Source: Candidatus Anderseniibacteriota bacterium (GTDB lineage: Bacteria; Patescibacteriota; Andersenbacteria; UBA10190). Taken from it: a stretch of 64,000 bases of DNA. Every line of letters starts with the position of its first letter. The first letter of the stretch is position 1. Below are positions 1-64,000 of the stretch, one piece after another. Under the pieces are notes generated by a model that saw only the letters and a list, made by a program, of their open reading frames with translations, ran no database searches and had not been told where the DNA came from. Both the position numbers and the translations under genes were made by a program. The DNA lies in NCBI GenBank assembly GCA_040900375.1, contig JBBDZC010000008.1, forward strand, positions 66,182-130,181, read 5' to 3'.

Positions 1-73
1 CCATTACAGCCAAGAGGCGGCGAACGTGTTCCTCTATTAAAACTAGGGTTTGGGCATCAAAATCTTCAGTCAT
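1..73 (-). CDS. Possible 5' end of an unidentified gene downstream of yidC (partial, runs off the window)
   Basis: An ATG (complement of 71-73) overlaps the yidC stop in an ATGA arrangement. It opens a 24-codon frame with no stop to the window edge. I cannot identify the product. Confidence 0.2.
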   Translation of the reverse strand, partial: MTEDFDAQTLVLIEEHVRRLLAVM

Positions 74-822
74 ATGGTCGAGGGAGTAGTGGTAAGATGG
101 AGTCTCTTTTTAATAATATACTGCTGACCAATTGCCAAGATAGTGGAAACTAACCAGTATAAAGCTAAAGCGGCGGGTAACTGTAAGCTGATAAACACTG
201 TCATCACCGGAAAAATGTACATCATATTGCGCTGCATTGAAGCCATCATTTGCTCACTGCTTTCATTGAGGCCAGGGGAAGATGGGGGGGTGGGAGTAAA
301 GAAGCGCATTTGAATAAATTGGGCGATACCAGCAAGGATGGCTAACAAGAGACTAGGATTCGAGAGAGGGATTCCCAGAAAGGATGACTGGAGCGTGGCG
401 GGTGATGACACGAAGGGATACAAATGTTGAAATGTCTCTGGCCCTAAGCCAATGAAGAAAACTCGGTACAAGGCAAGTAAAATTGGTAACTGGATCAAAA
501 GAGGGAGGCAACCACTGGCAGGATTGATGCCAGATTTTTTGTACAAAGCCATGGTCGCTTCGGCTTTTTTGGCTTTGTCATTCTTATGCTTTTCTTGAAT
601 AACCTTGAGCTCGCGCTGTAAGTCGGCCATTTTTCCCTGATTTTTTTGGAGTTGCTTAGCATGATGCCAGGCCGAGGGTAATAAAATCAGTCGCGTAATA
701 AATGTAACAATAATAATGGCCACTCCCACGCTATGCGTGGGTAATATATTCGTGACGCCCACTAAGAGATTAAAGAGGGGGCGAAAAAGGACCTCATTAT
801 ATAAAAAGGTAAAAATATTCAT
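70..822 (-). CDS. yidC: Membrane protein insertase YidC (short Oxa1-like form)
   Basis: The 250 aa product is multi-TM and has a YidC-like conserved core. Its position in the rnpA-yidD-yidC block supports the call. Confidence 0.85.
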   Translation of the reverse strand: MNIFTFLYNEVLFRPLFNLLVGVTNILPTHSVGVAIIIVTFITRLILLPSAWHHAKQLQKNQGKMADLQRELKVIQEKHKNDKAKKAEATMALYKKSGINPASGCLPLLIQLPILLALYRVFFIGLGPETFQHLYPFVSSPATLQSSFLGIPLSNPSLLLAILAGIAQFIQMRFFTPTPPSSPGLNESSEQMMASMQRNMMYIFPVMTVFISLQLPAALALYWLVSTILAIGQQYIIKKRLHLTTTPSTI

Positions 823-863
823 AAGGCTATATCAGTGATACTCCTGTCAGACATTCTGTCAGC

Positions 864-1187
864 TTATCTCTTAGCCGGATGTCGGCCAGTATTAAGAGAG
901 GTAGCCACGCCGGCGGGCGGGTAGTCAATGCCCCCCGTGGTAAAAGGATGGCAACGCCCTAAGCGTTGTAATCCTAGCCAGAGGCCGGCCCATCCATGGA
1001 GTTTTACTGCGCGGCTCATATATTGTGAACACGTGGGGGTAAAACGACAGACACCGCCGGGAAATAAGCCGCGCAGTAAACCATGATCCGGTGAAAGAGT
1101 GGCTCGGTAAAGAGCCAGCACCCACAAAAGAGCAGTTAAACTGATCGTGGACAGAAAAAAATAGATGGGTCTTTTATTGCGACTCAT
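864..1187 (-). CDS. yidD: Membrane protein insertion efficiency factor YidD
   Basis: The 107 aa product has a Cys-containing YidD-like core (…CRFTPTCSQY…). It lies between rnpA and yidC. Confidence 0.8.
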   Translation of the reverse strand: MSRNKRPIYFFLSTISLTALLWVLALYRATLSPDHGLLRGLFPGGVCRFTPTCSQYMSRAVKLHGWAGLWLGLQRLGRCHPFTTGGIDYPPAGVATSLNTGRHPAKR

Positions 1188-1527
1188 GACGTAATTGTTT
1201 AAGTTGGGGCCAAATCTTCGCTCGTATTGCTTCCAGGGTGGTTGCGTTTTTTATAGCCGGCAACGCAATCCAAACCATATCATACGCCTGATCTTTAAAA
1301 ATATCTCCCAGTGCCTCACCCGCTAACACTCGCAGCCATCGTTGGTAGTGATGACGAACTACTGCCGACTGATCAACCTTACGACCAACAATACAGGCAA
1401 TTCGGGAATAGGCAGCAGAAGAGCTTTTGGCATGGATACGCACCCAAGAGGTCGAAAGAACTCGTCCCTGTCGAATCGTTGCCAGAATATCTTTCTCGCT
1501 CCGCAACCGTCTCGCCGCAGGTAGCAT
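1174..1527 (-). CDS. rnpA: RNase P protein component
   Basis: The 117 aa basic protein sits immediately downstream of rpmH on the minus strand and resembles RnpA. Confidence 0.8.
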   Translation of the reverse strand: MLPAARRLRSEKDILATIRQGRVLSTSWVRIHAKSSSAAYSRIACIVGRKVDQSAVVRHHYQRWLRVLAGEALGDIFKDQAYDMVWIALPAIKNATTLEAIRAKIWPQLKQLRHESQ

Positions 1528-1547
1528 AGAGACACTTAAAAGAGCAT

Positions 1548-1685
1548 TTAGGCTACCGGTGCTAGTCGTTTTCGTCCTTTTTGACGGCGACGGGCGACTA
1601 CTTTCTTTTTGCGTTTGCGGGAGAGAAAACCATGGCGACGAGCACGTCTCCGCTTGCTCGGTTGGTAGGTTCTTTTAGTAGACAT
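1548..1685 (-). CDS. rpmH: 50S ribosomal protein L34
   Basis: I translated the reverse complement by hand. It gives MSTKRTYQPSKRRRARRHGFLSRKRKKKVVARRRQKGRKRLAPVA (45 aa) plus a stop, a typical L34. The ORF track misses it because it is under 60 aa. Confidence 0.85.
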   Translation of the reverse strand: MSTKRTYQPSKRRRARRHGFLSRKRKKKVVARRRQKGRKRLAPVA

Positions 1686-1873
1686 ACACTTAAGCTCTGG
1701 ATAATGCTAAACAGTGGCCTCATAATACTTATTATTTTATTTTTGGTCAATTTATACACACTTTCTTATCATTATCCCCAACTTTTCCCCAAAAAAATGT
1801 TGATATTCCTGTATACACCTGTGGATAACTATGTTACGCTGGGGGGTGCTTTATAAAGACAGTAGGATTTTTC
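1686..1873. promoter_or_regulatory. rpmH-dnaA intergenic region with DnaA boxes (candidate oriC part or dnaA autoregulatory promoter)
   Basis: The region is AT-rich. It contains a perfect box, TGTGGATAA, at 1820-1828 and a one-mismatch box, TTATCCCCA, at 1772-1780. Confidence 0.5.
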
Positions 1874-3277
1874 ATGAATCAAGACCAATTATGGAAGGCA
1901 GCGCTTGGTCAACTTGAGCTACGGGTAAGCCAGGGTAATTTCTTAACGTGGTTTCGTGAGACAAAAATTAAAGAAATTAAATCAGGTACAGCACTGATTG
2001 AAACACCATCAGCCTTTGCTCATGAGTGGTTATCGCGCAAGTATCAACAACCGATTCTGGAAATTCTTCATGATTTAGATGGTGGCGTGCAGCACGTACA
2101 GTTTTGTATCCAGTCGCCTATTAAAATGCATAAGCCACTCAAAAAGAATTCTCGGATCCTCGTGCAGAAAAATCGTCCGGCTACTTTGCCCGATAGAATC
2201 CCAACACCCGTGTCCATGCCCGCCCCACCTACACCGACTCCTAACAGTAAATTTGCCAAGACGCTTAACCCCAAGTATACCTTCGAAACATTCGTGATTG
2301 GTCCTAATAACGAAGTGGCTCATGCTGCCTGTCGGGCCGCTGCCTCTAAGCCGGGCGAAGCCTATAATCCACTCTTTATCTACGGCGGGGTTGGTTTAGG
2401 TAAAACCCACCTTCTCCAAGCAGTAGGCAACGCCATTCTCAAAGAGAAGCCGGGAGCAAGGGTCCTTTATGTTTCTTCAGAAAAATTCATTAATGAGTTT
2501 GTTCAGTCTATCCGGGAACGCAATACACAGAAATTCAAGGAGTATTATCGGGATGTTGATGTTTTAATTATTGACGATGTGCAATTCCTCGCTGGTAAAG
2601 GCAAGACTCAAGAAGAGCTTTTTCATACTTTCAATAGTCTTCATAGCCAAAACCGGCAAATTATTTTAAGTAGCGATCGTTCTCCTAAAGCTATTGCTAC
2701 TTTAGAAGAACGGCTGCGCTCGCGACTAGCAGGGGGAATGCAAGTTGATATCCAACAACCGGATTACGAAACCCGGCTCGCAATTTTAGCAGAAAAAGCC
2801 GAGACTTCTCACGTAAAAATTGACCCCGAATCTCTCGCTTTTATTGCCAAAAATATTCAGAAGAATGTGCGGGAATTGGAAGGGGCTCTTAATCGAGTTA
2901 TTGCTCACTGTGAGCTTAATAATCGCCGGGCAACTTTGGAATATACTGAAAAGGTCTTAGAAGGAATCCTTGATCAACCACAACAACGTACTGTGGACTC
3001 TAAGAAAATCCTTGATGTGGTGAGTGTTTACTATAATTTATCCCTTGATGATTTGTGTGGAAAATGCCGCAAGCAGGAGATTGTTCGTCCTCGTCAAGTA
3101 GCAATGTATCTTCTCCGTAAAGAAAATAATGTTTCTTTTCCCTCGATTGGTGATCAATTTGGTGGGCGAGATCACACAACTGCCATGCATGCTTGTGAAA
3201 AAATACAGAAGCTTCTGGAGCATGACGAGGAGTTACTTCAGGATATTAATTTTATTCGTGAACGACTGTACGCTTAA
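1874..3277 (+). CDS. dnaA: Chromosomal replication initiator DnaA
   Basis: The 467 aa product has an AAA+ Walker A (GGVGLGKTHL) and a C-terminal DnaA-box-binding domain. Confidence 0.95.
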   Translation: MNQDQLWKAALGQLELRVSQGNFLTWFRETKIKEIKSGTALIETPSAFAHEWLSRKYQQPILEILHDLDGGVQHVQFCIQSPIKMHKPLKKNSRILVQKNRPATLPDRIPTPVSMPAPPTPTPNSKFAKTLNPKYTFETFVIGPNNEVAHAACRAAASKPGEAYNPLFIYGGVGLGKTHLLQAVGNAILKEKPGARVLYVSSEKFINEFVQSIRERNTQKFKEYYRDVDVLIIDDVQFLAGKGKTQEELFHTFNSLHSQNRQIILSSDRSPKAIATLEERLRSRLAGGMQVDIQQPDYETRLAILAEKAETSHVKIDPESLAFIAKNIQKNVRELEGALNRVIAHCELNNRRATLEYTEKVLEGILDQPQQRTVDSKKILDVVSVYYNLSLDDLCGKCRKQEIVRPRQVAMYLLRKENNVSFPSIGDQFGGRDHTTAMHACEKIQKLLEHDEELLQDINFIRERLYA

Positions 3278-3560
3278 AATTTAGGTAGTATTCCAGGGGA
3301 TAAAAGTGAGGAAAACGCTGTTAATAAAAGAGGGTTATTTCATATGTTATCCCTACTTACTAGAGGTGGGGTAAGTACTTGGGGATATAGTGGCTATTCA
3401 TCCACTCTTTATCCTAAGAATATCTCCAGACTTACACACAGTTTATCCTCAATATAAGACTAGTAACAAAGCTAATAAATAAGTCTTCCCCCAGATTTAC
3501 TCTTACCTACTACTATCTACTACTACCTTTATTAATTAGATATGTTTAAAGAAGAATTGT
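3278..3560. promoter_or_regulatory. dnaA-dnaN intergenic region, candidate oriC (DnaA-box variants plus AT-rich unwinding element)
   Basis: Four TTATCC(C/T)N variants occur here (GGGGATAAA, TTATCCCTA, TTATCCTAA, TTATCCTCA). A very AT-rich tract lies next to the dnaN start. Confidence 0.45.
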
Positions 3561-4664
3561 ATGAAATTTATTTGCACGAAAGAAAATTTAGTAGAGGGAT
3601 TAAGTAAGGTAGTTCCTTTGGCGGGGCGAAACACTCAACTTCCTATATTACAAAATATTTTACTGCAGTTACGAGATGGAGTTTTACACCTCACTAGTAC
3701 TGATCTTGAGATTGGGATTCATACTGTTGTCCCAGGAAAAATTGAGGATGAGGGATCATGTACGGTCGTAGCTCGAAAATTTATGGAGTATATTCAACAA
3801 TTACCACCACTAAACCCTCTTAAAATTGAACTTAAAGAGAGGCTTATGAATGTTAGCACTACTGGATTTAACGCCCAATTCCCTACAACTGCCGATGATG
3901 ATTTTCCTCTCCTACCTCGTGCCACCTCGTCTCGGGAAATTACTCTTAAAGCTAATAAGTTTTGTCAGGGATTAAATCGGACTATTTTTGCGGCAGCTCG
4001 AGATGATACCCGTCCAGAAATTCACAGTGTCTATACTACAGGCGAAGGTGAGCGTATTTATATTGCGGCGACTGATAGTTTTAGACTAGCGGAAGAGGTG
4101 ATGGGACTAGAGGAGGAAATAGAGTCTTTCTCTTTTTTACTTCCTTTAACTACTGCCCAGGAGGTGGTCCGTCTCTTTACCAACCAAGAGATCATCACTC
4201 TCTTACCACATGATAACTATATTGCTTTTCATGGTGACGGTATTGAACTTTCTTCACGGTTAATTGATGGTAAATATCCTGATTATCGCCAGATTATCCC
4301 TACTAATTTTACTACTACCGGGACGCTTAACCGCCAGGATTTAGTACGAGCCTTGAAGACTTTAGCGGTGTTCTTGCCCCGTGATTCCCGTCGTGTGCAG
4401 ATGGTGGTTCAACCCCAAGCCGGAAAAATAAAATTAGCGGTAGGGGGAAGTGAGTCAGGGGCAGGTACAGTTGATTTAGATTTTACTGGAGAAGGGGAGA
4501 CGTTAGAGATACTCTTTAATATTCAATACCTTTTGGATGGGGTCCAGTATATTCCTGGTGAGGAGTGTGTGGTTAAATTCGTGAGCGCGGTCGATCCGGC
4601 AATGTTTAGTCCTGTGCCTAATTCGACGGTCTATACCTACGTTGTGATGCCTATTCAAGTTTAG
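3561..4664 (+). CDS. dnaN: DNA polymerase III beta sliding clamp
   Basis: The 367 aa product has a three-domain clamp architecture and follows dnaA. Confidence 0.95.
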   Translation: MKFICTKENLVEGLSKVVPLAGRNTQLPILQNILLQLRDGVLHLTSTDLEIGIHTVVPGKIEDEGSCTVVARKFMEYIQQLPPLNPLKIELKERLMNVSTTGFNAQFPTTADDDFPLLPRATSSREITLKANKFCQGLNRTIFAAARDDTRPEIHSVYTTGEGERIYIAATDSFRLAEEVMGLEEEIESFSFLLPLTTAQEVVRLFTNQEIITLLPHDNYIAFHGDGIELSSRLIDGKYPDYRQIIPTNFTTTGTLNRQDLVRALKTLAVFLPRDSRRVQMVVQPQAGKIKLAVGGSESGAGTVDLDFTGEGETLEILFNIQYLLDGVQYIPGEECVVKFVSAVDPAMFSPVPNSTVYTYVVMPIQV

Positions 4665-4667
4665 CCT

Positions 4668-5831
4668 ATGTATATTAAAAACCTTGCCCTCACTAATTTT
4701 CGCAATTTTACCGATGTTGAAGAAATTACTTTTCCCGAGAATTCATTTTTAGTAGCGGCGGCGCCGAATGCTACAGGGAAGACAAATTTTCTGGAGGCGA
4801 TGACAATGTTATTGCGCGGGAAGTCATTTCGGGCCAGCGCCGAGGAGTGTGTCCGATGGGGAGAAGAGAGCTTCTTAGTTCGCGGCCAAGTGGTATCTCA
4901 AGCAGGCGAGGCATCAATTGCGGTCCGCTACTACCTACCTAGTAAAAAGATACGCATTGAAGAAAATAGCGTCCCCGCTTCACCAGTGACGTTTTTCGCG
5001 CACTACCCTTTTGTTCTTTTCTTGCCGGAAGATACTTTTTTGTTTAGCCGCGGCCCAGCGCTCCGTCGTAATTTTCTTAACCACATTTTATTAAGTGCTC
5101 CCACCTATCTGGCGGCACTCGTGCAATACCATCGTGCTTTGAAACAGCGCAATGCTCTCCTTAAAACAGCTCGATCATTTGCTGATGTTGAAGCGTGGAC
5201 ACAACTTCTCATTGAACATAGTGTGATGATCTGGAAACAGCGAGAGGGTTTTGTCAACTACCTTAATACGCATTTAAGCGAGGTATATACTTTATTTGCG
5301 GGGGAAGAATGTGAGCTTCAAGCACGTTTAGTTATGAGCAGCTCGAGTGAGCAGTACCCGGTTAATCTTCAGCAATCCTTTACTCAAGAACAGCGCTATG
5401 GCTACACAATTCATGGCCCACACCGCGATGATCTCGAGGTCACCAGTAAAGATCGTCCCCTCCGGGCAGCGTTGTCCCAAGGACAACTACGAAGCGCGGT
5501 GTTGGCGCTCAAGATTACAGCCTGGCGTTTTTTAAGTACGACGCTGCAAGAACAACCCCTACTCCTTCTGGATGAAGCTTTAAGTGAGTTAGACCATGAG
5601 CGCCAGGGCAGGCTACTTAAAAATTTACCTCCCGCCCAAACTCTCCTTACCTGCACGACTATTCCGCCGATTTTAGAGCAACGTGACAATGTTCATCTGC
5701 TTGATTTACGGTCAATTGCTGCACCGGAAGAAGATTTATCATGGCGGGATAGCCCAGAGCAGGCCGAGGGGCCGGGCGAATTATCTGTGGAAGATGAGGT
5801 AGCTGAAACAGTGTCAACGCCCGTATACTAA
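4668..5831 (+). CDS. recF: DNA replication and repair protein RecF
   Basis: The product has an N-terminal Walker A (APNATGKTNFLEA) and SMC-like signature regions. It carries an acidic C-terminal extension of about 40 aa. Confidence 0.9.
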   Translation: MYIKNLALTNFRNFTDVEEITFPENSFLVAAAPNATGKTNFLEAMTMLLRGKSFRASAEECVRWGEESFLVRGQVVSQAGEASIAVRYYLPSKKIRIEENSVPASPVTFFAHYPFVLFLPEDTFLFSRGPALRRNFLNHILLSAPTYLAALVQYHRALKQRNALLKTARSFADVEAWTQLLIEHSVMIWKQREGFVNYLNTHLSEVYTLFAGEECELQARLVMSSSSEQYPVNLQQSFTQEQRYGYTIHGPHRDDLEVTSKDRPLRAALSQGQLRSAVLALKITAWRFLSTTLQEQPLLLLDEALSELDHERQGRLLKNLPPAQTLLTCTTIPPILEQRDNVHLLDLRSIAAPEEDLSWRDSPEQAEGPGELSVEDEVAETVSTPVY

Positions 5832-5837
5832 ATAAGT

Positions 5838-6107
5838 ATGTTTCATCCTCTTCGGGCACTCTTTCGGCATACTAAGGTTGGCTGGGAAGAGACCGACATT
5901 AAATACTACATCGAGCGGTATTTTCAGAATCGGTTTAAGGCTGGTGTGCTCTACTGCGAAAAAGTTCACGAAGGGGTGGCGGTTATTCGGGTTAATTCTC
6001 CTCTTATCCAACAAGAAGTAGTGCTGTTAGAGTTTGAACTGGCTCGTGAATTACGGAAGCAGACTAACTATATTTTGCGACAATTAATTGTCTATACCTC
6101 ACGATAA
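5838..6107 (+). CDS. DUF721-family protein (the small gene usually found after recF)
   Basis: The 89 aa product has a DUF721-like C-terminal pattern (…GVAVIRVNSPLIQQEVVLLEFELARELRK…). Its position after recF fits. Confidence 0.6.
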   Translation: MFHPLRALFRHTKVGWEETDIKYYIERYFQNRFKAGVLYCEKVHEGVAVIRVNSPLIQQEVVLLEFELARELRKQTNYILRQLIVYTSR

Positions 6108-6131
6108 ATCTTTCCGCGGTCTTAAGGCGGT

Positions 6132-8948
6132 CTATTCAATCGTAATGGTGTGGGCTTCTGTTTGGGTATTATTACCGGTTTTGTCGTAGGCAATGACGAA
6201 GATATAGTATGTACCCGGACCAGGGGAATCAGGCCAAATTACTTCATAGCGATTAGCGGCTGTGGCCGCGGTAGTGCTGGTACGACCAATACGATTAGTA
6301 GTTGTCTGTCCATCTTTCTGATAAAGAACATCTACGAGTTCAATACCGGAATCATCGGTGGCGGTTACCTTAATGGTCTGTGGAAAGTCAGGGGGACTTA
6401 ATTTTTCATTATTGCGGGGAGTGTGAAGCGTGACTCGCGGAGCACTGTCATCAGGATTAATGATGAAGGTTCGGTGGCCGCGGCCAATCAAGTTATTATC
6501 AGTGATAGCTTGAATGAGGAGAGTTTTGCGGCCCGTAAAGTTGCCCGGGAAGGAGAAAGCTGTCTCAAAGGGCTCATCACCGCGGCGGCGAGCAATCTCC
6601 TCACCCTCGAGGAGAAAACGGACTTCGCGGATGGGAAACTTTGAATCAACCTCCACTTTAACAACAACTGGACTACTTTTTAAAATCGAGGTATTGGGTT
6701 CAGTAATGCGCACAATTGGCAAATCAGCGCTACTGGTGATACCACAGGTGGGAGTGGGCAGTGAGCTCGTGTACCGCACCTCGGCCTTTTTCTGATTATG
6801 CTTGTCGCGCCAGGCAGCGACCGCTCCTTCCCAGCGACTAAATTGGGGATCGCTCTCGGCCCGGGCCGGTGGTGGACCTAGGGGCCTACCTTTATTGATA
6901 TAAAACAAAATGCTATGGAGTTCTTTAAAGGTCACCGGTTGGCCAACAGCGACGGGACAGTCAGCGGTGTAAAGGGTCTGGGTCTCTTCTTCCCATTTAC
7001 CTTTCACTTCGGGTAATTCTCCTCGTAAAATGCCGTGAGGAATATCGCGGGAGGGTTCAGGTCGAACAAACTGTTCAATAGCTTTACCAGTGAGAGCGCG
7101 GCGCATAAAAGCGTTCCATAAGGGGGCAGCCGTTAAGCCACTATCAGAGCGGTTGTTCATCGGAGAATTGTCATTGTTACCTACCCATACACCAGCCACG
7201 AGTGAAGGTGTGTAGCCTACGGTCCAACCGTCGCGGAATTCTTGGGTTGTACCTGTTTTAGCGGCCACGGGACGACTACCTAACTGCAAAGGGGTGTTGG
7301 TACCAAAGACAAGGGCGCGGGCGCCATTATCAGAGATGACATTTGTCACTAAACGGGCAATTTGCGCTTCGAGCACTTGCTCGCCGCGTGAGTCTTCATC
7401 TTTAACCTCAAAAATAACGTCAGCTTTATTTTCCACTTTAAGAATAGCGCGGTGGGGATGGCGAATGCCATCGTTAGCAAAGACACCGTAAGCCGAGACC
7501 TCATCCACTAAGCGCACTTCACCGCCGCCGAGCACTAAAGAAAGTCCGTAGCGGTCAGGATCAGACAGTGAGGTCATGCCCAAGCGCTGGGCGAGAGCGG
7601 TTGCTTGCCGGACGCCGACGAGGTAGAGCGTTTGGACGGCGGGAATATTGAGTGAGTTAGCTAATGCTTGCCGCATAGTTACGGGGCCATTCTCGCTTAA
7701 GTTGTAGTTGCGTGGTTTATAACCTTGGCCAAAATCTGTTTCTACATCAACGAGGATGGTCTCGGGGGTAAAACCCGCCTGCCAGGCAGCGGCGTACACC
7801 ACCGGCTTAATCGAAGAGCCCGGGGAACGATGGCGAATTGAGACGTTGACATTACCGTCAATTTCTTCGTTGAAGTAGTCAATCGAACCAGTCATCGCGA
7901 GAATGTTGCCGTTCTTAGGATCGATGGCGACTAAGGCGGCATTGGAAGCTCCGAGCTGGCGCAGTTGTTCTTGTCGCTCTTTAAGCACTTCCTCGGCAAT
8001 CTTTTGGAGCTCGATGTTGAGTGACGTAATCACCTTAAGGCCCCCTTGTTCCACGACGCGCTCGCCATACTCGGCGTCGAGCTGCTCTTTAACATAAAAG
8101 ACAAAATGGGGGGCTTGGATAGATTCTTGGCGAGGCACAAAGACGAGTTCTTCTTTCTTGGCCGCGTCTGCTTCTGCGCGGCTGATCATATTGAGGCCAG
8201 CCATGCGATCTAAAATCAGCTCTTGGCGTTGCTTAAGATCTTCCATGTGCGAGCCATACGGTGAGTAGTAAGTGGGTGCCTGGGGTAAGGCGGCCAGGGT
8301 TGTCGCCTGGGCCAGGCTGACCTCGCTTGCTGGTTTATCAAAAAATGCCTGCGCAGCTGCTTCAATCCCGTACGCTTGGCTGCCGTAAGGGATGTCATTG
8401 AGGTACATCTCAAAAATTTCATCTTTACTAAAGCGCTGTTCTAGCTCGAGGGCGAGCACGGCCTCTTTAACCTTACGGCGGAGCGTGCGTTCGGGGGTGA
8501 GAATAGAGTTTTTAATCAACTGTTGAGTGATAGTCGAGCCGCCTTGGATCCGGCGCCCGGTTAAGGGTTTGAGCACACCGCCGCGCAAAATTCCTTTGAG
8601 ATCAAGTCCGTAGTGTTCATAGAATTGATCATCTTCAGCCGCTAAAGTTGCTTGGCGAATGAAACGGGAAATTTGATCCAACCGCACAGTTGTGCGATGG
8701 ACGTCGCCAATTTCATAGAGAAGATGTTGCCCCGTGGCATCGAAAATTTTTGTCGACTCTGATACACGCCGGGCATCAATATTTTGGGGATTAGGTAGAT
8801 CTTTACTCCACCACAAGACCGTGCCGGCACCCATAAGAAAGAGAACACCGCCGATGGTGAGAAAGAGCGGTAAACCTCGGCGTCCCAAGAGAAGAGGAAG
8901 GGCACGCCAATGGAATTTAGATTGACGGGAAAAGCGCCGCTGGGCCAT
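6132..8948 (-). CDS. Class A penicillin-binding protein (transglycosylase plus transpeptidase) with a C-terminal extension of about 300 aa
   Basis: The product has an N-terminal TM anchor and a GT51 motif (AAEDDQFYEHYG). The transpeptidase motifs SSIK and KTGT are present. The extra C-terminal region is beta-rich. Confidence 0.9.
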   Translation of the reverse strand: MAQRRFSRQSKFHWRALPLLLGRRGLPLFLTIGGVLFLMGAGTVLWWSKDLPNPQNIDARRVSESTKIFDATGQHLLYEIGDVHRTTVRLDQISRFIRQATLAAEDDQFYEHYGLDLKGILRGGVLKPLTGRRIQGGSTITQQLIKNSILTPERTLRRKVKEAVLALELEQRFSKDEIFEMYLNDIPYGSQAYGIEAAAQAFFDKPASEVSLAQATTLAALPQAPTYYSPYGSHMEDLKQRQELILDRMAGLNMISRAEADAAKKEELVFVPRQESIQAPHFVFYVKEQLDAEYGERVVEQGGLKVITSLNIELQKIAEEVLKERQEQLRQLGASNAALVAIDPKNGNILAMTGSIDYFNEEIDGNVNVSIRHRSPGSSIKPVVYAAAWQAGFTPETILVDVETDFGQGYKPRNYNLSENGPVTMRQALANSLNIPAVQTLYLVGVRQATALAQRLGMTSLSDPDRYGLSLVLGGGEVRLVDEVSAYGVFANDGIRHPHRAILKVENKADVIFEVKDEDSRGEQVLEAQIARLVTNVISDNGARALVFGTNTPLQLGSRPVAAKTGTTQEFRDGWTVGYTPSLVAGVWVGNNDNSPMNNRSDSGLTAAPLWNAFMRRALTGKAIEQFVRPEPSRDIPHGILRGELPEVKGKWEEETQTLYTADCPVAVGQPVTFKELHSILFYINKGRPLGPPPARAESDPQFSRWEGAVAAWRDKHNQKKAEVRYTSSLPTPTCGITSSADLPIVRITEPNTSILKSSPVVVKVEVDSKFPIREVRFLLEGEEIARRRGDEPFETAFSFPGNFTGRKTLLIQAITDNNLIGRGHRTFIINPDDSAPRVTLHTPRNNEKLSPPDFPQTIKVTATDDSGIELVDVLYQKDGQTTTNRIGRTSTTAATAANRYEVIWPDSPGPGTYYIFVIAYDKTGNNTQTEAHTITIE

Positions 8949-9024
8949 AGAGAGAGGCGAACTTAACTTTAGATGATTTTAAAACAGTAAGGAAGCAAAG
9001 AGTGGCTACTTCTCGCTATAGGAG

Positions 9025-9033
9025 TTATCCACA
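9025..9033 (+). promoter_or_regulatory. Perfect DnaA-box 9-mer (TTATCCACA) upstream of the PBP gene
   Basis: The 9-mer is an exact match to the consensus. It lies in the intergenic region about 77 nt upstream of the PBP start codon. Confidence 0.4.
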
Positions 9034-9185
9034 GCCGGTCGGCAATAGTAGGTGCCAGGTGAGGCAGGAGTCATGGTAGGTGTACTGTGCCTATTTTGAG
9101 TATGAATGCAAGGGGTCAATAATGATCGCCCCCATCGTGGGGTTTTAGCGGATAATTGTCAAATGGTCTTTAAGACAAGGATGCC

Positions 9186-10502
9186 CTACGTAATTTTACG
9201 CTCGGTGGGCTTAGCGGGATCAACTAAAAAACCTTTGAGATCTCGGCGACCGATAATTGCGTCGTAGTTCATGTGAGAGCGATCGACAATAAAAGCTTGA
9301 GTCTTAATGAGCCGCTCGCGTAGCTTAAGCGTCAATTCAATTACCGGCCGTGTTTGTTCGCCGAGGGCGCCGCGGACGTCTTTATGTTCTAGGATCGAGG
9401 TGTGGAGATTATATTTTTTTGCTAGAGCTTCATCAATAGTCGTGCGGTAGGCACCGGTATCAACTTTCGCTACGATCGCGTGCGCTTGCCCACTGCTGTC
9501 GAAAACTTCGATGGGCTCTTCAATACCGAGGATTGTCCGGCCCGAGATGTCTTCAATCTCTTGTTCAATGTCACTGGCAAATAAGTTCTTGGCGAGCGTT
9601 ACGCCCTTCTCGGGAGTGCTGACTTTCAGGCCTTCCACGCGGCGCAGGCGGGCTTTCAGGGGAGCCATGTTGGCAAACTGAATGCCGAGACCAGGGCGCG
9701 CATTGACTTCTAAAATCATCGGTCCATCATCACGGTCAATGGCGATATCCACGCCCGCGAAGTTAAGCCCGGTGGCCCGCGCGGTGCGTACGGCTAAGAG
9801 GAGAACCTCATTCCAGTGGGGAAGACGAATACCGGATAAGCTCAAGCGCTTCCCGGGCAGGACATCGATAATGCGCCCATGGTGGATGGCCAGCGTGGTC
9901 AGTCCGTGGACGAGATCAATACCCACGCCAATGCCCCCAGAGTGGAGATTAGCCCGGGCACCTGATTCTTCAGAGGGCAAACGCAGCATAGCCATGACGG
10001 GCACGAGGTTGTACACCAGGATGCGAATATCGGGAATGCCGCGGACGCAGTAAGGCTTCAGCTCCGCGTGGTTTTTAATCCGCTGTTCGAAAAAGGCTAC
10101 GTCAGAAATATTACCGAGTGTAAAGCTGCCATCGAGAATATCGAGTACTTGATTTTTAAGCTCGGGAATAAAAACTTCTGTTTTATCAGCTTTGACCCAG
10201 TTGCCTTTTTTATTACGCCCGAAAATTACCGTAATTCCGCCCCCGCCTGATGCGTTATTGGGCTTGAGAACGAAAGAAGAAGGTAGCTTGGTCCAGCGGA
10301 AGCGGCGGAGATCATGGCGTGATGTAATCACCCCGAATAAGCGGGGTGTGGCAATGCCTGCTTTCTGGAGGACTTTTTTTGTGATCAGTTTGTTATTCGC
10401 TGTCCGGGTGGCCGCTGGGGGGTTGACCTTGGTGATGTAATCGAGGGTGCGCGCGTTAAGACCGAGAACGTCTTTAAGATGTTTACCAAGGAAGAGGGCC
10501 AT
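9186..10502 (-). CDS. RimK-type ATP-grasp ligase fused to a C-terminal retropepsin-like aspartic protease domain
   Basis: The ATP-grasp part has SGGGGITV, LEVNARPGL and ATP-grasp N-terminal motifs. The C-terminal 150 aa or so contains VDTGAYRTT, a D-T-G-A aspartic protease signature. Confidence 0.75.
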   Translation of the reverse strand: MALFLGKHLKDVLGLNARTLDYITKVNPPAATRTANNKLITKKVLQKAGIATPRLFGVITSRHDLRRFRWTKLPSSFVLKPNNASGGGGITVIFGRNKKGNWVKADKTEVFIPELKNQVLDILDGSFTLGNISDVAFFEQRIKNHAELKPYCVRGIPDIRILVYNLVPVMAMLRLPSEESGARANLHSGGIGVGIDLVHGLTTLAIHHGRIIDVLPGKRLSLSGIRLPHWNEVLLLAVRTARATGLNFAGVDIAIDRDDGPMILEVNARPGLGIQFANMAPLKARLRRVEGLKVSTPEKGVTLAKNLFASDIEQEIEDISGRTILGIEEPIEVFDSSGQAHAIVAKVDTGAYRTTIDEALAKKYNLHTSILEHKDVRGALGEQTRPVIELTLKLRERLIKTQAFIVDRSHMNYDAIIGRRDLKGFLVDPAKPTERKIT

Positions 10503-10552
10503 AGTAATGTGTCGAAGGTAGCAAATTAGCAGGTATCAGATAGGCTAGGCTG

Positions 10553-12109
10553 TTATTGACCGTAACGGAGCAACTCGCGGAAGCGAATGTATTCGGTGAG
10601 GCGCAGGCCAGTCCAACGACCGAGCAGGATATTAATCGGAATAGCGAGCAACACTATTTCTGGGTACGAGAGCAAAAAGGTTCGCAGGAGCTGCCAGCTA
10701 ACGATGAAGTAGCAAGCAATACTTAGAAAGAGAGTCCAGGCGGTAGTGGTGAGGGCCGTGCGTGCACCCGCTTTAAATTGCACCGCAATAAATTCTTCGG
10801 CGAGGATGGTGAGAATTAAAATGGGGAAGATGGAAAAGGAGAGAGTGGCAGCTCGTTCTGTGACCACGCCGAATCCTAACAGCACCAGAATTGCTAAACT
10901 GGCGTTAGTAAGGACGAGCGCCATCCGGGGCAAGTACAACATCCGGAGTCGCCGCAAAAGAACGCGCGTCAGCGTGCCCGAGAGCAGCACGACGATAAAG
11001 ACGGCTAAGCCGTACTGCAAGCCCATTACCAAGAACGATAGAGTGGTCATGGCGGGCGTGATTAAACCAAAAGCTTTAATCCCAATCACCTGACGAGCAA
11101 AAGAGAGGATGGTGGCAATGACCGGCAACATCAGAATAAGAATAATGTTGTTAATCGGGACGCCACGATTAACAAGAAAGTTGAGGCCGAACGACATAAA
11201 ATTAGTGATGCCTAAGTCGCTGACTGCGCGTTCGCTAAAGGTGCCGAGCAGCCGGTGTTCAATCGGTGATTCAAAGATAATTGTGTGGGCCTGGTCAGCC
11301 GTTGTTGTGCTGTAGAGGAGGCCGAGTGCTTCAGGGCGAGTGAGTAAGACGTAGGCGGGATGGAGTAGTCCGAAGACGGATTGGGCCGTACGGGAGAGCA
11401 CCCCCAGGCGCGTTTCTGAAAGAATGATGATTCCCTTGCTCTCAATCGAGAGGTCAGTGGCGGAGAGGTTGGCGGTTTGTTGCCGTAGATGCTGGGCAAA
11501 CTTTGACAGGACGTTAGGGCCGACGCCGCCGGATGTCCAAGCAACCACGAGGTGAGCTTGCGCTAGCTCATTACGGGCATCGAGGAGTTGTTGTGTGAGT
11601 TCTTCTTCAATTAAAACTTCTGGACCACTGCTGCGGGCTTTGAGCACTAACAATAATAGGCCTTGCTCTGCCGCTTGTTGTTGACTTAACTGCAGTTGGT
11701 CTTCGGAAGCACTGGCATCGGCCAGGAGCACGACTACACGGTCGAAGACACGCACCTCCGTTGTATCTTCGCTTTGTCCCTGGTCAGCGGTAATGGTGAG
11801 TTTGACTTGATAGATGCCTGATTGTTGGTAGGTATGAGTTACCTTATCGCCCGTCGTGCGAATGCCATCGCCAAAGTCCCACAGAACTTCTTGGATTTGT
11901 GTTGCCTCGGGCACTACCGAGAGGGTCGTATCAAAAGTAATTGGTTTATCTACTAGGGTGCTTCGCGCTGAACCAATGACTGCTTGGAGGGGGGGTTGTT
12001 GCTCTGCCTCGTCCTCGGGCGGATTAGCTTGAGCAAAGACTAAGACAGGGAATATGAGTATTCCGGCTATAAAGAGAGCGCAGCTATATTGTAGTCGTTG
12101 AGCGATCAT
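10553..12109 (-). CDS. Secreted PKD-domain protein with a C-terminal 7-TM domain (partner of the ATP-grasp/retropepsin gene)
   Basis: The product has a signal peptide and a PKD motif (WDFGDG…THTYQQSGIYQVKL). The C-terminal 230 aa or so contain about seven hydrophobic helices. Confidence 0.7.
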   Translation of the reverse strand: MIAQRLQYSCALFIAGILIFPVLVFAQANPPEDEAEQQPPLQAVIGSARSTLVDKPITFDTTLSVVPEATQIQEVLWDFGDGIRTTGDKVTHTYQQSGIYQVKLTITADQGQSEDTTEVRVFDRVVVLLADASASEDQLQLSQQQAAEQGLLLLVLKARSSGPEVLIEEELTQQLLDARNELAQAHLVVAWTSGGVGPNVLSKFAQHLRQQTANLSATDLSIESKGIIILSETRLGVLSRTAQSVFGLLHPAYVLLTRPEALGLLYSTTTADQAHTIIFESPIEHRLLGTFSERAVSDLGITNFMSFGLNFLVNRGVPINNIILILMLPVIATILSFARQVIGIKAFGLITPAMTTLSFLVMGLQYGLAVFIVVLLSGTLTRVLLRRLRMLYLPRMALVLTNASLAILVLLGFGVVTERAATLSFSIFPILILTILAEEFIAVQFKAGARTALTTTAWTLFLSIACYFIVSWQLLRTFLLSYPEIVLLAIPINILLGRWTGLRLTEYIRFRELLRYGQ

Positions 12110-12124
12110 GGGGAGATCTTAAAT

Positions 12125-12604
12125 TTAGCGGGCGATTGATAATGATTCTTCGGTTAGGCAGAGTGCGGCCGCGAGCGCGTCGGCGGCATCGTCAGGTTGG
12201 GGGACAGTGGGAAGTTTAAGCCGTCGTGTTACTAACGTCTGAACTTGCTGTTTATCGGCCGCCCCATACCCGGTGAGTCGCGATTTAATTTGGAGAGGCG
12301 TTAAAGTGTGGACGGGAATACGGTGTTGGCGCAGGATATAGAGCAGCACACCACTTGTTTGGGCCGTGATGATAGCCGTCTTGCTATTGGCCCCAAAGAA
12401 GACTGTCTCGACAACAGCATGATCTGGTTTATAGGTTGTTAGTAATGTTGTCAAATCCTGACCAATGGTCCATAACCGATCGGGTGTGGCCTCATGGGAG
12501 GGGGTAGTTAAGCAACCACAGCGTACAAAGGACTGGGCAACGGTGGTGTTAATTACGCCAAACCCCGTGCGGGCAATCCCGGGATCTAAGCCAAGTATCA
12601 CCAT
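12125..12604 (-). CDS. ruvC: Holliday junction resolvase RuvC
   Basis: The 159 aa product begins MVILGLDPGIARTGFGV, an RNase H-like fold with the catalytic Asp. Confidence 0.9.
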   Translation of the reverse strand: MVILGLDPGIARTGFGVINTTVAQSFVRCGCLTTPSHEATPDRLWTIGQDLTTLLTTYKPDHAVVETVFFGANSKTAIITAQTSGVLLYILRQHRIPVHTLTPLQIKSRLTGYGAADKQQVQTLVTRRLKLPTVPQPDDAADALAAALCLTEESLSIAR

Positions 12605-12867
12605 ATCTTAAAGTGTCGTTACCTAAAGAGTGCGAGCTTTCTGGTAGTGTACCTTTCTTTCAGGGTAAGCACCACGACCTTTTAGTGAGTCAGTTTTAAT
12701 AATAGTTAGCATAGACGGCGATTACGTCACTATGTTGTTCGAGGGCGCGCAGTAGCTGATTGACTGCCTGCTTGAGCCGCGAGGGTAATATCTCGTTTTA
12801 CTGTCAGTGGCGGCTTTCTTGTGCTTAATTTGGTGACACTTAGTATGACCTGACATGGCCGGCAGAC

Positions 12868-13617
12868 TTAGGGCGCGCGCAGCGGCCCAAAAATTTCCCG
12901 GACTTCTTGATGACGGGCAGAGACAGTGGTGTTGTGCAGTTGCGCCTTAGCGCCCACGGCTACAACCCCGTCACGCGCTCCGTTAATGCGGCTGTCTATC
13001 AGCTGACAATGATTGGAGGTGGTATACACCCCCACCGAGCCGCGCTGAATCTGCACCGCCTGGGCTGTCACTACACTGTCGGCAAGACAGCTGATTGCCG
13101 GTGAAGCGTCGCTGATATGTACGGCGTCGAGTTGGCCTTCGCTCTGGGCGGTAAATATCAGACCTGACCACGCTTGGTTCTCCGGGTGAACTTCATTGCT
13201 GGCCAGGATTATTGGTTGGGCGCGACTACCGCGCGCTTGGAGTTTACCAGTAATGATTAAGCCAGCAAATTCGTGAAAATATAGTTGGGTTCCGGGCGCG
13301 AGCGTCAACGTCGCGCCGGGAGCGACGTGTGTCTGGCTACTGACTAAGACAGGATTATCGGCGGCGGTGAGAGCTAGGTCTGCCTGGATGACAGGTGGCA
13401 GGTAAGTACCAAGGGCGTGACGAGGGGTGTGGCGGTTAGGCTCTTCTTCTAAGAAAGGAATAGCCAGACGATTTTGCCAGACCTGGGGATGCGCGCGCTC
13501 GAACCAGATGATGCCGGGAATCGAGAGCACGGCGAGTGCTAATAGTAGTGATGTAATAGAGAAGGGGTTTTTAGACATACCATGATAGTTGTCTATAATA
13601 GTATACCGTGCATACAT
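12868..13617 (-). CDS. Hypothetical secreted protein
   Basis: The product has a signal peptide or TM segment (…ITSLLLALAVLSIPGIIWF). The true start is probably an internal Met. I recognise no domain. Confidence 0.4.
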   Translation of the reverse strand: MYARYTIIDNYHGMSKNPFSITSLLLALAVLSIPGIIWFERAHPQVWQNRLAIPFLEEEPNRHTPRHALGTYLPPVIQADLALTAADNPVLVSSQTHVAPGATLTLAPGTQLYFHEFAGLIITGKLQARGSRAQPIILASNEVHPENQAWSGLIFTAQSEGQLDAVHISDASPAISCLADSVVTAQAVQIQRGSVGVYTTSNHCQLIDSRINGARDGVVAVGAKAQLHNTTVSARHQEVREIFGPLRAP

Positions 13618-13779
13618 GCAAAAAATCTTCTACTAATAACTGTAGACATGAGAAGGAAAGTGTCGAGGAACTCTGTCGTGACGAGCACCACAGAAGCCCG
13701 AACTGGGCACAAACCCCACAAAAGCAATGCCTACAGTTATTAATAGAAGAACTCCCTACCTTAGCCTGCCGAGGGGGTA

Positions 13780-14856
13780 GTGTCAACGATGGCAGCGGCA
13801 GGGCGGCGGCAGGGAGTGTATACTAAAACTATGGCTATCGAAGAAGCAAAAATGACAGCCGTGACGCCTATAGCGGCAGACGATGACCGCGCCCTCGATG
13901 CGACGCTGCGGCCCCGCCGTCTCGGGGAGTTTATTGGCCAGGTGCAGCTTAAAAAGTCCTTGAGTATTTTTTTAGCGGCGGCGCGGGAACGCGGGGAGGC
14001 GCTCGAGCATGTGCTCTTGGCCGGCCCCCCAGGGTTGGGGAAGACCAGCTTGGCGCAGATTATTGCCCGTGAACTAGGGACAAATATCCGTGTCACGGCT
14101 GGCCCGGCTTTAACTAAAATTGCCGACCTGGCTGGTATTCTCACTAATTTACAGTCGGGTGATGTTCTCTTTATTGATGAGATGCATCGGCTGCAGCGTT
14201 CCATCGAAGAGGTGCTCTATCCGGCCATGGAAGATTTTGCTTTAGATTTAGTGGTGGGCCAGGGGCCGGGGGCCAAGACGCTGCGACTTGATTTACCGCC
14301 TTTTACGCTGGTGGGCGCAACCACGCGGGTGGGTATGCTCGGCGCGCCGCTCCGTGATCGTTTTGGTATGACGTACCGCTTGTCGTTTTACAGTGAAGAG
14401 GAAATGCAGGCAATTCTCAAACGATCAGCGCAGCTTCTCGGCATTCAAGTGGCGCCAGACGCGCTGCTGGAGATTGCCGGGCGCTGTCGGCGGACGCCGC
14501 GCATTGGCAATCGCTTGCTCAAGCGGGTGCGCGACTACGCCCAGGTTAAAAAGCGCGCCACCATTACTCGTGAGCTGGTTCAGGAGGCCCTCGAGCTCCT
14601 CGAAGTCGACGAGCGCGGGTTAGACATTATTGACCGCCGCGTCCTCCAGGCAATGATCGAGCAGTTTAGCGGCGGGCCGGTGGGGCTGCAAACACTCGCC
14701 GCCGTAACGGCCGAAGAACAACACACGCTAGAAGAGGTTGTTGAGCCTTTTCTGCTGCAGTGCGGCTTCATTCAGCGGACGCCGCGAGGGCGCCTGGTAA
14801 CCCCAGCGGGGTTTGCGCACTTTGATGGCGCTGATCGACCGGGTACGCTGCTGTAG
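13780..14856 (+). CDS. ruvB: Holliday junction branch-migration ATPase RuvB
   Basis: The product contains LRP…GEFIGQ and [11 protein letters not shown] (AAA+). The true start is probably at 13831 or 13852. Confidence 0.9.
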
Positions 14857-14871
14857 TTAGTCAATCAATTT

Positions 14872-15387
14872 ATGGGCTCTCGTTACCGGGTACTGACTGT
14901 TGCCAATATTATTACCCTCGGCCGCCTGGGGTTACTGGGCTGGCTTGTTGTTATGGTGGGGCGGGGTGATGTCCTGGGGGCCGCTGCGGTGTTTCTCGTG
15001 GCCTGGGCGCTCGATGCGGTTGATGGCGCCTTTGCCCGTGCCTGGCGGCAGGAGACAAAAGTCGGCTATCTCTTTGATAAAATTGTTGACCGCTTGCTGC
15101 TCGTGGGTGGCGGGTTGCTGTTTATTAGCGAAGGGTTACTGCCGACGATAGCGCTCCTGCTTTTCACTAAAGATGTGGCGGCGGCGCCGGCCGCGCACAT
15201 TCAAATGAGAGCGGGTGATGACAAAGTCGGGAGCGGCTGGGCAGGTAAGGTGAGTACGCTGCTCCAGGGCTTAAGCATTGTCTGGTTACTTCTTGTTGAT
15301 CGGTATGAATTTTCCGTGATCATAGCCGTCGCGCTCTTTGGCGGCATTGTTGGGACACTGCACTTGTACCGTGTGGTATATAAATAA
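14872..15387 (+). CDS. CDP-alcohol phosphatidyltransferase family protein
   Basis: The motif D-G-x2-A-R-x8-G-x3-D-x3-D is present (DAVDGAFARAWRQETKVGYLFDKIVDR). The protein is multi-TM. Confidence 0.75.
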   Translation: MGSRYRVLTVANIITLGRLGLLGWLVVMVGRGDVLGAAAVFLVAWALDAVDGAFARAWRQETKVGYLFDKIVDRLLLVGGGLLFISEGLLPTIALLLFTKDVAAAPAAHIQMRAGDDKVGSGWAGKVSTLLQGLSIVWLLLVDRYEFSVIIAVALFGGIVGTLHLYRVVYK

Positions 15388-15421
15388 TTTTTGATAGTTA
15401 TGTCGGGACGGTATACTTAAG

Positions 15422-15443
15422 TTATCCACATCCCTGTGGATAA
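15422..15443. promoter_or_regulatory. Inverted pair of perfect DnaA-box 9-mers (TTATCCACA tccc TGTGGATAA)
   Basis: Both 9-mers match the consensus exactly and are separated by 4 nt. They lie 70-150 nt upstream of the LTD/PKD surface-protein gene. Confidence 0.45.
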
Positions 15444-15585
15444 TATTTCTGCGCTATTGACCCCATAGTGATATAGTTAGGAGTAGTTAAAAAACAAACA
15501 TTCAAGTATAAATATGTGGCGAGGTAATCGGTTATTGCGAAGATGCCGGTTAGGGAGGCTCACGGTACAACACTGCCCTAGTTTG

Positions 15586-17550
15586 ATGTTTCGATACGGC
15601 CCGAGTGCCGTATTTTTGTTGCTTGTAGTTTTTGCGCCGGCAGTCCGCGCGGCTGGTACTGGCCCCGTCATTATTAATGAGATTATGTGGGATGGAGTTG
15701 AGTATCTTGAGCTCTTTAATATCACGACTGCCGATATTGTTCTGGCGGGGTGGTCACTCCAACGTCAGCAGCCAGGCGGCGTGCCCAAGACAATTGTGAA
15801 TTTTCCCGCTGGTAGTGTCATCAGCGCCCAGGGGTATTACCTCATCGAGAAACAGGAAGCGGCAACACTGGCAGCGGCTGATCTTGTCGTGCCGGGATTG
15901 ACGCTGCTCAACGCTGGCGAACTGGTAACGCTCCTCCAGGCAGAGGGTAGCACTGTTGATGTTGCTAATCAGCTTGGCAGTTGGTTCGCGGGGGAAAACA
16001 ACGACACGGGCACGGCCATGGAGCGGTCTCGCGCTGCCGACGGCACCGTGGCCGATAACTGGCATACCTCTACTGCCAGTGGTGAACGCGGGGGGACACC
16101 GCGGGCGTCTAATAGTATACCGGTAGTCAATACCGCCCCCACGGCTGTTATTACGGCAGCGGCAACTGGCTTCGTTGGAGAATCTTTAAACTTCTCCGCT
16201 GAAGATTCCAGTGATCCTGAAGCCGATGAGCTTACCTATGACTGGTCGTGGGATGATGGTACTACGGATACGGGAGCCACAGTAATGCACGTGTTCAGCC
16301 AGGCAGGAACTTACACTATCCGGCTCACTGTCAGCGATGGAACAGAAGAAGATGAAGCAGTGCAGAATGTTGTGATTACCACCCCGGTCTATCCCGACAC
16401 GATTGTCATTAATGAATTTTTGCCCAATCCGGTAGGCGCTGATACCGCCGGCGAGTTCATCGAGCTTAAAAATATCGGCTCGGCTGCGGTGGTCCTGGCA
16501 GGCTGGCAACTTGACGATGCCGTCGGCGGCAGTTCAACCTTTACCATCGGTGCGGGCACGAGCTTGGGTGCGGGCGCTATTATTTCGTTGGCGCGGACGG
16601 AGACTAACCTGGCGCTCAACAACACCCAGGATACCGTTCGCCTACTTGATCCTGCGGGAGTAGTTAAATCTTCCTTTACTTACACGAGTGCGCCTGAAGG
16701 GCAGTCATATAATCACACAGGAGTAACATATAGTTTGAGTACCACGGTGACACCCGGACAAGAAAATCGCGTGACGGTCCCGGTAGAGAGTGATGATGAA
16801 GAAGAGGCAGAAGAAGCGGAAGATGGTGACAATCCGGCAGTGGCTGGCCGGGTGGCGGGTGCGGCCGTGAAGACGGTCGCGCTTGCGGATGTGCGCGAGG
16901 AAGAGCCCGGTACGTTGGTGCAGACAGAAGGCGTGGTCAGCGCGCCGCCGGGGATCGTGGGTGCTAAGCTCTTGTACTTAGCAGGCTCGGGTATCCAGGT
17001 CTATTTCACAGCCGGTGATGTACTGGCACTCAAGCTGGGCGATCGAGTAAAACTTACGGGGAGCCTTAGCTCCTACCAGGAGGAGACACGACTGAAAGTC
17101 GCCGGGACAGATATTACGAAAGTACATAGTGGGGAGCCACCGCTACCGCATCAGTTCGAAACGGGCGCGATCGATGAAGCGGCGGAGGGATCCCTGGTGA
17201 TTATCCAAGGCCACGTCACCGAAACTAGCGGTGATACCTTTTATGTTGACGATGGCAGTGGCGAAGTCAAAATTTTCATTCCTAAGACAACGAAAATTGA
17301 TAAGCCACCAATGAAACAGGGAATGGCAGTAACAATTACCGGTGTCGTTTCCCAAACGCGATCAGGCTACCGCATCTTGCCGCGTTTTCAAGAAGATATT
17401 CGGCTTGGTTTAGTGGCGGGGCTGACGACCTTTCCCGCTACTGGTCGGATACCGGCGGGTATGTTGGGCTTGGGCGTTGTTATCTTTTACCTGCTGCAAC
17501 AAGCCCAGCGAGCGCGGGAACCGCTCCTGCCGCGAAGCAGGATTGCGTAA
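15586..17550 (+). CDS. Secreted or membrane-anchored protein with two lamin-tail domains and a PKD domain
   Basis: The product has a signal peptide. Two LTD-like segments are present (VIINEIMWDG…ELFN and IVINEFLPNPVGADTAGEFIELKN), plus a PKD motif (WSWDDGTTDTGATVMHVFSQAGTYTIRLTVSDG) and a C-terminal TM anchor. The ORF track start at 15514 lacks a signal peptide. Confidence 0.7.
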   Translation: MFRYGPSAVFLLLVVFAPAVRAAGTGPVIINEIMWDGVEYLELFNITTADIVLAGWSLQRQQPGGVPKTIVNFPAGSVISAQGYYLIEKQEAATLAAADLVVPGLTLLNAGELVTLLQAEGSTVDVANQLGSWFAGENNDTGTAMERSRAADGTVADNWHTSTASGERGGTPRASNSIPVVNTAPTAVITAAATGFVGESLNFSAEDSSDPEADELTYDWSWDDGTTDTGATVMHVFSQAGTYTIRLTVSDGTEEDEAVQNVVITTPVYPDTIVINEFLPNPVGADTAGEFIELKNIGSAAVVLAGWQLDDAVGGSSTFTIGAGTSLGAGAIISLARTETNLALNNTQDTVRLLDPAGVVKSSFTYTSAPEGQSYNHTGVTYSLSTTVTPGQENRVTVPVESDDEEEAEEAEDGDNPAVAGRVAGAAVKTVALADVREEEPGTLVQTEGVVSAPPGIVGAKLLYLAGSGIQVYFTAGDVLALKLGDRVKLTGSLSSYQEETRLKVAGTDITKVHSGEPPLPHQFETGAIDEAAEGSLVIIQGHVTETSGDTFYVDDGSGEVKIFIPKTTKIDKPPMKQGMAVTITGVVSQTRSGYRILPRFQEDIRLGLVAGLTTFPATGRIPAGMLGLGVVIFYLLQQAQRAREPLLPRSRIA

Positions 17551-17611
17551 GCGGCGGCAAGTCCTCTAGCTTCACATTATATCGCGTTCTTCTCTATACT
17601 GACTGCAATCT

Positions 17612-18658
17612 ATGACTGCGGGTAAAAAAACTGCACTAGCGAAGCCACGAGTGGTGGTCTTGGGTGGCGGCAACGGTACCTCGCGCCTATTGCGGGCCTT
17701 GTTGCCGCGTCTTAATCAGGGCGAATTGGAGTCGCTCTACGCCTTGATTCATATGTCTGACGATGGGGGTTCTACGGGCCGGTTGCGGGAACAGTACGGC
17801 GTGGCGGCTATGGGTGATTTAACGCGGTGTCTGATGGCCTTGAGTACTTTTCAGGGAGACATACGTGGTGATGAATTTTTGCGGGCGCTGGAGTATCGCT
17901 TTACCGCCGGAGATTTTACGGGGCATACACTGCGTAATATTTTTTTAACGGCGCTGGCAATGACGAGTGATATTGATACGGCGCTGGCGACTATGGCGCG
18001 TATTTTACAGGTGCCTAAGTACGCCGGGGCGGTGCCAACCACGCTGACAACCTTAACAGCACAAGCAGTGATTACCTTCGATGGGGCGTCTAATCTCCTG
18101 GGGGAAGGTGAGTACTCAATCGCGCACAAGGTTAACATGCAAGCTGACCCGCGCTGGCAGCCCGGCGCGGTTAAAGTTCAATTTGCTGAAGGTGATGTGC
18201 CGCTCAATCCGCGCGCCGCGGAAATTTTGCGCCACGCGACGCACATTATTGTTGCCCCTGGTCATACCTATGGCACCATCTTACCGACTTTGGCTCTGCC
18301 CGCCTTGCAACGCGCAATTACTGACAGCCCGGCGAAAATCTACGTGGTGATGACGCTCTTGACGACACCGCGGCAGACGGTCGGGTGGAGTGGTGAAGAT
18401 TTTGTGCGGGTTTATGAGTCATACTTAGGGCGGGCCGTCACCGCCGTGATTGCTAACCGCGGCGAGGCCCCGGTTAAACTAGTAGCCGGCCAAGAATGGG
18501 TGACGTTCAAAGAACAAGAACATCCCTATCAACTGCTCCAGGCAGCGGTGGTTAATACGCTGACGCCAACGGAGCAGCCAGGTGACCGGGTGCCGCGGGC
18601 TATAGTTGTCCACGACAGTGCCAAAATTGGCACGCTCTTGGCGCAACTTTTGCAGTAA
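17612..18658 (+). CDS. YvcK/CofD-family (UPF0052) gluconeogenesis-factor-like protein
   Basis: The product contains VVLGGGNGTS…MSDDGGSTGRLR, the YvcK/CofD signature. Confidence 0.8.
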   Translation: MTAGKKTALAKPRVVVLGGGNGTSRLLRALLPRLNQGELESLYALIHMSDDGGSTGRLREQYGVAAMGDLTRCLMALSTFQGDIRGDEFLRALEYRFTAGDFTGHTLRNIFLTALAMTSDIDTALATMARILQVPKYAGAVPTTLTTLTAQAVITFDGASNLLGEGEYSIAHKVNMQADPRWQPGAVKVQFAEGDVPLNPRAAEILRHATHIIVAPGHTYGTILPTLALPALQRAITDSPAKIYVVMTLLTTPRQTVGWSGEDFVRVYESYLGRAVTAVIANRGEAPVKLVAGQEWVTFKEQEHPYQLLQAAVVNTLTPTEQPGDRVPRAIVVHDSAKIGTLLAQLLQ

Positions 18659-18752
18659 TTGCAATTCTGTCAGGCGGCTGCAGAAATGAGTATAGTATAG
18701 GGAGGCGCTTACTGACCGGAAGCGTCAGTTAATCCTTCGTGGGGCTGCCACT

Positions 18753-20432
18753 ATGCCGCGGAAAAAAGATGAGGAAAAAGAAATCAAGCAAGACATCAAA
18801 GCGCGCATGGTGGTGCTCTCGGGTGAGCAAGAAGAGCGCATCGCGCGCCGCCGGGCCGAGACTTTAAACTTGCCCTACATTAGCCTTCAAACTTTCCCAA
18901 CTGATGCAGATGTTTTGGAACTCATCCCGCGCCACTTAGCCGAACAAGCCCACGCTGTCTTATTCCACAAACAAGGGAAAGATGTCCGGGTGGGGGTAGT
19001 TAACCCCTCCCTACCAGCCTTTGCCAAATTTCGCCAGGCTGTCACCAACACGGTGGGCGTTGAACCCCAGCCCTACGTGATCTCCCATCGCAGCTTACAG
19101 GTAGCCCTCTCCCGCTACCGCCGCGAACAGCGCGTGGAGGTGACTCCCCAAGATGAAATGCGCATTACCAGCGAGAGCCTAAGCGCTTTTACCAAGACTA
19201 TCCGCGATCTCCACACTCTCGGGCAGCATATTACGACACTGCCGCCGACGGAGGTATTGGCGACGGTAGTCTCGGGAGCGGTTAAGCTCGGGGCGTCGGA
19301 TGTGCATATTGAACCAAAAGAAAAAGAAGCCCGCTTGCGCTACCGCATTGATGGGGTGTTGCAAGATATAACCGAGTTTGCATTGCCAGGTTGGCAGTTG
19401 TTGCTCTCGCGCGTCAAGGTGCTGGCGAAGCTCAAGCTCAATGTTCACGAGACGCCCCAAGACGGCAGCTTCGTGCTGCGGGTGGGTGAGGCTACGTATG
19501 ATATGCGCGTATCTATCTTGCCGGGTGACTTTGGCGAGAATATTGTCATGCGTATCTTGAACCGCGCGGCGGAAGCGGTGCGGATTACTGACCTCGGCAT
19601 GAAGGAACGTGACTACGCTGTAGTGTTGCGAGAACTGCGTCGGAGTAACGGCATGATTTTAACTACTGGCCCCACCGGCTCCGGCAAAACGACGAGCCTG
19701 GCGTCATTTTTGCGTGAGGTTAATACTCCCGAGTTGAAAATTATCACGCTGGAAGATCCCATTGAGTACCGTCTGTCTGGAGTGGAGCAGACACAGGTGG
19801 ATACCGATGCTGGCTATACTTTTGCCAAAGGGTTACGGGCGATCTTACGCCAAGACCCCGACGTTATTATGGTGGGGGAGATGCGCGATACCGAAACGGC
19901 GGAGACAGCTATGCACGCCGCGCTCACCGGCCACCTGGTCTTTTCCACGTTGCACACCAATGATGCCCCGGGCGCCATCCCGCGTCTCATTGACATGGGT
20001 ATCAAGCCCTTTATTATTGCGCCGGCCGTCAACCTGGTGATTGCGCAGCGCTTGGTACGCGTTGTCTGCAAAAAATGCGCGAAAAAGTATACGCCGGATC
20101 GCGCCATACGCGAGCAAATTGCGGCGGCGATGGAAGGTGTGCGGCGAGAGATTTTTGATCCGCAGGTGGTGCATGACCCCAAGCTTAAACTTGTGCGGGC
20201 GCAGGGCTGCGATCACTGCGCGCAAACCGGCTACAAGGGTAGGCAAGGTGTTTTTGAAATCTTCACTGTCACCGGGGCCATTGAAGAACTGGTACTTAAA
20301 GGCGCGGACAGCAACGCTATTCGAGACGCCGCGCAGAGAGCCGGCATGACGACGATTGCCCAAGACGCCTATCTGAAAGTGCTCGACGGTATAACTACCG
20401 TAGAAGAAGTAGAGCGGATTTCAGAGGAGTAA
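18753..20432 (+). CDS. pilB: Type IV pilus / type II secretion assembly ATPase (PilB/GspE family)
   Basis: The product has an N-terminal GspE_N domain and a Walker A (GPTGSGKTT). A tetracysteine motif is present (CKKCAKKY…CDHCAQTGYKGR). Confidence 0.85.
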   Translation: MPRKKDEEKEIKQDIKARMVVLSGEQEERIARRRAETLNLPYISLQTFPTDADVLELIPRHLAEQAHAVLFHKQGKDVRVGVVNPSLPAFAKFRQAVTNTVGVEPQPYVISHRSLQVALSRYRREQRVEVTPQDEMRITSESLSAFTKTIRDLHTLGQHITTLPPTEVLATVVSGAVKLGASDVHIEPKEKEARLRYRIDGVLQDITEFALPGWQLLLSRVKVLAKLKLNVHETPQDGSFVLRVGEATYDMRVSILPGDFGENIVMRILNRAAEAVRITDLGMKERDYAVVLRELRRSNGMILTTGPTGSGKTTSLASFLREVNTPELKIITLEDPIEYRLSGVEQTQVDTDAGYTFAKGLRAILRQDPDVIMVGEMRDTETAETAMHAALTGHLVFSTLHTNDAPGAIPRLIDMGIKPFIIAPAVNLVIAQRLVRVVCKKCAKKYTPDRAIREQIAAAMEGVRREIFDPQVVHDPKLKLVRAQGCDHCAQTGYKGRQGVFEIFTVTGAIEELVLKGADSNAIRDAAQRAGMTTIAQDAYLKVLDGITTVEEVERISEE

Positions 20433-20510
20433 AGAAAAATCCGCCGAGATGAATTCGGCGGGAGGGGTAACTAACTCTTTTCTCATCGCTCGAGGCTGCC
20501 AAACCAGGAT

Positions 20511-20915
20511 TTACTGGCGCGACTTCTCGGGGGACGTTGGAAAGGTAGGGGGATTATCCCGGCTGTATTTTGCCAAGTCTTGGCGTGTATCCAGGTAGGC
20601 CATCACACTGTTGATAGCAACCGCGGGGCCACATAATATGGCCGTGGTGCTCGCCGGGAGATAGTTGATCGTAATATCGTCGAGCGAGATATGTTCCCGC
20701 ATGACGGTGATACGTTCCTCCATCATTGCCCGGCGGGCTTTAAGGACGAGTGAGACACGCGCCCGCACAGCGGCCAGGCCTTCCTTTGTTATTGCCTGGC
20801 TGACTGTGAGATTGCTGGGTGTTGTTTCAGCAAGATGGCCGGGATCAAATATGACCAATAGAGGTATTCGAGCGGTGTTCTGTGGTGTAGCGGGGTCTAG
20901 TAATGACATCGTCAA
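20511..20915 (-). CDS. Hypothetical protein
   Basis: The 134 aa ORF has no recognisable motif. I kept it only because it is the largest ORF in its gap. Confidence 0.3.
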   Translation of the reverse strand: MTMSLLDPATPQNTARIPLLVIFDPGHLAETTPSNLTVSQAITKEGLAAVRARVSLVLKARRAMMEERITVMREHISLDDITINYLPASTTAILCGPAVAINSVMAYLDTRQDLAKYSRDNPPTFPTSPEKSRQ

Positions 20916-21022
20916 CTCCAGTTTTCTCTAGAGGAGGAGTGTTGGTTAAAAAGAACGTTGACTACAGGTATCCTAGATCATGCGCTATGGCCCAGTCAAA
21001 GATTTTTGCCGCGGCGAGATCT

Positions 21023-22159
21023 TTACGGCAAGATGGCGCGTACTTTATCGAGCGCTTCTTGTTCGGCGTCTTCGAGGGATGTGGCATGGATGCGCACGTG
21101 GAGCAAGCCGTTGTCGCGCTTAGCCTCAAGCTGGGTTTGAATTTCTTGGCGGCGCTGCTGTAAGCCCTTGCCGAGTAGCAGGTACATCATAAAGCCTTCG
21201 CTATTTTCGTGGAGGATAAAGGCGGCGTTAAAGCCGGCGATGTTATTCGCTAGCTCACGCATAGCAGCGGGTACATGCTCCATGGTGGCCCCGCTGTCTT
21301 GAAAGTCCACCGGGCGCAGAATGCTCCAAAATAATTGCATGTGTTCATCAAAGCGCAGACGGGCGTAGAGACGCCCCGCCAATTTAATAAGGTAGAGCGG
21401 CTTGGTTTTAATGAGATGTTGGATTACGGCCTCACGATCGGCCTCGCGTTCCATCAGTTTGGCTGCAATCTGGAATGAACGGGGCGTGGTGGAAGGTTTT
21501 TGGAAGGAGTCAGTGCCGGCCACAATCCCAGCGTAGAGGGCAGTGGCGACTTCGGGGCTAATCTCCTCTCCAAATTTACTAGTAATGAGTTCATACGTGA
21601 CTTCGGCGACAGAGCCGGCAGTGATATCAACAATATTCACTGTGCCGTAGTGTTCGTTGTCAGCGCGGTGGTCAATGTTGATGATCGGGGTGTTGTAGAA
21701 AAAGTCGGTGTGGTCGGTGAAAGTTTTACCCAAGGCCTCGAGGTCGGCCGCGCCTAAGATAATGGCCACGTCGTACGGCAGAGGGCGCACGACCATTTCT
21801 AGTTGATCGCGGGTAATGGTGATACCGGTGGGCAGCGTGAGGTGGAGCCGCAGACCGCCTTGCAGCACCTCTTGGCGAATGGCCTCAATCTTAGTGGGGC
21901 CGGCAATATCCATGATGACGTCAGTTTGCTGGCGCGGCTGCATCTTAATTTGCGAAGAACCAGGTAAAAATTGCAATGGGGGTGGGACGTGCGCAGGACT
22001 GACTGCCTCGACACCGTCTTCTTTATGTGGCTGTAAGGTGAGATAGAGCGCCATCATGGCAGCTAAAGCATCGACCGAGGCGCGCTCCGGCACCATGAGG
22101 AGAATGTGGGCGGAGCGGTCAATGATCGTATGGGCTTGCTTGAGTTCGGGCAAAGCCAT
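21023..22159 (-). CDS. DHH-family phosphoesterase (NrnA-like), with DHR in place of DHH
   Basis: The product has a DHH-family layout (…TPIINIDHRADNEHYG…) and a DHHA1-like C-terminal half. Confidence 0.7.
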   Translation of the reverse strand: MALPELKQAHTIIDRSAHILLMVPERASVDALAAMMALYLTLQPHKEDGVEAVSPAHVPPPLQFLPGSSQIKMQPRQQTDVIMDIAGPTKIEAIRQEVLQGGLRLHLTLPTGITITRDQLEMVVRPLPYDVAIILGAADLEALGKTFTDHTDFFYNTPIINIDHRADNEHYGTVNIVDITAGSVAEVTYELITSKFGEEISPEVATALYAGIVAGTDSFQKPSTTPRSFQIAAKLMEREADREAVIQHLIKTKPLYLIKLAGRLYARLRFDEHMQLFWSILRPVDFQDSGATMEHVPAAMRELANNIAGFNAAFILHENSEGFMMYLLLGKGLQQRRQEIQTQLEAKRDNGLLHVRIHATSLEDAEQEALDKVRAILP

Positions 22160-22394
22160 GCTACGGTAGTAAAGGCGTGATCATAAGCAAATCTCCCTAT
22201 AGTACTTGGCGGCTGGATTTATGGGAAATGTGGAAATGGGGAAAAGGGGTTGAAAAGTTTGTTGAGGGGTTTGAGGAACATGTCATGAAAGACAAAAATT
22301 ATTGCCCGGCGCGGGAGAATTAGTCAGTCGCCACCGCATATTTTTTTCCGACGACATTTTTGCAAAGATAGGGTGTAAACTCTACGCTTACGTG

Positions 22395-23189
22395 ATGGAG
22401 TTGCTGGACATTGTTATTTTAGGGGTTATTCAAGGCTTAACAGAATTTCTCCCGATCAGTTCTAAGGGCCATCTCTTGGCGGCGCGGCTACTTTTTGGGA
22501 TTGACGATAGTGGCGGCTTGGCCTTTGATGCGTTTTTACATCTGGGTACCTTGGCGGCGGTACTGCTGTACTATCGGCGGGTCTGGTGGGGGATGATGCG
22601 GGGCTTGGTGGTGCGCGATACCGAGGGCCGCGACAAGCGAGAACTCTTAGCCAAGCTCTTGGTAGCAACAGTGCCGGCGGCCGCGGTTGGTTACTGGTTC
22701 GAAGATGTTATTGCAGTGTCGCTGCGCAATGAACATTTCTTAAGCCTGGGGTTTCTTTTTACCGCGCTGGCTCTCTGGCTCTTTGATGACCATAGTCCGG
22801 GATCAACTTTGACTCGACCGCGGGCTAGTTTTAAAGATGCGTTGTTCATCGGTGCGGCCCAAGTATTAGCTCTCCTGCCGGGAGTGTCGCGCTCGGGGAT
22901 GACGATGGCCGCGGGTCGCGCGCGCGGGCTGACTCGCACCCAGGCCGCCACCTTTTCATTTTTGCTGTCAGCGCCGATCATTGCGGGGGCGGGACTGGCA
23001 AGTTTATCGAAGCTTACGCATTTAGTTGATTTTACGCCCCTACAACTAGCGATCGGCTTTGGCGTCTCGTTTTTAAGCGGCTTGGCGGCAATATTTATGC
23101 TGCTTAAAATCGTGGAACGGTATTCTTTTAAACCGTTTGTGGGCTATTTAGTTATTATCGCTCTCGTCGTGATATATGCCTCGAGTTGA
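22395..23189 (+). CDS. uppP: Undecaprenyl-diphosphatase
   Basis: The N-terminus reads MELLDIVILGVIQGLTEFLPISSKGHL, typical of BacA/UppP. The protein is multi-TM. The ORF track start at 22302 is probably too far upstream. Confidence 0.85.
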   Translation: MELLDIVILGVIQGLTEFLPISSKGHLLAARLLFGIDDSGGLAFDAFLHLGTLAAVLLYYRRVWWGMMRGLVVRDTEGRDKRELLAKLLVATVPAAAVGYWFEDVIAVSLRNEHFLSLGFLFTALALWLFDDHSPGSTLTRPRASFKDALFIGAAQVLALLPGVSRSGMTMAAGRARGLTRTQAATFSFLLSAPIIAGAGLASLSKLTHLVDFTPLQLAIGFGVSFLSGLAAIFMLLKIVERYSFKPFVGYLVIIALVVIYASS

Positions 23190-23637
23190 GGTACCCACCG
23201 TCGCCGCGACAGCGGCGCTGGCCCAGCAGGTCGCCGCCACTTTACCCAGTGGCGCTCTACTCTTACTTAGTGGAGAGATGGGGACGGGCAAGACAGTCTT
23301 TACCCAAAGCTTAGCGGCTGCCCTGGAGATTAAGGAACCGGTCACCTCGCCCACGTTTACTATTGTGGGCGAGTATGCGGTGCCGGCCCACTCGACTATT
23401 ACTACGTTTGTTCATGTGGATCTCTACCGGCTCTCGCCGGAACAGGCGGTGTCCGATCCGCTCGTGGCGGAGCTTGTAGCCTTGTCTCAAGATCCTCGTC
23501 GGGTAACGGTTATTGAATGGGCCGATAAACTAGGGAGTCCGCCCGCGCATGGCTATAAGCTGCAGTTTGCCCACGCGACGACGGGGCGCGTTATTGATTT
23601 GCCGGATAAGCTTCTGTCTTCGCCCACTTATGGTTAA
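23176..23637 (+). CDS. tsaE: tRNA t6A biosynthesis ATPase TsaE
   Basis: The product contains LLLSGEMGTGKTVFTQ…SPTFTIV, a YjeE-type P-loop. Confidence 0.8.
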   Translation: MPRVEVPTVAATAALAQQVAATLPSGALLLLSGEMGTGKTVFTQSLAAALEIKEPVTSPTFTIVGEYAVPAHSTITTFVHVDLYRLSPEQAVSDPLVAELVALSQDPRRVTVIEWADKLGSPPAHGYKLQFAHATTGRVIDLPDKLLSSPTYG

Positions 23638-23645
23638 ATAAAGGT

Positions 23646-26369
23646 ATGCCACCGAGAATAAAATTAGCGCTCATTGACGCTCATGCGCTCATTCATCGGG
23701 CTTATCATGCGCTGCCGCCGATGAGTACGAGCGCGGGCGTGCCCACACAGGCTGTCTATGGCTTTACCGCGATGCTGCTCAAGGTGCTAACCACTATTAA
23801 GCCGACCCATGTGGTCGCGGCTTTTGATGTCAAAGGGCCGACGTTTCGCCACCACGCCTTTGCCGATTACAAAGCGCACCGGCCAGCTGCGGCGGATGAC
23901 CTGGTAGTCCAATTTGATTTGGTGCGGCAGCTGGTTCAAGCCTTTAATATTCCCATTATTGAAAAACAAGGTTTTGAGGCTGACGACATTATCGGGACGC
24001 TTGCTCGCGGATTGCCCCCGACTATCAAGAAAATTATTGTCACGGGTGATATGGACGCTCTCCAGCTCGTTAATGAATCAACCAGTGTGTTAACGCTCAA
24101 GCGCGGGGCAACCGATACCGTCATGTATAATCCGGCAGCTGTGCGCGAGCGTTTTGGTTTTGCGCCAACGTTGCTGCCTGATTATAAAGGACTGCGGGGT
24201 GATCCCAGTGATAATATTCCCGGCGTGACCGGCATTGGGGAGAAGACGGCGCAGACTTTGGTGTCGCAGTGGGGCCGCCTCGAAGAAATTTATCAACATT
24301 TTGATGAGCTCTCCCCTGGTGTCCGCAGTAAATTAGAAGCCGGACGGACTATGGCGTGGCAAAGCCGGGAGTTAGCGACCATTCGCTGTGATCTTGAGCT
24401 CGATTTTTCTTTACCGGCCGCGCAGCTTTCTGATTACGATGTCCGCGCTGTAGAGAAGCTCTTTGTGCAGCTCGAATTTCGCAGTTTCCTGCAGCGCCTG
24501 CCGCACAGCACGCGCACTACCCAACCACGAACCTTGTTTGCGAAAGCGGCGGCGGACGCTCCCACCATCACCATGCCGGATCACTATCACCTTGTTGTTG
24601 AGGAAAAAGAGCAAGAGAAACTACGGGCGACGTTAAGCCGGCAGGCGATCATCGCTTTTGACACCGAGACCGATCGCCTGGGCGCACGGCAGTATCCGAT
24701 TGTGGGCATGAGTTTTGCGGCCCGCGAGCGGGGTAAGCTCCAGGCCTGGTACGTGCCGGTCACACCCGTGTCTGTGGCAGCGTGGCGCGACTTACTAGAA
24801 AATCCCCGCGTGGGCAAAGCGGGCCATAATCTTAAGTATGACTACAAAGTTTTGCGCCAGTCGGGGATACGGCTCGCCCCAATTGTTTTTGATTCCATGT
24901 TGGCCAGCTACGTGCTCCATCCTGATGCGCGCCAGCACAACTTAGATTGGCTGGCCGCCCAAGAGTTACAGCACCGGACCATCCCGATTACTGATTTAAT
25001 TGGGCAGGGAAAAAACCAGAAGAATGTCTCCGCAGTACCACTGACTGATCTAGCGACCTATGCGGCCGAAGATGCGGAAGTAGCGTGGCGGCTTTATGAG
25101 GTGTTCTCGCCGCAAATCAAAGAACAAGGCTTGGGACGAGTATTTACGGAACTCGAGCTGCCGCTTATCGCGGTGCTGGCCGAGATGGAATTAGCGGGGG
25201 TGAAGCTCGATAGCATGGTGCTCAAGACTATGGGGAAAAAGGTTCAAGCGCGCCTTACAGCGCTGCGAAAAAAGATTTGGCGGGCGGCGGGGGAAGAGTT
25301 CAATGTCAATTCTACTCAACAGCTGCGGCGTATTCTCTATGAAAAGTTGCTCATCCCGACTGAGCGGGTTACGCGGACGCAGACAGGGCACTCCACGGCG
25401 GCGGCCGAACTCGAAAAATTGCGCGCGCTGCACCCGATTATTGCGTTGTTAGAGGAGTATCGCGAATTAGCGAAGCTGCACAATACGTACATCGAGACAT
25501 TGCCTAAGCTTGTCGATAAAAAAACGCAGCGTCTTTATACTTCGTTCAATCAAGCCGTGGCCGCGACGGGCCGGCTGTCCTCTTCCGACCCGAATTTGCA
25601 GAACATCCCGGCCCGGACCGAGCTGGGCCAAGAAATTCGCGCGGCGTTTGTGGCGGAAGCTGGTTACCAGCTTGTGAAGGCAGACTACTCGCAACTGGAA
25701 CTGCGCTTAGCCGCTCATATTTCCCAGGATGAGAAGATGCTCGAGGCTTTTCGCGCCGGCCAGGATATTCACTCCGCCACCGCCGCCTGGGTATACGGCA
25801 TCCCCCTTACTCAAGTGACGGCGCGCGCGCGGCGCGAAGCCAAGACACTCAACTTTGGCGTGCTCTACGGTATGGGGGCTAAGAAATTTGCACAGACTTC
25901 CGGACTTAGCCTTGAACAAGCCCGCTCTTTTATTGAACGCTACAAGGAACAGTACCGCGGGATAACCCGGCTGATTACGGAGACTGTCGCGGCGGCCCAG
26001 CAGTTGGGATATGTCGAGACGGCCATGGGGCGTCGCCGCTACCTCCCCGAAATCAATGCCCAATCGCCCATGCTCCGCGCGCAAGCCGAGCGCATGGCTT
26101 TTAACTTTCCCATTCAGGGGACAGCGGCGGATATTCTCAAGCAAGCGATGATTACCTTGAGTGCAGTGATTGAGCGCCAGTATCCTACTGTGCGGATGGT
26201 ACTCACTGTCCACGATGAGCTGGTGAGTGAGGTACCCGCGGATATAGTGGCCCAATTTGCCCCCGAGATGCAACGAATAATGGAGCGTGTCGTCACGCTT
26301 GATGTCCCGTTGCTGGTGGATGTGGCGGTCGGTAATAATTGGCGCGACACCAAACTGTTTGCTCCCTAA
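23646..26369 (+). CDS. polA: DNA polymerase I
   Basis: The 907 aa product has 5'-3' exonuclease, 3'-5' exonuclease and polymerase domains. Family A polymerase motifs are present (…RRxxKxxNFGxxYG…, …VHDE…). Confidence 0.95.
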   Translation: MPPRIKLALIDAHALIHRAYHALPPMSTSAGVPTQAVYGFTAMLLKVLTTIKPTHVVAAFDVKGPTFRHHAFADYKAHRPAAADDLVVQFDLVRQLVQAFNIPIIEKQGFEADDIIGTLARGLPPTIKKIIVTGDMDALQLVNESTSVLTLKRGATDTVMYNPAAVRERFGFAPTLLPDYKGLRGDPSDNIPGVTGIGEKTAQTLVSQWGRLEEIYQHFDELSPGVRSKLEAGRTMAWQSRELATIRCDLELDFSLPAAQLSDYDVRAVEKLFVQLEFRSFLQRLPHSTRTTQPRTLFAKAAADAPTITMPDHYHLVVEEKEQEKLRATLSRQAIIAFDTETDRLGARQYPIVGMSFAARERGKLQAWYVPVTPVSVAAWRDLLENPRVGKAGHNLKYDYKVLRQSGIRLAPIVFDSMLASYVLHPDARQHNLDWLAAQELQHRTIPITDLIGQGKNQKNVSAVPLTDLATYAAEDAEVAWRLYEVFSPQIKEQGLGRVFTELELPLIAVLAEMELAGVKLDSMVLKTMGKKVQARLTALRKKIWRAAGEEFNVNSTQQLRRILYEKLLIPTERVTRTQTGHSTAAAELEKLRALHPIIALLEEYRELAKLHNTYIETLPKLVDKKTQRLYTSFNQAVAATGRLSSSDPNLQNIPARTELGQEIRAAFVAEAGYQLVKADYSQLELRLAAHISQDEKMLEAFRAGQDIHSATAAWVYGIPLTQVTARARREAKTLNFGVLYGMGAKKFAQTSGLSLEQARSFIERYKEQYRGITRLITETVAAAQQLGYVETAMGRRRYLPEINAQSPMLRAQAERMAFNFPIQGTAADILKQAMITLSAVIERQYPTVRMVLTVHDELVSEVPADIVAQFAPEMQRIMERVVTLDVPLLVDVAVGNNWRDTKLFAP

Positions 26370-26507
26370 CTAAAAACTGACCGGCCGGGAAGTGCCTTGT
26401 CAATTGTCGCTGACGATCTGGGGAAAAATTGTCGCTATCTTTTATTGCGAGTGCCGGCATAAAACCTTATTCTAATAAGATTTACTACTTAATCCTTTAT
26501 TGTTAAC

Positions 26508-27461
26508 TTGTTCAATTTCATGGCAAAAGATTTACGAGTAGGTATTGTTGGCTCTGGGGTGGTGGGGCAAGCGACCGGTCGAGGGTTTTTAGCGCATGGT
26601 TTTCCGGTCACGTTTATTGATACTAATCTCAACACCGTGCAGCGTTTGCGCCACGAGGGATTGAGCGCGTACACGCCGAGTGAGCGGGCGGATCAAGCAC
26701 CTGAATTTGATGTCACCATTCTCACCGTCCCGACACCCACACAGAATGGGGAAATTAATCTTCAATATCTTGAAGCGGCCGCGGTGGATCTGGGTAGACG
26801 CTTTAAGCACGCGGCTCACTACCACGTTGTTGTTGTGCGCAGTACCGTCGTGCCGGGAACTACCGAGAAGGTGGTTATTAGTACTCTTGAGCAATATTCG
26901 GGTAAGAAAGCCGGTCGTGATTTTGGCGTCTGCATGAATCCGGAATACCTGCGGGAGAAGAAATCGACCGAGGATTTTGCGCATCCGTGGATTGTGGTTA
27001 TTGGTCAGTACGACCAGCGTTCAGGCGATACCGTGGCTGCGCTCTACCGTGACTTTCAATGTCCTGTGTACCGACTGTCACTCCAGGAAGCCGAGACGCA
27101 AAAGTATGTCCACAATCTTTTTAATGCCGTGAAGATTACATTCTTTAATGAATTCCGCCAGATTTGTGAAAAAGCGCGAGTTAGTGCTGATGCGATTTTT
27201 CCACTTGTGGCTCAAAGCGCTGAAGGCATGTTTAACCCGGAGTATGGGATTAGAAACTTCGGGCCGTTTGATGGCATGTGTCTGCCGAAAGACACCCAGG
27301 CTTTTTTGTCATGGGCCCGTGCTCACGGCTGGGATATGCCGCTGTTGGCGCAGGCGATCGCGGTTAATAACGAACTCGTCGCTCGCCAATCGCGGCCCGC
27401 GCCAGCGGTTAGACAAGCAGCTCGTGACATGGTCGTGGCCCCAAGCGCCGCCGCGTTTTAA
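26508..27461 (+). CDS. UDP-glucose / GDP-mannose 6-dehydrogenase family protein (short, about 317 aa)
   Basis: The product has an N-terminal Rossmann fold (GSGVVG) and the catalytic Cys motif GMCLPKDT. It appears to lack most of the usual C-terminal nucleotide-sugar-binding domain. Confidence 0.7.
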   Translation: MFNFMAKDLRVGIVGSGVVGQATGRGFLAHGFPVTFIDTNLNTVQRLRHEGLSAYTPSERADQAPEFDVTILTVPTPTQNGEINLQYLEAAAVDLGRRFKHAAHYHVVVVRSTVVPGTTEKVVISTLEQYSGKKAGRDFGVCMNPEYLREKKSTEDFAHPWIVVIGQYDQRSGDTVAALYRDFQCPVYRLSLQEAETQKYVHNLFNAVKITFFNEFRQICEKARVSADAIFPLVAQSAEGMFNPEYGIRNFGPFDGMCLPKDTQAFLSWARAHGWDMPLLAQAIAVNNELVARQSRPAPAVRQAARDMVVAPSAAAF

Positions 27462-27476
27462 CCAAGACAGAATGGA

Positions 27477-30269
27477 GTGGTTGATTATCTCGAACAAGCG
27501 ATCGCACAGTCCTGGCTCTTTATTGTTGCCTATTCTCCCCTCGGCATAATTGGGTTGTGGCGCTGGAGTGTCTGGTTGATTAAGAAAGGTTACGCTCGCC
27601 AGTATCAACCAGCTACGGGAGAATTTACGACCTCGGTTGCTGTCATTACTCCCGTTTACAACGAAAATCCCCAGCTCTTTCGTCGAGCGCTCGACTCGTG
27701 GCGCGCTAACAAGGTTAGTGAAATTATTGCGGTGATTGATTATACTGACACCGCCTGCATTGCGATATTTAAAGAATTTGCGCGCCGCTCCCCTGGGGCG
27801 CGCTTAGTGGTTACGGAAAAGCCAGGGAAACGGCCAGCGCTAGTGGAGGGAATGCAGATGGCACGCAGCGAAATTGTGGCCCTGGTTGATAGTGATACGG
27901 TATGGGATAGGGCGACAAAGCGGCAGGCACTGATTCCTTTCCGCGATCCTAAGATTGGCGGGGTCGCCACGCGGCAGAACGTGCTTAAGCCTAAAACTTT
28001 AGCGCAGCAGATCTTTAACGCTCAATTAAATCTTCGCTACCTGGAGGAGATGCCGTTTATGACGGCGCGCGGGGGGAGTGTCGTTACTTGTCTGTCGGGA
28101 CGCACCGCATTTTATCGCCGGGCGGCGGTCATACCCGTGCTTGATAACTTGCTCCACGAAACTTTTTGGGGTCAACCAGTGATTAGTGGTGATGATAAGT
28201 GCTTAACATACTTAGTCGAAGCCCAGGGGTGGAAAGTTGCTTTTCAACAAACGGCCCGTGTGTTTACCCCCGGCACGCCGACGGTGCGTAATTTTTTACG
28301 ACAGCGGTTGCGCTGGACCCGCAATAGTTGGCGGGCAGATTTACGCACGCTAACCCAAGCGTGGGTGTGGCGCCATCCTCGTTTTGCTTGGTACTTGCTT
28401 GATCGCGTCATCCAACCATTTGCCCAACTACTCTCACCACTCTTCTTTATTGTATCCATCCTGCTCGGGTTGGGGGTGCCCGCGGTGATTTTAGCTGGGT
28501 GGTGGCATGTGGGGCGGTTTTTACGGATGTATCCTCACTTGCGCCGACATCCCCGCGATATCGAATTGATCCCGCTGTACATTGTTCTTAATTTCTACTT
28601 GGCCTTGGTTAAAATTTACGCTCTCCTGACTTTGAATCGCCAGGGGTGGATTACGCGGTGGCACCACAGCCGCTTACCCCACGCGCCGCGGGCGCTGCAG
28701 CAGGTGGCAGCTTATGGACTGACAATGAGTATTGTCGGGACGCTGGGCTTAGGTGTTGGTCTCCACGAGCGCATGGTGTTGCAGGCTGCCCAGCACGATA
28801 CCTTGCAGCAAAGTTTGCGACCGCTGTCAGTGACTCCCGTATCGGCGCACGTGGTGGGGGGACTGTCCACCGGCGCGGCCAGCGGGGCAGTAATTGGGCG
28901 TCACGAAGTCCAGGCCGGGGACACGCTTAGTCGCCTAGCCCTGCACTATGGTCTTGAGCCCGAGGTCTTAGTGGCTCATAATGCCGTGCTCTTACCGAGC
29001 CGCAACTATATCGAACCTGGCTTGGTGATTAGTGTCCCCCCGGTCAATGCGCAGCCATCAGCTCCGGTGCGGTACACCACAACGTACCAAGATCAGGGAC
29101 CGCTACGCATCACGTATAATGCCGGTACTCACACCATTGAGGTGCGGGGCCGGGGTCGTCAGATAACATTAGAGGATATTCGCCAGGCCGTGGGTGAGCG
29201 TTACCTGCGTGAAGTCTCACCCCAGCAGTGGTACTTGACGGCCAATCTTACCTTGAAAGCGGGCGTGAGTTTACGACTTGAGCAACAGGAAGTAGCGTGG
29301 CTTAAACTTAAGAGTGAGCCGCATGATTTTGTGGTTATTACAGCCGAGAGCGGCCACATGTTGATCACCGGTACGAAACTTACTTCCTGGGACGAGACGC
29401 GCCAGAATGTGGACGAGACGCTAGCCGATGGCCGCAGCTATATCGTGGCGCGGGGGCACGCGCGGTTTGATATTTTTTCAGCGGAGCTAGCGTACTTAGG
29501 CTATCCGCCAGAGCCGCAGGGACCGGCGGGGACCACAGGGGTAACATGGAGACTCACCGACCAAGAAGAAGCTTTACTGACTGGGGAAGTACGTAATAGC
29601 CGCTTTCACCATAACTACCACGGGGCGCACATCGCGGGCGGGACGGGTATGGGCTGGTACGATAACCAATTTTATGACAACACCCAAGCCGGTTTAGCTC
29701 TCGATCTTGGCACGAGTCATGCTGTGATTGAGCGCAATACTCTGTCGCGTAATGGGGAACAGGGCATCCTTCTCCGGGCCCAGTCTCGCTATAACCAGAT
29801 CGTGAATAATGAAGTGGCGTACCACCGCGACGGCATTGCGGTGAATGCTGCAGTTGATAACATAATTTCCGGCAATCATCTGCGTGCTAATCAGCGCGGA
29901 TTACATATCGGCCAGCGTGTCCAGCGAACGCTTGTTACTAGTAATCACTTTCACAGTAATGAACACTCGGGGATCTCGGCAGCGGCGACCGCCGGGCATA
30001 ATCGCATTCAGGACAACCTTTTCGAGAAGAACCGTCTCGCCTTGTACTTGGCGGCTTCGAATAATGAGATTAGTGGCAATACCGTGCACGCCAACCAGAT
30101 TGGGATGTACTTACAGTCGCCGGCGAGTAATAATCGCTTATATCAAAACAAAATTGCCGGTAACGAAAGTTACGGGCTTTACATTAAAGCCTTAGCGCAC
30201 GAGATCAATTATGCAGGAAACAATGCCATCAAGGGTAATCGCATCAATGCGGTGGCCGCGGTTCTTTGA
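27477..30269 (+). CDS. Processive GT2 polysaccharide synthase fused to a LysM domain and a C-terminal right-handed beta-helix (C5-epimerase/lyase-like) domain
   Basis: The GT2 part has DSDTVWD and QRLRW (Q-x-x-R-W), with TM helices on either side. A LysM segment follows (VQAGDTLSRLALHYGLEPEVLVAHN). The C-terminus carries repeated NxxxN/G beta-helix units (RFHHNYHGAHIAGG…). Confidence 0.8.
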   Translation: MVDYLEQAIAQSWLFIVAYSPLGIIGLWRWSVWLIKKGYARQYQPATGEFTTSVAVITPVYNENPQLFRRALDSWRANKVSEIIAVIDYTDTACIAIFKEFARRSPGARLVVTEKPGKRPALVEGMQMARSEIVALVDSDTVWDRATKRQALIPFRDPKIGGVATRQNVLKPKTLAQQIFNAQLNLRYLEEMPFMTARGGSVVTCLSGRTAFYRRAAVIPVLDNLLHETFWGQPVISGDDKCLTYLVEAQGWKVAFQQTARVFTPGTPTVRNFLRQRLRWTRNSWRADLRTLTQAWVWRHPRFAWYLLDRVIQPFAQLLSPLFFIVSILLGLGVPAVILAGWWHVGRFLRMYPHLRRHPRDIELIPLYIVLNFYLALVKIYALLTLNRQGWITRWHHSRLPHAPRALQQVAAYGLTMSIVGTLGLGVGLHERMVLQAAQHDTLQQSLRPLSVTPVSAHVVGGLSTGAASGAVIGRHEVQAGDTLSRLALHYGLEPEVLVAHNAVLLPSRNYIEPGLVISVPPVNAQPSAPVRYTTTYQDQGPLRITYNAGTHTIEVRGRGRQITLEDIRQAVGERYLREVSPQQWYLTANLTLKAGVSLRLEQQEVAWLKLKSEPHDFVVITAESGHMLITGTKLTSWDETRQNVDETLADGRSYIVARGHARFDIFSAELAYLGYPPEPQGPAGTTGVTWRLTDQEEALLTGEVRNSRFHHNYHGAHIAGGTGMGWYDNQFYDNTQAGLALDLGTSHAVIERNTLSRNGEQGILLRAQSRYNQIVNNEVAYHRDGIAVNAAVDNIISGNHLRANQRGLHIGQRVQRTLVTSNHFHSNEHSGISAAATAGHNRIQDNLFEKNRLALYLAASNNEISGNTVHANQIGMYLQSPASNNRLYQNKIAGNESYGLYIKALAHEINYAGNNAIKGNRINAVAAVL

Positions 30270-30336
30270 AGAGATTATGACAAATATAGTATTGCCTTTA
30301 TGGTACCGCTACGGTTTACTAAAAAGTAGACAACGT

Positions 30337-31941
30337 ATGCGATCAACTATTTTCCTCGCCAAGGCTCGTGGGGGATTGATGTCTCGGTTAGGGCTTGTAG
30401 CCCTGGTCTTGTTCGTCATCGGGGGATTGGGGGTATTTTCTGCCTCGGCTGCCGCCACGCCTTGTACGAGCACTGATATTCGTTGGGCGAGTTCATCCAA
30501 TACCATCTACATTTTTGGGGAAAACGTTGTGTGTACCCTAATGGACATTGACCAACTGGTACCCAAGGCGAATCTCGCCCTAGTTAATCCGACCGAGCAT
30601 ATCTGGTTTCTGGGTACTAACTTAGTGGTGCAACAAGGGGCCACGTTGCAACTCCATGGCACCAGCATTGGTGGCGATGTGGACTATTTGCGACTCAAGA
30701 GTAACAACACCTCTACTACCCATAGCATTGTCTGGATCCGGGCTGATTGGGGAATAATTGATATCGACACGACCAAAATTACTTCTTGGGATGAGGCCAC
30801 GGGCGAAACCGATAAAGAATATGAACAATATCGGCGATCATTTATCCAAGCCCGGTCACGGTTGGCGCTCGATGGTGTGACCCCTAATGAATCGCACATG
30901 AATATTAAGAATAGTGAAATTGGGTACTTGGGCTACGCGGGGGCGGAAGCTTACGGCCTATCATGGAAGGTCAATGGGAAAGAAGAAAATCTGTTTGATT
31001 TGGTCAATATCTATGGCGAGGTGATTAATAATCGCATTCACCACAACTATTTTGGCGCTTACACCTACGGCGCCGAGGGCATGCACTGGCAAGGCAATGA
31101 ACTTGATAATAACGTGGTCTATGGTCTCGACCCCCACGACAACTCCGATAACTTAGTGATTGAAGATAACGACGCTCACCACAATGGTTCGCACGGTATT
31201 ATCTGCTCGCGTTTCTGTGACCACTTAATCATTCGCAATAACGTGGCGCGGGATAACGGCGGCAACGGCATCATGCTGCATCGGCTCACCGACTTTTCTT
31301 TAATAGAAGGGAATGAAACCTTTAACAACAGTGATTCGGGCATCGCCGTTTTTGACAGCCACCACAACACGATTCGCGGCAATAGAAGCTATGGCAATGC
31401 CAAGGGCATACGCTTCAGCGTGGGCAGTTCGCATAACCTAGTAACCGAAAACCAGATTCACGATAACGATTCTTATGGCCTTTACTTCTATCAGGGCAGT
31501 GACGCCCCCACGAATTCAGGCGACAGCGGGCGGCCCCACGATAATCAGTTCATTAATAATGAAGTCTCGGGCAGCGGCATCTATGGTCTTAAAATGAAGG
31601 AGACTGACGATAACCTCTTTCAAGATAATCACTTTACGGATAACGGCCGATCTCTCTTAATTGAGTTGAGTAGCCACAATCGTTTCGAGAACAATACGAT
31701 TGAAGACAACAGCGAAACGGGGATCGTCTTAAGCGGGGCTTCCGACCACGAACTTGTTGGCAACCTCATTGAACACAACGGTGACGTGGGTATCTATCTG
31801 AAGAAGGAAAGTGACAATGCCGTCATTACCAATAATACTATCCGCCAACACAATAAGTACGGGATTCGGGTAGTGGATAGCGAGGGGGTGACAATCGAGG
31901 ACAACATCTTTGAAGATAATGGTCAGGATATCAGTTCGTAG
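30337..31941 (+). CDS. Secreted right-handed parallel beta-helix protein (AlgG/NosD-like)
   Basis: The product has a signal peptide or TM segment and many beta-helix repeats (…HHNYFGAYTYGAEGMHWQGNELDNNVVYGLDPHDNSDNLVIEDNDAHHNGSHGI…). I chose the start at Met 30337 because the ORF track start at 30211 overlaps the upstream gene. Confidence 0.65.
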   Translation: MRSTIFLAKARGGLMSRLGLVALVLFVIGGLGVFSASAAATPCTSTDIRWASSSNTIYIFGENVVCTLMDIDQLVPKANLALVNPTEHIWFLGTNLVVQQGATLQLHGTSIGGDVDYLRLKSNNTSTTHSIVWIRADWGIIDIDTTKITSWDEATGETDKEYEQYRRSFIQARSRLALDGVTPNESHMNIKNSEIGYLGYAGAEAYGLSWKVNGKEENLFDLVNIYGEVINNRIHHNYFGAYTYGAEGMHWQGNELDNNVVYGLDPHDNSDNLVIEDNDAHHNGSHGIICSRFCDHLIIRNNVARDNGGNGIMLHRLTDFSLIEGNETFNNSDSGIAVFDSHHNTIRGNRSYGNAKGIRFSVGSSHNLVTENQIHDNDSYGLYFYQGSDAPTNSGDSGRPHDNQFINNEVSGSGIYGLKMKETDDNLFQDNHFTDNGRSLLIELSSHNRFENNTIEDNSETGIVLSGASDHELVGNLIEHNGDVGIYLKKESDNAVITNNTIRQHNKYGIRVVDSEGVTIEDNIFEDNGQDISS

Positions 31942-32011
31942 ACTCGGCGCACGACTGCAGACATTTAGCACTCGCCGTATCTCTCCCCCGCTCGCGTGGG
32001 GAGTAATTTTA

Positions 32012-33202
32012 ATGAGCAGCGTGGGGCTGGGTTTCCTGGCTTATAGCGCCGGGCTTTTTCTGGCGTCGCCACTTTTGCTCTCGCTCGCGCACTCGCGCAC
32101 ACTGGAGTCTCTGCCGGCGAGTGTCATACTCTCCACAGAAATAGTAGGGGAAGTACTCCTTGAAGGATCACCGCCCGTGGCGGATATCCAGACGCCCGCT
32201 TTGTTGCCGCCCAGTCTATTGCCAAGTCCGGTGCTTGCCGCCACTATCTTGGTGAGTCCCACTGGTGTGGATGCGCCTGACCGGGGGATAGGTGGTCGTC
32301 CGTTGCGGACTGTATCGCAGGCTCTACAGCGCGCCCGGCCAGGAGATGTGATCGAGGTGCAAGCGGGCGAGTACCAGGAACACATAGTGACCACGACTGC
32401 GGGGCAAGCGCAGCAGCCAATTACGCTCCGGGCGCAGGGTCGCGTGGTTTTCAAGGGTGATCAAAAGCACGGGCGGCTGATGGAGGTACGGCACGACTAT
32501 TACGATATTTCGGGCTTTGAATTTACGAACGCCGATATTCTCCTGTGGCTTGAGGGTGCCAGGTACGCCAAGATTACCAATAACTATTTTCATGAAGCCC
32601 AGGGTGAATGTGTGCGCTTCAAATATCACTCGACGCATAATCTCTTTGCGCATAACCGCGTAGAATTTTGCGGGCGAGAGGATTTTGGCGGCGGCGGTGA
32701 TGGTAAAAATGGCGAGGGCCTCTACCTCGGTACTGCTCCCGAGCAGCTTGATCGCAACCCAACGCCCGAGACTGACCAGACCAACGCGAACACTATTCGC
32801 GCTAATACGTTTAATACCCGGGGGAACGAGTGTGTTGATATTAAAGAAGGAGCGAGCGAGAATGTTGTGGAGTTTAATGACTGTACGGGCCAACGCGATT
32901 CCGAGAGCGGCGGGTTCGACGCCCGCGGCAGCGGTAATATTTTTCGCTACAACACCAGCTACGGTAACCTCGGGGCCGGGATCCGGTTCGGCGGCGATGA
33001 GGAAAGTGATGGTATTAACAACCAGGCCTACGGCAACGAGCTCTACCAGAATGAAAATGTGGCCATAAAAGTAATGCGCTTACCCCAGGGGCTTATTTGT
33101 GGTAACAAAGTTTCTGCAAATGAGAGCGGGTTTTCTAATAACAAGAGTATCCAGAATCCAGCTTGTCCTTTTCCGCTCTCGCCACCAGGCCGGCCTTCTT
33201 AA
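32012..33202 (+). CDS. Secreted pectin-lyase-fold (DUF1565-like) beta-helix protein
   Basis: A signal peptide is followed by RTVSQALQRARPGDVIEVQAGEY, a typical N-terminus for lyase or hydrolase beta-helices. More beta-helix repeats follow. I chose the start at 32012. Confidence 0.6.
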   Translation: MSSVGLGFLAYSAGLFLASPLLLSLAHSRTLESLPASVILSTEIVGEVLLEGSPPVADIQTPALLPPSLLPSPVLAATILVSPTGVDAPDRGIGGRPLRTVSQALQRARPGDVIEVQAGEYQEHIVTTTAGQAQQPITLRAQGRVVFKGDQKHGRLMEVRHDYYDISGFEFTNADILLWLEGARYAKITNNYFHEAQGECVRFKYHSTHNLFAHNRVEFCGREDFGGGGDGKNGEGLYLGTAPEQLDRNPTPETDQTNANTIRANTFNTRGNECVDIKEGASENVVEFNDCTGQRDSESGGFDARGSGNIFRYNTSYGNLGAGIRFGGDEESDGINNQAYGNELYQNENVAIKVMRLPQGLICGNKVSANESGFSNNKSIQNPACPFPLSPPGRPS

Positions 33203-33670
33203 AAAACAATCGTCTTTTTGGTTGACGAATTGCGGGTCGTGGCTCTACAGTGAACTTTGAGTAGAAGAATTGTTGTTCATTTTACGCACCCTATTTACAC
33301 GGGCAAAAAAGTGCCAAGGAGACACGGATGGGAGTCGGCATTGCTATGTCTCGGATCTGCTGTTTTCAGTGCGGCGACTTGCTCTACGCAAGTGCGCAAG
33401 GACACTGGCCACCCGATGGTGATATTCCGCTGATTGGACAGCGGCTCATTTTTTGCTGTTCCTGTTGCACGAAGGAGTCTACGGATGAAGCGACCCAAGA
33501 GGGAACGGTGCCAAGTGCGGTACTTGCCACTAGTAGTACGCCATCGTGTTCTCTACCACTTGTTGGTAGTGCACCGCATGCGGCGCATCCCTCGCTGCTA
33601 ACATTGCAGCAGGCTCGGTACTTTTGGTTGCGGCCGCCTTTAGACAAGTAGACGTCAGAGGCGGTTTCAT

Positions 33671-33713
33671 AGCAGGAAGTTTCTTTTCCAGCAAGGAACT
33701 TCCTGCTTTTTCT
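33671..33713 (+). terminator. Rho-independent terminator candidate (bidirectional hairpin)
   Basis: A perfect 11-bp stem (AGCAGGAAGTT / AACTTCCTGCT) is followed by TTTTT on the plus strand. It lies between convergent genes. Confidence 0.5.
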
Positions 33714-33726
33714 TAAGGTTTCCTTA

Positions 33727-34827
33727 TTACTCAAGGCAGGCGTTAAATTGTTGGACTTGCTGATTGAGGCGTGTCATTAAAGCTTTGGCGGCCTCAATCT
33801 TACTATTTAAAATTGTTACCTGCTCGTTATAGATGCGCTGTTGTTCTTGTAATACTCTCACCGCCTGATTATAGGCAGTTTGTTGCTGCCGCGCTTGATC
33901 AACTAACGCTTCGCCTTCGGCTTGGAGCCGTTGGCCTTCATCCCAATACGGCTGGGCTTGCTCGCGGGAGCCAGTTTCTTGGTAGATTTTATTCCCTTCC
34001 TCTATTTTAGCGTTACCGGCGGCAATCGTTGCCTCGGCTCGGGCGATCAACGCTTCAATTGCAGTCAATTCCTGGGCGAGGCTGTCTTCTTGGCTCTCAA
34101 TTTCTTGCCGCGCCTGGTCGAGGGTGGCACTTAAGGCGGCGGTTTCTGCTTCAATTTGTTCAAGTTGGGTGCGCAGACTTTCATCGGGTAGTGGACAGGT
34201 GCCGAGCGGCAGCGCGAAGGTTTGCACTGCAAGCCACGTGCGCTGGCCCTCGAAGGTGCCGGGAGCGGCGGCAATGCCAATCTCACTAAATTTCTCGTGC
34301 AAAATGTTCTCGCGGTGGCCAGGGCTATCCATCCAGGCTTGGACGAGGGCAACGTCGCTGCCAAAATTGCCGAGCGCCAGATTTTCACCGACGCGAATGT
34401 ACTCATAGCCTACGCCCTCGACCCAATCAGCCGGGCCTTTGCCGTCAGGCCCGACATGTTCGAAATATTGCTGGGCAAACATGTCCTGCAGCTTTTGCGC
34501 GGCGGCGCGATTGAGCAGCGTGTTGGCCGTGAGCGGCGCCTGACCGGCGACTTGTCGGTGTGCATTGGTTTCCTGCAGGATACCGCCCTGGGTGAGCGTA
34601 CCAGCGTGTGGCTGATCAGGGCCCCGCAGGGGTGGGGGCGTTATGATGCGGCGGGGGTCGTCAAGCAATTCGTCGAGGGAGGGCAGCGCCGCTAAGTCAT
34701 CGAGCACTACCCGCTGTTGGGGTGAGGACTGATACCATGTTATGCCGAGGATACTCGCCAAGATGATCAGGGCGATAACTATAACTGCTGCCAGCGGCGT
34801 AATGTATCCCCTTGAAGTCATCAACAT
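33727..34827 (-). CDS. Membrane-anchored CAP/SCP/PR1-like domain protein with a long C-terminal coiled coil
   Basis: The product has an N-terminal TM segment and a CAP motif (…VQAWMDSPGHRENILHEKFSEIGIA…). The C-terminal 170 aa or so are Q/E/A-rich heptad repeats. Confidence 0.7.
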   Translation of the reverse strand: MLMTSRGYITPLAAVIVIALIILASILGITWYQSSPQQRVVLDDLAALPSLDELLDDPRRIITPPPLRGPDQPHAGTLTQGGILQETNAHRQVAGQAPLTANTLLNRAAAQKLQDMFAQQYFEHVGPDGKGPADWVEGVGYEYIRVGENLALGNFGSDVALVQAWMDSPGHRENILHEKFSEIGIAAAPGTFEGQRTWLAVQTFALPLGTCPLPDESLRTQLEQIEAETAALSATLDQARQEIESQEDSLAQELTAIEALIARAEATIAAGNAKIEEGNKIYQETGSREQAQPYWDEGQRLQAEGEALVDQARQQQTAYNQAVRVLQEQQRIYNEQVTILNSKIEAAKALMTRLNQQVQQFNACLE

Positions 34828-34828
34828 G

Positions 34829-34860
34829 TTTTCTAGTATACGTCTTTTCTAGTATACGTC
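34829..34860. repeat. Perfect 16-bp tandem duplication (TTTTCTAGTATACGTC, two copies) immediately upstream of the CAP gene start
   Basis: Both copies were read directly from the sequence. On the coding (minus) strand each copy carries a TATACT -10-like hexamer. Confidence 0.6.
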
Positions 34861-34927
34861 AGATTAAGCTCGGGCACGGGCTGTGCCCCCATAGCTCGCT
34901 GGTAGCCTGCCACTGTTTGCCTCATTA

Positions 34928-34953
34928 CCATATTTCGATATATCGAAATATGG
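34928..34953. promoter_or_regulatory. Perfect 26-bp palindrome CCATATTTCGATA|TATCGAAATATGG (candidate operator)
   Basis: I verified exact dyad symmetry. It lies between the SipW-like gene and the CAP gene. Confidence 0.4.
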
Positions 34954-35005
34954 GCTAAGGGTGATTCTTGGCTCACTGATGGCGTGGGAGTTGGGCCGTG
35001 TGGTT

Positions 35006-36088
35006 TCAGGGTGCGGTGTTGTGGAGATCAACTGAAATATTGATATCTCCAGAAGTTACCGTGCCGCCGGTGGTGTTGTCTTCCGCCGTGTTGCCACCAG
35101 TGGTGGCGTCAACAGTAATAGTGTTGCTGATTTGTGTCTCTGTCGTGCTGGTTATATCGCACTCACTGCTAACTTCGGTATTGTTTTCATTCGTCGAGCC
35201 AGGGCCGGTATTTTCATTGCGCTGCTCAATATTTACATCGAGATCACAGTTTGCAGCGGGTAAGGGAGAAGGTGAAGGACTGACGCTGGGCTCTGGAGAG
35301 GGACTGGGAGAAACTGAAGGCGATGGCTCGGTTGAAGGCGTAGGTGAGGGAGAGGGGAAAATAGCGGACGTGGAAAATTGACTGTTAGTTATAGCTGCGG
35401 AGTCTGAAAAAACTGCTAACGTGGCAGGGACAGTCACCAAAAGAACGGCAAAGGCTGTCGCTCCTTTAAGTAATAAGCGCGGTTGGCGCAGCTGTCGCCA
35501 AGCCTGCTTCATAGCGGCGAGTTCTTGCAGGATAACTAGCGTTGCCGGCAGCAGAATGGCAAGCGTAAAACCGGTTTTAGTGTGGAGCCAGCGCAGTAAG
35601 TATCCTAGATACGGAATAGACATATCGGCTGCGCCGATCACGAAGCCGTGCGGCACTAGTTTAGAATCAGCAACATTATTAGCGTCACCTTGAGTGCGAT
35701 AAGCTAGGCCTTGCTTCGTGGTGACATTCTCAATAATGCGGTGCGTGGTAGTGCCTTTGGCCGAACGAAATGTAATGATGTCGCCGGGGGCATAGGCCAG
35801 CTGCTCTTTCACGGTAATGACGGCACCGGTGGCGATGACGGGCTCCATGCTGCCAGAGCGCACGACGAAGAGTTCGGTAGTACGAACGGTATGCCATATC
35901 CCGGCGCTGGCGGTAATTACTGCTACGAATAGGAAAAATGTTACTACTTGCCTGACGCGGGATTGAGAGGTAGTAGGCAAGCGAATTTGGCTGTGATGTT
36001 GCTGCAACGGGCGAAACTCTGCGTAAGTAATCACGCGTTCGGAAGTTGGCCGTATTTGTGGTGGTTGAATGCTATCCATGAGGGACAA
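35006..36088 (-). CDS. SipW/Sec11-type (archaeal-type) signal peptidase I with a C-terminal substrate-like extension
   Basis: The N-terminus has a TM segment and the SGSMEP catalytic motif, then a second TM. A signal-peptide-like segment follows (MKQAWRQLRQPRLLLKGATAFAVLLVTVPATLAVFSDSAAITNSQFST), then a Pro/Ser linker and one copy of the TGGN…NTTGG…SGD repeat. Confidence 0.75.
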   Translation of the reverse strand: MSLMDSIQPPQIRPTSERVITYAEFRPLQQHHSQIRLPTTSQSRVRQVVTFFLFVAVITASAGIWHTVRTTELFVVRSGSMEPVIATGAVITVKEQLAYAPGDIITFRSAKGTTTHRIIENVTTKQGLAYRTQGDANNVADSKLVPHGFVIGAADMSIPYLGYLLRWLHTKTGFTLAILLPATLVILQELAAMKQAWRQLRQPRLLLKGATAFAVLLVTVPATLAVFSDSAAITNSQFSTSAIFPSPSPTPSTEPSPSVSPSPSPEPSVSPSPSPLPAANCDLDVNIEQRNENTGPGSTNENNTEVSSECDITSTTETQISNTITVDATTGGNTAEDNTTGGTVTSGDINISVDLHNTAP

Positions 36089-36156
36089 GGGCGATTGTTT
36101 TAATCACCCTTGCTGCCTCACCGATTAACCTTTTAGTTAGCAATTATTCGGCTTAT

Positions 36157-36825
36157 TCAAGGGAGGGGTGTTGGTTCGGGTGTTGCTTCAGGTGTGCTCT
36201 GTGTGCCAGTAAACTCGGCATCGAAGTTGACACTTTTATTAGTAGCTTCGCTATTAATATCTAGGGTAGCTGTCATGGTACATCTGGCTTCATCGGAGCC
36301 TTCTCCATCAACTGTGCCGTCGTTCGGCCCAAGTGTGCCAAGGCCACCAGTTGGAATACCGCCATCATTTTCCCAGTCAGACAATGGCTTGGCGTCAACT
36401 GATCCATCTCCCAGAGTCTCACCATCATCACCGACATCGCATGAGAATCCAACGGAAAGATCTTCTTTGATGTCAGTGGAGTTGGCAGGAAGTGTCTGGA
36501 TGTTCTCAATAAGAACGCTAAGATCAAGGCTGACCTCACTTTCAGCGCTGCTATTATTTTTTAGCCAGAATTCAAATTCTGAAGTTTGACCCGGCAGCAT
36601 GTTTTCAACTACAGGACCCTGAATACTATTAAGGTATGCTACAGGGCTATTGCCTTCCTGTGCAATCAGAAGATCTACGTTACCGGTGGCAAATGTGCTG
36701 TTTTCAAGCGTGGCAGTGTCAGAGAAGAGTGCACTTGAGACACCGGCAACTGCTGCAAGTACCGCAAGGATAACAGCGCCGCTTACAAGCAAGCGCATAG
36801 TAGGATGAATATTTGTTAAGGTCAT
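36157..36825 (-). CDS. TasA/camelysin-family (peptidase M73-like) secreted protein with a SipW-cognate signal peptide
   Basis: After the N-terminal hydrophobic region comes …SSALFSDTATLENSTFATGNVDL…, the motif characteristic of SipW substrates. A GGAGGTG ribosome-binding site lies 8 nt upstream. Confidence 0.7.
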   Translation of the reverse strand: MTLTNIHPTMRLLVSGAVILAVLAAVAGVSSALFSDTATLENSTFATGNVDLLIAQEGNSPVAYLNSIQGPVVENMLPGQTSEFEFWLKNNSSAESEVSLDLSVLIENIQTLPANSTDIKEDLSVGFSCDVGDDGETLGDGSVDAKPLSDWENDGGIPTGGLGTLGPNDGTVDGEGSDEARCTMTATLDINSEATNKSVNFDAEFTGTQSTPEATPEPTPLP

Positions 36826-37183
36826 ATCATGTCACCTCCTCTCAAGAAAGTTCTCAAGATCGAGGGTGGCGCACAGGGTGGCAATGGAAAGTGGTGAAAG
36901 AGTTCGGCAGTGTGTTTCACAAAAATAAAAGAAGGATCAGTCACGAGATCCCCCTCATGCCCTCCTGCACTTCTAGTTACTTATTGACTAGCGTATCGCA
37001 TTGCCACAAAAGCACAATGTTTTTGCGTGATGTTGGAGCCTGGCGGAGGGAAGATTCTTTCACTGTTTACGGGGAGAAATTGGTTGTCAGTTCTGGAAAA
37101 GCGGTGTTACACTGATACCACGGGGGCGAACAGGGTGTAATTTAACAAAAGTCGACGTTCATCTGGTAATTGACTGCGAGGAG

Positions 37184-37597
37184 GTGAGTGTAATGCTACA
37201 AAAATTAGCAATGATTCTTGGGGTAGTGCTCCTGGCTCTTGGTATCCTGGGGTATGTGCCCGGAATCACCACTGATGGCATGCTCTTAGGTATCTTTGCC
37301 GTTAACGGACCGCTTAACGTGATTTACTTGATCACTGGTGCCGCTGCCCTCTGGGGGAGCCGATCCAACCTCAAGAATGCGAAGATGTCTCTCCAGGTCT
37401 TGGGCGTAGTCTATGCACTGTTGGCAGTGCTGGGCATCTTCAACATTGAAGGACCGCTCTTAGGGATGCTGGCCCACAACATGGCAGACTTAGTACTCCA
37501 CGTGGTGCTGGCGGCGGTGGCCTTATATGCCGGCTTTGGCATGAAGGCAGCAATGTCGCCCGGGATGAGTTCGAGTCAGACGCCACCCATGGCATAA
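37184..37597 (+). CDS. DUF4383-family small membrane protein
   Basis: The 137 aa product has four TM segments and a DUF4383-like pattern (…LLGIFAVNGPLN…). It has a strong ribosome-binding site (GAGGAGGTG). Confidence 0.65.
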   Translation: MSVMLQKLAMILGVVLLALGILGYVPGITTDGMLLGIFAVNGPLNVIYLITGAAALWGSRSNLKNAKMSLQVLGVVYALLAVLGIFNIEGPLLGMLAHNMADLVLHVVLAAVALYAGFGMKAAMSPGMSSSQTPPMA

Positions 37598-37623
37598 ATT
37601 TCCGGAAATTGATGATGGATATA

Positions 37624-37653
37624 AGAGAGCCTCATGAAGTCATGAGGCTCTCT
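37624..37653 (+). terminator. Strong hairpin (14-bp perfect stem) downstream of the DUF4383 gene; no U-tract
   Basis: The stem is AGAGAGCCTCATGA..TCATGAGGCTCTCT. Confidence 0.3.
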
Positions 37654-37735
37654 GCAGTGGTGGTGCGGATAACTCCCTTGCGTCGGTGAAGTACTCCTGT
37701 ACAGTAAACAATATGTTGAAAGGGGGTGACGACGC

Positions 37736-38362
37736 ATGTCGTTCAAGAATGTAGTGCAATTGTTGTTGCTCGGAACTGTGACGCTTAGCCTGGTTGCAGT
37801 TATCACCCCGAGCGCGGCGGCTTCGCATATTGATTGGGAACAACGTCGCGCACAGCGGGAAGCGGAGCGGGAGGCGCGGCGCCTGGCGCGCGAGAACCCG
37901 AGCCCGACGTGCCGGTGTTCAGCCAGCTTGGGCTTGGCGCGGCCGAGTCTGCAGTTTACTAGTGGCGGGGGCTTAACTTTGACGCCCCGGGTTGATGTCA
38001 GTATTCGCACACGCGGTGATCACGAGGCGCCACCGTGGGTGGCCGAGTTGGCATATAGCGGCACGACCGAGTATGAGTCGGATGATGTGAGTGTGCCGGC
38101 GGGAGTGGCATTTAGCGGGACACAGCAGGTAGCGGCCGGATCATGCGGTGATACGTATACTTTCCGCGGACTGGCGTTACCAGATGTCAGCCTCACTGGC
38201 TTGATCCGCTCCCTGGTGGGTGTAGATCAAGAACTTGAAGGAACGGTGCGGCTGCACGCGACGCTCAATAGCTGCGAGCTGGATGAGGAGCAGCGTCAGT
38301 TTAGCTTCCGGGTACAGGAGTTTGGGAATCTGAAGATAGGCGGGTGGCGGTCGGCGCGGTAA
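37736..38362 (+). CDS. Hypothetical secreted protein
   Basis: The product has a signal peptide (…LVAVITPSAAAS). I recognise no domain. I chose it over the overlapping minus-strand ORF. Confidence 0.45.
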   Translation: MSFKNVVQLLLLGTVTLSLVAVITPSAAASHIDWEQRRAQREAEREARRLARENPSPTCRCSASLGLARPSLQFTSGGGLTLTPRVDVSIRTRGDHEAPPWVAELAYSGTTEYESDDVSVPAGVAFSGTQQVAAGSCGDTYTFRGLALPDVSLTGLIRSLVGVDQELEGTVRLHATLNSCELDEEQRQFSFRVQEFGNLKIGGWRSAR

Positions 38363-38389
38363 CGTCGCACCAGCAGCAAACAAGGGAAG

Positions 38390-38413
38390 TTATCCACAGA
38401 AATCTGTGGATAA
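38390..38413. promoter_or_regulatory. Inverted pair of perfect DnaA-box 9-mers (TTATCCACA gaaatc TGTGGATAA)
   Basis: Both 9-mers match the consensus exactly and are separated by 6 nt. They lie about 220 nt upstream of the repeat-protein gene. Confidence 0.45.
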
Positions 38414-38632
38414 CCATCCTTGCAGGGGGAAGAAGTTGTGGTACGAAGGATACAGGTCGAAAACGTGTTGATTTAGGGGGAGCCAACCTAAGAGGACACG
38501 ATTTCTAAGGAGGGGGACCATTTGATCTTATTGATTACCAAGATCGGTGGAAGAGAATCGTGTTTTTTGTTTATCCGCTTTCACACACAAAACTCGCATG
38601 CACCATGAAGCTATGAGAGGAGGTGAGTACAG

Positions 38633-39748
38633 ATGAAGAATACATTTCGCGCACTCTTTGGCGTATCTGCACTCGCACTCTTACTAGTTGCCGCTCCTGT
38701 GTTGGCAGCAGAAGTAGATGTGACTGCCGAGAACGTCATGACGGGAGCTGATTCTGACAACAACAACGACACTGATGTTGACAACGACTTAGATGTTAAT
38801 GTTGACAACGTTGGCAATGTGAGCAACTCTGCCAGCGCGGCCGTAACCACGGGCAACAATGAGCAGAACGAAAACACCGAAGGCGGTGACGTGGACTCTG
38901 GCGCGGTTGATGCCTCCACTGACTGGGAGAGCATCGTCAATGCCGGGGCGGCTTTGTTGGACAATGGGGATGGCCTAGAAGTGTCTGCTGATTTCAGCAA
39001 CGACACAACGGGCGCTGATTCCGACAACGATAATGATCTCGATGTAGATCATGATGTTGATCTGGACTTACGCAACATCGCTAATATTCTGAACTACTTA
39101 GCATTGTCTGCCAACACTGGCGACAACGAGCAGAACAAGAATACAATGGGCGGCGAGCTCACGACGGGTGATGTAACTGTTGATTCAATGATTGCCAATT
39201 TGGCAAACAATGGCGCCGGTTACGCTAGCCTTGGCACCACCCAGGTGGATGTCAGCGGCAGCAATCACCTCACGGGAGCTGATTCTAACAACAACAACGA
39301 TGTTGATGTTGACAACGACTATGATCTTGATGTTGACAATACTGCCAACCTCACGACAAGCGTTGTGATTAATGCCCATACGGGCGGCAACGAGCAGAAT
39401 CGCAACACTCAGGGCGGCTCTATGACTACGGGCAATGTGGAAGTTTCAACGAAAGTTGAAAACTCTGCTAACAACAATTCCAGCATTGGGATTGGTGGCT
39501 CAAGTCTCGCCGTCACGGTAGAGGCTTCCAATGACACAACCGGTGCTGATTCCGACAATGATAATGATGTAGACGTTGATAACAACGTTGACATCGATGT
39601 CGACAATACCGCTAATGTCTCGAATAATCTGACCGTAAGCGCCAACACTGGCGACAACGAGCAGAACAAGAACACCCAAGGCGGTGGTGTTGAGACTGGT
39701 TCAGTCTCCATCAACTTTGAGGCGTTCAACGAAGTCAACAGCAATTAA
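38633..39748 (+). CDS. Secreted Asp/Asn-rich protein made of four tandem repeats of about 90 aa (unclassified repeat family)
   Basis: The product has a signal peptide (…APVLA|AE). Each repeat reads TGADSDN(D/N)ND-(D/V)x-acidic DxDxD run …NTG(D/G)NEQN(K/R)NT(Q/M)GG…TG(D/N)V. It has a strong ribosome-binding site. Confidence 0.7.
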   Translation: MKNTFRALFGVSALALLLVAAPVLAAEVDVTAENVMTGADSDNNNDTDVDNDLDVNVDNVGNVSNSASAAVTTGNNEQNENTEGGDVDSGAVDASTDWESIVNAGAALLDNGDGLEVSADFSNDTTGADSDNDNDLDVDHDVDLDLRNIANILNYLALSANTGDNEQNKNTMGGELTTGDVTVDSMIANLANNGAGYASLGTTQVDVSGSNHLTGADSNNNNDVDVDNDYDLDVDNTANLTTSVVINAHTGGNEQNRNTQGGSMTTGNVEVSTKVENSANNNSSIGIGGSSLAVTVEASNDTTGADSDNDNDVDVDNNVDIDVDNTANVSNNLTVSANTGDNEQNKNTQGGGVETGSVSINFEAFNEVNSN

Positions 39749-39772
39749 TTTGTCTGTTTGATTTTTGTGCAA

Positions 39773-39796
39773 GGGGGATAAGTTTTGGCTTATCCC
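39773..39796. promoter_or_regulatory. Inverted TTATCC-type pair (GGGGGATAAG ttttgg CTTATCCC) upstream of the large repeat-protein gene
   Basis: I read this directly. It lies about 35-55 nt upstream of the 39830 start. Confidence 0.35.
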
Positions 39797-39829
39797 TCTC
39801 CATGAGCATCATTTAACGTTAGGACTTTT

Positions 39830-42769
39830 ATGAACAATCGTTTGCGCCGCAGTCTGACAAGGATTAAGAAGAGCCTGGTACTCGGAGTAATAGTCTGGTT
39901 GAGCGTGGTAACCCCAGCGGTGACTTTTGCGCAAAGCGTGGATGCAACGGAGGAAACCGCCAGTGCGACTGAATGTACCGGGGCCGGTTGCGGCCAGGGC
40001 AGTGATCAGGGAGTGGATCAGGGAAGTGGCCAGGGTGGCCTGTCGGCCGAGGATCTCGGAGCTGATGAAACGGGTGAATTGCCGGAAGGGGTCATCGATA
40101 CCCGCCAGGGCGCCAGCCAGGGCTCGACTAATGGCGTCACGGCAGCCAACACGAACACTGGTACGAATTCGACAAACACAGCCGGCGTGACAGCGACTAA
40201 TAGTACCACGACTGGTATTGCGAACACGGCTCTGGATACCACGAATGCCGCCGCGACGGGAACAACTGGCGGCAACACGAGTAGTAACAACACGGGGGGC
40301 ACCGGGATTATCACGGGTTCAGCCGGGATTGGTGTTACCCAAGTTAAAAATGATAATACCGCCACGGTGAACGGCACCGCTGGTTTACAGGTAGAAGGCC
40401 ACAACGGCAATTACGTGGGTGATTTGAACTTAGGTTTTGGGGCGGGGACAGCTAATTTATCAGGCGGCAGTTCAATCCGCGCGGTCAATGAGGCGACGGG
40501 GGCGGGCTCAACTAATAACGTGGGCATTGCCACGCGGACAGAAGAGCTCAATGAGGTGCAAAACGATGGGCGGATTGATAATATCTTGGATTTAGCGGCG
40601 ATTACGGGACAAAATGTGGCGAATAAGAATACGGGGGATGCAGTGATCACCACGGGTGATGCAAATGTGGCAGCGACTCTTGTTAATTTGTTAAATACAA
40701 CGGTGATTAATGGCGACTTGTGGATTACGGTGGCAGACATTTTTGGCAACCTCGAAGGCAACATTAATCTGCCTGACTTCTCGAGCTGGGTCGCGGCGCA
40801 TCTCCTGGGGATTGAGGTGGCGAATGAAAACACTGGGACAAACTCAACCAATGCGATTGCGGTTGATGTGTCAGATCGCGCGACCACGACGATTGATAAT
40901 GACGCTGATATTACCACGACGGTAAATGCGGAGGCTGTTACTGGACAAAACGAAACGATGGCTAATACCGGCGGAGCCGAGGTTACCACGGGCGATGCCC
41001 AAGTTTCAGCGGGTGCTATTTCGATCGCCAATACCACCGTAGAAGGCGGCAACTGGGGTTTGGTGATTGTCAACGCGCTCAATCGCTGGCTCGGGTTTTT
41101 AGTGGGCGATAGCGGCGAAGTCCGCGCTTTATCGCAAGACGAGACGTTGCATGAGATTGCCGCGCGTAATACTAATACGGGGGCGGATTCTGATAACACG
41201 ATTGGGGTGGAGGTAGAACGAGAACGTACCACGACGGTTGCCAACGACGCGGTGATTAATAACGAGATCAACGCGCAGGCGATTACTGGCCAGAATGAGG
41301 CGAATAAGAATACGGGTGGGGCGCAGATTGCTACCGGGGATGCCAATGTGCAGGCCACGACGGTGAATATTGCTAATACGACCGTTAAGGACGGCTCACT
41401 CTTTATTGCCGTCGTTAACATTTTTGGCGACTGGCTTGGTGATCTCTTCTATGGCGGCAGCGCTCTGGGCACGACCGCGACTGGGCCCGCGAGTGTGGTG
41501 GTGGCCGAGGCGCGCAGTAGCGAGACGGGGGCGGACTCGGCTAATACCATTGATATCAACTACGATCGCCACCAGGAGACAACCATTGATAATGAAGCTG
41601 ATTTGGCCACGACCCTGAATGCCACGATTGATACAGGCAGCAACCGGGCCAGCCGTAACACCGGCGGGGCGCTGATTGATACGGGGGATGGGGCCCTGGC
41701 GCTGCATGCACGCTCGGCCGCCAACTTGACGGGTATCGCGGGCGCGGCGGGCGTGGGTATCGCGATCCAGGGTTTAAACGAGACGACGGGCGCTAATTCC
41801 CAGAATCGGATCCGGGCGCACATTAATGATGAGCATATTATGACAATTAATAACGACGCTAATGTGAGTACTGTCATTGGTGATCGTCAGGTGCCGGCGA
41901 TGGTTAATACGGGCAATAATGTCGCGAACCAGAATACTCTCGGGGCGATGATTATGACCGGTGATATTGCGGCCGAGGTGGCGATCCATAACCTGGTCAA
42001 TCAAGTCTTGGTTGCTTTAACCGGGCAGGGCATTGTTGTTGACGCCGATTTTGCCAATCGTCTTACGGGGGCGTTGTCGACGAATAGTAATGAGCTGACG
42101 GTTGAACAACAGGCACTGCTGGCAGTGCTCAATCGCGGCCTCGTTGATAATATTATTAACTTGCTCCTGAATACCGGTGGCAATACGGCGAATGAAAACA
42201 CCGGCGGCGGGGCAATTTCAACAGGTGACATTTGTGTTGAGGGTGTGGTGAAAAATGTGGTTAATGACGTGAGCGCCACGGGCGTGGGCGGAGCCTCGCT
42301 TGATCTTGATCAGGAGGCTCATCTGCACACCGCTGCCCAGCTCGGTGCGACCACCGGAAACAACGAGGCTCATCGCAATACGGGCAAGCAGCAGGTGACT
42401 GATGCGGAAGGTATCTGTCCCAAGCTCGCTGTGGTAGTCACCCCGTCACCATCGCCATCACCAACTCCCGCCCCGGAAGAAGGTCAAGGCGGCGGTGAGG
42501 AAGCGGGCGCAGAGGCACATGACGAGGAAGAAGCCCCGGCAGCCGCGGGTGGGGCCGCGGAAGCAGAACCAAGAGTTGCCGCAGCGGTAGAGATGCCACC
42601 CGTAGCCGAGCGGATCTTGCGTCGTTTCCCGGTGGCGGGCGGAGAACAAGCCGCCATGATTTTGCAAGGCAAAAAGCGTCTACCGTGGCCTTTCTTTGTG
42701 GCCATGAGCCTGCTGTTAGTGGGTACAGCGTGGCGCTTTGATATTCGTGCCCGTGCGGCACAGCGGTAG
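39830..42769 (+). CDS. Large secreted surface protein (979 aa) with about 10 copies of the same ~75 aa repeat, a Pro/Ser linker and a C-terminal hydrophobic anchor
   Basis: The product has a signal peptide (…AVTFA|QS). Repeats recur as …A(I/V)TGQNExxxNTGGAx(I/V)xTGDAxVxAxxVNxxNTTV…. The C-terminus reads …TPSPSPSPTPAPEE… then an acidic Ala-rich stretch, WPFFVAMSLLLVGTAW and RFDIRARAAQR. Confidence 0.75.
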   Translation: MNNRLRRSLTRIKKSLVLGVIVWLSVVTPAVTFAQSVDATEETASATECTGAGCGQGSDQGVDQGSGQGGLSAEDLGADETGELPEGVIDTRQGASQGSTNGVTAANTNTGTNSTNTAGVTATNSTTTGIANTALDTTNAAATGTTGGNTSSNNTGGTGIITGSAGIGVTQVKNDNTATVNGTAGLQVEGHNGNYVGDLNLGFGAGTANLSGGSSIRAVNEATGAGSTNNVGIATRTEELNEVQNDGRIDNILDLAAITGQNVANKNTGDAVITTGDANVAATLVNLLNTTVINGDLWITVADIFGNLEGNINLPDFSSWVAAHLLGIEVANENTGTNSTNAIAVDVSDRATTTIDNDADITTTVNAEAVTGQNETMANTGGAEVTTGDAQVSAGAISIANTTVEGGNWGLVIVNALNRWLGFLVGDSGEVRALSQDETLHEIAARNTNTGADSDNTIGVEVERERTTTVANDAVINNEINAQAITGQNEANKNTGGAQIATGDANVQATTVNIANTTVKDGSLFIAVVNIFGDWLGDLFYGGSALGTTATGPASVVVAEARSSETGADSANTIDINYDRHQETTIDNEADLATTLNATIDTGSNRASRNTGGALIDTGDGALALHARSAANLTGIAGAAGVGIAIQGLNETTGANSQNRIRAHINDEHIMTINNDANVSTVIGDRQVPAMVNTGNNVANQNTLGAMIMTGDIAAEVAIHNLVNQVLVALTGQGIVVDADFANRLTGALSTNSNELTVEQQALLAVLNRGLVDNIINLLLNTGGNTANENTGGGAISTGDICVEGVVKNVVNDVSATGVGGASLDLDQEAHLHTAAQLGATTGNNEAHRNTGKQQVTDAEGICPKLAVVVTPSPSPSPTPAPEEGQGGGEEAGAEAHDEEEAPAAAGGAAEAEPRVAAAVEMPPVAERILRRFPVAGGEQAAMILQGKKRLPWPFFVAMSLLLVGTAWRFDIRARAAQR

Positions 42770-42904
42770 CCACTACTTACGAGCTCTCTTGTCAGAGGGC
42801 GGGATAGTTTTTCTTCTTCTCTAATATTTTAGGGTCTGTCTTGATGGTACTTAGCGGCATGACCCTCGCATTTCTATGAATAGTGTGCTATAAAATCTTG
42901 TTCT

Positions 42905-43810
42905 ATGCCGACTGCTCTACCGAAAAAATACCTTGCCCTTGGGGCCGTGCTACTGGTGGCGGTGGCGGGACTCGTCATTGCCAGTTTTATGGTGGCCCAG
43001 CGGTTCAATAAGCAAGCCCTGGCGCAAGAAGCCTGGCTGAAATTGACGGCAGCGCCGAGCTACCATGCCCGCGCGGAATTACTACTCAATCTTCCGGTGC
43101 GCCTGCAAGGGCGCGAGCGCCCACTCAACCAGATTACACTCCGTACCGAAGGCGATGTTGTCCGCGATACCACCGGTGTACCAGAATTCACGGGCACGCT
43201 CTTTACCGAGGCTCGCGGACGAGGGACCGTGTTGTTTGCTGATGGGCAGCTTCGGCTACTGGCCGAGGCTGTTGCCTTTCGTTTGGAGAATTTGCCGGTG
43301 CTGGTTAACCCTACGGGGAGCTTAGTTGAGAAGTGGACTTATGTAGATAGCCGGTTGCTGACAACACGTAACGGCCCCGAGATTCGCCAAGTTTTGAGCG
43401 ACGTTTTTAGCCAGCTGGCGTATCAGGGTAAAGAGCAGGATAATGGCGGGGCGATCTGGCGCTACGCGGGGAGCTTAAGAGCGGAAGATGAAGCCCGGCT
43501 GATCGCTACCTTGCAGCACCAAGTTTCGGGCAATCATGGCTACCATATTATTGCTCGTCTCTTACAAGCCTACGATGTGCAATCGCTGGTGGTTGATGTG
43601 GCGACCGAGACACAGGAGGTGCGGACAATAACGGTGACGTTTGTGATGCCAGAAAGTGCCTCATCGGCGAGTGCGCTCGCGGTCTTGAATTTAGCTTTTA
43701 GTGATTACGGGAAAGCAGTCGTGATTGATCGCCCCGTCAAGCAGTTGACGGTCCGTCCGGAAATTTTTTCTCGCATTGTGGGTACGGGCGAAATTTTGCC
43801 TCAACCATAA
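42905..43810 (+). CDS. Hypothetical membrane-anchored protein
   Basis: The product has an N-terminal TM segment (LALGAVLLVAVAGLVIASF). I recognise no domain. Confidence 0.45.
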   Translation: MPTALPKKYLALGAVLLVAVAGLVIASFMVAQRFNKQALAQEAWLKLTAAPSYHARAELLLNLPVRLQGRERPLNQITLRTEGDVVRDTTGVPEFTGTLFTEARGRGTVLFADGQLRLLAEAVAFRLENLPVLVNPTGSLVEKWTYVDSRLLTTRNGPEIRQVLSDVFSQLAYQGKEQDNGGAIWRYAGSLRAEDEARLIATLQHQVSGNHGYHIIARLLQAYDVQSLVVDVATETQEVRTITVTFVMPESASSASALAVLNLAFSDYGKAVVIDRPVKQLTVRPEIFSRIVGTGEILPQP

Positions 43811-43939
43811 GACGCCTCAAGCTTACGGTGGGCATTGCCTAACAATGCACTCCCGGTCGCTTCCCGCGGACTGCCTCAAGCAGTGGCGGAGAAAACTATA
43901 TATTGAATTTTCACTACCGGGTATACTAAATGCTACTGT

Positions 43940-44425
43940 ATGCCCTTCGCGACTCTGCAGCACCAGTCTGCCGAACAACAGACTCTCATCTTCTCTAATC
44001 CTGAAGAGGCTTTGGCGTTTACCCACGAGCTTCGAAAACGCATCCACCGAGCGCCACGAGGGAGCACACATAGCCTGCGCGATATCGTGGCCCAAGCGGT
44101 AGCCGAGCAATTTGCACAATGGGGCGAGGCGGTCGACAGGGTGCGGGAACCCTGGCAGCACAATCGGGCCGAGCACCAAGAAGCGCAGCGTTTAGTTGAG
44201 GTGGCTTTTGCGCATGACCTACCGACAGCCCTGCGGCGCGCGCGGCAGAGTTCTCATTACCCGCGGAATCTTGATTTATTCCACGATGCCCTCACGGCTG
44301 AACTCTACCGTATCCTCCAGCCGCATCACCCCAACCGCCAGCCACTCGGCAGCTGGAGGCTGACAGCAAGTATGTGCATGGCGGCCGCTACCTTGTTGAT
44401 AGTTTTGTTGTTCATTGCCGCCTAG
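43940..44425 (+). CDS. Hypothetical protein with a C-terminal TM segment
   Basis: The ORF fills the gap upstream of the ATPase gene. The evidence for it is weak. Confidence 0.3.
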   Translation: MPFATLQHQSAEQQTLIFSNPEEALAFTHELRKRIHRAPRGSTHSLRDIVAQAVAEQFAQWGEAVDRVREPWQHNRAEHQEAQRLVEVAFAHDLPTALRRARQSSHYPRNLDLFHDALTAELYRILQPHHPNRQPLGSWRLTASMCMAAATLLIVLLFIAA

Positions 44426-45980
44426 TATGTCGCCAGCCTTATTTTCTGCCTTGATCTTTCTGGGGGCCGGCGCGGTGGGGGTCATGCTGTGGCTGGTGGC
44501 GCGCAGCCTGCGCGAGTACCTACGGATGCGCCTCCCGCTTGATCAACAGAGGCTGCCGTCGCGAGATACCAGTCAGGAGCCTTCGACCAAAGCTATCAAG
44601 GGATCGATGGCGCCGCCTGGCTTGCCGACCGAGGGGGTTGGACTTGGTCACAATGTATACGGCGGAAAAGAGACTCCGATTTATTTGACGGAAGCTGATC
44701 GTCGGCGGCATTTGTATCTTATCGGCCAACCCGGCACGGGGAAGAATAATCTATTCTTCAACATGATTTTACAAGATATGCGCGCCGGCCGCGGCGTCGG
44801 CGTAGTTGATCCGCGGGGAGAACTGATTGAAGATCTCTTGCTCCATGTACCGCCGGCGCGGCGCCAGGATGTGATCCTTTTTGATCCCCAAGATACCCAG
44901 CGTCCGCTCGGGTTTAATGTGCTGACGGTGCGCGACGAGGCCGAAAAAGAGATAGTGATTAATGAAGTGGTCAAGATTTTGCATCAGCTCGCCATGAGGC
45001 TTAGTCCGGAGTCGAAGGGATCAGCCTTCACGCGTTACCTGGATCACGCGCTGTTGGCGGTGATGGAAGATCGGCAAGCGACTTTGCTTGATGTACCTCG
45101 TCTATTTATTGACAGGGATTTTCGGGCAGCGATTGTTGCCCACAGCCATAATCCGGTCCGGCGACAGTTTTGGGAGCAAGAGTTTGAGCGGGCACACCCG
45201 GGGCAATTAGTGGTTGACCGGCTACGCTATGTGATGAGCAAGCTGGGCCGGTTTATGAACAACAGCGTGATGCGCAACATTATCGGCCAGGAGAACTCGC
45301 CGTTTGATCTTCAGGAAATTATGGATCAGCAAAAGATTCTCTTAGTTAATCTCGCCCCGCGCAGTTTAGGTAATATTAATTCTGATTTATTAGGCGCTGT
45401 CTTAGTCGCCAAAATGCAAATGGCGGCAGGCAAGCGGGCTAGTTTGCCCGAGTCGGCTGGTGCTACCTTCTATCTCTACCTTGATGAGTGGCAAAATTTT
45501 ACTACTGACAGCATGACAGCAGTCTTATCAGGGGCTGGTCAGTATCCTTTAAGTCTTAATTTAACGCATCAGTTTACCCAGCCGCTCGACGCACCGGTGC
45601 AAAAAGCGATTTTTGACAACGTGGGGACAATTGTTAGTTACCAGGTTGGTGAACAAGATGCGACCGCGCTGGCGCCGCTATTTGCCCCAATCTTTTCCGA
45701 GTATGACCTGTTAAATTTAGAGCGCTTTACGGCCTATGTTCGCCTGCTGGTGAAGGGAGTGCCGCAGCCACCGTTTAGTTTGCGCCCGCCACTGCCACCA
45801 GCTTATGGGGATGCCGCGGGCCGCGATGCGATTCGGATGCATTCGCGTACTATCTACGGGCGGCTGCACTCGCAGGTAGAAGAAGAAATCTTGCAGCGAT
45901 TGCAGCTCGGGGCAACCCGACTGCACCACACTTCATTACCAGAGCCGCAGGCAGCAGCGTCATCCGTGCAGGTGCGCTAA
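44415..45980 (+). CDS. TraD/TraG/VirD4-like (FtsK/HerA superfamily) coupling-protein-type ATPase
   Basis: The product has an N-terminal TM segment and a Walker A (GQPGTGKNN). It contains VVDPRGE (compare DPKGE in type IV coupling proteins) and a Walker B (YLYLDEWQNF). Confidence 0.65.
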   Translation: MPPSMSPALFSALIFLGAGAVGVMLWLVARSLREYLRMRLPLDQQRLPSRDTSQEPSTKAIKGSMAPPGLPTEGVGLGHNVYGGKETPIYLTEADRRRHLYLIGQPGTGKNNLFFNMILQDMRAGRGVGVVDPRGELIEDLLLHVPPARRQDVILFDPQDTQRPLGFNVLTVRDEAEKEIVINEVVKILHQLAMRLSPESKGSAFTRYLDHALLAVMEDRQATLLDVPRLFIDRDFRAAIVAHSHNPVRRQFWEQEFERAHPGQLVVDRLRYVMSKLGRFMNNSVMRNIIGQENSPFDLQEIMDQQKILLVNLAPRSLGNINSDLLGAVLVAKMQMAAGKRASLPESAGATFYLYLDEWQNFTTDSMTAVLSGAGQYPLSLNLTHQFTQPLDAPVQKAIFDNVGTIVSYQVGEQDATALAPLFAPIFSEYDLLNLERFTAYVRLLVKGVPQPPFSLRPPLPPAYGDAAGRDAIRMHSRTIYGRLHSQVEEEILQRLQLGATRLHHTSLPEPQAAASSVQVR

Positions 45981-46061
45981 AGGCCGCCGCCGGAGCGTCT
46001 AGTAATTTTATTCCCGTACCTGGTATACTCTGGAATACGTATTTAGAATCACTGATTATCT

Positions 46062-47273
46062 ATGCCTGATACTTCATCTACCCCGCAGCTCCAGCCCGTG
46101 CCGGGACCCAGTAGTACCGCCCAGCCGGCGCGTGTTGGCGGCCCCCAGCCGCTCAAGAAGCTGCCGCGCTGGAACCGTAAGAAAATAACGATTATTGCAG
46201 GCGTTGTCACCCTGGTACTGTTGGGTGTCATTGGCGGGTATACAGCGTGGCGTTCATTTGCCTCGGTCAGCGAGGATTCAGGAGTTTTTGGTAACCTGCC
46301 GTTTGCTGAAGATCGCGCGGCGCAACTTGCAGAAGAGCGTAAGGCGACGATGAGCGGCTTGTCCGGGGTCGCGTGTGCGCATCCTGACCGGCGGGCGATT
46401 GGCGTAATGCTGGCAGGGGATCCTATTAATCGTCCCATGTCTGGTTTTTCCCAGGCTGATATGGTGTGGGAGCTGCCGGTGTTAACGAGTAATGTGACGC
46501 GCTTGCTGGCGGTGTATCAGTGTGGCGAGCCGGCAGATGTCGGCTCGGTGCGTTCTGCTCGCCATGACTATCTTTTTCTCGCGGATGGCATTGATGCAAT
46601 CGTGGCCCATTGGGGCGGGAGCTACCATGCCCTCAACCGCATCGCGGTCGGGGAGTTTCAGACGCTGAATGCGCTCACTAATCCCCATAATGCGTTCTTC
46701 CGTAAAAGCCATCTGCCGGCTCCCTATAACGGCTTCACGACGTACGAGCGTTTGTGGAATGCTCTGCAGCAACTAGGTTACCGCACGACCACTAACTTCA
46801 AGGGCTATGATTTTAAAGATGATATTCCCGCGAGCGAACGGATTGCCGGCGGCAAGCTATCAGTTGGTTGGCCCGGCCAATACCAAGTAAGCTACGAGTA
46901 TGATCCGGCGACCAATCGATACGTTCGGTACTGGGCGGGGGTGCGGCAAGTAGATGAGGCCGATAAGCAAATAGTGGCGCCGAGCGCAGTCGCAATTGCG
47001 CGCGCGCCGAACCAGTTTGCTGATGGGCCGGGCGGGTACAACGAGGTAGGGATTGAAGGTGAAGGCGCCCTCGAAGTTTACCAAGACGGCAAGATGATTA
47101 AAGGGACCTGGAAGAAAAATCCCCTCGATCCGAAAGATCCTGTTCATTTCTTAAATGAACAAGGTGAGCCGATTATTTTTACGCGAGGCCAAGTGTGGGT
47201 GATGACACCGGATACCACGATTGCGGTGATCTGGGAACCCCACCAGATAGGAGTGCCGGCGACGCCTGGCTAA
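46062..47273 (+). CDS. DUF3048-family (YerB-like) membrane-anchored protein
   Basis: The product has a TM anchor and a DUF3048-like block (…AIGVMLAGDPINRPMSGFSQADMVWELPV…LLAVYQ). Confidence 0.6.
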   Translation: MPDTSSTPQLQPVPGPSSTAQPARVGGPQPLKKLPRWNRKKITIIAGVVTLVLLGVIGGYTAWRSFASVSEDSGVFGNLPFAEDRAAQLAEERKATMSGLSGVACAHPDRRAIGVMLAGDPINRPMSGFSQADMVWELPVLTSNVTRLLAVYQCGEPADVGSVRSARHDYLFLADGIDAIVAHWGGSYHALNRIAVGEFQTLNALTNPHNAFFRKSHLPAPYNGFTTYERLWNALQQLGYRTTTNFKGYDFKDDIPASERIAGGKLSVGWPGQYQVSYEYDPATNRYVRYWAGVRQVDEADKQIVAPSAVAIARAPNQFADGPGGYNEVGIEGEGALEVYQDGKMIKGTWKKNPLDPKDPVHFLNEQGEPIIFTRGQVWVMTPDTTIAVIWEPHQIGVPATPG

Positions 47274-47301
47274 GGCTTAGGGCTGCCAGGAAGCGCGCAT
47301 C

Positions 47302-48225
47302 ATGATTAGTTATTTTTACGGAGAAGATACATATCGAGCCCACGGCGCGATTGCCGCGATAGCGGAAAAACAAACAGCGCGGATTTATTGGCTGACTCGC
47401 GGTGACCTCGAAGCCCGCCCCCTGGCAGAAATACTTAGCCAAGGCAGCAGTCTGTTTGGACAGTACTTGTTTGTGATCCAAGATGCCGCGGCCTTTCCTT
47501 TACCCTTGCAGGAAGCGGTGATAGCGGCGAGTCAGGGGACAGCTGCCGGTATTGTGTGGGATCGCGGGGCGCCTGATAAGCGCTCGCGCTTGTTTCGACA
47601 TTTTAAAAAAAATGCCCGGGAATTTGTCTACCCCTCACCACCGGTGATGGTGGAATGGTTGGCGCGTGAAGTGAGTCAGCGCGGAGGGGTACTCGAGGAA
47701 GCGGCCGGGATGGTGCTGCTGACACGAGTCGGTTACGATGGCTGGCGGTTACTCAACACGGTGGATCAATTGCTACTCACCCATGATCGGCTCACCACGC
47801 GCGTGGTGAGCGACGCGCTGCCAGTGAAAGGCGAAGCAGAAATTTTTGCTGCCTTGCAAGCGGTGGCGCAGGGGAATGAGCACCATGCCTTACACCACAT
47901 TGAAGGCCTGTTGCAGGCCGGCAGCAGTGAGTTCTACATTATCTCGATGCTGGCCTATCAGCTGCGGACGCTGGTGCTGATTCGCCGAGGCCTGGCGCGC
48001 CAGCTGACTGCGCCCGCGATTGCGCAGGAGCAGGGGCTTCATCCTTATGTTGTTCAGAAAAATATGGCGCTGGCGCGGCAGTTTTCTCCAACTGTGCTGC
48101 TCGATAATCTCACCAAGATCTTGGCAACTGATTTTGCGATTAAACAAGGAAAAGTCGACCCGCGAACGGGGCTTTATATGTTGGTTATTGCTCTTCTGCA
48201 ACCAGCCCGAGTCGCAGCCGCTTGA
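47302..48225 (+). CDS. holA: DNA polymerase III delta subunit
   Basis: The N-terminus (MISYFYGEDTYRAHGAI…) and length are HolA-like. The gene lies next to rpsT, as is common. Confidence 0.6.
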   Translation: MISYFYGEDTYRAHGAIAAIAEKQTARIYWLTRGDLEARPLAEILSQGSSLFGQYLFVIQDAAAFPLPLQEAVIAASQGTAAGIVWDRGAPDKRSRLFRHFKKNAREFVYPSPPVMVEWLAREVSQRGGVLEEAAGMVLLTRVGYDGWRLLNTVDQLLLTHDRLTTRVVSDALPVKGEAEIFAALQAVAQGNEHHALHHIEGLLQAGSSEFYIISMLAYQLRTLVLIRRGLARQLTAPAIAQEQGLHPYVVQKNMALARQFSPTVLLDNLTKILATDFAIKQGKVDPRTGLYMLVIALLQPARVAAA

Positions 48226-48238
48226 ACGGGCGCAGTCC

Positions 48239-48505
48239 TTACGCGGCTAATTTGTTGATTGCTGCCTGGAGCCGTGATTTTTTGCGGGCGGCGGCGCGCT
48301 TGGTCAAGATGTGGTGGCGGACAGAGCGGTCGAGTGTTTTTTGCGCGGTGGTGAAAGCGCCTTGGGCCGATTCTTTTTTCCCACTAGTAATAGTATGGCG
48401 AAGTTCTTTAAGGCTCGCTCGGAGCTTACGACGCCAACGATCATTAATAGCCCGGCGGCGTTGACTGACTCGGAGCGCTTTTTTTGCAGCTGATGTTTGC
48501 GGCAT
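48239..48505 (-). CDS. rpsT: 30S ribosomal protein S20
   Basis: The 88 aa basic protein reads MPQTSAAKKALRVSQRRRAINDR…. Confidence 0.9.
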   Translation of the reverse strand: MPQTSAAKKALRVSQRRRAINDRWRRKLRASLKELRHTITSGKKESAQGAFTTAQKTLDRSVRHHILTKRAAARKKSRLQAAINKLAA

Positions 48506-48612
48506 GCCGTTTAAAGTTTTAGGTAAGAGGCCCGCTGGCGAGAAAGCTTTGAGCTATCGTAGCGGATAGCAGGTAGCTTAGGGGGTGGGGCCGGAAAAGT
48601 CAAAAGCGGCCT

Positions 48613-49506
48613 TTAGAGTATCTTGTGCGGCGAGAGGGTGGCGGACGGCGGGTGGAAGTGACCAATGCCGATAAGATCCCCGTGAGAATCTAGGAGGGCA
48701 AGGGGACTATCTGGCGTTAGGGGATGATTGAGGGAAGACCACGGAATACTTCTCCCCTGCTTTAATTGTGCGACGTTATCTGGCGTAAGGGTGAGGGCGG
48801 GCAAATGTTCGACAAGGACGCGACTTGGTTGTAACAACTGGGGGAAGTTGTGGGCTGTTACTTGCGCCAGCGGCGGCGAATTTTGCACGGTAAATTTGCC
48901 GATTTTTGTCCGCCGCAGCGTCTTTAGGTAGGCGCCGGTCTCCAGGCTTTGTCCGATATCCCGAGCGAGGGCGCGGATATACGTGCCGCGCCTACTGACG
49001 ACCCGTATATCTATATAAGGATAGTGGTAGTGAATAAGTTCGAGCGTCTCAATCGTGACTGGCCGCGGCAGCCGCGGGATGTTCTCCCCTGCCCGGGCGT
49101 ATACATAGAGCCGCTTCCCCTGCCGCTTGAGAGCGGCATATGCCGGGGGCACCTGTTGGATTGGGCCGACAAATTGTTGGAGCGTGGCGGCAACGAGATC
49201 GCGCTGGGGTTGCCGCGCTGATTGAGGCGTGATTTTTCCGGTACCATCATCAGTATCGCTCGTGGCGCCTAAAACAACCGTCGCCTCGTAGGTTTTGGCC
49301 AAGTCATGGGCGTGCTCGGCAAGGCGAGTCGCGCTGCCGACAACCAGGAGGAGGAGGCCGGTAGCAAAAGGATCGAGTGTGCCGGTGTGGCCGATGCGCC
49401 GGATGCCGGTAATGCGGCGCATGGCCGCCACGGCATCATGAGAGGTAATACCGGCTGGTTTATCAATGGCTATGACGCCAGCGATAGTTGGGGGGTGTTT
49501 GGACAT
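48613..49506 (-). CDS. truB: tRNA pseudouridine(55) synthase
   Basis: The product contains IDKPAGITSHDAV…GHTGTLDPFATGLL with the catalytic Asp. Confidence 0.9.
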   Translation of the reverse strand: MSKHPPTIAGVIAIDKPAGITSHDAVAAMRRITGIRRIGHTGTLDPFATGLLLLVVGSATRLAEHAHDLAKTYEATVVLGATSDTDDGTGKITPQSARQPQRDLVAATLQQFVGPIQQVPPAYAALKRQGKRLYVYARAGENIPRLPRPVTIETLELIHYHYPYIDIRVVSRRGTYIRALARDIGQSLETGAYLKTLRRTKIGKFTVQNSPPLAQVTAHNFPQLLQPSRVLVEHLPALTLTPDNVAQLKQGRSIPWSSLNHPLTPDSPLALLDSHGDLIGIGHFHPPSATLSPHKIL

Positions 49507-49587
49507 GTCGCTTACTATACGTTAAATTGGCTGTATTATTAATTATTCTTAAGTGTTCTTAAGAAGGCCAGCACCGCACGTTATTTT

Positions 49588-50586
49588 ATGGCAAAACATG
49601 CATTAATCACCGGCATTACCGGTCAAGATGGTTCTTATTTAGCAGAGTTCCTGCTGGAGAAAGGCTATAAGGTTTATGGCCTGGTCCAGCGCCAAGCGAC
49701 TGATCCGTTTGACAACATTCGGCATATTTTAAACGATGTTGAGATTTTTGCCGGCGACCTCGGTGATTCATCGTCGTTACTTAGAGCGGTGGACGTCTCC
49801 CGCCCTGATGAAATTTATAACTTGGCGGCGCAGTCATTTGTTAAAAGTAGCTTTGAACTGCCCGAGATGACGGGCGAGGTGACGGGCGTGGGGGTGACGC
49901 GTCTGCTGGAAGCCATGCGGACGGTGAAGCCAGATGCGCGCTTTTACCAAGCTTCTAGTTCGGAAATGTTTGGTAAGGTGCAAGAAACGCCGCAACGTGA
50001 GACCACTCCCCTATATCCGCGTAGTCCGTACGGTGTGGCGAAGGCGTATGGTCACTACATGACCATAAACTATCGCGAGAGCTACGACTTATTTACCTGT
50101 TCGGGCATTCTCTTTAATCACGAGTCGCCGCGCCGAGGCTATGAATTCGTTACCCAGAAAATTGCCAGCACGGCCGCGTATATCAAGGAGGGTTTAGTGA
50201 AGCAGTTGATCCTGGGGAATCTCGAGGCGCAGCGTGACTGGGGATTTGCTGGGGACTACGTGGAAGCGATGTGGCTTATGCTGCAGCAAGACACGGCTGA
50301 TGATTATGTGGTGGGGACGGGCGAGACGCATTCAGTCCGCGAATTTCTCGATGTTGCGTTTCAGCACCTGGATTTGGATTGGCACGATTACGTGCGCAGT
50401 GACGAGCGGTTCATGCGCCCGGCGGAAGTGGATATTTTAATCTCCGATCCCACCAAGGCGCGTCAGCAATTAGGCTGGCAAGCCAAGGTCAGGTTTCCGG
50501 AGTTAGTCAAGATAATGGTAGAAGCAGCGCGTGAACGCATCGCCCGCATTAAAGCTGGGGAAATTCCTGCCTTACCAATTGCTTAA
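49588..50586 (+). CDS. gmd: GDP-mannose 4,6-dehydratase
   Basis: The N-terminus reads [23 protein letters not shown], typical of Gmd. YxxxK is present. Confidence 0.9.
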
Positions 50587-50631
50587 GGGGCGGTGGCGCC
50601 TTGATCTTCTCCGATTGAAGACACAAAGCTC

Positions 50632-51609
50632 ATGCCCACGAGTAGCACCATTCTGATCACCGGCGGCGCGGGTTTTGTCGGCCGTCATCTCATTCAGGAG
50701 CTACAGCGCTACCAGCCAGATGTTCGCCTCGTAGTGTGGGATCAAACTCTTGCCGGCTTACCGGCTGGAGTTACGGGCGAGATGATTGATATTACGCAAC
50801 CACGCTCGTATCAAGTAAGTTTAGCGCAGCACCGGCCGGACTGGGTGATTCATCTGGCGGCGGTCAGTGCCGTGGGTGAGAGCCTGCGCGATCCCGGGCG
50901 CGCGCGGCAGATAAATTTTGAAGCCAGCTGTGCCCTGCTGGCAACGGTCGCAGAGGAGAGTCCACCGAGTAAATTGCTGGTGGTCAGTACTGCAGATATT
51001 TATGGTCAAGGGGCGGCCACTCCCCTGCCAGAATTACCGCTCGCGCAAGCCCACCCGCGTAATCCTTACGGACAGACGAAATGGGAAATGGAACAACATG
51101 TTGAGCAGCACTACCTTGATCGGGTGATTCGCGTTCGGCCTTTTCCCCATATTGGTCCCGGGCAGCGCCCTGGTTTTGTGACGGCTGACTTTGCCTCACA
51201 AATTGCTGCGATTGAAGCGGGGCAGCAAGAGCCGGTAATGGCAGTCGGTAATTTGACAGCGCAGCGTGATTTCACGGATGTGCGTGATGTGGTGCGGGCG
51301 TATCGGTTACTTCTGCGCCACGGCGTGATGGGTGAGGTTTACCATGTTGCCTCGGGCCAGGCGGTGAGTATCAAAACAATACTCGATGAGTTCCTCGAAC
51401 TTACGACTGCCACCATTACTGTGGCGCAAGATCAAGAGCGCCTGCGCCCAGTTGATGTGCCGATTCTCGTGGGTGACGCGAGTAAACTTAAGGCGGTAAC
51501 TCACTGGCAGCCAGCGATACCGCTTCAGCAATCACTGCACGACATTCTTGAGTGGTGGCGTCATACCCCACCGTCTTACAAATCTAGGGGAACTTCGGCG
51601 ACTCGGTAA
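50632..51609 (+). CDS. NAD-dependent epimerase/dehydratase family protein (likely GDP-4-keto-6-deoxymannose reductase or a related enzyme)
   Basis: The N-terminus is a Rossmann fold (ITGGAGFVGRHL). It lies immediately downstream of gmd. Its 3' end overlaps the convergent membrane gene by about 34 nt. Confidence 0.7.
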   Translation: MPTSSTILITGGAGFVGRHLIQELQRYQPDVRLVVWDQTLAGLPAGVTGEMIDITQPRSYQVSLAQHRPDWVIHLAAVSAVGESLRDPGRARQINFEASCALLATVAEESPPSKLLVVSTADIYGQGAATPLPELPLAQAHPRNPYGQTKWEMEQHVEQHYLDRVIRVRPFPHIGPGQRPGFVTADFASQIAAIEAGQQEPVMAVGNLTAQRDFTDVRDVVRAYRLLLRHGVMGEVYHVASGQAVSIKTILDEFLELTTATITVAQDQERLRPVDVPILVGDASKLKAVTHWQPAIPLQQSLHDILEWWRHTPPSYKSRGTSATR

Positions 51610-53249
51610 ACGCTATAATCCTGTTCGGTCAAAAGCCGTGGATAGTGTTGATCGAACCAGGGTTTATTAGCACCATTTTGGAGTTCGGGGGGGCCGATCA
51701 CGACAATGGTAATGTTATTTTTTTGCAGTAAGGTGGCGGTCGTGGTCCCCCCACTAAAAATTTCCCGACTATCGCGAAGGCGCTCCTCGTATTTTCCTTG
51801 CCAGCCTTGACTCCAAAGCCAGCCTTCATAGGCGAGAAAACTGGGTCGGCCGGCATATACAAAAACGGGGTGGTTAAAACTCGGGGCGGTGAGCACAACA
51901 TCATTGGGTTGAGTTAGAGAGCGCACCGCCGCGCCGATTTTTTCGTCAGTGGGCGTGGTGAGGAGCAAGGGGGTTGTCCGGTGGCTCACCGCGCGCATGA
52001 TTTCTAATCCGCCGGATAGACCAAGCACGGGGAGAAGCAGCATGACTGCTAGCTTGCCTCCCCAGTTTTTTTGCTGCCACCAACTGCCGAGTAATGTTCC
52101 CACGGCGATGGCAATGATCAGCCACCCCGGGGCGAAAATTTTAGTGTTGTCCCAATCCCACGGCGCAAAGCGGAAAAGGTTAGCGGCGACAAAAGGCGTG
52201 AGGCTGCTTAAGACAAGCGCTGCCAGAGGGCGATTGTTTTTAAGTAACAGTACCGTAGCGACGGGGGCCAGCAGTATATAGAGACCAATATTTTTAAACC
52301 AGAATATGGGCCAAGTACTATTGGGGGCGAGCCACCCTGGGTGAAGGCCGAGACTAGCGGCACCGGCGCTTGGTTGGAGCAGGCTGATGATGTACCAGCC
52401 GCCTAAGCCGATTGCTAAAGCCGCGCCCGCGATCCACGCCAGCTCCCGCTTAGTGTAGGCACTGGCATGTAGCAGCAGCATCCACCCGAGCCACGACAGC
52501 CAGATGAGCAGGAAAGCGGCCCACGTAAAAGGGTGCAGGAAAGCGAGGAGCAAGCCGCCGATAATAATACTGACGAGGGCATAGTACGATTTCTCTAAGA
52601 AGAATCGCCAACTGACATATAGTAGTCCGACAAAGAGGGGAAAACCGAGTAGATATGCCCGTTGGTGCAGCATCATAATGAAGGGATTGAGAATGACCAT
52701 GTCGGCCTCATGCCACGCGGTAACGCCGTGAGGTAAATTGCGCAAGGCGAGAGTCCAGGCGGTCGGGGCAGCGCGTAGTTCAGCCAAGATCAACCAACCG
52801 CTTAACCCGCCAAAACTGACAAAGAGCAGGGTACTGATGATGGCCGCGGCCCACGACTTGGTCATTTTCCACACGAGCCATTCACAGAGTCCAACGAGCA
52901 ACATCGCGAGGACGATAGTTGGTAGGGAGAAGGCGGCAGCTGTTGGCAGGCCGAGGCGCCATAACCAACCCGAGAGCAAATCAGCAGCAAAGGCATAGCC
53001 CACTGATTCACCAGACAGGACAAAACTTTCTTGGGGCCACCACCCCTGTTCGGCCAAAAATGTACCCACGCGAATATGAAAAAATAAATCTCCCCAGCCT
53101 GTTGTCAGGGCTGTGACGGTGTTATGAGAGGCATCTTGCCAGATGGCGTAGGAGGCCAGATAGCCGGCACCAATGAGGAGCGCTAGGGTGCCGGCTATAG
53201 GCAGCAATGCTCGGAAAGAAAAATGGAAGGGCGGCCGTGCGAGTCGCAT
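51576..53249 (-). CDS. Large polytopic membrane protein, putative GT-C-fold glycosyltransferase
   Basis: The 557 aa product has at least 11 TM helices and a C-terminal soluble domain. Its general architecture is GT-C/PMT-like. I found no firm motif. Confidence 0.5.
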   Translation of the reverse strand: MRLARPPFHFSFRALLPIAGTLALLIGAGYLASYAIWQDASHNTVTALTTGWGDLFFHIRVGTFLAEQGWWPQESFVLSGESVGYAFAADLLSGWLWRLGLPTAAAFSLPTIVLAMLLVGLCEWLVWKMTKSWAAAIISTLLFVSFGGLSGWLILAELRAAPTAWTLALRNLPHGVTAWHEADMVILNPFIMMLHQRAYLLGFPLFVGLLYVSWRFFLEKSYYALVSIIIGGLLLAFLHPFTWAAFLLIWLSWLGWMLLLHASAYTKRELAWIAGAALAIGLGGWYIISLLQPSAGAASLGLHPGWLAPNSTWPIFWFKNIGLYILLAPVATVLLLKNNRPLAALVLSSLTPFVAANLFRFAPWDWDNTKIFAPGWLIIAIAVGTLLGSWWQQKNWGGKLAVMLLLPVLGLSGGLEIMRAVSHRTTPLLLTTPTDEKIGAAVRSLTQPNDVVLTAPSFNHPVFVYAGRPSFLAYEGWLWSQGWQGKYEERLRDSREIFSGGTTTATLLQKNNITIVVIGPPELQNGANKPWFDQHYPRLLTEQDYSVYRVAEVPLDL

Positions 53250-53296
53250 CTTTGCAGTATACCAGTCTGTTTTTAATGGCGAAGGGGTAAAAGCTT

Positions 53297-54613
53297 ATGC
53301 TACAGTGGCGACGTATGGTTAGCAAAGCTCTATCACTGGTGTGGCCTAGTCGTCCCTTTCTCATCCTTGTGTCGTGGTTATTACTGGTCCTGGTGCTGAC
53401 TATACTCGTGACCCAGGCTTATCATCCTTCCTGGCGCTCTCATTTACAGGTAGATGTGGTGGTTTTTCAGATGCGGGCACTACACTTTTTACAGCAAGGC
53501 ACGTGGGCCAACGTTGGCTATAACGAGTATCAACCGGGGGCACTATGGTTCTTTGCTTGGCTGGCGTGGCTCACTCCGACCCCGTTTAACTTCGATGCCT
53601 ACTTAACGGTCGTGGTGCTGGTGAACCTAGGATTGATTCTTGCTCATGGGTATTTTTTTAGTCGCTATGGGCATCGGTATGCCCTGCTCTTCTTTGCTAT
53701 TCTCGTGGGGGCGATGGGACCAATCCTCTTCTACCGCTTCGAGCTTATTGTCTCGCTGCTGGTACTAATTGCCTGGAGGTTTTTCCAGAAAAAAAACTTT
53801 CCGCTTGCGGCGACGCTGCTTGGCTTAGCCTGCGCGATAAAAGTTTATCCCGTTATTTTACTACCTTTGTTTATGGCGGAAGCGGTTGCCCGCCGACAGA
53901 TGCGCAATATCATCTGGACGGTCGAGTTTTTTGCTCTCGGTCTAGTGCTACCGGTGGTGTTATTTATTGCCCTCGGGGGATCATTATCAGAGACGTTAAC
54001 GTCAGTTAATGTCCATCAGCTCAAACCGGTCGGTTTAGAGGGTCTATGGGGGACCCTGATTACCCTCGGTCAACAGATCGCGGGGATTCCCTTGCGCATC
54101 ACTCCGAGCTACGGCGTCCATGGGTTCACCCCTGATCTCCCCGGGCTGACCACTGGGTTTTTGAATAATTTTTGGTTGCTACCGTATGGTGTAACCTTGG
54201 CCTATATCTATTGGCGGGGACGCCAGCGGGGTTATAGCGATGCTGGTTTAGCTTTTATGTTAATCCTGGTGTTTGTTTTTTTCTCCAAAGTATTAAACCC
54301 GCAGTATTTGTGGTGGTATATTTCTTTTTTACCTCTCGTGCCTTTGGCTTGGTATGACCGCGGCCGTTGGTCGCTGATCATCCTCACTGCCTGTTTAAGC
54401 CTCGTCATTACCCAAGTTATCTACCCGGTGCGTTACTCGGAGTTTTTGGATTGGTTTAATGGTCGTGGTAGCAATCCGGCAACATTTTACTTAAGCATCC
54501 TGCGCAATGTCCTGATCCTTATCCTAGGCTTGTTTGCTGGCGATGGTATCTGGCGGCACTACCAGAGGACTCGCCACCAACAGCGGGAAGTGTTTACTCC
54601 CGAGGTTACCTAA
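53297..54613 (+). CDS. Polytopic membrane protein, DUF2029/GT87-like putative glycosyltransferase
   Basis: The 438 aa product has many TM helices and a DUF2029-like pattern. Confidence 0.5.
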   Translation: MLQWRRMVSKALSLVWPSRPFLILVSWLLLVLVLTILVTQAYHPSWRSHLQVDVVVFQMRALHFLQQGTWANVGYNEYQPGALWFFAWLAWLTPTPFNFDAYLTVVVLVNLGLILAHGYFFSRYGHRYALLFFAILVGAMGPILFYRFELIVSLLVLIAWRFFQKKNFPLAATLLGLACAIKVYPVILLPLFMAEAVARRQMRNIIWTVEFFALGLVLPVVLFIALGGSLSETLTSVNVHQLKPVGLEGLWGTLITLGQQIAGIPLRITPSYGVHGFTPDLPGLTTGFLNNFWLLPYGVTLAYIYWRGRQRGYSDAGLAFMLILVFVFFSKVLNPQYLWWYISFLPLVPLAWYDRGRWSLIILTACLSLVITQVIYPVRYSEFLDWFNGRGSNPATFYLSILRNVLILILGLFAGDGIWRHYQRTRHQQREVFTPEVT

Positions 54614-56601
54614 AGTTTATTTTTCTTACCGGCATTATGCAGCTGGCGAATCATATCACGTAATTCTGCCGCTCGTTCAAATTCTAAGTTGCGCGCGGCT
54701 AATTCCATTTTGCTCGACAGCTCCTTAAGGGCTCGCTTGCGTTCGTCAGGGGGAATGTCGTCCAGGGATGGCATCTCGTACTCTTCGCGGCGCTTGCCGG
54801 CGAGGCGACTATCGCGAACGGCTTTCACAATGGAGCGAGGGGTGATGCCATGGTCTTGGTTGAACTGCTGTTGTACGGCCCGCCGCCGCTCTGTTTCCTC
54901 GATGGCGACCTTCATCGAACCCGTAATTTTATCGGCGTACATGAGCACTCGGCCATCAAGATGGCGAGCGGCGCGACCCATGATCTGCACCAGCGAGGTA
55001 CTGCTGCGTAAATACCCTTCTTTGTCGGCATCCATAATCGCGATGAGGGATACTTCGGGTAGATCAAGGCCTTCTCGCAAAAGGTTAATACCGACTAGGA
55101 CATCGTACGTGCCAAGGCGCAATTCGCGTAAAATTTCTAGGCGTTCAAAGGTGTCAATATCCGCGTGGAGATATGTCGCTTTCTTACCCATTTCTACGAG
55201 GTACGTTGCCAACTCCTCGGCCATGCGTTTCGTCAACGTGGTGACGAGCACACGCTGCTGTTTGTTAATGCGCTGCTCAATTTCATCAATGACATCGTCA
55301 ATTTGGCCCTGGGTCGGGCGCACTTCTACTTGGGGATCAAGTAAGCCGGTGGGCCGGACAATTTGCTCGACCACCTGGCGCCCGGTGGCGCGCTCATAAT
55401 CAGCGGGGGTCGCGGAAACAAAAATAGTCTGGGAAATTTTGTCTTCAAACTCATTAAATTTAAGCGGCCGGTTATCCAAAGCGCTTGGTAGGCGAAAACC
55501 GTGCTCAATTAATACTGCCTTACGCGCTTTATCGCCAGCATACATGCCCCCGATCTGGGGGATGGTCATATGAGATTCGTCAATAAAAGTGAGGAAATTA
55601 TTGCCGAAAGCATACCGGAAGTAATCCAGTAATGTAGCGCTGGGTTGGCCTGGAGCGCGGCCATCTAAATGACGAGAATAATTTTCAATCCCCGAGACAA
55701 AGCCCAGCTGCTCGATCATTTCCAAATCATAGGTGGTTCTTTCCTGAATTCGTTGGGCTTCGAGCAGTTTTCCTCGGGCGGTGAAGTGGTTAATCTGTTC
55801 TTTAAGCTCGGCCTGGATATTACCGAGAGCGGCTTGCATGCTGGCGGGTGAGGTAATGTAAAATGTGGCGGGAAAGATAGCGGCCTGCTCCACGGAACGG
55901 ATGACTTCGCTGGTCAGGTGATCAAGGTAGTGGAGTTGTTCGAGGCGCGGGCCAAAAAATTCGAGACGTAAAATAGTTTCTTCGCCGGCAGGATGAATAT
56001 CCACGACATCGCCACGCACGCGGAATGTGCCGCGGGTTAAATCAGTATCATTGCGAGTGTATTGGAGTCGGGTTAAATGCCGCAGCAGCTCTGCTCGTCC
56101 CAGCGTCTGGCCCCTAACAACGGCCAGGCGTGATTCCAAGTAGTCACGGGGCGCGCCGATGCCATAGATGCAGGAGACGGAGGCCACCACGATGACGTCG
56201 CGACGGGTCAGTAAGGACTCCATAGCGGCGTGCCGCAGGCGATCAATCTCTTCATTGATATTGGCATCCTTAGCAATGTACGTATCGGTGCGGGGAATAT
56301 AGGCTTCGGGCTGGTAGTAGTCATAGTATGAGACAAAGTACTCTACGGCATTATCAGGAAAGAACTCTTTGAACTCGGCGGCCAATTGGGCGGTGAGAGT
56401 TTTGTTGTGGCTCATCACCAGTGTGGGTTTCTGCAGGGCAGCAATCACATTGGACATGGTGAAAGTCTTCCCCGAGCCAGTCGTGCCCATGAGAGTTTGC
56501 CGGCTATCTCCCCGGCGAAGACCAGCCACCAGCTGCGCAATAGCTTGCGGTTGGTGCCCGGCTGGCTGGTAGGGGGCTTGGAGAGTGAATTTTTTTGGCA
56601 C
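54610..56601 (-). CDS. uvrB: Excinuclease ABC subunit B
   Basis: The 663 aa product has helicase motifs (GTTGSGKTFT, DESH), a beta-hairpin and a C-terminal UvrB/C interaction domain. Confidence 0.95.
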   Translation of the reverse strand: MPKKFTLQAPYQPAGHQPQAIAQLVAGLRRGDSRQTLMGTTGSGKTFTMSNVIAALQKPTLVMSHNKTLTAQLAAEFKEFFPDNAVEYFVSYYDYYQPEAYIPRTDTYIAKDANINEEIDRLRHAAMESLLTRRDVIVVASVSCIYGIGAPRDYLESRLAVVRGQTLGRAELLRHLTRLQYTRNDTDLTRGTFRVRGDVVDIHPAGEETILRLEFFGPRLEQLHYLDHLTSEVIRSVEQAAIFPATFYITSPASMQAALGNIQAELKEQINHFTARGKLLEAQRIQERTTYDLEMIEQLGFVSGIENYSRHLDGRAPGQPSATLLDYFRYAFGNNFLTFIDESHMTIPQIGGMYAGDKARKAVLIEHGFRLPSALDNRPLKFNEFEDKISQTIFVSATPADYERATGRQVVEQIVRPTGLLDPQVEVRPTQGQIDDVIDEIEQRINKQQRVLVTTLTKRMAEELATYLVEMGKKATYLHADIDTFERLEILRELRLGTYDVLVGINLLREGLDLPEVSLIAIMDADKEGYLRSSTSLVQIMGRAARHLDGRVLMYADKITGSMKVAIEETERRRAVQQQFNQDHGITPRSIVKAVRDSRLAGKRREEYEMPSLDDIPPDERKRALKELSSKMELAARNLEFERAAELRDMIRQLHNAGKKNKL

Positions 56602-56678
56602 GCTTCGAGCTTACTGGGGCAGCCGCCAGCCTTCAAGTCTAGGTAGCTTCGACTAGTTTTTTGCCGTACGCTACAGAT

Positions 56679-57257
56679 ATGATTGCGCGATTGACCGGCC
56701 AGGTCTTAGAGCAAGAAGCCAAAGCCCTCATTGTTGATGTCCAGGGCATAGGCTACCGAGTAATGGTCCTCAAAACTCTGCACGAAAAGGCGCAAGTGGG
56801 TGCGGTAGTCAACCTTTATACCCACCACCAGGTTACAGATGAGTCACAGGCGCTCTACGGTTTTATCAGCCGGGAAGAACTGCAGTTTTTTGAGCTGCTA
56901 CTGATTGTGCCTTCCGTGGGGCCGCGCACTGCCATGAGTATTTTAGAAATAGCGCCGCCCGCAACCCTCGCCCAGGCTGTTCATAACAATGATACGGTGT
57001 TGCTGACGCGCGTCTCGGGGATTGGCCGTAAAACTGCGGAACGAATTGTGGTGGAATTGCGGGGAAAGTTACCGCAGCTGGCTGGGGCGGGAGTAGCGGG
57101 TAGGATTCAGCACGAGACTATCACCGCGCTCACCGGTATTGGCTACTCACCGGCTGTCGCGCGGGAGTTAGTGAAAAAGTTACCGTCAGACATTACCAGC
57201 GTCGAAGCTGCGGTGCGCGCGGTGCTCAAGGAAAAAGTCGCGCATAATGCCCGGTAA
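56679..57257 (+). CDS. ruvA: Holliday junction branch-migration protein RuvA
   Basis: The N-terminus reads MIARLTGQV…VDVQGIGYRV, followed by HhH motifs. I chose the ATG at 56679. Confidence 0.85.
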   Translation: MIARLTGQVLEQEAKALIVDVQGIGYRVMVLKTLHEKAQVGAVVNLYTHHQVTDESQALYGFISREELQFFELLLIVPSVGPRTAMSILEIAPPATLAQAVHNNDTVLLTRVSGIGRKTAERIVVELRGKLPQLAGAGVAGRIQHETITALTGIGYSPAVARELVKKLPSDITSVEAAVRAVLKEKVAHNAR

Positions 57258-57260
57258 ACT

Positions 57261-58280
57261 ATGGTGAGAAGTCTCGGGGAGCTTAACCCGCAAACTTGGA
57301 ATGATTTTGTTGCCGCGCAGCCGCGAGCATCTTTTTTGCAATCGTGGGAGTGGGGTGACATGCAGCAGTCTGCCGGACTATCGCGGTGGCGCCTGGTAAC
57401 CCTTGCCCAGCAGCAGTTGCAGGGAGTCGCTCTTGTCCTCAAACGGGCTTTGCCCGGCGGGTACTCGTGGCTGTATGTTCCCCGCGGCCCCGTGTTTGCC
57501 GGATCACTTCCGACAGCGGCAGTGTGGCTTAATTTAGAAAAGCAACTGATCCAGCTCGCCCAGACAGAGGCCGCGATGTTTGTCCGGGTGGAGCCGCTCT
57601 GGTCAGCGGCGCAGACCCAGCTCTTGCAACGCCACCAGTGGCGAGGAGCGGAGCATGATGTGCAGCCACGCCACACGTTGCTACTTGATCTTAGGCAAAC
57701 AGCTTCCGCCTTACTGGCGGCGATGCACCATAAAACCCGTTACAATATTCGTTTGGCCGAGAAGCGAGGTGTCCAGGTACGTTTTTCTACCGCTCCTGCT
57801 GACCTCGAAACCTTTATTCGACTCTCTTACGACGTGGAAGAGCGTTCCGTTTTTCGGTACCATCCACCCGACTACTACCGCGCGATGCACAACGCTCTCT
57901 CGCCGAGCGGGCTGTTTGCAATAGCAATTGCCGAGCTGGCGGGGACAACGTTAGCTGCCCACATTCTGATCAGTTTTGGGGATACCGTAACCTATGTTCA
58001 TGGTGCTAGTAGTTCCCATGAGCGACAATCTATGGCGCCGCACCTGCTCCAGTGGGCATCCATTCAGTGGGCCCAAGCGGCCGGTAAGGCGACCTATGAT
58101 TTTTTTGGGGTGGCGCCACCGGGCGCCCCTAGCGATCATCCCTGGGCAGGCATTACTCGTTTTAAGGAAAGTTTTGGCGGACGGCGGGTGAGTTACCTTG
58201 GAGCCTACGACTATGTTGTGCAGCCGCAGCACTACTCGGCCTTTACACTTGCGAGGCGCCTGCGTAGATTGTGGCGATGA
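57261..58280 (+). CDS. FemAB-family peptidoglycan aminoacyltransferase
   Basis: The product contains FLQSWEWGDMQ plus GNAT-like halves typical of FemAB/FemX. Confidence 0.75.
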   Translation: MVRSLGELNPQTWNDFVAAQPRASFLQSWEWGDMQQSAGLSRWRLVTLAQQQLQGVALVLKRALPGGYSWLYVPRGPVFAGSLPTAAVWLNLEKQLIQLAQTEAAMFVRVEPLWSAAQTQLLQRHQWRGAEHDVQPRHTLLLDLRQTASALLAAMHHKTRYNIRLAEKRGVQVRFSTAPADLETFIRLSYDVEERSVFRYHPPDYYRAMHNALSPSGLFAIAIAELAGTTLAAHILISFGDTVTYVHGASSSHERQSMAPHLLQWASIQWAQAAGKATYDFFGVAPPGAPSDHPWAGITRFKESFGGRRVSYLGAYDYVVQPQHYSAFTLARRLRRLWR

Positions 58281-59464
58281 GCAGGTGGCAACAACTCAAG
58301 AATATCTACCACTTCGGTCAGGCCCAAGCGTGGCGTTGGTGGTATGGTCGCCCGGACCGGGGGTTACATCTCTATGGCATTACGGGCACCAATGGCAAAA
58401 CAACAACTTCGTATATCTTGGCCAGCATATTGGCGGCGGCGTATGGTCGAAAGCACGTGGGGCTGCTGACCACCGTAGCTTTTTGGGTGGGAGAGGACGA
58501 GATTATTAATGCAACAAAAATGACGACGCTGCCGAGTCGCCTCATCTTTTTTTATCTGTGGCGTATGCGCCGGGCAGGTGTTAGCCACGTCGTGATGGAA
58601 ATCACTTCTCACGCACTGGATCAGCATCGGCTGGCAGGCGTCTTGCTGGCGGGTGGGATTGTTCTCAATATTAGCCGTGAGCACTTAGACTACCACCGCA
58701 CGATGACGGCCTACGCCGCGGCGAAAGAGCGTCTCCTCAACTACTTGGCAGATGGCGCCCCCTTGGTTGGCAAAGAAGATGATCCGTACGTCAGCCGAAT
58801 TTTGACTGCCGCGCGTGAGAGCAGCCGGCAAGTTATTCCTTTTACGGCTGTCCAAGCCCACGCGGTGGCAACTCCCTTGCCGGGAGAGGTTAATCGCGAA
58901 AATGCCTTAGCCGCGACGCTCTTGGCCCAAGCTTGCCGCGTGCCGGCGGCGGCAATTGCGGCAGGCATAGCGGCGGTAAAAAATGTGCCTGGCCGGATGG
59001 AGTGGTTGGCGCTTAAGAATGGCGTGCAGGTGCTGATTGATTATGCGGTAACCCCGGGTGCCTTGACCGCTCTCTACCGCGATGTGCGGGCGACAACCAA
59101 GGGAAAAATCTATGCGGTCTTAGGGGCGGCGGGGCAGCGTGATCGAGGCAAGCGCCCCGCGATGGCGGCAGCTGTGGCTACGTATGCGGACGAAATTGTG
59201 TTGACGCGCGAAGATCCTTGGCGGGAAAATGAGGAACAGATTTTTTCTGATTTAGAGCGAGGCTTACAGACTACTGATAAGTCCTGGCGGCGCATTGTGG
59301 ATCGCACGGCGGCGCTGCGGTATTGTCTGCAGCGAGCCCAGGCCGGTGATGTGATCGTGGCGACGGGCAAGGGGGCAGAGCGCGGCATGGGTATTGGGAG
59401 CAAGGTCATACCGTGGCATGAGAAAACCGTGATCGGACAATTAGCGGAAGAACTGGGACAGTAA
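58271..59464 (+). CDS. Mur ligase family protein (MurE-like, lacking the usual N-terminal domain)
   Basis: The P-loop GITGTNGKTTTS lies near residue 40. Mur ligase central and C-terminal domains are present. Confidence 0.7.
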   Translation: MAMSRWQQLKNIYHFGQAQAWRWWYGRPDRGLHLYGITGTNGKTTTSYILASILAAAYGRKHVGLLTTVAFWVGEDEIINATKMTTLPSRLIFFYLWRMRRAGVSHVVMEITSHALDQHRLAGVLLAGGIVLNISREHLDYHRTMTAYAAAKERLLNYLADGAPLVGKEDDPYVSRILTAARESSRQVIPFTAVQAHAVATPLPGEVNRENALAATLLAQACRVPAAAIAAGIAAVKNVPGRMEWLALKNGVQVLIDYAVTPGALTALYRDVRATTKGKIYAVLGAAGQRDRGKRPAMAAAVATYADEIVLTREDPWRENEEQIFSDLERGLQTTDKSWRRIVDRTAALRYCLQRAQAGDVIVATGKGAERGMGIGSKVIPWHEKTVIGQLAEELGQ

Positions 59465-59471
59465 CTCCTCT

Positions 59472-59861
59472 ATGTTGTCGTCTACCCCCTCATGGATTTT
59501 AGTGCTTGATACCTCGCGGCCCGAAGCGCAAGTTATGTTGCTTAAAGATAATCAGATCATCGGTGAGCGGCACTGGGAAAATACCCGGGCTCTGGGGCGT
59601 CAGCTGCTGGCGCAGATTGATAGTCTTCTGCGCGAGCACCAACTAGTCTTATCTGATCTGCAGCGCATTGCGGTGGTGCGTGGCCCCGGTCATTATTCAG
59701 CTGTCCGCGTCGGGGTGGTGACAGCGACGATGCTGGCGTATGCCCAGGGTGTTCCCCTGCTTGCCCTCACCAGCCAAGATCAGACACTATTATTACAGCA
59801 GGTGGTCACTGCCGAGCCTGTTGACCATGTTCAGCCAGTCTATAAGCCTTATCGCTCATGA
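59472..59861 (+). CDS. tsaB: Truncated-type TsaB (YeaZ), N-terminal ASKHA half only
   Basis: The product reads ILVLDTSRPEAQVML…VVRGPGHYSAVRVGVVTATMLAYAQGVPLL. Confidence 0.6.
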   Translation: MLSSTPSWILVLDTSRPEAQVMLLKDNQIIGERHWENTRALGRQLLAQIDSLLREHQLVLSDLQRIAVVRGPGHYSAVRVGVVTATMLAYAQGVPLLALTSQDQTLLLQQVVTAEPVDHVQPVYKPYRS

Positions 59862-59909
59862 TTTTCTGTACTGACCAGTCTTTAAGTGTAGCCCTGCTGA
59901 CTCATTTTC

Positions 59910-59939
59910 TTGACAACATCGCTGATTGTCCTCTATAAT
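59910..59939 (+). promoter_or_regulatory. Sigma-70-type promoter (TTGACA-N18-TATAAT) for rpoBC, with a leader of about 260 nt
   Basis: TTGACA is at 59910-59915 and TATAAT at 59934-59939. Confidence 0.5.
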
Positions 59940-60208
59940 TTTCTTTATCGTCTTAGACGAGCTCGATTTGTGTGCATCAACCATATATTTCAGTACACCA
60001 TCATAACGGCAGGGCAGTCTTTTTAAGCCCTGTTGAGAGGATATTTCTCCGCTATGCTGTGTGGTACTGATAGTGACCAAAGTTTTCCACAAGACTTTTG
60101 CATGAATAACATTGGCGCCTCTGTTACCTATTGTCGTAATGACAATAGGTTGCCTGTGGTGAAGCGGCCCTATTGAGTTTTACTTTAAGTAGGGACTTAT
60201 TTTTGTTT

Positions 60209-63200
60209 ATGGCAAAAGCAAATTCACGCAAACTGATCAATTTGCGAGAACGTAAAACTTTCTCTGACGACGCGACTAGCTTTATCGAAACTCCCGATCT
60301 TTTGACGGCCCAGCTTGAATCCAATGCCTGGTTTTTTGAAGATGGTTTAGGCGAGCTCTTTGCGGAAATTTCCCCGATCGAAGACTACGGGGGCAACCTT
60401 GAGCTTCATTTTCTCGATCACTATTTAGATGCACCTAAGCATACCGAAGAAACTGCCCGGGATCGCAATGCTACCTATGAAGCACCGATTCGTTGTGCGG
60501 TGCGCCTGATTAACAAGAAAACTGGCGAGGTGAAAGAGCAGGAAGTGTACTTAGGTGAATTTCCTGTGATGACTCCCCGGGGAACCTTTATTATCAATGG
60601 AGTTGAACGAGTTGTTATTTCCCAATTAATTCGCTCGCCGGGCGTATTTTTCACGGCGACATATGCTAAGGGACGCAGCTGGTACGGCGCGAAAGTTATT
60701 CCCAATCGGGGCGCCTGGCTCGAAATTGAAACGGCCACAGACGGTGCTCTCTATGTCAAAATTGATCGCAAGCGCAAAGTGGCGGTGACGTCTCTCTTGC
60801 GCGCGATGGGCGTCGAGACCAACGAGAAGATCAAGGAATTATTTGCGGATCTTGATGTTGATCCCGAGGTTTCGTATCTCCAGGCTACGTTGGCCAAGGA
60901 CGCAGCCACCACGCAGGCGGAGGGACTTAAAGAGGTCTACAAACGTCTCCGCCCTGGTGATATGGCCACTGTTGATAATGCGCGCCAAATGATTCACGAC
61001 ATGTTTTTTCGTTTTGATCGCTATGACTTTGGCAAAGTCGGTCGCCATCGTCTCAATCAACGTTTGAATTTACAGGTTTCAGAAGAGCCGGCCCACCGCA
61101 CCCTGCGGGTTGAGGATTTAGTGGCGGTGATCCGCGAAGTGATTCGTTTGAATCGCAGCCAAGAAGAGGCTGATGATATTGATCACTTAGGCAATCGCCG
61201 CGTCCGCGCGATTGGCGAGCTGATTCAGAACAAGTTTCGGGTGGGGCTCATGCGCATGGAGCGCATCGCCAAAGACCGGATGAGCACGCTCGACTTGGAA
61301 CAGGTTACGCCGTCCCAACTTATTAACGCCCGGCCCATTATCGCGGCGATCAAGGAATTCTTTGCGAGCTCCCAGTTATCGCAGTTCATGGATCAAACGA
61401 ATATTCTCTCCGAGGTTGAGCACAAGCGTCGTCTTTCGGCGATGGGTCCGGGTGGACTCGACCGCAACCGCGCCGGTTTTGAAGTGCGGGACGTCCACCG
61501 CAGCCACTATGGCCGCATTTGTCCGATTCAGACGCCGGAGGGGCCGAACATTGGCTTGGTCGGACACATGGCGCTCTACGCCCGGCTCAACGAGTATGGT
61601 TTTCTCGAAACACCATACCGCAAAGTGGTGCAGGGGCGCGTAACTGGTACCGTGGAATATCTCGATGCCTACCAGGAAGACAAAATGATTATTGCCCACG
61701 CGGGTGAACCTCTTAATGATGACGGCACCTTTGTGCACGAGCGGGTAGAGGTGCGTGAGCAAGGCCAGTTTGCCGAGGTGCCGGCCGAGCGCGTCAACTA
61801 TATGGATGTCTCGACCCAGCAGGCCGTGAGCGTGGCGGCGAGCCTCATTCCATTTATTGAGCACGACGATGCCCAGCGTTCACTGATGGGATCAAACATG
61901 CAACGTCAGGCAGTGGCTTCAGTGAAGCCAGAGGCGCCCCGGGTGGGTACGGGAATGGAAGCCCGGGCGGCAAAAGATTCAGGACGTGTCGTCGTCTCAA
62001 CGACTGACGGGACAGTGGCGGAGGTTGATGCCGGGCATATTACAATTGTGCCGAAAACGGGCGACAAAAAGATTTACCGTCTTCACAGCTTTGAGCGGTC
62101 TAATGCCTCAACTGCCATGACGCAACATCCGTTGGTGGAAAAAGGACAAACGGTGGTTGCCGGTCAGGTGATTGCTGATGGCTCATCCACTGACAAGGGG
62201 GAAATTGCCCTAGGGCAAAACTTAGTAGTGGCGTTTGTCCCCTGGTACGGCGGTAATTTTGAGGATGCTATTGTGGTTTCTGAACGCGTGGTGCAGCAGG
62301 ATCGCTACAGCTCGATCCACATTGAAGACTTTGTGCTGGACGTGCGAGATACAAAACTTGGTCCGGAAGTTATTACGCGCGATATTCCTAATGTCGGTGA
62401 AGAAAAGTTACGCAACTTAGGTGAAGATGGAATTGTCCGCATTGGCGCCGAGGTGCGGTCGGGCGATATTTTAGTTGGTAAGGTGACGAATAAAGGGGAA
62501 ACTGATTTGACGGCAGAAGAACGCCTGCTGCGGGCGATTTTTGGGGAGAAGGCTAAAGACGTCAAGGACACGTCGCTGTATCTACGCCACGGCGAGATGG
62601 GTAAAGTGATTGACCTCAAGACGTTTGCCCGCGAAGAGGGTGATAAACTGCCGAGTGGCGTAATCAAACAGGTGCAAGTGGGCGTAGCCCAACTGCGCAA
62701 ACTCCAAGTTGGTGATAAGTTTGCCGGACGTCACGGTAATAAAGGTGTCATCTCAAAGATCATGCCGGTTGAAGACATGCCCTACTTAGCTGATGGGACT
62801 CCAGTGGATATCGTGCTCAACCCCATGGGGGTGGCGAGCCGCATGAACATTGGCCAGATTCTGGAAACTCATCTCGGGATGGCGGCATACAAGATGGATT
62901 ACTTTGTAGCTTCGCCGCCTTTTGCGGGTGTGCCGGAAGAGCAGGTACGACAGCAGCTTCAGCAAGCCGGTTTGCCGGAGCATGGCAAAATTGAGGTCTT
63001 TGATGGTTTATCGGGCGAAAAATTTGATAATCCGGTAACAGTGGGGGTGATGTACATCTTAAAACTCCACCACTTAGTGGAAGATAAGATTCATATGCGG
63101 TCGACTGGCCCATACTCCTTAGTGACCCAACAGCCCTTAGGCGGCAAAGCCCAGTTTGGCGGCCAGCGTTTTGGCGAGATGGAAGTCTGGGCGCTCGAGG

Positions 63201-63475
63201 CCTATGGCGCCGCGTATAGTCTCCAAGAAATGCTGACGATTAAGTCCGATGATGTCTTTGGCCGCAGCAAGACGTATGAAGCAATTGTGAAGGGCGAAGA
63301 GATTACACCACCCCACGCGCCGGCGGCTTTTGATGTCTTAGTCCAAGAACTTAAAGGTTTAGCCCTCGACGTGGAACTCGTGGGTCAAAAGAAAGCGGGC
63401 GAAGCAATTCAGACAGAGCACGTGGGGGCCGAGCGCGCGCTCTCCCCGCGGCATAAGCGAGTGCGGATTCGTTAA
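60209..63475 (+). CDS. rpoB: DNA-directed RNA polymerase beta subunit
   Basis: The product is about 1,090 aa. Rif-cluster and catalytic regions are present (…GPNIGLV…). I chose the ATG at 60209; the ORF track start is a TTG at 60173. Confidence 0.95.
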
Positions 63476-63480
63476 TTTAG

Positions 63481-64000
<520 letters not shown>

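What the first reader, a model, noticed from the sequence alone, without database searches (positions are those of the whole stretch)
9186..12109. An ATP-grasp (RimK-like) ligase is fused in one polypeptide to a retropepsin-like protease, next to a PKD-7TM protein
Iyer, Aravind and colleagues described a conserved cassette of a RimK-type ATP-grasp, a 7TM protein and a retropepsin-like (COG4067) protease. It is predicted to make or tag a peptide at the membrane. Here the ligase and protease are one 438 aa protein, with VDTGAYRTT near the C-terminus. The 7TM partner has an extracellular PKD domain plus about 200 aa of unknown fold instead of the usual inactive transglutaminase. ruvC sits 15 bp upstream in the same orientation. 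The fusion strengthens the functional link between ligase and protease, and the cassette is still uncharacterised experimentally.
Basis: partly seen in the sequence, partly recalled or inferred. Interest (0 to 1): 0.65.

Follow-up and report, generated by a model that had tools for sequence, protein, structure and literature searches.

The report
Fused glutamate-ligase/protease with membrane partner
An ultra-small (CPR) bacterium carries a stripped-down relative of the Pseudomonas "rlo" stress-tolerance operon in which the peptide ligase and the retropepsin-type protease that probably trims its product are one cytoplasmic protein next to a seven-helix membrane protein; this is a real and conserved variant of a system that has been studied experimentally since 2025.

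Summary
Window 9186-10502(-) encodes a 438-aa protein with an RloC/RimK-like ATP-grasp ligase (aa 10-294) joined to a retropepsin-like PF05618 protease (aa 327-432, DTGA at 348-351). Window 10553-12109(-) encodes a signal peptide, a PKD domain, a ~178-aa alpha/beta domain and a 7TM_transglut module. ruvC ends 15 nt upstream.

The fusion is not an assembly artefact. All catalytic residues are invariant in 37 homologues. The fused gene occurs in at least 253 species-level Patescibacteria genomes. In 75 of 78 loci the 7TM gene lies directly upstream.

The interpretation needs updating. The cassette is the rloABC system, studied genetically and structurally in P. aeruginosa in 2025. A ligase-protease hybrid, RimBK, was shown to be proteolytically active in 2025. 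RimBK has the opposite domain order, a true RimK ligase and no 7TM partner.

This locus is therefore an independent fusion. It has an Rlo-type ligase, a cytoplasmic protease (no signal peptide, no disulfide cysteines, short flap) and a non-transglutaminase ectodomain.

Most likely function: membrane-tethered synthesis and trimming of oligo- or poly-alpha-glutamate. The product and the role of the 7TM protein remain inferred. Verdict: new variant of a known kind, moderate interest.

The parts
9186..10502 (-). Gene for the 438-aa ligase-protease fusion protein (no TM segment, no signal peptide)
   Evidence: ORF; domains. It is 100% identical to P0001 from a Candidatus Andersenbacteria MAG. The highest 19-residue Kyte-Doolittle hydropathy is 1.41, so there is no TM segment.
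9621..10475 (-). ATP-grasp ligase domain (aa 10-294), RloC/TIGR02291-like and RimK-related
   Evidence: TIGR02291 E 3e-73 and PF14397 E 1.2e-61. K80, E139-Q140-R141, D158, R160, N185, G189-G190, D252, E265 and N267 are invariant in 37 homologues. The closest solved fold is RimK (5zct, 7qys, 4iwx; Foldseek E 4e-8; phmmer hits).
9525..9620 (-). Linker (aa 295-326), acidic, partly low model confidence
   Evidence: pLDDT is below 50 for aa 310-325. The sequence is STPEKGVTLAKNLFASDIEQEIEDISGRTILG.
9207..9524 (-). Retropepsin-like aspartic protease domain (aa 327-432, PF05618), short-flap, cysteine-free
   Evidence: PF05618 scores 34.8 bits against a gathering score of 27, with weak RloA3, RloA2, RloA and RimB hits. 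It aligns to the RloA crystal structures 9g58 and 9g59. K346, D348-T349-G350-A351, R385, D407-R408 and G418-R419-R420-D421 are invariant. The domain has no Cys.
9450..9461 (-). Catalytic DTGA motif (aa 348-351)
   Evidence: This stretch translates to DTGA and is invariant in alignment A2.
10553..12109 (-). Gene for the 518-aa RloB-like membrane partner
   Evidence: ORF; Pfam and NCBIfam hits. At least 120 clusters share the same PKD+7TM architecture.
12026..12109 (-). Signal peptide or N-terminal anchor (aa 1-28)
   Evidence: A hydrophobic segment spans aa 2-20 and is followed by VFA-QA.
11744..11995 (-). Extracytoplasmic PKD domain (aa 39-122)
   Evidence: PF18911 E 1.8e-16. Foldseek matches the ColH and ColG PKD domains (E 9e-7, TM 0.87, rmsd 1.6 A).
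11210..11743 (-). Extracytoplasmic alpha/beta (Rossmann-like) domain of unassigned family (aa 123-300), in the place of the inactive transglutaminase of RloB
   Evidence: The AF2 model shows a beta-alpha-beta repeat with pLDDT above 90. There is no Pfam or PDB sequence match. Foldseek gives only loose alpha/beta hits at rmsd ~10 A. D131, E168, W191-T192-x-G194-x-x-G197, Q206, Q243 and Y253 are conserved.
10553..11200 (-). 7TM_transglut module (aa 304-518): seven TM helices, N-terminus outside, C-terminus inside
   Evidence: PF14402 E 8e-29 and RloB model E 7e-20, 7TM part only. Seven hydrophobic segments lie at aa 313-492. The loop at 382-397 and the tail at 493-518 are K/R-rich.
12125..12604 (-). 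ruvC, 15 nt upstream on the same strand (conserved neighbour; a functional link is not implied)
   Evidence: NCBIfam RuvC equivalog, 179.5 bits against a cut-off of 163. RuvC lies directly upstream of the 7TM gene in 65 of 75 loci.
6132..8948 (-). Class A PBP (PBP1A-like, with a C-terminal Big_7 Ig domain), 237 nt downstream on the same strand
   Evidence: Transgly E 2.6e-60 and Transpeptidase E 2.7e-23. It lies within 300 nt of the fusion gene in 28 loci and within 5.5 kb in 50 of 78 loci.

Best explanation
This is the Patescibacterial (CPR) version of the Rlo/Rim type of system: a membrane-tethered enzyme that builds and trims an acidic peptide, most likely oligo- or poly-alpha-L-glutamate.

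- Ligase. The N-terminal ATP-grasp domain is RloC-like and RimK-related. It uses ATP and Mg2+ to add residues, probably glutamate, either as a free chain or onto an acceptor carboxylate.
- Protease. The C-terminal retropepsin domain dimerises when the ligase oligomerises. It would bind the acidic chain through the conserved K346, R385 and R408 and cut it at the D348 dyad. This would set chain length or release the product. By analogy with RimB acting on RimK, it may also stimulate the ligase.
- Membrane partner. The adjacent 7TM protein has its N-terminus outside and its C-terminal tail inside. It probably docks the enzyme at the membrane. It would either pass the product outward or couple the enzyme's activity to what its PKD and Rossmann-like ectodomain meets outside the cell.

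Unlike Pseudomonas RloA, which is secreted, the protease here works in the cytoplasm.

Shown here: domain identities, intact and conserved catalytic and poly-Glu-binding residues, membrane topology, gene linkage, and taxonomic spread.

Inferred: glutamate as the substrate, protease dimerisation, physical docking to the 7TM protein, and any export or sensing role.
For: Ligase. The ATP and Mg2+ site residues are invariant across 37 homologues at 62-84% identity to the window protein. The nearest solved structure is RimK, the poly-alpha-L-glutamate synthetase.

Protease. The domain aligns with the RloA crystal structures. It keeps K-x-DTGA, R385 and R408. Counting residues in the alignment, their spacing matches that of RloA K46, D48, R114 and R137. 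Alanine substitution of the poly-Glu-coordinating residues lowers cleavage, R114A and R137A most strongly, and both fail to complement (PMC12239564).

Cytoplasmic location. The fusion protein has no signal peptide and no TM segment. The protease domain has no Cys. Secreted RloA orthologues carry a conserved disulfide, while cytosolic RimB does not.

Linkage to the 7TM gene. The 7TM gene lies directly upstream in 75 of 78 loci from many Patescibacteria lineages. Nine of 150 representative relatives are direct 7TM-to-ATP-grasp fusions, including P0349 and P0361. This fits a cytoplasmic C-tail that docks the ligase.

Precedents. RimB trims RimK-made Glu tails to about 4-5 residues (PMC7343187). 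RimB stimulates the RimK ATPase about fourfold and is needed for efficient poly-alpha-Glu synthesis (PMC11957791). An active RimBK hybrid exists. Deleting rloB or rloC suppresses the rloA1-3 triple mutant.
Against: - No biochemical data exist for any member of this clade.
- The ligase falls below the TIGR02291 equivalog cut-off (246.6 against 314.2 bits), and the protease scores far below every RloA or RimB model cut-off. Substrate specificity may therefore differ.
- Pfam places the ligase in 'sugar-transfer associated' ATP-grasps. One relative carries a fused YdjC domain, which hints at a carbohydrate-linked acceptor.
- Sister lineages add one to three further ATP-grasp ligases, so the product there may be a heteropeptide rather than poly-Glu.
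- The Rlo paradigm places the protease outside the cytoplasm, which is the opposite of this locus.
- The fusion model has only moderate confidence (pLDDT 64), and no dimer or complex model was made.
Confidence: 0.6

Rival explanations
1. It is a RimK/RimB-type ribosome modifier. The fusion would add and trim the Glu tail of ribosomal protein S6 (RpsF), and the 7TM gene would be an unrelated or merely regulatory neighbour.
For: The ligase is RimK-related. RimB/RimK and the RimBK hybrid act on poly-Glu RpsF (PMC7343187, PMC11957791). The protease here is cytoplasmic like RimB.
Against: The 7TM gene is adjacent in 75 of 78 loci, and 7TM-ligase fusions exist. The domain order is the reverse of RimBK. 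No rpsF lies in the window, so its C-terminus could not be examined.
Confidence: 0.1
2. It is an outside-in signalling device. The 7TM protein would be a receptor whose PKD and Rossmann-like ectodomain senses an external ligand or the host surface. It would switch a cytoplasmic 'write-erase' polyglutamylation enzyme that acts on protein targets.
For: The topology is N-terminus out and C-terminus in, with a conserved basic cytoplasmic tail. The ectodomain varies by lineage: PKD plus alpha/beta domain, none, or transglutaminase. This is the pattern expected of sensor modules. Ligase plus protease is a writer/eraser pair, as in RimK/RimB.
Against: 48 of 75 loci have a bare 7TM protein with no ectodomain at all, so sensing through an ectodomain cannot be the core function. 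No signalling domain or target was found. No acidic-tailed ORF lies nearby.
Confidence: 0.12
3. It is an envelope-precursor modifier. The ligase would amidate a carboxylate on a cell-wall or glycan precursor, such as a stem peptide or uronic acid, rather than make poly-Glu, working alongside the neighbouring PBP1A.
For: The Pfam family is named 'sugar-transfer associated'. A relative is fused to YdjC. PBP1A lies directly downstream in 28 loci and within 5.5 kb in 50 of 78 loci. Pseudomonas rlo mutants show cell-shape, beta-lactam and hypo-osmotic phenotypes.
Against: The protease keeps the residues that bind poly-Glu in RloA. The PBP1A and ruvC linkage may only reflect conserved gene order near the origin, since dnaA-dnaN-recF lie next to it. 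In sister lineages tyrS and extra ligase genes separate the cassette from PBP1A.
Confidence: 0.13
4. The retropepsin domain is no longer a protease. It would serve only as a poly-anion-binding or ligase-activating module.
For: In many MATCAP-fused relatives the DTG motif is degenerate (NTGR, DTSK, DPGK, EPGK, NLAH). A non-catalytic role for the domain therefore seems to exist in the wider family. RimB also has a ligase-stimulating role.
Against: In this clade D348-T349-G350-A351, K346, R385, R408 and GRRD are invariant in all 37 aligned sequences. They are also intact in the fusion-only representatives down to about 44% identity.
Confidence: 0.05

Closest known systems
rloABC operon of Pseudomonas aeruginosa (RloA secreted retropepsin, RloB inactive-transglutaminase 7TM protein, RloC ATP-grasp; Lormand et al., mBio 2025, PMC12239564)
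   Same: It has the same three modules: a TIGR02291/PF14397-type ATP-grasp, a PF14402 7TM module and a PF05618 retropepsin with DTGA. The basic residues aligned with those that coordinate poly-Glu in RloA are conserved. The genes are adjacent and co-oriented.
   Different: - The protease is fused to the C-terminus of the ligase and is cytoplasmic. It has no signal peptide and no disulfide cysteines.
- The segment holding the flap is about 30 residues shorter. The spacing from K to R is 39 residues here, against 68-70 in 9g58 and 9g59 (counted from the alignments).
- The ectodomain is PKD plus a Rossmann-like domain, not an inactive transglutaminase.
- The host is a CPR bacterium. The paper reports that 96% of RloB hits are from Proteobacteria.
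- All scores fall below the RloA, RloB and TIGR02291 cut-offs.
RimBK hybrid enzyme (e.g. Desulfotalea psychrophila DP2392) and the RimK/RimB pair (Little et al., JBC 2025, PMC11957791; Grenga et al., PLoS Genet 2020, PMC7343187)
   Same: A glutamate-ligase-type ATP-grasp and a PF05618 retropepsin sit in one cytoplasmic polypeptide. The pair has a demonstrated add-and-trim logic for Glu chains, and the protease stimulates the ligase.
   Different: - The domain order is opposite: RimB is N-terminal in RimBK and C-terminal here.
- The ligase is RloC-like, not RimK (57 bits against the 143-bit rimK_fam cut-off).
- This fusion is consistently paired with a 7TM gene.
- RimBK is reported mainly in Flavobacteriales and Rhodobacterales, and this fusion in Patescibacteria.

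It is therefore an independent fusion event.
ATP-grasp / 7TM-transglutaminase / COG4067 peptidase neighbourhood predicted by comparative genomics (Iyer, Abhiman, Burroughs & Aravind 2009; from my own memory and from Pfam family names, since the paper could not be read)
   Same: It has the same three-component association. The Pfam name '7TM ... usually fused to an inactive transglutaminase' describes the partner family.
   Different: This locus has a ligase-protease fusion and a non-transglutaminase ectodomain. I could not check whether that paper already lists this fused architecture.
ATP-grasp-retropepsin-MATCAP (PF08014) triple fusions, 7TM-ATP-grasp fusions and other relatives found here
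   Same: They share the N-terminal ATPgrasp_ST-retropepsin core at 35-50% identity to the query.
   Different: The relatives add a MATCAP-type metallocarboxypeptidase, a YdjC domain or a second ATP-grasp, and often have a degenerate DTG. The window protein is the minimal form with an intact protease.

Membership tests
   TIGR02291 matches with E 3e-73 at 246.6 bits over aa 10-294. That is below the curated cut-off of 314.2 bits. It is still by far the best ligase model, with rimK_fam at only 57 bits.
Rlo system (RloABC, PMC12239564) | RloB: an inactive transglutaminase ectodomain fused to the 7TM module | tested here: not met
   The 7TM part matches (PF14402 E 8e-29; NF052267 profile positions 314-507 only, 71 bits against a cut-off of 900). 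The ectodomain is PKD plus a beta-alpha-beta domain with no transglutaminase signal.
Rlo system (RloABC, PMC12239564) | RloA: a separate, secreted retropepsin with a signal peptide and a conserved disulfide | tested here: not met
   The protease is the C-terminal domain of the cytoplasmic ligase. It has no signal peptide or TM segment and no Cys.
Rlo system (RloABC, PMC12239564) | Retropepsin active site DTG-A plus the basic residues that coordinate poly-Glu (RloA K46, R114, R137) | tested here: met
   K346-x-D348-T349-G350-A351, R385 and R408 are aligned to 9g58 and 9g59 and are invariant in 37 homologues.
Rlo system (RloABC, PMC12239564) | The three modules are encoded together in one co-oriented cluster | tested here: met
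   There is a 50-nt gap between the 7TM gene and the fusion gene. The genes are adjacent in 75 of 78 loci.
Rlo system (RloABC, PMC12239564) | Function in hypo-osmotic or envelope stress tolerance, with loss of the ligase or 7TM gene suppressing loss of the protease | not testable with these tools
   This requires genetics. The host is an uncultured CPR organism.
RimBK hybrid (PMC11957791) | RimB domain at the N-terminus of a RimK ligase | tested here: not met
   Here the ATP-grasp spans aa 10-294 and the protease spans aa 327-432, which is the reverse order. RimBK is described.
RimBK hybrid (PMC11957791) | Ligase belongs to the RimK family proper | tested here: not met
   TIGR00768 scores 57.4 bits against a cut-off of 143.4. 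PRK10446 scores 27.8 bits against a cut-off of 331.
RimBK hybrid (PMC11957791) | Proteolysis of poly-Glu tails | not testable with these tools
   Only residue conservation could be assessed.
Pfam PF05618 (retropepsin-like 'Zn_protease', clan AA) | Score above the gathering threshold and a DTG motif | tested here: met
   The score is 34.8 bits against a gathering score of 27, and DTGA is at aa 348-351.
ATP-grasp superfamily (active enzyme) | Conserved ATP-binding Lys, the R-x-N-x-H-x-GG loop, and the Mg2+ ligands D...E-x-N | tested here: met
   K80, R183-A-N185-L-H-S-G189-G190, D252 and E265-V-N267 are all invariant or nearly invariant in alignment A2 and align to RimK.
PKD domain | Sequence and fold match | tested here: met
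   PF18911 E 1.8e-16. Foldseek matches ColH PKD 4u6t with TM 0.87 and rmsd 1.6 A.

The most novel reading that the evidence does not exclude
The CPR cassette may show the core logic of Rlo-type systems. The 7TM protein would not export a substrate to an external protease. It would be a membrane platform or sensor that gates a cytoplasmic ligase-plus-protease enzyme. The acidic-peptide output of that enzyme would tune cell-envelope synthesis, given the PBP1A neighbour. In Andersenbacteria, gain of a PKD and Rossmann-like ectodomain coincides with loss of the extra ligases. This would be an adaptation for reading the host or external surface. If correct, it would recast the Pseudomonas Rlo model and define a polyglutamylation-based transmembrane control system that is widespread in ultra-small bacteria.
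Probability: 0.12. Interest if true: 0.75.

Novelty: new variant of a known kind. Interest (0 to 1): 0.45.

Why it matters
Rlo and Rim systems affect antibiotic tolerance, biofilm formation and osmotic survival in Pseudomonas. Their in-vivo product, and what RloB and RloC do, are still unknown.

This natural variant gives three constraints.
- The protease is tethered to the ligase and sits in the cytoplasm.
- In most lineages the 7TM partner has no ectodomain at all.
- The cassette is retained across many lineages of genome-reduced Patescibacteria.

Together these argue for a direct ligase-protease-7TM complex. They also show that periplasmic cleavage is not essential to this kind of system.

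The locus also offers a compact two-gene construct for reconstitution in vitro. It extends the known range of Rlo-like cassettes well beyond the Proteobacteria, which provide 96% of RloB hits in the 2025 paper.

Tried and rejected
- Substrate ORF. I searched all six frames of the window for ORFs with Glu/Asp-rich C-termini and found none. The only run of five or more D/E residues is inside the LTD-PKD surface protein at 15514-17550. The 237-nt gap after the fusion gene holds no plausible small acidic ORF.
- RNA elements. An Rfam scan of 5800-14000 at E up to 1 returned nothing.
- Promoters and terminators. The scan found no terminator-like site between the cassette genes, but these consensus patterns may not apply to CPR bacteria.
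- Transglutaminase remnant. I rejected the idea that the middle domain is a degraded transglutaminase. It has a beta-alpha-beta architecture and no Transglut_core signal.
- Paralogues and rpsF. The window holds no paralogue of either half of the fusion and no rpsF.
- Ectodomain donor. I tested whether the neighbouring LTD-PKD protein donated the ectodomain. Only the PKD domain aligns, at 34% identity, so there is no support.
- Iyer et al. 2009 is not held in the library.
- The third large homologue search was deliberately not used on the middle domain.


Full report
**Observation**

Window 9186-10502(-) encodes 438 aa and 10553-12109(-) encodes 518 aa. ruvC is at 12125-12604(-), and its stop codon lies 15 nt before the start of the 7TM gene.

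The 438-aa protein matches three models:
- PF14397 (ATPgrasp_ST) over aa 19-290, E 1.2e-61.
- NCBIfam TIGR02291 (rimK_rel_E_lig) over aa 10-294, E 3e-73 and 246.6 bits. This is below the 314-bit equivalog cut-off, but far above rimK_fam at 57 bits.
- PF05618 over aa 355-431, at 34.8 bits against a gathering score of 27.

VDTGAYRTT is at aa 347-355.

The 518-aa protein has a PKD domain at aa 39-121 and PF14402 (7TM_transglut) at aa 324-513. Its match to the RloB model NF052267 covers only the 7TM portion of that model.

**Is the fusion real, and are both halves functional?**

The window protein is identical to a protein from a Candidatus Andersenbacteria MAG. At least 120 clusters at 62-84% identity share the same four-Pfam architecture. 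In a 37-sequence alignment the following residues are invariant:
- Ligase: K80, E139-Q140-R141, D158, R160, N185, G189-G190, D252, E265 and N267.
- Protease: K346, D348-T349-G350-A351, R385, D407-R408 and G418-R419-R420-D421.

The ligase residues align to RimK, and RimK is the best structural match (Foldseek E 4e-8).

The protease domain aligns to the RloA crystal structures 9g58 and 9g59. I counted residues in those alignments. K346, D348, R385 and R408 have the same relative spacing as RloA K46, D48, R114 and R137. Alanine substitution of these coordinating residues lowers poly-Glu cleavage, with R114A and R137A having the strongest effect and failing to complement (PMC12239564). The one difference is the K-to-R spacing, which is 39 residues here against 68-70 in RloA. 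The flap-containing segment is therefore about 30 residues shorter.

Retropepsins carry one DTG per chain and form the dyad in a homodimer.

**Topology**

The fusion protein has no hydrophobic segment, with a maximum 19-residue hydropathy of 1.41. It has no Cys in the protease domain. Secreted RloA orthologues have a signal peptide and a conserved disulfide. Cytosolic RimB has neither. The protease here is therefore cytoplasmic.

The partner protein has these parts:
- an N-terminal signal peptide or anchor at aa 2-20;
- an acidic ectodomain at aa 21-312;
- seven hydrophobic helices at aa 313-492;
- a K/R-rich loop at aa 382-397 and a K/R-rich tail at aa 493-518.

This gives a topology with the N-terminus outside and the C-terminus inside.

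**The ectodomain**

The AlphaFold model has a mean pLDDT of 80.9, and above 90 for aa 40-290. It shows a PKD beta-sandwich followed by a beta-alpha-beta domain at aa 125-297.

Foldseek confirms the PKD domain (ColH and ColG PKD, TM 0.87). It gives only loose alpha/beta matches for the middle domain. Pfam, a profile search against PDB sequences and per-member scans found nothing significant.

The domain is not a transglutaminase. It is a Rossmann-like domain of no assigned family. Its conserved residues include D131, E168, W-T-x-G-x-x-G at aa 191-197, Q206, Q243 and Y253.

**Distribution and context**

A scan of one genome per GTDB species found 253 genomes that encode a relative. All of the best 80 loci cover query residues from about 1-15 up to 402-438. 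They come from Andersenbacteria, Portnoybacteria, Spechtbacterales, Woesebacteria, Blackburnbacteria, Paceibacterota and other Patescibacteria.

I compared translated ORFs from these loci with the window's proteins:
- 78 loci have an intact fused ORF.
- 75 of those have the 7TM gene directly upstream. The other three are cut by contig ends.
- 65 of the 75 have ruvC directly upstream of the 7TM gene.
- PBP1A lies within 300 nt downstream in 28 loci and within 5.5 kb in 50.

Only 27 loci carry the PKD and alpha/beta ectodomain: 26 of the 31 loci at 59% identity or more, plus L074 at 47%. The other 48 have a bare 7TM protein of about 213-290 aa, confirmed as PF14402. In the bare-7TM lineages the fusion gene is nearly always followed by one to three further ATP-grasp genes. 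These are a ~500-aa type and/or RimK-like genes of 290-340 aa. The extra ligases are absent from the window and from the Andersen-type loci, with the single exception of L019.

The window's cassette is therefore the minimal two-gene form with the most elaborate ectodomain.

The linkage to ruvC, to yebC in the sister lineages, and to PBP1A sits next to dnaA-dnaN-recF. It may simply reflect conserved gene order near the origin.

**The wider family**

HMMER against 1.84 billion representatives found 397 proteins at E below 1e-30. I built HMMs from my own alignments and used them to sort the top 150 by architecture:

| Architecture | Count |
|---|---|
| Ligase-retropepsin | 49 |
| Ligase-retropepsin-MATCAP (PF08014 metallocarboxypeptidase) | 34 |
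| Ligase-MATCAP, retropepsin not detected | 18 |
| Ligase only | 38 |
| 7TM-ligase fusion | 9 |
| Ligase-retropepsin plus a second ATP-grasp | 2 |

The 7TM-ligase group includes one protein with a Transglut_core ectodomain. One ligase-retropepsin protein also carries a YdjC domain.

The 7TM-ligase fusions fit a ligase that docks on the cytoplasmic C-terminus of the 7TM protein.

Alignment of the protease domains shows two patterns. The fusion-only proteins keep K-x-DTGA, R, DR and GRRD. Many MATCAP-fused forms have degenerate motifs such as NTGR, DTSK, DPGK, EPGK and NLAH. The domain therefore seems able to persist without catalysis elsewhere in the family, but it is catalytically intact in this clade.

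**What is already known**

The cassette corresponds to rloABC of P. aeruginosa (PMC12239564).
- RloA proteins are secreted retropepsins that cleave runs of eight or more Glu.
- The rloA1-3 triple mutant is sensitive to hypo-osmotic conditions and to antibiotics, and has cell-shape and biofilm defects.
- Deleting rloB or rloC suppresses these defects.

For the paralogous Rim system:
- RimK adds Glu to RpsF and RimB trims the tail to about 4-5 residues (PMC7343187).
- RimB is a dimeric retropepsin-like endopeptidase. [quoted passage not shown]
- A natural RimBK hybrid, with RimB N-terminal to RimK, is proteolytically active. It occurs in 12% of rim-positive genomes, mainly Flavobacteriales and Rhodobacterales.

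Neither paper mentions Patescibacteria, this domain order or a 7TM-linked fusion. The mBio paper reports that 96% of RloB hits are from Proteobacteria. Full-text searches for the relevant identifiers and term combinations found nothing else.

**Mechanism**

I judge the most likely function to be a membrane-tethered 'add and trim' enzyme for an acidic peptide, most probably oligo- or poly-alpha-L-glutamate.
- The ligase domain polymerises Glu. This is inferred from its homology to RimK and its intact active site.
- Oligomerisation of the ligase brings two retropepsin domains together. This is inferred.
- The retropepsin domains bind and cut the chain. This is supported by conservation of the catalytic and poly-Glu-binding residues. 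They may also activate the ligase, by analogy with RimB.
- The 7TM protein anchors the enzyme. It either exports the product or modulates activity. This is inferred from the near-obligate gene adjacency and from the 7TM-ligase fusions.

I put confidence at about 0.6 for the overall kind of system. Confidence in the product and in the 7TM role is lower.

The rival readings are scored in the rivals section. They are S6 tail modification, a receptor-gated polyglutamylation switch, amidation of an envelope or glycan precursor linked to PBP1A, and a non-catalytic protease domain.

**Verdict**

What remains new is the variant itself.
- It is an independent fusion with the ligase N-terminal and the protease C-terminal.
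- The ligase is Rlo-type rather than RimK-type.
- The protease is cytoplasmic and has a short flap.
- The partner is an RloB-like 7TM protein carrying a PKD and Rossmann-like ectodomain.
- The arrangement is conserved across CPR bacteria.

I rate it as a new variant of a known kind, with moderate interest (0.45).

Noticed in passing
L029-L080 (e.g. L035:8335-10145, L049:8336-9838, L073:8349-11765): In Patescibacteria lineages whose 7TM protein has no ectodomain, the fusion gene is followed by one to three additional ATP-grasp ligase genes. These are a ~500-aa CPSase_L_D2/ATP-grasp_3 type and/or RimK-like genes of 290-340 aa. They are absent from the window and from the Andersen-type loci, apart from a RimK-like ORF at L019:6135-7016. 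Gain of the ectodomain and loss of the extra ligases go together.
   Followed up: partly
P0254, P0258, P0244 and about 50 other representatives: Many relatives are triple fusions of ATP-grasp, retropepsin and MATCAP (PF08014, the family of the eukaryotic tubulin detyrosinase). In these the retropepsin DTG is often degenerate (NTGR, DTSK, DPGK and others). P0254 (EKD49309.1) is mis-named 'ketopantoate hydroxymethyltransferase'. A ligase joined to a MATCAP carboxypeptidase in bacteria echoes the eukaryotic tubulin ligase/carboxypeptidase pairs.
   Followed up: partly
window 15514-17550 (+): A 678-aa LTD-PKD-LTD surface protein contains the only acidic run in the window (SDDEEEAEEAEDGD, near aa 427). 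Similar LTD-PKD proteins are syntenic, lying upstream of yebC-ruvC, in the sister lineages (L035:3231-4742, L049:3715-5274). Its PKD domain is 34% identical to the PKD domain of the 7TM protein.
   Followed up: partly
window 12868-13617 (-): A 249-aa protein with an N-terminal hydrophobic segment and no Pfam match lies between ruvB and ruvC. It is conserved at the same position in the Andersen-type loci only. The sister lineages have yebC just upstream of ruvC, a position where this window has no yebC.
   Followed up: no
window 6132-8948 (-): The class A PBP directly downstream carries an extra C-terminal bacterial Ig (Big_7) domain. Its adjacency to the cassette is fixed in the Andersen-type loci. 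This is notable because the Rlo phenotypes in Pseudomonas point to peptidoglycan homeostasis.
   Followed up: partly
window 1874-5831 (+): dnaA, dnaN and recF lie immediately beside the PBP1A gene, so the cassette is close to the replication origin. Cumulative GC skew rises monotonically across the whole window, with no switch point.
   Followed up: no
L076, and many loci titled 'uncultured Candidatus Saccharibacteria': The record titles look unreliable. L076 is labelled as a Gammaproteobacteria MAG, yet it has the same 7TM, fusion and three-RimK layout as the Woesebacteria chromosome L073. Many Andersenbacteria-like contigs are titled Saccharibacteria.
   Followed up: no
L055:7001-8320: tblastn finds the fusion at 49% identity, but no intact ORF was recovered under genetic code 11. 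This could be a frameshift, a pseudogene or an alternative code (UGA reassignment).
   Followed up: no
window 17612-18658 (+): A CofD-family (2-phospho-L-lactate transferase-like) gene lies in this reduced genome. It is unrelated to the finding.
   Followed up: no

Follow-up and report, generated by a model that had tools for sequence, protein, structure and literature searches.

The question raised by this locus is what reads a set of exact DnaA boxes that lie away from the origin, and what they do there. CPR/Patescibacteria have tiny genomes with few recognisable regulators, and we know of no member of the group with a mapped regulon. The window analysed here is a stretch of 64,000 nucleotides from a MAG of an uncultured groundwater bacterium, Candidatus Andersenbacteria (CPR/Patescibacteria), and comprises its dnaA/oriC region. 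A preliminary description of the window had noted inverted pairs of DnaA boxes upstream of genes for cell-surface proteins, and suggested that expression of these proteins is coupled to replication.

The 9-mer TTATCCACA occurs exactly six times in the window, at 1820(-), 9025(+), 15422(+), 15435(-), 38390(+) and 38405(-). In 100 dinucleotide shuffles the mean count was 0.35 and the maximum 2, and none of the 100 reached six. This agrees with the preliminary description, which had found at least six copies by eye and expected about 0.5. All six are intergenic, as had also been claimed. The relaxed consensus TTWTNCACA has 12 matches in the window, 8 of them in intergenic DNA, which accounts for 8.9% of its length. 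The two head-to-head pairs described earlier are read directly from the sequence, with spacer TCCC (4 nt) at 15.4 kb and GAAATC (6 nt) at 38.4 kb. The latter pair can alternatively be read as perfect 11-nt arms, GTTATCCACAG-AAAT-CTGTGGATAAC. The boxes had been placed outside the origin, and this is so for five of them; the box at 1820 belongs to the origin/dnaA-promoter region, the spacer between rpmH and dnaA. The non-origin sites are 5.7, 12.1 and 35.1 kb past the end of dnaA on a single replichore, the 15.4-kb and 38.4-kb pairs being 13.6 and 36.5 kb from dnaA on that same replichore. The sign of the GC skew is constant across the window.

The preliminary description had allowed that the 9-mer might be a common dispersed repeat, in which case the pattern would be coincidence. 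This explanation is ruled out, since the flanks around the six boxes are unrelated (14–23 of 60 positions identical) and coding DNA contains few copies of the 9-mer. The intergenic DNA of 34 non-redundant related loci, 54 kb in all, has 27 copies of TTATCCACA, where control 9-mers of the same composition average 0.44 and reach at most 7, although this enrichment is biased upward by the way in which the loci were gathered, around box-bearing genes. The 478 kb of coding DNA in these loci contains 6 copies, compared with 3.0 on average for the controls.

The presumed reader of the boxes is encoded by dnaA itself (1874..3277, + strand), a protein of 467 aa with the Pfam domains Bac_DnaA, Bac_DnaA_C and DnaA_N. 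Alignment to solved DnaA chains indicates that the base-contact motifs of domain IV are all kept, as RPRQ, sfPsig, grDHTt and amHa. In these, RPRQ, P, DHT and H presumably correspond to R399, P423, D433-T435 and H439 of E. coli (PDB 1J1V numbering). The box nearest to dnaA (1820..1828, - strand) reads cTGTGGATAAc toward the gene, 45 nt before the dnaA ATG and 21–23 nt before a -10-like TTTATA/TATAAA. Boxes with one mismatch lie in the same rpmH-dnaA spacer (1696..1780), namely TTATCCAGA at 1696, TTATACACA at 1752 and TTATCCCCA at 1772, and judged by its sequence this is an origin/dnaA-promoter box cluster. L145-L147 have equivalent clusters, and boxes occur in the dnaA-dnaN spacers as well. 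The proximal box is kept 27–55 nt upstream of dnaA in L145, L146 and L147, and the dnaA promoter has a box in 4/4 genomes. The 11-mer cTGTGGATAAc at the dnaA promoter of the four genomes is that of R1 in E. coli oriC.

The pair at 38.4 kb stands in front of an operon for repeat proteins. Its proximal box (38405..38413, - strand) reads TGTGGATAA toward the gene, and is an invariant TGTGGAWAA in 7/7 orthologous loci. It is always 4–6 nt upstream of a conserved -35-like CTTGCRG, again in 7/7 loci. The distal box, TTATCCACA (38390..38398, + strand), has an inverted equivalent in 6/7 orthologous loci, with spacers between the two boxes of 5, 5, 6, 6, 6 and 16 nt, the last being that of L142. The promoter of L143 has a single box. 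In L139 (TTTTCCACC) and L140 (GTTTCCACA) the distal box has a neighbour 3 nt away in the same orientation, which makes three boxes. The candidate promoter (38420..38447, + strand) consists of a -35-like TTGCAG (38420-38425), a 16-nt spacer and a -10-like TACGAA (38442-38447), the hexamers being conserved blocks in the alignment of the seven loci. Downstream of it is a long, conserved 5' leader (38448..38632, + strand), which has an invariant GGAGGGGGACC at 38509-38519 and a strong Shine-Dalgarno sequence, GGAGGTGA, before the ATG of the first gene. An Rfam scan of the window gave no match, and the leader thus does not belong to a known RNA family.

A related arrangement is seen at the preceding gene, which encodes a secreted protein of 208 aa (37736-38362). 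Here a one-mismatch box, TGCGGATAA (37664..37672, - strand), is positioned 4 nt upstream of a -35-like CTTGCG and 72 nt before the ATG. At the orthologous promoters an exact TTATCCACA is found 8–9 nt upstream of CTTGCR in L142 and L143, and is absent in L138-L140.

The pair at 15.4 kb consists of a distal box, TTATCCACA (15422..15430, + strand), and a proximal box (15435..15443, - strand), which again reads TGTGGATAA toward the gene and is 28 nt upstream of the -10 hexamer. The candidate promoter (15449..15477, + strand) has a -35-like CTGCGC (15449-15454), a 17-nt spacer and an extended -10, TGaTATAGT (15469-15477). A strict sigma-70 scan called neither this promoter nor that of the repeat operon, and at both of them the -35 and -10 assignments are suggested by conservation. 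The distance from box to -10 is 28 nt at both promoters of the window. The gene (15514..17550, + strand) encodes a secreted LTD-PKD-LTD-OB-fold protein with a C-terminal anchor, in which Pfam identifies LTD, PKD and tRNA_anti-codon OB-fold domains. The NCBI annotation starts it at 15586, 24 codons after the ORF start at 15514. The protein is 100% identical to P0001, from an Andersenbacteria MAG. The gene adjoins that of a PilB-like ATPase.

Among 22 distinct orthologous promoters of the LTD gene, TGTGGA[T/A]AA is found 73–123 nt before the start codon in 13. From this box to a conserved extended -10 (aGTGnTAnnnT) is 27–30 nt, except for 38 nt in L091, which is one helical turn more. L001, L007 and L084 likewise have an inverted distal box, with N2 spacers, and in L003 and L082 the sole box retained is that at the distal (15422) position. 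The box is absent in 9/22 orthologs. These include two genomes which have the dnaA locus and retain the repeat-operon pair, and the three sites therefore do not always occur together.

The genes downstream of the boxes had been described as those of an LTD/PKD protein, two repeat proteins and a class A PBP, and Pfam and the translations bear this out. The PBP gene (6132-8948, - strand; Pfam Transgly and Transpeptidase) has a single exact box 76 nt upstream of it (9025..9033, + strand), which reads ggcTGTGGATAAct toward the gene. However, this box is specific to the window genome: among 13 orthologous upstream regions it occurs in one, and it is missing at up to one mismatch from the other 12. 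The PBP, which had been listed among the targets, is consequently rejected as a conserved member of a regulon. The expectation that homologous promoters keep the boxes is thus borne out for the repeat-protein operon (7/7) and in part for the LTD/PKD gene (13/22), but not for the PBP (1/13). A polysaccharide-cluster gene of L145-L147 is a further candidate for the regulon.

The TTATCC-type repeat at 39773-39796, which had been taken as a third pair, is also something different. It is a genuine inverted repeat, GGGGGATAAG/CTTATCCCTC, but its arms differ from the DnaA box at 3/9 positions. It forms an intercistronic RNA hairpin, AGGGGGAUAAGU / GCUUAUCCCUCU (39772..39799, + strand), which folds at -23.3 kcal/mol (z = -4.7). 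The hairpin is kept in L140 and replaced in L138 by a different G/C-rich hairpin, while in L139 the genes overlap and there is none. For these reasons it is rejected as a DnaA site, which leaves the second repeat protein without a box of its own.

The variation of the boxes between genomes is informative. In the orthologs the only variants are A3->T (TTTTCCACA) and C5->A or T (TTATACACA, TTATTCACA). They all fit TTWTNCACA, the DnaA-box consensus cited in PMC12371093, so that the variation observed is the variation that DnaA tolerates. The shift between A3 and T3 was considered as a test of co-variation with DnaA between lineages, and was dropped since L146 and L147 each contain both forms. Pair spacers are 2, 2, 2 and 4 nt for the LTD gene and, as listed above, range up to 16 nt for the repeat-protein operon, and single boxes are also conserved in orthologous promoters. 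Together these observations point to recognition of the monomer type. They support the earlier argument that variable spacing speaks against a repressor of fixed dimeric geometry, given that spacers range from 2 to 16 nt and lone half-sites are retained.

On the basis of these observations, we consider it likely, though with some reservation, that the DnaA encoded in this genome binds the exact 9-mers with high affinity and uses them as operators at the promoters of surface genes. DnaA binding, and the change in transcription resulting from it, are deduced here from the DNA. In the mechanism that we propose, DnaA would bind the proximal box TGTGGATAA, which is centred near -46, immediately 5' of the -35 region, with 28 nt between its end and the -10. 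Transcription would start near 15484 and 38454. The inverted second box, 4–6 nt farther upstream and centred near -60, would accept a second DnaA protomer. Occupancy of the boxes would follow the level of free, active DnaA, and transcription of the surface proteins would thereby be coupled to the cycle of replication initiation. The dnaA gene would be autoregulated through the same box, placed nearer to its -10. The LTD and repeat-protein genes are thus probably tied to the replication cycle. As to the sign of regulation, activation is slightly favoured over repression, because the boxes are upstream of the core promoter rather than over it and the core hexamers (TTGCAG / TACGAA) are weak.

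Known targets of DnaA regulons include dnaA (by autoregulation), nrdAB, sda, gcrA and others. Such regulons are centred on nucleotide synthesis, replication, repair or cell-cycle regulators, whereas the boxes described here precede genes for surface-anchored or secreted repeat proteins and for an LTD/PKD/OB-fold protein. In other respects the arrangement is much like that of the regulons of E. coli, B. subtilis and Caulobacter: consensus 9-mers are found at promoters outside oriC, the identical box is present at the dnaA promoter, high-affinity boxes here have the flanks of E. coli R1 (cTGTGGATAAc), and the set of targets is small, as in a compact regulon (PMC11317965). That DnaA serves E. coli as a transcription factor, with a regulon of compact size, is established (PMC11317965). 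A further difference is that the pairs here are inverted, with spacers of 4–6 nt, while E. coli DnaA prefers tandem double boxes 2–3 bp apart (PMC11317965).

Operators of this kind would extend a known type of regulation, that by DnaA, to a lineage in which gene control is almost unknown. What would be new is that the promoters of the main secreted repeat proteins, and that of the LTD/PKD/OB-fold protein, share a DnaA-box module which is phylogenetically conserved. The literature searched yielded no account of DnaA regulons in CPR. The module would be a concrete case of cell-cycle-linked gene control in the CPR radiation, and points to the replication initiator as being also one of the few global regulators there. 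The comparison also supplies a promoter anatomy for a lineage whose promoters are undefined, in the form of the -35-like CTTGCRG, the extended -10 and the leader motifs. Moreover, the pairs are natural convergent DnaA-box pairs from outside the Proteobacteria, and should be useful for asking whether head-to-head DnaA dimers are general.

The alternative that survives best, to which we assign a minor but appreciable probability, is that DnaA does bind the sites but that they mainly control DnaA itself, any effect on transcription being secondary; the two roles may coexist. This could happen in two ways. The first is titration, by origin-proximal sites like datA of E. coli or the DnaA-box clusters (DBCs) of B. 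subtilis. However, datA and the DBCs have about five or more boxes per cluster, and the non-origin sites here have one or two boxes each (at up to one mismatch), far below such numbers. The likeness is that these are also high-affinity boxes outside oriC yet near it. In E. coli, DnaA boxes are more frequent close to oriC (PMC12371093), and an origin-proximal arrangement is the one favoured for titration (PMC12371093; PMC3245932); some B. subtilis DBCs in addition regulate adjacent genes (PMC3245932).

The second way is that of DARS, where DnaA dimerises head to head on convergent boxes, gives up its ADP and is returned to the ATP-bound form. Convergent pairs with spacers of about 5 bp are the DARS signature, regulating DnaA and not a neighbouring gene, and the core common to DARS1 and DARS2 is a convergent TTATCCAC(A/T)-N5-TGTGGATAA (PMC6868365). 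In NC_000913.3 the E. coli DARS1 core reads TTATCCACT-attcc-TGTGGATAA-cca-TGTGTATTA, with boxes I and II separated by N5. The pairs of the window (N4, N6) and of the orthologs (N5, N5, N6, N6) match this orientation and approximate spacer, and they are intergenic and promoter-adjacent, as is DARS1 in the bioD-uvrB spacer. In addition, the third box of L139 and L140 completes the DARS layout I-5-II-3-III if one follows the opposite strand. It is confined to these two relatives: the window pairs, with spacers of 4 and 6 nt and not 5, have no tandem box III, and a -35-like element is found in its place. The N2 spacers of the LTD pairs and the N16 of L142 are outliers, and many LTD orthologs, like L143, make do with one box. 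The best-conserved trait, and the constraint which differs from DARS, is the distance of the proximal box from the -35 and -10, which neither titration nor DARS requires. Finally, the window DnaA has Asn (FINEFV), as in B. subtilis, where the alignment places Gln208 of E. coli (FVQDMV), a residue which we take to be needed for DARS activity and for the head-to-head interface. To our knowledge DARS is documented only in E. coli and its close relatives.

One could also combine the two roles in a single element. In this more adventurous and rather improbable scheme, a head-to-head DnaA dimer on TTATCCACA-N4-6-TGTGGATAA would be the counterpart of the DARS core, recycling ADP-DnaA to ATP-DnaA and, from its place just upstream of the -35, also switching the promoter of the major surface-protein operon. 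A DARS-like pair of this kind would link reactivation of the initiator to production of the envelope or surface. It might even be tied, via the LTD/OB-fold protein encoded next to the PilB-like ATPase, to the scavenging of external DNA; CPR are not known to make nucleotides.

A regulator other than DnaA might read TGTGGAWAA, its identity with the DnaA box being due to coincidence or competition. We regard this as improbable. The arms of several pairs are good palindromes, as in the operators of dimeric regulators, and in both L138 and L001 the same A3->T change has occurred in both arms. The location just upstream of the -35 is also that of an inverted repeat in CRP/FNR-type operators (TGTGA-N6-TCACA), in an activator-like class I/II position. 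In contrast to CRP, the half-sites here are everted (CCACA...TGTGG), and with their variable spacers and conserved single boxes they are a poor fit to a rigid dimer. Furthermore, the same 11-mer is found at the dnaA promoter and in the origin spacers of four genomes, the permitted variation follows the DnaA consensus position by position, and no gene for a regulator accompanies the sites in any locus examined.

It is very improbable that the inverted pairs are RNA hairpins, acting as terminators or stabilisers at the 3' ends of the pgsA-like and 208-aa genes, with the boxes incidental: each pair does start 28–35 nt past the stop codon of that co-directional gene (the range over both pairs), and stems of 10–11 bp can form, at -16.4 kcal/mol (z = -2.2) and -24.4 kcal/mol (z = -4.2), with pairing preserved by the changes to both arms in L138 and L001, but there is no T-run after the stems on the + strand as in intrinsic (Rho-independent) terminators, the terminator scan calls nothing at either site, 2-nt spacers are too short for a loop and that of L142 is 16 nt, most LTD orthologs and L143 have a lone box which could form no hairpin, and the sequence of the arms, beyond their pairing, is kept even though the adjacent proteins are only 50–65% identical, which is the opposite of the behaviour of the true hairpin at 39772-39799, whose stem sequence is replaced in L138.

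The products of the repeat operon deserve brief mention. The first gene downstream of the pair (38633..39748, + strand) encodes a secreted protein of 371 aa with four repeats of about 90 aa, presumed to be a surface or fibre subunit. It has no Pfam hits. Its AlphaFold model consists of four long β-hairpin repeats (pLDDT 77.5), and comparison of the model with the PDB gave no significant match, the best being the functional amyloids FapC and CsgA (E = 0.06-0.1, TM <0.1). There are about 190 homologs, mostly of about 375 aa. The second gene (39830..42769, + strand) is translated as a repeat protein of 979 aa, also with no Pfam hits, which has a signal peptide and a C-terminal membrane anchor. 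It is probably co-transcribed with the first gene and driven by the 38.4-kb promoter. The gene order, in which the 371-aa protein is followed by proteins of about 1000 aa and about 300 aa, is kept in L138-L143.

The DnaA-box 9-mer TTATCCACA occurs exactly six times in the window, at 1820(-), 9025(+), 15422(+), 15435(-), 38390(+) and 38405(-), in agreement with a preliminary description of this DNA made by eye. This is far beyond chance: in 100 dinucleotide-preserving shuffles of the window, the mean was 0.35 and the maximum 2. As was also claimed, all six are intergenic, as are eight of the 12 matches to the looser TTWTNCACA, while intergenic DNA makes up 8.9% of the window (this share and the placement of the boxes being taken from a hand-curated gene list). 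Four of the boxes form the two convergent pairs described earlier, TTATCCACA...TGTGGATAA, with spacers of 4 nt (TCCC, 15.4-kb pair) and 6 nt (GAAATC, 38.4-kb pair). The 38.4-kb pair also forms a perfect inverted repeat with arms of 11 nt, GTTATCCACAG-AAAT-CTGTGGATAAC, nested in a longer imperfect one. The six boxes have unrelated flanks (14–23 of 60 positions identical), and a dispersed repeat is therefore ruled out as their origin.

The 9025 box is upstream of a class A penicillin-binding protein (PBP) gene (6132–8948, minus strand), the 15422/15435 pair is upstream of a gene for a secreted LTD-PKD-LTD-OB-fold protein (the LTD gene, 15514–17550), and the 38390/38405 pair is upstream of the gene for a secreted 371-aa four-repeat protein (38633–39748), which is followed by that for a 979-aa anchored repeat protein (39830–42769). 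At these three sites, and at the 1820 box before dnaA, the gene-proximal box reads TGTGGATAA in the direction of the gene.

The window begins at the replication origin region, with yidC, rnpA, rpmH, dnaA (1874–3277) and dnaN, and its GC skew has a single sign throughout. Its encoded proteins match those of a Candidatus Andersenbacteria MAG at 100% identity. The boxes had been described as lying outside the origin, which is true of five of them; the 1820 box shares the rpmH–dnaA spacer with three boxes of one mismatch, and is therefore the expected origin/dnaA-promoter box. In the three related dnaA loci compared (L145–L147, two of them on the same contigs as repeat-operon loci L140 and L142), cTGTGGATAAc is kept 27–55 nt before the dnaA ATG every time, with additional boxes upstream of dnaA and in the dnaA–dnaN spacer. 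The dnaA box is 21–23 nt from the -10 and overlies the -35 region, which is the classical layout for autorepression.

The frequency of the 9-mer in intergenic and coding DNA, singled out as a check in the preliminary description, was compared over 34 non-redundant loci of the lineage, which crude ORF calling divided into 54 kb of intergenic and 478 kb of coding DNA. There were 27 intergenic copies of TTATCCACA against a control mean of 0.44 (none of 1500 controls reached 27), and 6 coding copies against 3.0; for TTTTCCACA the counts were 12 against 0.45 and 10 against 3.2, the fold values being upper estimates because box-bearing genes were the starting point for choosing the loci. Despite this bias, TTATCCACA is plainly an uncommon 9-mer in the genome.

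For the repeat-protein operon, six orthologous loci (L138–L143, found via homologs of the 371-aa protein) were compared with the window. The proximal box is kept in all seven, each time 4–6 nt upstream of a conserved CTTGCRG. The pair reads TTATCCACA-N6-TGTGGATAA in the window and L141, the same with N5 in L139 and L140 and with N16 in L142, and TTTTCCACA-N6-TGTGGAAAA in L138, while L143 has the proximal box alone. The invariant blocks of the seven-way alignment are the proximal box, a -35-like CTTG, a -10-like TA..AA 16–17 nt on, AGGTC, and GGAGGGGG.CC in the leader. From the end of the proximal box to the hexamer TACGAA is 28 nt in the window (6 + 6 + 16), and the distance is equal at the LTD promoter (5 + 6 + 17). 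Just upstream, the promoter of a gene for a 208-aa secreted protein has a box of one mismatch, TGCGGATAA (37664–37672), 4 nt before a -35-like CTTGCG. Its orthologs have an exact TTATCCACA 8–9 nt before CTTGCR in L142 and L143, and no box in L138–L140. This promoter may belong to the same box-bearing set.

LTD loci (79 metagenome and 58 genome loci) were fetched via homologs of the LTD protein. The gene order PBP, ATP-grasp and, further on, ruvB, pgsA, LTD, cofD-like and pilB-like is kept in Andersenbacteria relatives. TGTGGA[T/A]AA or its complement is found 73–123 nt before the start codon in 13 of 22 distinct orthologous promoters, and is absent from the other nine, L149 and L150 among them. 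Four of the 13 have inverted pairs (N4 in the window; N2 in L001, L007 and L084). Where present, the proximal box ends 27–30 nt short of an extended -10 (aGTGnTAnnnT) that is itself conserved; in L091 it is a helical turn further away, at 38 nt.

The other two proposed targets fared differently. No box at ≤1 mismatch is present in any of 12 orthologous PBP promoters, and the 9025 box is therefore specific to this genome. A third inverted pair had been proposed near 39773–39796, between the 371-aa and 979-aa genes. This is rejected as a pair of DnaA boxes: it is a strong RNA hairpin (39772–39799, -23.3 kcal/mol), kept in L140, replaced by a different G/C-rich hairpin in L138, and absent in L139, where the genes overlap. 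Its probable role is to set the ratio of the two proteins, as an attenuator or a processing site. Conservation at orthologous promoters thus supports a reading of the boxes as DnaA operators at the repeat operon (7/7), the LTD gene (13/22) and dnaA, but not at the PBP gene or the third pair.

The form of the box also points to DnaA. Its flanks (cTGTGGATAAc) are identical to those of E. coli oriC R1, and domain IV of this DnaA retains the base-contacting residues of the E. coli complex. At orthologous positions the box varies by A3 to T and at position 5, and it is precisely these positions that are degenerate in the DnaA-box consensus TTWTNCACA, as quoted in PMC12371093. The A3 and T3 forms occur together within one genome, so there is no lineage shift in box form.

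The main rival is that the pairs are DnaA-reactivating sequences (DARS). They share the orientation and nearly the spacing of the E. coli DARS1 core (MG1655 genome), TTATCCACT-N5-TGTGGATAA-N3-TGTGTATTA, and L139 and L140 have a third box at 3 nt; however, the third box is missing from the window pairs, whose spacers are 4 and 6 nt, this DnaA has Asn in place of Gln208, and it is the distance from promoter elements that conservation constrains. Titration of DnaA close to the origin (PMC12371093; PMC3245932) is possible, although two boxes per site is few. The promoter-operator, DARS and titration roles are not mutually exclusive. It is unlikely that the pairs act as RNA hairpins, since no U-tract follows them, the arm sequence is conserved rather than the pairing, single boxes are unable to fold, and the true hairpin at 39772–39799 behaves differently in the relatives. 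A rigid dimeric regulator is ruled out because the spacers range from 2 to 16 nt and single boxes are conserved, which bears out the earlier argument from variable spacing.

Most likely, occupancy of DnaA boxes couples surface-protein transcription to the amount of active DnaA. DnaA would occupy the proximal box, centred at about -46, and also the inverted distal box where present, at about -60, and would thus stand just upstream of core promoter elements that are weak. We favour activation at the surface-gene promoters, because the boxes are placed upstream and the hexamers are weak. DnaA is already known as a transcription factor; the novelty lies in the lineage, the targets and the convergent-pair layout, and the literature searched contained no description of a DnaA regulon for CPR bacteria.

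The predicted structure of the 371-aa protein (pLDDT 77.5) comprises four repeats of very long, ~30-residue β-hairpins. A PDB fold search with this model gave no significant match, and its very weak top hits were FapC and CsgA, which are functional amyloids. Members of this family, which lacks a Pfam domain, are widespread in CPR. Neighbouring genes in the window and relatives encode a TasA/camelysin-like Peptidase_M73, a signal peptidase, a CAP-domain protein and a subtilase, and this is a secreted-structure neighbourhood. The gene is preceded by a conserved 5′ leader of ~185 nt (38448–38632), with an invariant GGAGGGGGACC at 38509–38519 and, shared by most orthologs, a possible CGTGT/ACACG stem; it has no Rfam family match and may be an undescribed leader RNA element. 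Further upstream, a perfect 14-bp inverted repeat with a 2-nt gap, AGAGAGCCTCATGA/TCATGAGGCTCTCT (37624–37653), just past a DUF4383 gene (37184–37597), is probably a terminator-type hairpin.

The LTD protein contains lamin-tail, PKD and OB-fold domains, and downstream of its gene come a CofD/YvcK-like gene and one for a PilB-like type II/IV secretion ATPase (15514–20432), an order kept in relatives. Extracellular nucleases such as ExeM contain lamin-tail domains (PMC6085458), and ComEA-type helix-hairpin-helix domains are present in more distant relatives of the LTD protein (P0119, P0120). Binding of external DNA by the LTD protein is a lead, not a finding. Some relatives (P0096, P0099, P0104) are pgsA-LTD fusions. 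An A/C-rich motif, AAAACAAACA (15489–15500 in the window), is found 10–25 nt before the LTD start codon and is conserved in the leaders of L001, L002, L003, L005, L007, L081, L083, L085 and L092; these leaders and that of the window have no Shine-Dalgarno sequence, in contrast to the strong GGAGGTGA at the repeat-protein gene. L083, L084, L085, L088–L091 and L094 are GTDB genome records titled 'uncultured Candidatus Saccharibacteria bacterium'. They share the gene order of the window, their proteins are 50–78% identical to its Andersenbacteria proteins, and the titles look like misassignments.

Other boxes were seen. TTTTCCACA at 60083–60091 is 90 nt upstream of the rpoB start (60173–63475; Pfam RNA_pol_Rpb2 domains), in the opposite orientation to the other gene-proximal boxes. 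An exact TGTGGATAA is 2 nt before the ruvB start codon in L146 (17341–17349, equivalent to L149 2466–2474); the window has no box before ruvB. Upstream of yidC-rnpA, boxes in L145 (5196–5204, TGTGGAAAA), L146 (1557–1577, two copies of TGTGGAAAA) and L147 (5929–5937, TGTGGATAA) are 0–13 nt from the start codon of a 276–284 aa gene, which sits in an origin-adjacent Wzy/glycosyltransferase/polysaccharide-flippase cluster and is possibly another envelope-related candidate target of DnaA.

What the first reader, a model, noticed from the sequence alone, without database searches (positions are those of the whole stretch)
26508..33202. A compact uronic-acid exopolysaccharide locus with a synthase-LysM-beta-helix fusion (alginate- or GAG-like logic)
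The gene order is nucleotide-sugar 6-dehydrogenase (makes a UDP- or GDP-uronic acid), then a processive GT2 synthase with the Q-x-x-R-W motif (HasA, Alg8 or cellulose-synthase class), then two secreted right-handed beta-helix proteins (AlgG/NosD-like and DUF1565, a pectin-lyase fold). This mirrors algD-alg8-algG-algL. Unusually, the synthase itself is fused through a LysM module to a beta-helix domain of about 350 aa. That would place polymer-level modification, either epimerisation or cleavage, and peptidoglycan anchoring on the synthase.
Basis: partly seen in the sequence, partly recalled or inferred. Interest (0 to 1): 0.6.

Follow-up and report, generated by a model that had tools for sequence, protein, structure and literature searches.

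The report
Compact polyuronate capsule locus in CPR bacterium
Four adjacent genes in a Candidatus Andersenbacteria genome look like a stripped-down, single-membrane version of the alginate pathway (sugar dehydrogenase, membrane synthase, C5-epimerase, lyase), and the core of it recurs in hundreds of related ultra-small bacteria but has not been studied, as far as I could find.

Summary
Window 26508-33202 holds four co-directional, abutting ORFs.

- **Dehydrogenase:** a nucleotide-sugar 6-dehydrogenase.
- **Synthase fusion:** a 930-aa GT2 synthase (DxD, GDD, QRLRW, WITR) joined through a LysM domain to an AlgG-like beta-helix.
- **Epimerase:** a secreted AlgG-like beta-helix that keeps the catalytic Tyr, the DPHD motif and the Arg.
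- **Lyase:** a secreted beta-helix closest to the PL31 alginate lyase PsAly, with both proposed catalytic residues invariant in its family.

1. The fusion is not a rarity. More than 700 full-length homologues occur, and every one that carries a source name comes from Patescibacteria.
2. In this genome the fused beta-helix has lost all the catalytic residues. Across related loci, all 8 fusions without DPHD have a standalone DPHD epimerase nearby, against 3 of 74 that keep it. The activity is therefore supplied either on the synthase or separately.
3. The dehydrogenase is a conserved about 305-aa form that lacks the whole nucleotide-binding C-terminal domain but keeps the catalytic residues. It sits next to the fusion in 67 of 71 cases.

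The polymer sugar is unresolved (mannuronan-like or glucuronate-based). I rate this a new variant of a known kind. I found no literature on it.

The parts
26508..27461 (+). Two-domain ('short') nucleotide-sugar 6-dehydrogenase, probable start ATG 26520. It has the NAD-binding and central (dimerisation/catalytic) domains only, with no C-terminal nucleotide-binding domain. Motifs: GSGVVG aa 15-20, NPEYLRE aa 144-150, QKYVHN aa 198-203, and GMCLPKD with the catalytic Cys at aa 256-262.
27477..30269 (+). 930-aa fusion protein: N-terminal TM helix, cytoplasmic GT2 domain, TM/interface helices, LysM domain and AlgG-like beta-helix.
27636..28346 (+). GT2 catalytic domain (aa 54-290) with LVDSDT (aa 136-141), SGDDK (aa 237-241) and QRLRW (aa 276-280). 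All three motifs are invariant or nearly so in the family.
28359..28811 (+). Membrane region (aa 295-445). It contains helices 301-329, 333-357, 359-384 and 405-445, plus the GWITRW loop (aa 390-395), which aligns with the WGTR motif of hyaluronan synthase.
28896..29039 (+). LysM domain (aa 474-521), preceded by a disordered linker (aa 446-472).
29106..30266 (+). AlgG-like right-handed beta-helix (aa 544-930). It is catalytically degenerate here: AGLALDLG (aa 738-745, nt 29688-29711) replaces the family consensus YGLDPHDD, and the next coil (HGIIxSK/R) is deleted.
30211..31941 (+). Secreted standalone AlgG-type beta-helix (C5-epimerase or lyase chemistry). It has a signal/anchor helix at aa 57-80, YGLDPHD at aa 304-310 (nt 31120-31140) and HGIICSR at aa 328-334.
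31910..33202 (+). Secreted PL31/PL9-like beta-helix, a putative polyuronate lyase (database start 32012). The counterparts of PsAly Tyr184 (in GEGLYLGT, aa 268-275) and Lys221 (in DIKEG, aa 310-314) are present and invariant in the family.
33671..33707 (+). Strong terminator-like hairpin (15-bp stem followed by a T run), the likely 3' end of the transcription unit.
49588..50586 (+). Context, not part of the locus: a GDP-mannose 4,6-dehydratase (Gmd). It shows that this genome uses GDP-mannose.
   Evidence: TIGR01472, 431.5 bits against a 415-bit cut-off

Best explanation
This is a synthase-dependent pathway for a secreted uronic-acid polysaccharide, adapted to a bacterium with one membrane and a peptidoglycan wall.

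**Proposed steps**
1. *Dehydrogenase (inferred).* The short enzyme oxidises C6 of the sugar precursor to the uronic acid. It keeps the Cys, Lys, Asn and Asp catalytic set. Because it lacks its own nucleotide-binding domain and is almost always encoded next to the synthase, it probably works in association with the synthase.
2. *Synthase (fold and motifs shown, activity inferred).* The membrane GT2 polymerises the chain and threads it through its own transmembrane channel.
3. *Topology (inferred).* The last TM helix places the LysM domain and the beta-helix outside the cell. LysM would hold the module at the wall.
4. *Fused beta-helix.* In most family members it is an active AlgG-type module acting on the emerging chain. 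In this genome it has lost every catalytic residue and probably serves only to bind or guide the chain. Catalytically dead AlgG keeps such a protective role in Pseudomonas.
5. *ORF3.* It supplies the DPHD chemistry as a separate protein: abstraction of the C5 proton, giving epimerisation and possibly cleavage.
6. *ORF4.* This PL31-like lyase trims or releases the polymer by beta-elimination.

**Sugar.** It is most likely mannuronate, which would make the polymer alginate-like. A glucuronate-containing chain is not excluded.
For: **Domain and motif content**
- Domain content and motifs.
- GT2: by sequence it is closest to Chlorella-virus and Xenopus hyaluronan synthases, with GDD, QxxRW and W-x-TR aligned. 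By fold, E is 1e-16 and TM 0.66 (on an AF2 model with pLDDT 86.8).
- Beta-helices: the family profile scores 160 bits against AlgG. ORF3 keeps Tyr314, DPHD and Arg345 equivalents; the roles of these residues are taken from PMC4444821 and PMC4436075.
- ORF4: closest to PL31 PsAly (E 3.5e-10, E 2e-14, TM 0.77). Tyr184 and Lys221 equivalents are invariant in 40 homologues.

**Genomic linkage**
- The short dehydrogenase is adjacent to the fusion in 67 of 71 cases.
- An ORF4-like gene is present in 37 of 48 loci with at least 2.5 kb of flank on both sides.
- One protein, P0023, carries the ORF4-like domain fused to the C-terminus of the synthase-epimerase.
- All 8 fusions without DPHD have a standalone DPHD protein nearby, against 3 of 74 that keep the motif. 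After dereplication, Fisher p is 1e-7 to 9e-5.

**Dehydrogenase**
- Catalytic motifs are invariant in 27 to 63 members.
- The closest solved relative is AlgD at 216 bits, against 190 bits for an archaeal UDP-glucose dehydrogenase.
- A Gmd gene in the same window shows that GDP-mannose is made.
Against: - There are no experimental data for any member.
- The dehydrogenase lacks the domain that binds the nucleotide in all characterised relatives, so its substrate is uncertain.
- Its grouping with the AlgD-like clade has only 56 of 100 bootstrap support.
- The synthase resembles hyaluronan synthase and NodC rather than anything I could show to be Alg8-like. No Alg8 sequence or structure was available for comparison.
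- ORF3 scores 119 bits against a 700-bit AlgG equivalog cut-off, so it is a distant relative.
- All characterised DPHD beta-helices act on mannuronan, so that pointer to the sugar is biased by what has been studied.
- From my own memory, PL31 also contains glucuronan lyases.
- The outside location of the LysM and beta-helix domains rests on a predicted model and charge distribution, not on a topology predictor or experiment.
Confidence: 0.6

Rival explanations
1. The architecture is the same, but the polymer is built from UDP-glucuronic acid. It would be hyaluronan-like (GlcA-GlcNAc), cellubiuronic-acid-like (GlcA-Glc, as in pneumococcal type 3 capsule) or beta-1,4-glucuronan. The DPHD beta-helix would then convert GlcA to L-iduronate or act as a lyase.
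For: - The synthase's best sequence and fold matches are hyaluronan synthases, and its best NCBIfam hit is NodC.
- The dehydrogenase is about equally identical (32%) to AlgD and to an archaeal UDP-glucose dehydrogenase.
- The AglM UDP-glucose dehydrogenase model is its best NCBIfam equivalog hit.
- The gene order dehydrogenase then synthase matches cps3D-cps3S (own knowledge).
- LysM binds GlcNAc-containing glycans (own knowledge).
Against: - The family profile favours AlgD by 26 bits, and the NJ tree puts the short dehydrogenases next to the AlgD-like clade, though weakly.
- No AlgG-fold enzyme is known to act on glucuronate (own knowledge).
- The nearest solved lyase, PsAly, is listed as M-specific, EC 4.2.2.3.
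Confidence: 0.3
2. The synthase makes a neutral GlcNAc or glucose polymer (chitin-like, or poly-N-acetylglucosamine). The beta-helices are glycosidases or carbohydrate-binding scaffolds, and the truncated dehydrogenase has a different, non-sugar-nucleotide role.
For: - NodC and PgaC are the top NCBIfam GT2 hits.
- LysM would bind a GlcNAc polymer.
- The dehydrogenase lacks the nucleotide-binding domain.
- Beta-helix folds also occur in glycoside hydrolases (one search lists GH136 and GH87).
Against: - The DPHD, Tyr and Arg set (ORF3) and the Tyr/Lys set (ORF4) are chemistries that need a C5 proton next to a carboxylate.
- The dehydrogenase keeps the Cys needed for four-electron oxidation to an acid, invariantly.
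- It is genetically tied to the synthase.
- All top fold hits of ORF4 are uronate lyases.
Confidence: 0.07
3. The short dehydrogenase is a decaying remnant, and the locus works with uronic-acid precursors made elsewhere.
For: A whole domain and an N-domain loop of about 20 aa are missing.
Against: - The short form is monophyletic in 99 of 100 bootstrap replicates.
- About 100 of the 150 best 50%-identity cluster representatives are short.
- Catalytic and NAD motifs are invariant.
- All 63 non-identical copies end at the same place.
- Adjacency to the synthase is kept even where the gene order is inverted.
Confidence: 0.03

Closest known systems
[quoted passage not shown]
   Same: It has the same four functions in the same logical order: a C6 dehydrogenase (AlgD is the closest solved relative), a membrane GT2 synthase, a beta-helix C5-epimerase with Tyr, DPHD and Arg, and a polyuronate lyase. 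As here, catalytically dead AlgG keeps a structural role (PMC4436075).
   Different: - There is no Alg44/PilZ c-di-GMP co-polymerase, no AlgK/AlgE outer-membrane export and no acetylation genes.
- The lyase has a beta-helix fold (PL31-like), not that of AlgL, a PL5 lyase with an alpha/alpha barrel (own knowledge).
- The epimerase module is usually fused to the synthase through a LysM domain.
- The dehydrogenase lacks its nucleotide-binding domain.
- The synthase could not be shown to be Alg8-like.
Class I hyaluronan synthases (Chlorella virus HAS, vertebrate HAS1; has operon hasA-hasB)
   Same: These are the best sequence and fold matches of the GT2 and membrane part. The GDD, QxxRW and W-x-TR motifs align. 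In both systems a single polypeptide polymerises and translocates the chain, and a sugar 6-dehydrogenase gene lies beside the synthase.
   Different: - Identity is only about 18-20%.
- There appears to be one TM helix after the W-x-TR loop, giving an extracellular C-terminus with LysM and a beta-helix.
- No hyaluronan synthase has a fused modifying domain.
- Dual UDP-GlcNAc/UDP-GlcA specificity is untested here.
Streptococcus pneumoniae type 3 capsule (cps3D-cps3S)
   Same: It is a minimal synthase-dependent polyuronate system in a bacterium with a single membrane, with the dehydrogenase gene directly upstream of a processive GT2 synthase (own knowledge).
   Different: It has no polymer-level epimerase or lyase and no LysM. 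Cps3D is a full-length UDP-glucose dehydrogenase.
PL31 alginate lyase PsAly (PDB 6KFN), also PL9 Pel9A and the PL6 lyases
   Same: [quoted passage not shown]
   Different: Identity is about 20%. CAZy family assignment could not be run. ORF4 sits in a biosynthetic locus, not a catabolic one.

Membership tests
Processive membrane-embedded GT2 synthases (HAS / cellulose synthase / chitin synthase / NodC class) | GT-A domain with DxD, (G/E)DD and QxxRW motifs | tested here: met
   LVDSDT, SGDDK and QRLRW are present. D138, D140, G238, D240, Q276, R279 and W280 are invariant in 32 homologues.
Processive membrane-embedded GT2 synthases (HAS / cellulose synthase / chitin synthase / NodC class) | Transmembrane helices after the GT domain that form the translocation channel, with a fold match to solved synthases | tested here: met
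   The AF2 model has helices 301-445. Foldseek gives Cv-HAS at E 1e-16 and TM 0.66, BcsA at 1e-11 and Chs1 at 5e-9.
Class I hyaluronan synthase | W-G-T-R/S gating-loop motif | tested here: met
   GWITRW aligns to WGTRG of Cv-HAS. W391, T393 and R394 are invariant. Gly is replaced by Ile, Met or Leu.
Class I hyaluronan synthase | Alternating use of UDP-GlcNAc and UDP-GlcA | not testable with these tools
   This needs enzymology. Identity of about 18-20% is too low to infer specificity.
Alg8 alginate polymerase | Sequence or profile membership in the Alg8 family, and dependence on Alg44 | not tested
   No Alg8 sequence, model or structure was reachable. No NCBIfam Alg8 hit appeared at E<=0.01. 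No PilZ/Alg44-like gene was found in 85 loci.
AlgG / AlgE mannuronan C5-epimerases | Right-handed beta-helix with the DPHD motif, the preceding Tyr, and Arg on the next coil | tested here: met
   For ORF3: YGLDPHD and HGIICSR align to AlgG Y314, D317-D320 and R345. Residue roles are from PMC4444821.
AlgG / AlgE mannuronan C5-epimerases | The same catalytic set in the beta-helix fused to the synthase | tested here: not met
   The window protein reads AGLALDLG and lacks the next coil. The set is present in 96 of 119 other family members.
AlgG / AlgE mannuronan C5-epimerases | NCBIfam equivalog score for AlgG (cut-off 700 bits) | tested here: not met
   ORF3 scores 119 bits and the fusion 48 bits. 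They are distant relatives, not orthologues.
AlgG / AlgE mannuronan C5-epimerases | Epimerisation of polymannuronate | not testable with these tools
   This needs an enzyme assay.
UDP-glucose / GDP-mannose 6-dehydrogenase family | NAD-binding domain, central domain with catalytic Cys, and Lys/Asn/Asp | tested here: met
   PF03721 and PF00984 hit. TIGR03026 scores 199.8 bits against a 189.8-bit cut-off. G15, G17, G20, K199, N203, C258, K261 and D262 are invariant.
UDP-glucose / GDP-mannose 6-dehydrogenase family | C-terminal nucleotide-binding domain (PF03720) | tested here: not met
   It is absent from the window protein and from all 63 non-identical neighbours of fusions. The model does detect the domain in the nearest full-length relatives.
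GDP-mannose 6-dehydrogenase (AlgD type) | Phylogenetic placement within the AlgD clade | tested here: inconclusive
   AlgD is the best solved relative (216.6 against 190.2 bits). Grouping of the short clade with the AlgD-like clade has 56 of 100 NJ bootstrap support. Identity is about 32% to both AlgD and the archaeal enzyme.
PL31 polysaccharide lyases | Beta-helix fold and the proposed catalytic Tyr184 and Lys221 of PsAly | tested here: met
   6KFN is the top hit by sequence (E 3.5e-10) and by fold (TM 0.77). Y and K are 37 residues apart in PsAly, and their counterparts are invariant in alignment A2.
PL31 polysaccharide lyases | CAZy/dbCAN family HMM assignment | not testable with these tools
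   dbCAN is not available. Pfam gives DUF1565, Pel9A-like and Chondroitinase_B_N hits.

The most novel reading that the evidence does not exclude
The two-domain dehydrogenase is not a free-standing nucleotide-sugar dehydrogenase. It would be a subunit that docks on the synthase's cytoplasmic domain. There it would either use the nucleotide sugar held by the synthase or oxidise C6 at or after transfer. That would be a previously unseen way of making a polyuronate. The product would be an alginate-like or iduronate-containing surface polymer that is a lineage-wide feature of Patescibacteria and serves in attachment to host cells.
Probability: 0.15. Interest if true: 0.85.

Novelty: new variant of a known kind. 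Interest (0 to 1): 0.66.

Why it matters
- **Alginate distribution.** From my own knowledge, alginate-type chemistry is known only from brown algae and from Pseudomonas and Azotobacter. A conserved, minimal equivalent spread through Patescibacteria would change where such polymers are expected, for example in groundwater, where many of the related contigs come from.
- **CPR biology.** These bacteria have very small genomes and are thought to live attached to hosts (own knowledge). Keeping a dedicated surface-polymer module suggests it is important for that lifestyle.
- **Enzyme mechanism.** The covalent synthase-LysM-epimerase fusion is a natural test of the idea that polymerisation and modification are physically coupled. 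The pattern of fused versus separate catalytic modules gives ready-made controls.
- **The dehydrogenase puzzle.** A catalytically intact dehydrogenase without a nucleotide-binding domain is a clear biochemical question with a simple assay.

Tried and rejected
- **RNA families.** An Rfam scan of the window found nothing.
- **Genome-contig scan.** The metagenome scan with an alignment gave 79 loci.
- **Substrate of the dehydrogenase.** NCBIfam has no AlgD equivalog model, and none of the nearest full-length relatives passes any equivalog cut-off. Pairwise identities are equal. The NJ tree is weakly resolved.
- **A separately encoded C-terminal dehydrogenase domain.** I clustered all ORFs of at least 70 aa in the 85 loci and found none. 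The recurrent small clusters are antisense shadows of the conserved genes.
- **Dehydrogenase fusions.** The 942-aa hit P0316 is a tandem pair of full-length dehydrogenases, not a synthase fusion. The 427-aa dehydrogenase near L076 is a distant paralogue.
- **AlphaFold database fold search.** It would have allowed an Alg8 comparison, but the library was not available.
- **Literature.** Searches combining CPR or Patescibacteria with hyaluronan synthase, C5-epimerase, alginate or LysM found nothing relevant.
- **Mobile-element or defence-island reading.** I rejected this because the flanks are housekeeping genes and GC content is even.
Full report
**Observation**

They are separated by 15 nt or overlap. 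A 138-nt AT-rich spacer follows polA upstream, and a strong hairpin terminator lies at 33671-33707 downstream. This looks like one transcription unit set among housekeeping genes: RuvB, PilB, BacA, TsaE and PolA upstream, and a CAP-domain protein, a possible signal peptidase (judged from a weak match of its L001 homologue and from its sequence, not from a domain hit) and a camelysin-like protein downstream. GC content is even. The 930-aa protein is identical to an NCBI entry called 'MAG: glycosyltransferase [Candidatus Andersenbacteria bacterium]', so the window comes from a Patescibacteria (CPR) genome.

**The synthase fusion**

Pfam and NCBIfam find GT2 models at aa 54-343, a LysM domain at 476-521 and NosD/beta-helix repeats to the C-terminus. 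NodC is the best-scoring curated GT2 family.

Against solved structures, the GT2 and membrane part is closest to Chlorella-virus and Xenopus hyaluronan synthases. GDDK aligns to GDDR, QRLRW to QQTRW, and GWITR to WGTR (family profile 80 bits).

An AlphaFold model built on 32 homologues has mean pLDDT 86.8. Its layout is:
- one N-terminal TM helix;
- the GT-A domain;
- helices at 270-384;
- the W-I-T-R loop;
- one long helix at 405-445;
- a disordered linker;
- the LysM domain;
- a 385-residue beta-helix.

Foldseek ranks hyaluronan synthases first (E 1e-16, TM 0.66) and AlgG next (1e-15). Cellulose synthase (1e-11) and chitin synthases (5e-9) follow. The GT2 therefore belongs with processive, channel-forming synthases.

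The charge distribution, and the single helix after the cytosolic W-x-TR loop, put the LysM and beta-helix domains outside the cell. This is an inference.

**The beta-helices**

The family profile of the fused domain matches AlgG at 160 bits over 300 residues, including the N-terminal cap.

ORF3 matches AlgG at E 3e-20 and keeps VYGLDPHD and HGIICSR. By residue counting in that alignment these correspond to AlgG Tyr314, Asp317-Asp320 and Arg345. The review PMC4444821 assigns proton abstraction to the His of DPHD, coordination of a water molecule that may act as the proton donor to Tyr314, and charge neutralisation to an arginine.

The window's own fused domain reads AGLALDLG at that site and lacks the following coil. 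It cannot carry out this chemistry.

In the wider family, 96 of 119 full-length homologues keep DPHD. The window protein's nearest clade (P0001-P0021, bar three members) and a few others have lost it.

**Fused or separate catalytic module**

I collected 85 related loci and re-annotated them with phmmer.
- All 8 complete fusions without DPHD, the window's among them, have a standalone DPHD-bearing beta-helix gene within the flanks.
- Only 3 of 74 fusions that keep DPHD have one.
- After clustering the fusions at 90, 70 or 60% identity, the association remains: 7/7 against 3/60, 6/6 against 2/36, and 5/5 against 1/21. Fisher p runs from 1e-7 to 9e-5.
- The losses fall in about five groups that are at most 46% identical to one another.
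- The standalone proteins form their own family, 47-56% identical to ORF3. They are only 35-39% identical to DPHD-keeping fused domains, so they are an old paralogue rather than a recent split.

This pattern is the strongest evidence that the DPHD activity is required by the system and can be supplied either on the synthase or as a separate protein. It also fits the finding that Pseudomonas AlgG with a mutated DPHD still protects the nascent chain (PMC4436075). That is a plausible role for the dead fused domain here.

**ORF4**

Its family carries DUF1565 and Pel9A-like Pfam domains and also occurs outside CPR.

The best solved relative is the PL31 alginate lyase PsAly, 6KFN, at E 3.5e-10 by sequence. 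A model with pLDDT 87.7 matches it at E 2e-14 and TM 0.77. PL9 Pel9A, PL6 alginate lyases, chondroitinase B and RbmB follow.

PsAly's proposed catalytic residues are Tyr184 and Lys221 (PMC11890756). In the alignment, the Tyr of GEGIYVGS and the Lys of DIKEG are 37 residues apart, which matches those two. Their counterparts are invariant in 40 homologues.

ORF4-like genes occur in 37 of 48 loci with at least 2.5 kb of flank on both sides, mostly directly downstream. In one protein, P0023 (1308 aa), the ORF4-like domain is fused to the end of the synthase-epimerase at 42% identity.

**The dehydrogenase**

It has the NAD-binding and central domains and passes the NDP-sugar dehydrogenase subfamily cut-off. 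It aligns only to positions 2-299 of 413 and has no PF03720 domain.

This is not an accident of this genome.
- A dehydrogenase of about 305 aa lies next to the fusion, upstream or downstream, in 67 of 71 cases with enough flank.
- All 63 non-identical copies end at the same point.
- The GxGxxG motif, NPEYLRE, the Lys/Asn helix and the G-x-C-L-P-K-D catalytic Cys motif are invariant.
- In a search of 1.84 billion cluster representatives, about 100 of the best 150 hits are short. Full-length relatives appear only below about 180 bits.
- Pfam detects the C-terminal domain in those full-length proteins but not in the short ones.
- No separately encoded C-terminal domain recurs near the loci.

The closest solved relative is AlgD (GDP-mannose 6-dehydrogenase) at 216.6 bits, against 190.2 for an archaeal UDP-glucose dehydrogenase and at most 144 for the rest. 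The short clade is monophyletic in 99 of 100 bootstrap replicates, but its grouping with the AlgD-like clade has only 56 of 100 support.

The window also encodes a bona fide GDP-mannose 4,6-dehydratase at 49588-50586, so GDP-mannose is available.

The sugar therefore remains open, with a lean towards mannuronate. How an enzyme without its nucleotide-binding domain recognises its substrate is unexplained. The tight linkage to the synthase suggests the two work together.

**Mechanism and comparison**

The most economical reading is a minimal, single-membrane counterpart of the alginate system, with four steps.
1. The precursor is oxidised.
2. A hyaluronan-synthase-like enzyme polymerises and exports the chain.
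3. An AlgG-type module carries out C5 chemistry on the emerging chain, held at the wall by LysM.
4. A PL31-like lyase trims or releases the polymer.

The system lacks Alg44, the outer-membrane export parts and the acetylation genes.

The rivals are a glucuronate-based polymer with iduronate formation (0.3), a neutral polymer with unrelated accessory functions (0.07) and a decaying dehydrogenase (0.03).

I do not file the parts as orthologues of AlgG, AlgD, Alg8 or HasA. They fail or cannot be given the corresponding equivalog tests (membership table).

**Novelty**

Five literature searches that paired CPR or Patescibacteria with the relevant terms found nothing. Sources name the family only generically, or 'hyaluronan synthase' by automatic annotation.

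I rate it a new variant of a known kind. The pathway logic is familiar. Three things are new:
- the synthase-LysM-epimerase fusion with its fused-or-separate variation;
- the truncated dehydrogenase;
- the occurrence across Patescibacteria.

All functional statements are computational inferences.

Noticed in passing
window 49588-51609: A GDP-mannose 4,6-dehydratase (TIGR01472, 431.5 bits against a 415-bit cut-off) is followed by an SDR epimerase/reductase. This is a GDP-deoxyhexose pathway and shows that the genome makes GDP-mannose.
   Followed up: partly
L013, L014, L023, L024, L039, L043 and others (34 loci), abutting the fusion gene: A protein of about 270 aa, with a signal peptide, what looks by eye like a fibronectin-III-type domain, and C-terminal TM helices, often overlaps the fusion's start or stop by 4 nt. 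It is a possible additional subunit and is absent from the window.
   Followed up: partly
L008, L053, L059, L063, L065, L071, L074-L077 (14 loci): A protein of about 440 aa with sequence motifs resembling BNR/sialidase repeats lies next to the dehydrogenase-fusion pair. A sortase-like protein of about 190 aa (it carries a TLVTC motif) recurs in 14 other loci.
   Followed up: no
L023, L039, L040, L047: Two full-length fusion genes flank a single short dehydrogenase (fusion, dehydrogenase, fusion). Both copies keep DPHD.
   Followed up: no
L078, L083, L084, L085: These fusions are shortened to about 760-800 aa and are followed directly (a few kb further on in L085) by a standalone DPHD beta-helix of about 610-645 aa. 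This may be a split or frameshifted arrangement.
   Followed up: no
window 33328-33651: A 107-aa Cys-rich ORF (CCFQCG...FCCSCC) lies between ORF4 and the terminator hairpin. It is not conserved in the closest syntenic locus, L001, and may be spurious.
   Followed up: partly
window 35006-45980: A 360-aa membrane protein with no Pfam hit is followed by a weak camelysin (Peptidase_M73) match. Several large ORFs with no Pfam match come next (371, 979, 301 and 521 aa). They are possibly a surface-protein cluster.
   Followed up: no
window 15514-17550 and 18753-20432: A 678-aa protein with PKD and lamin-tail domains, and a PilB-type type IV pilus ATPase, lie upstream of the locus.
   Followed up: no
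window 26508-27461 compared with AlgD: Besides the missing C-terminal domain, the short dehydrogenases lack the loop of about 20 residues in the N-domain (the 'EPGL' region). They also carry an invariant G-P-F-x-G in place of the usual G-F-G-G before the catalytic Cys.
   Followed up: partly
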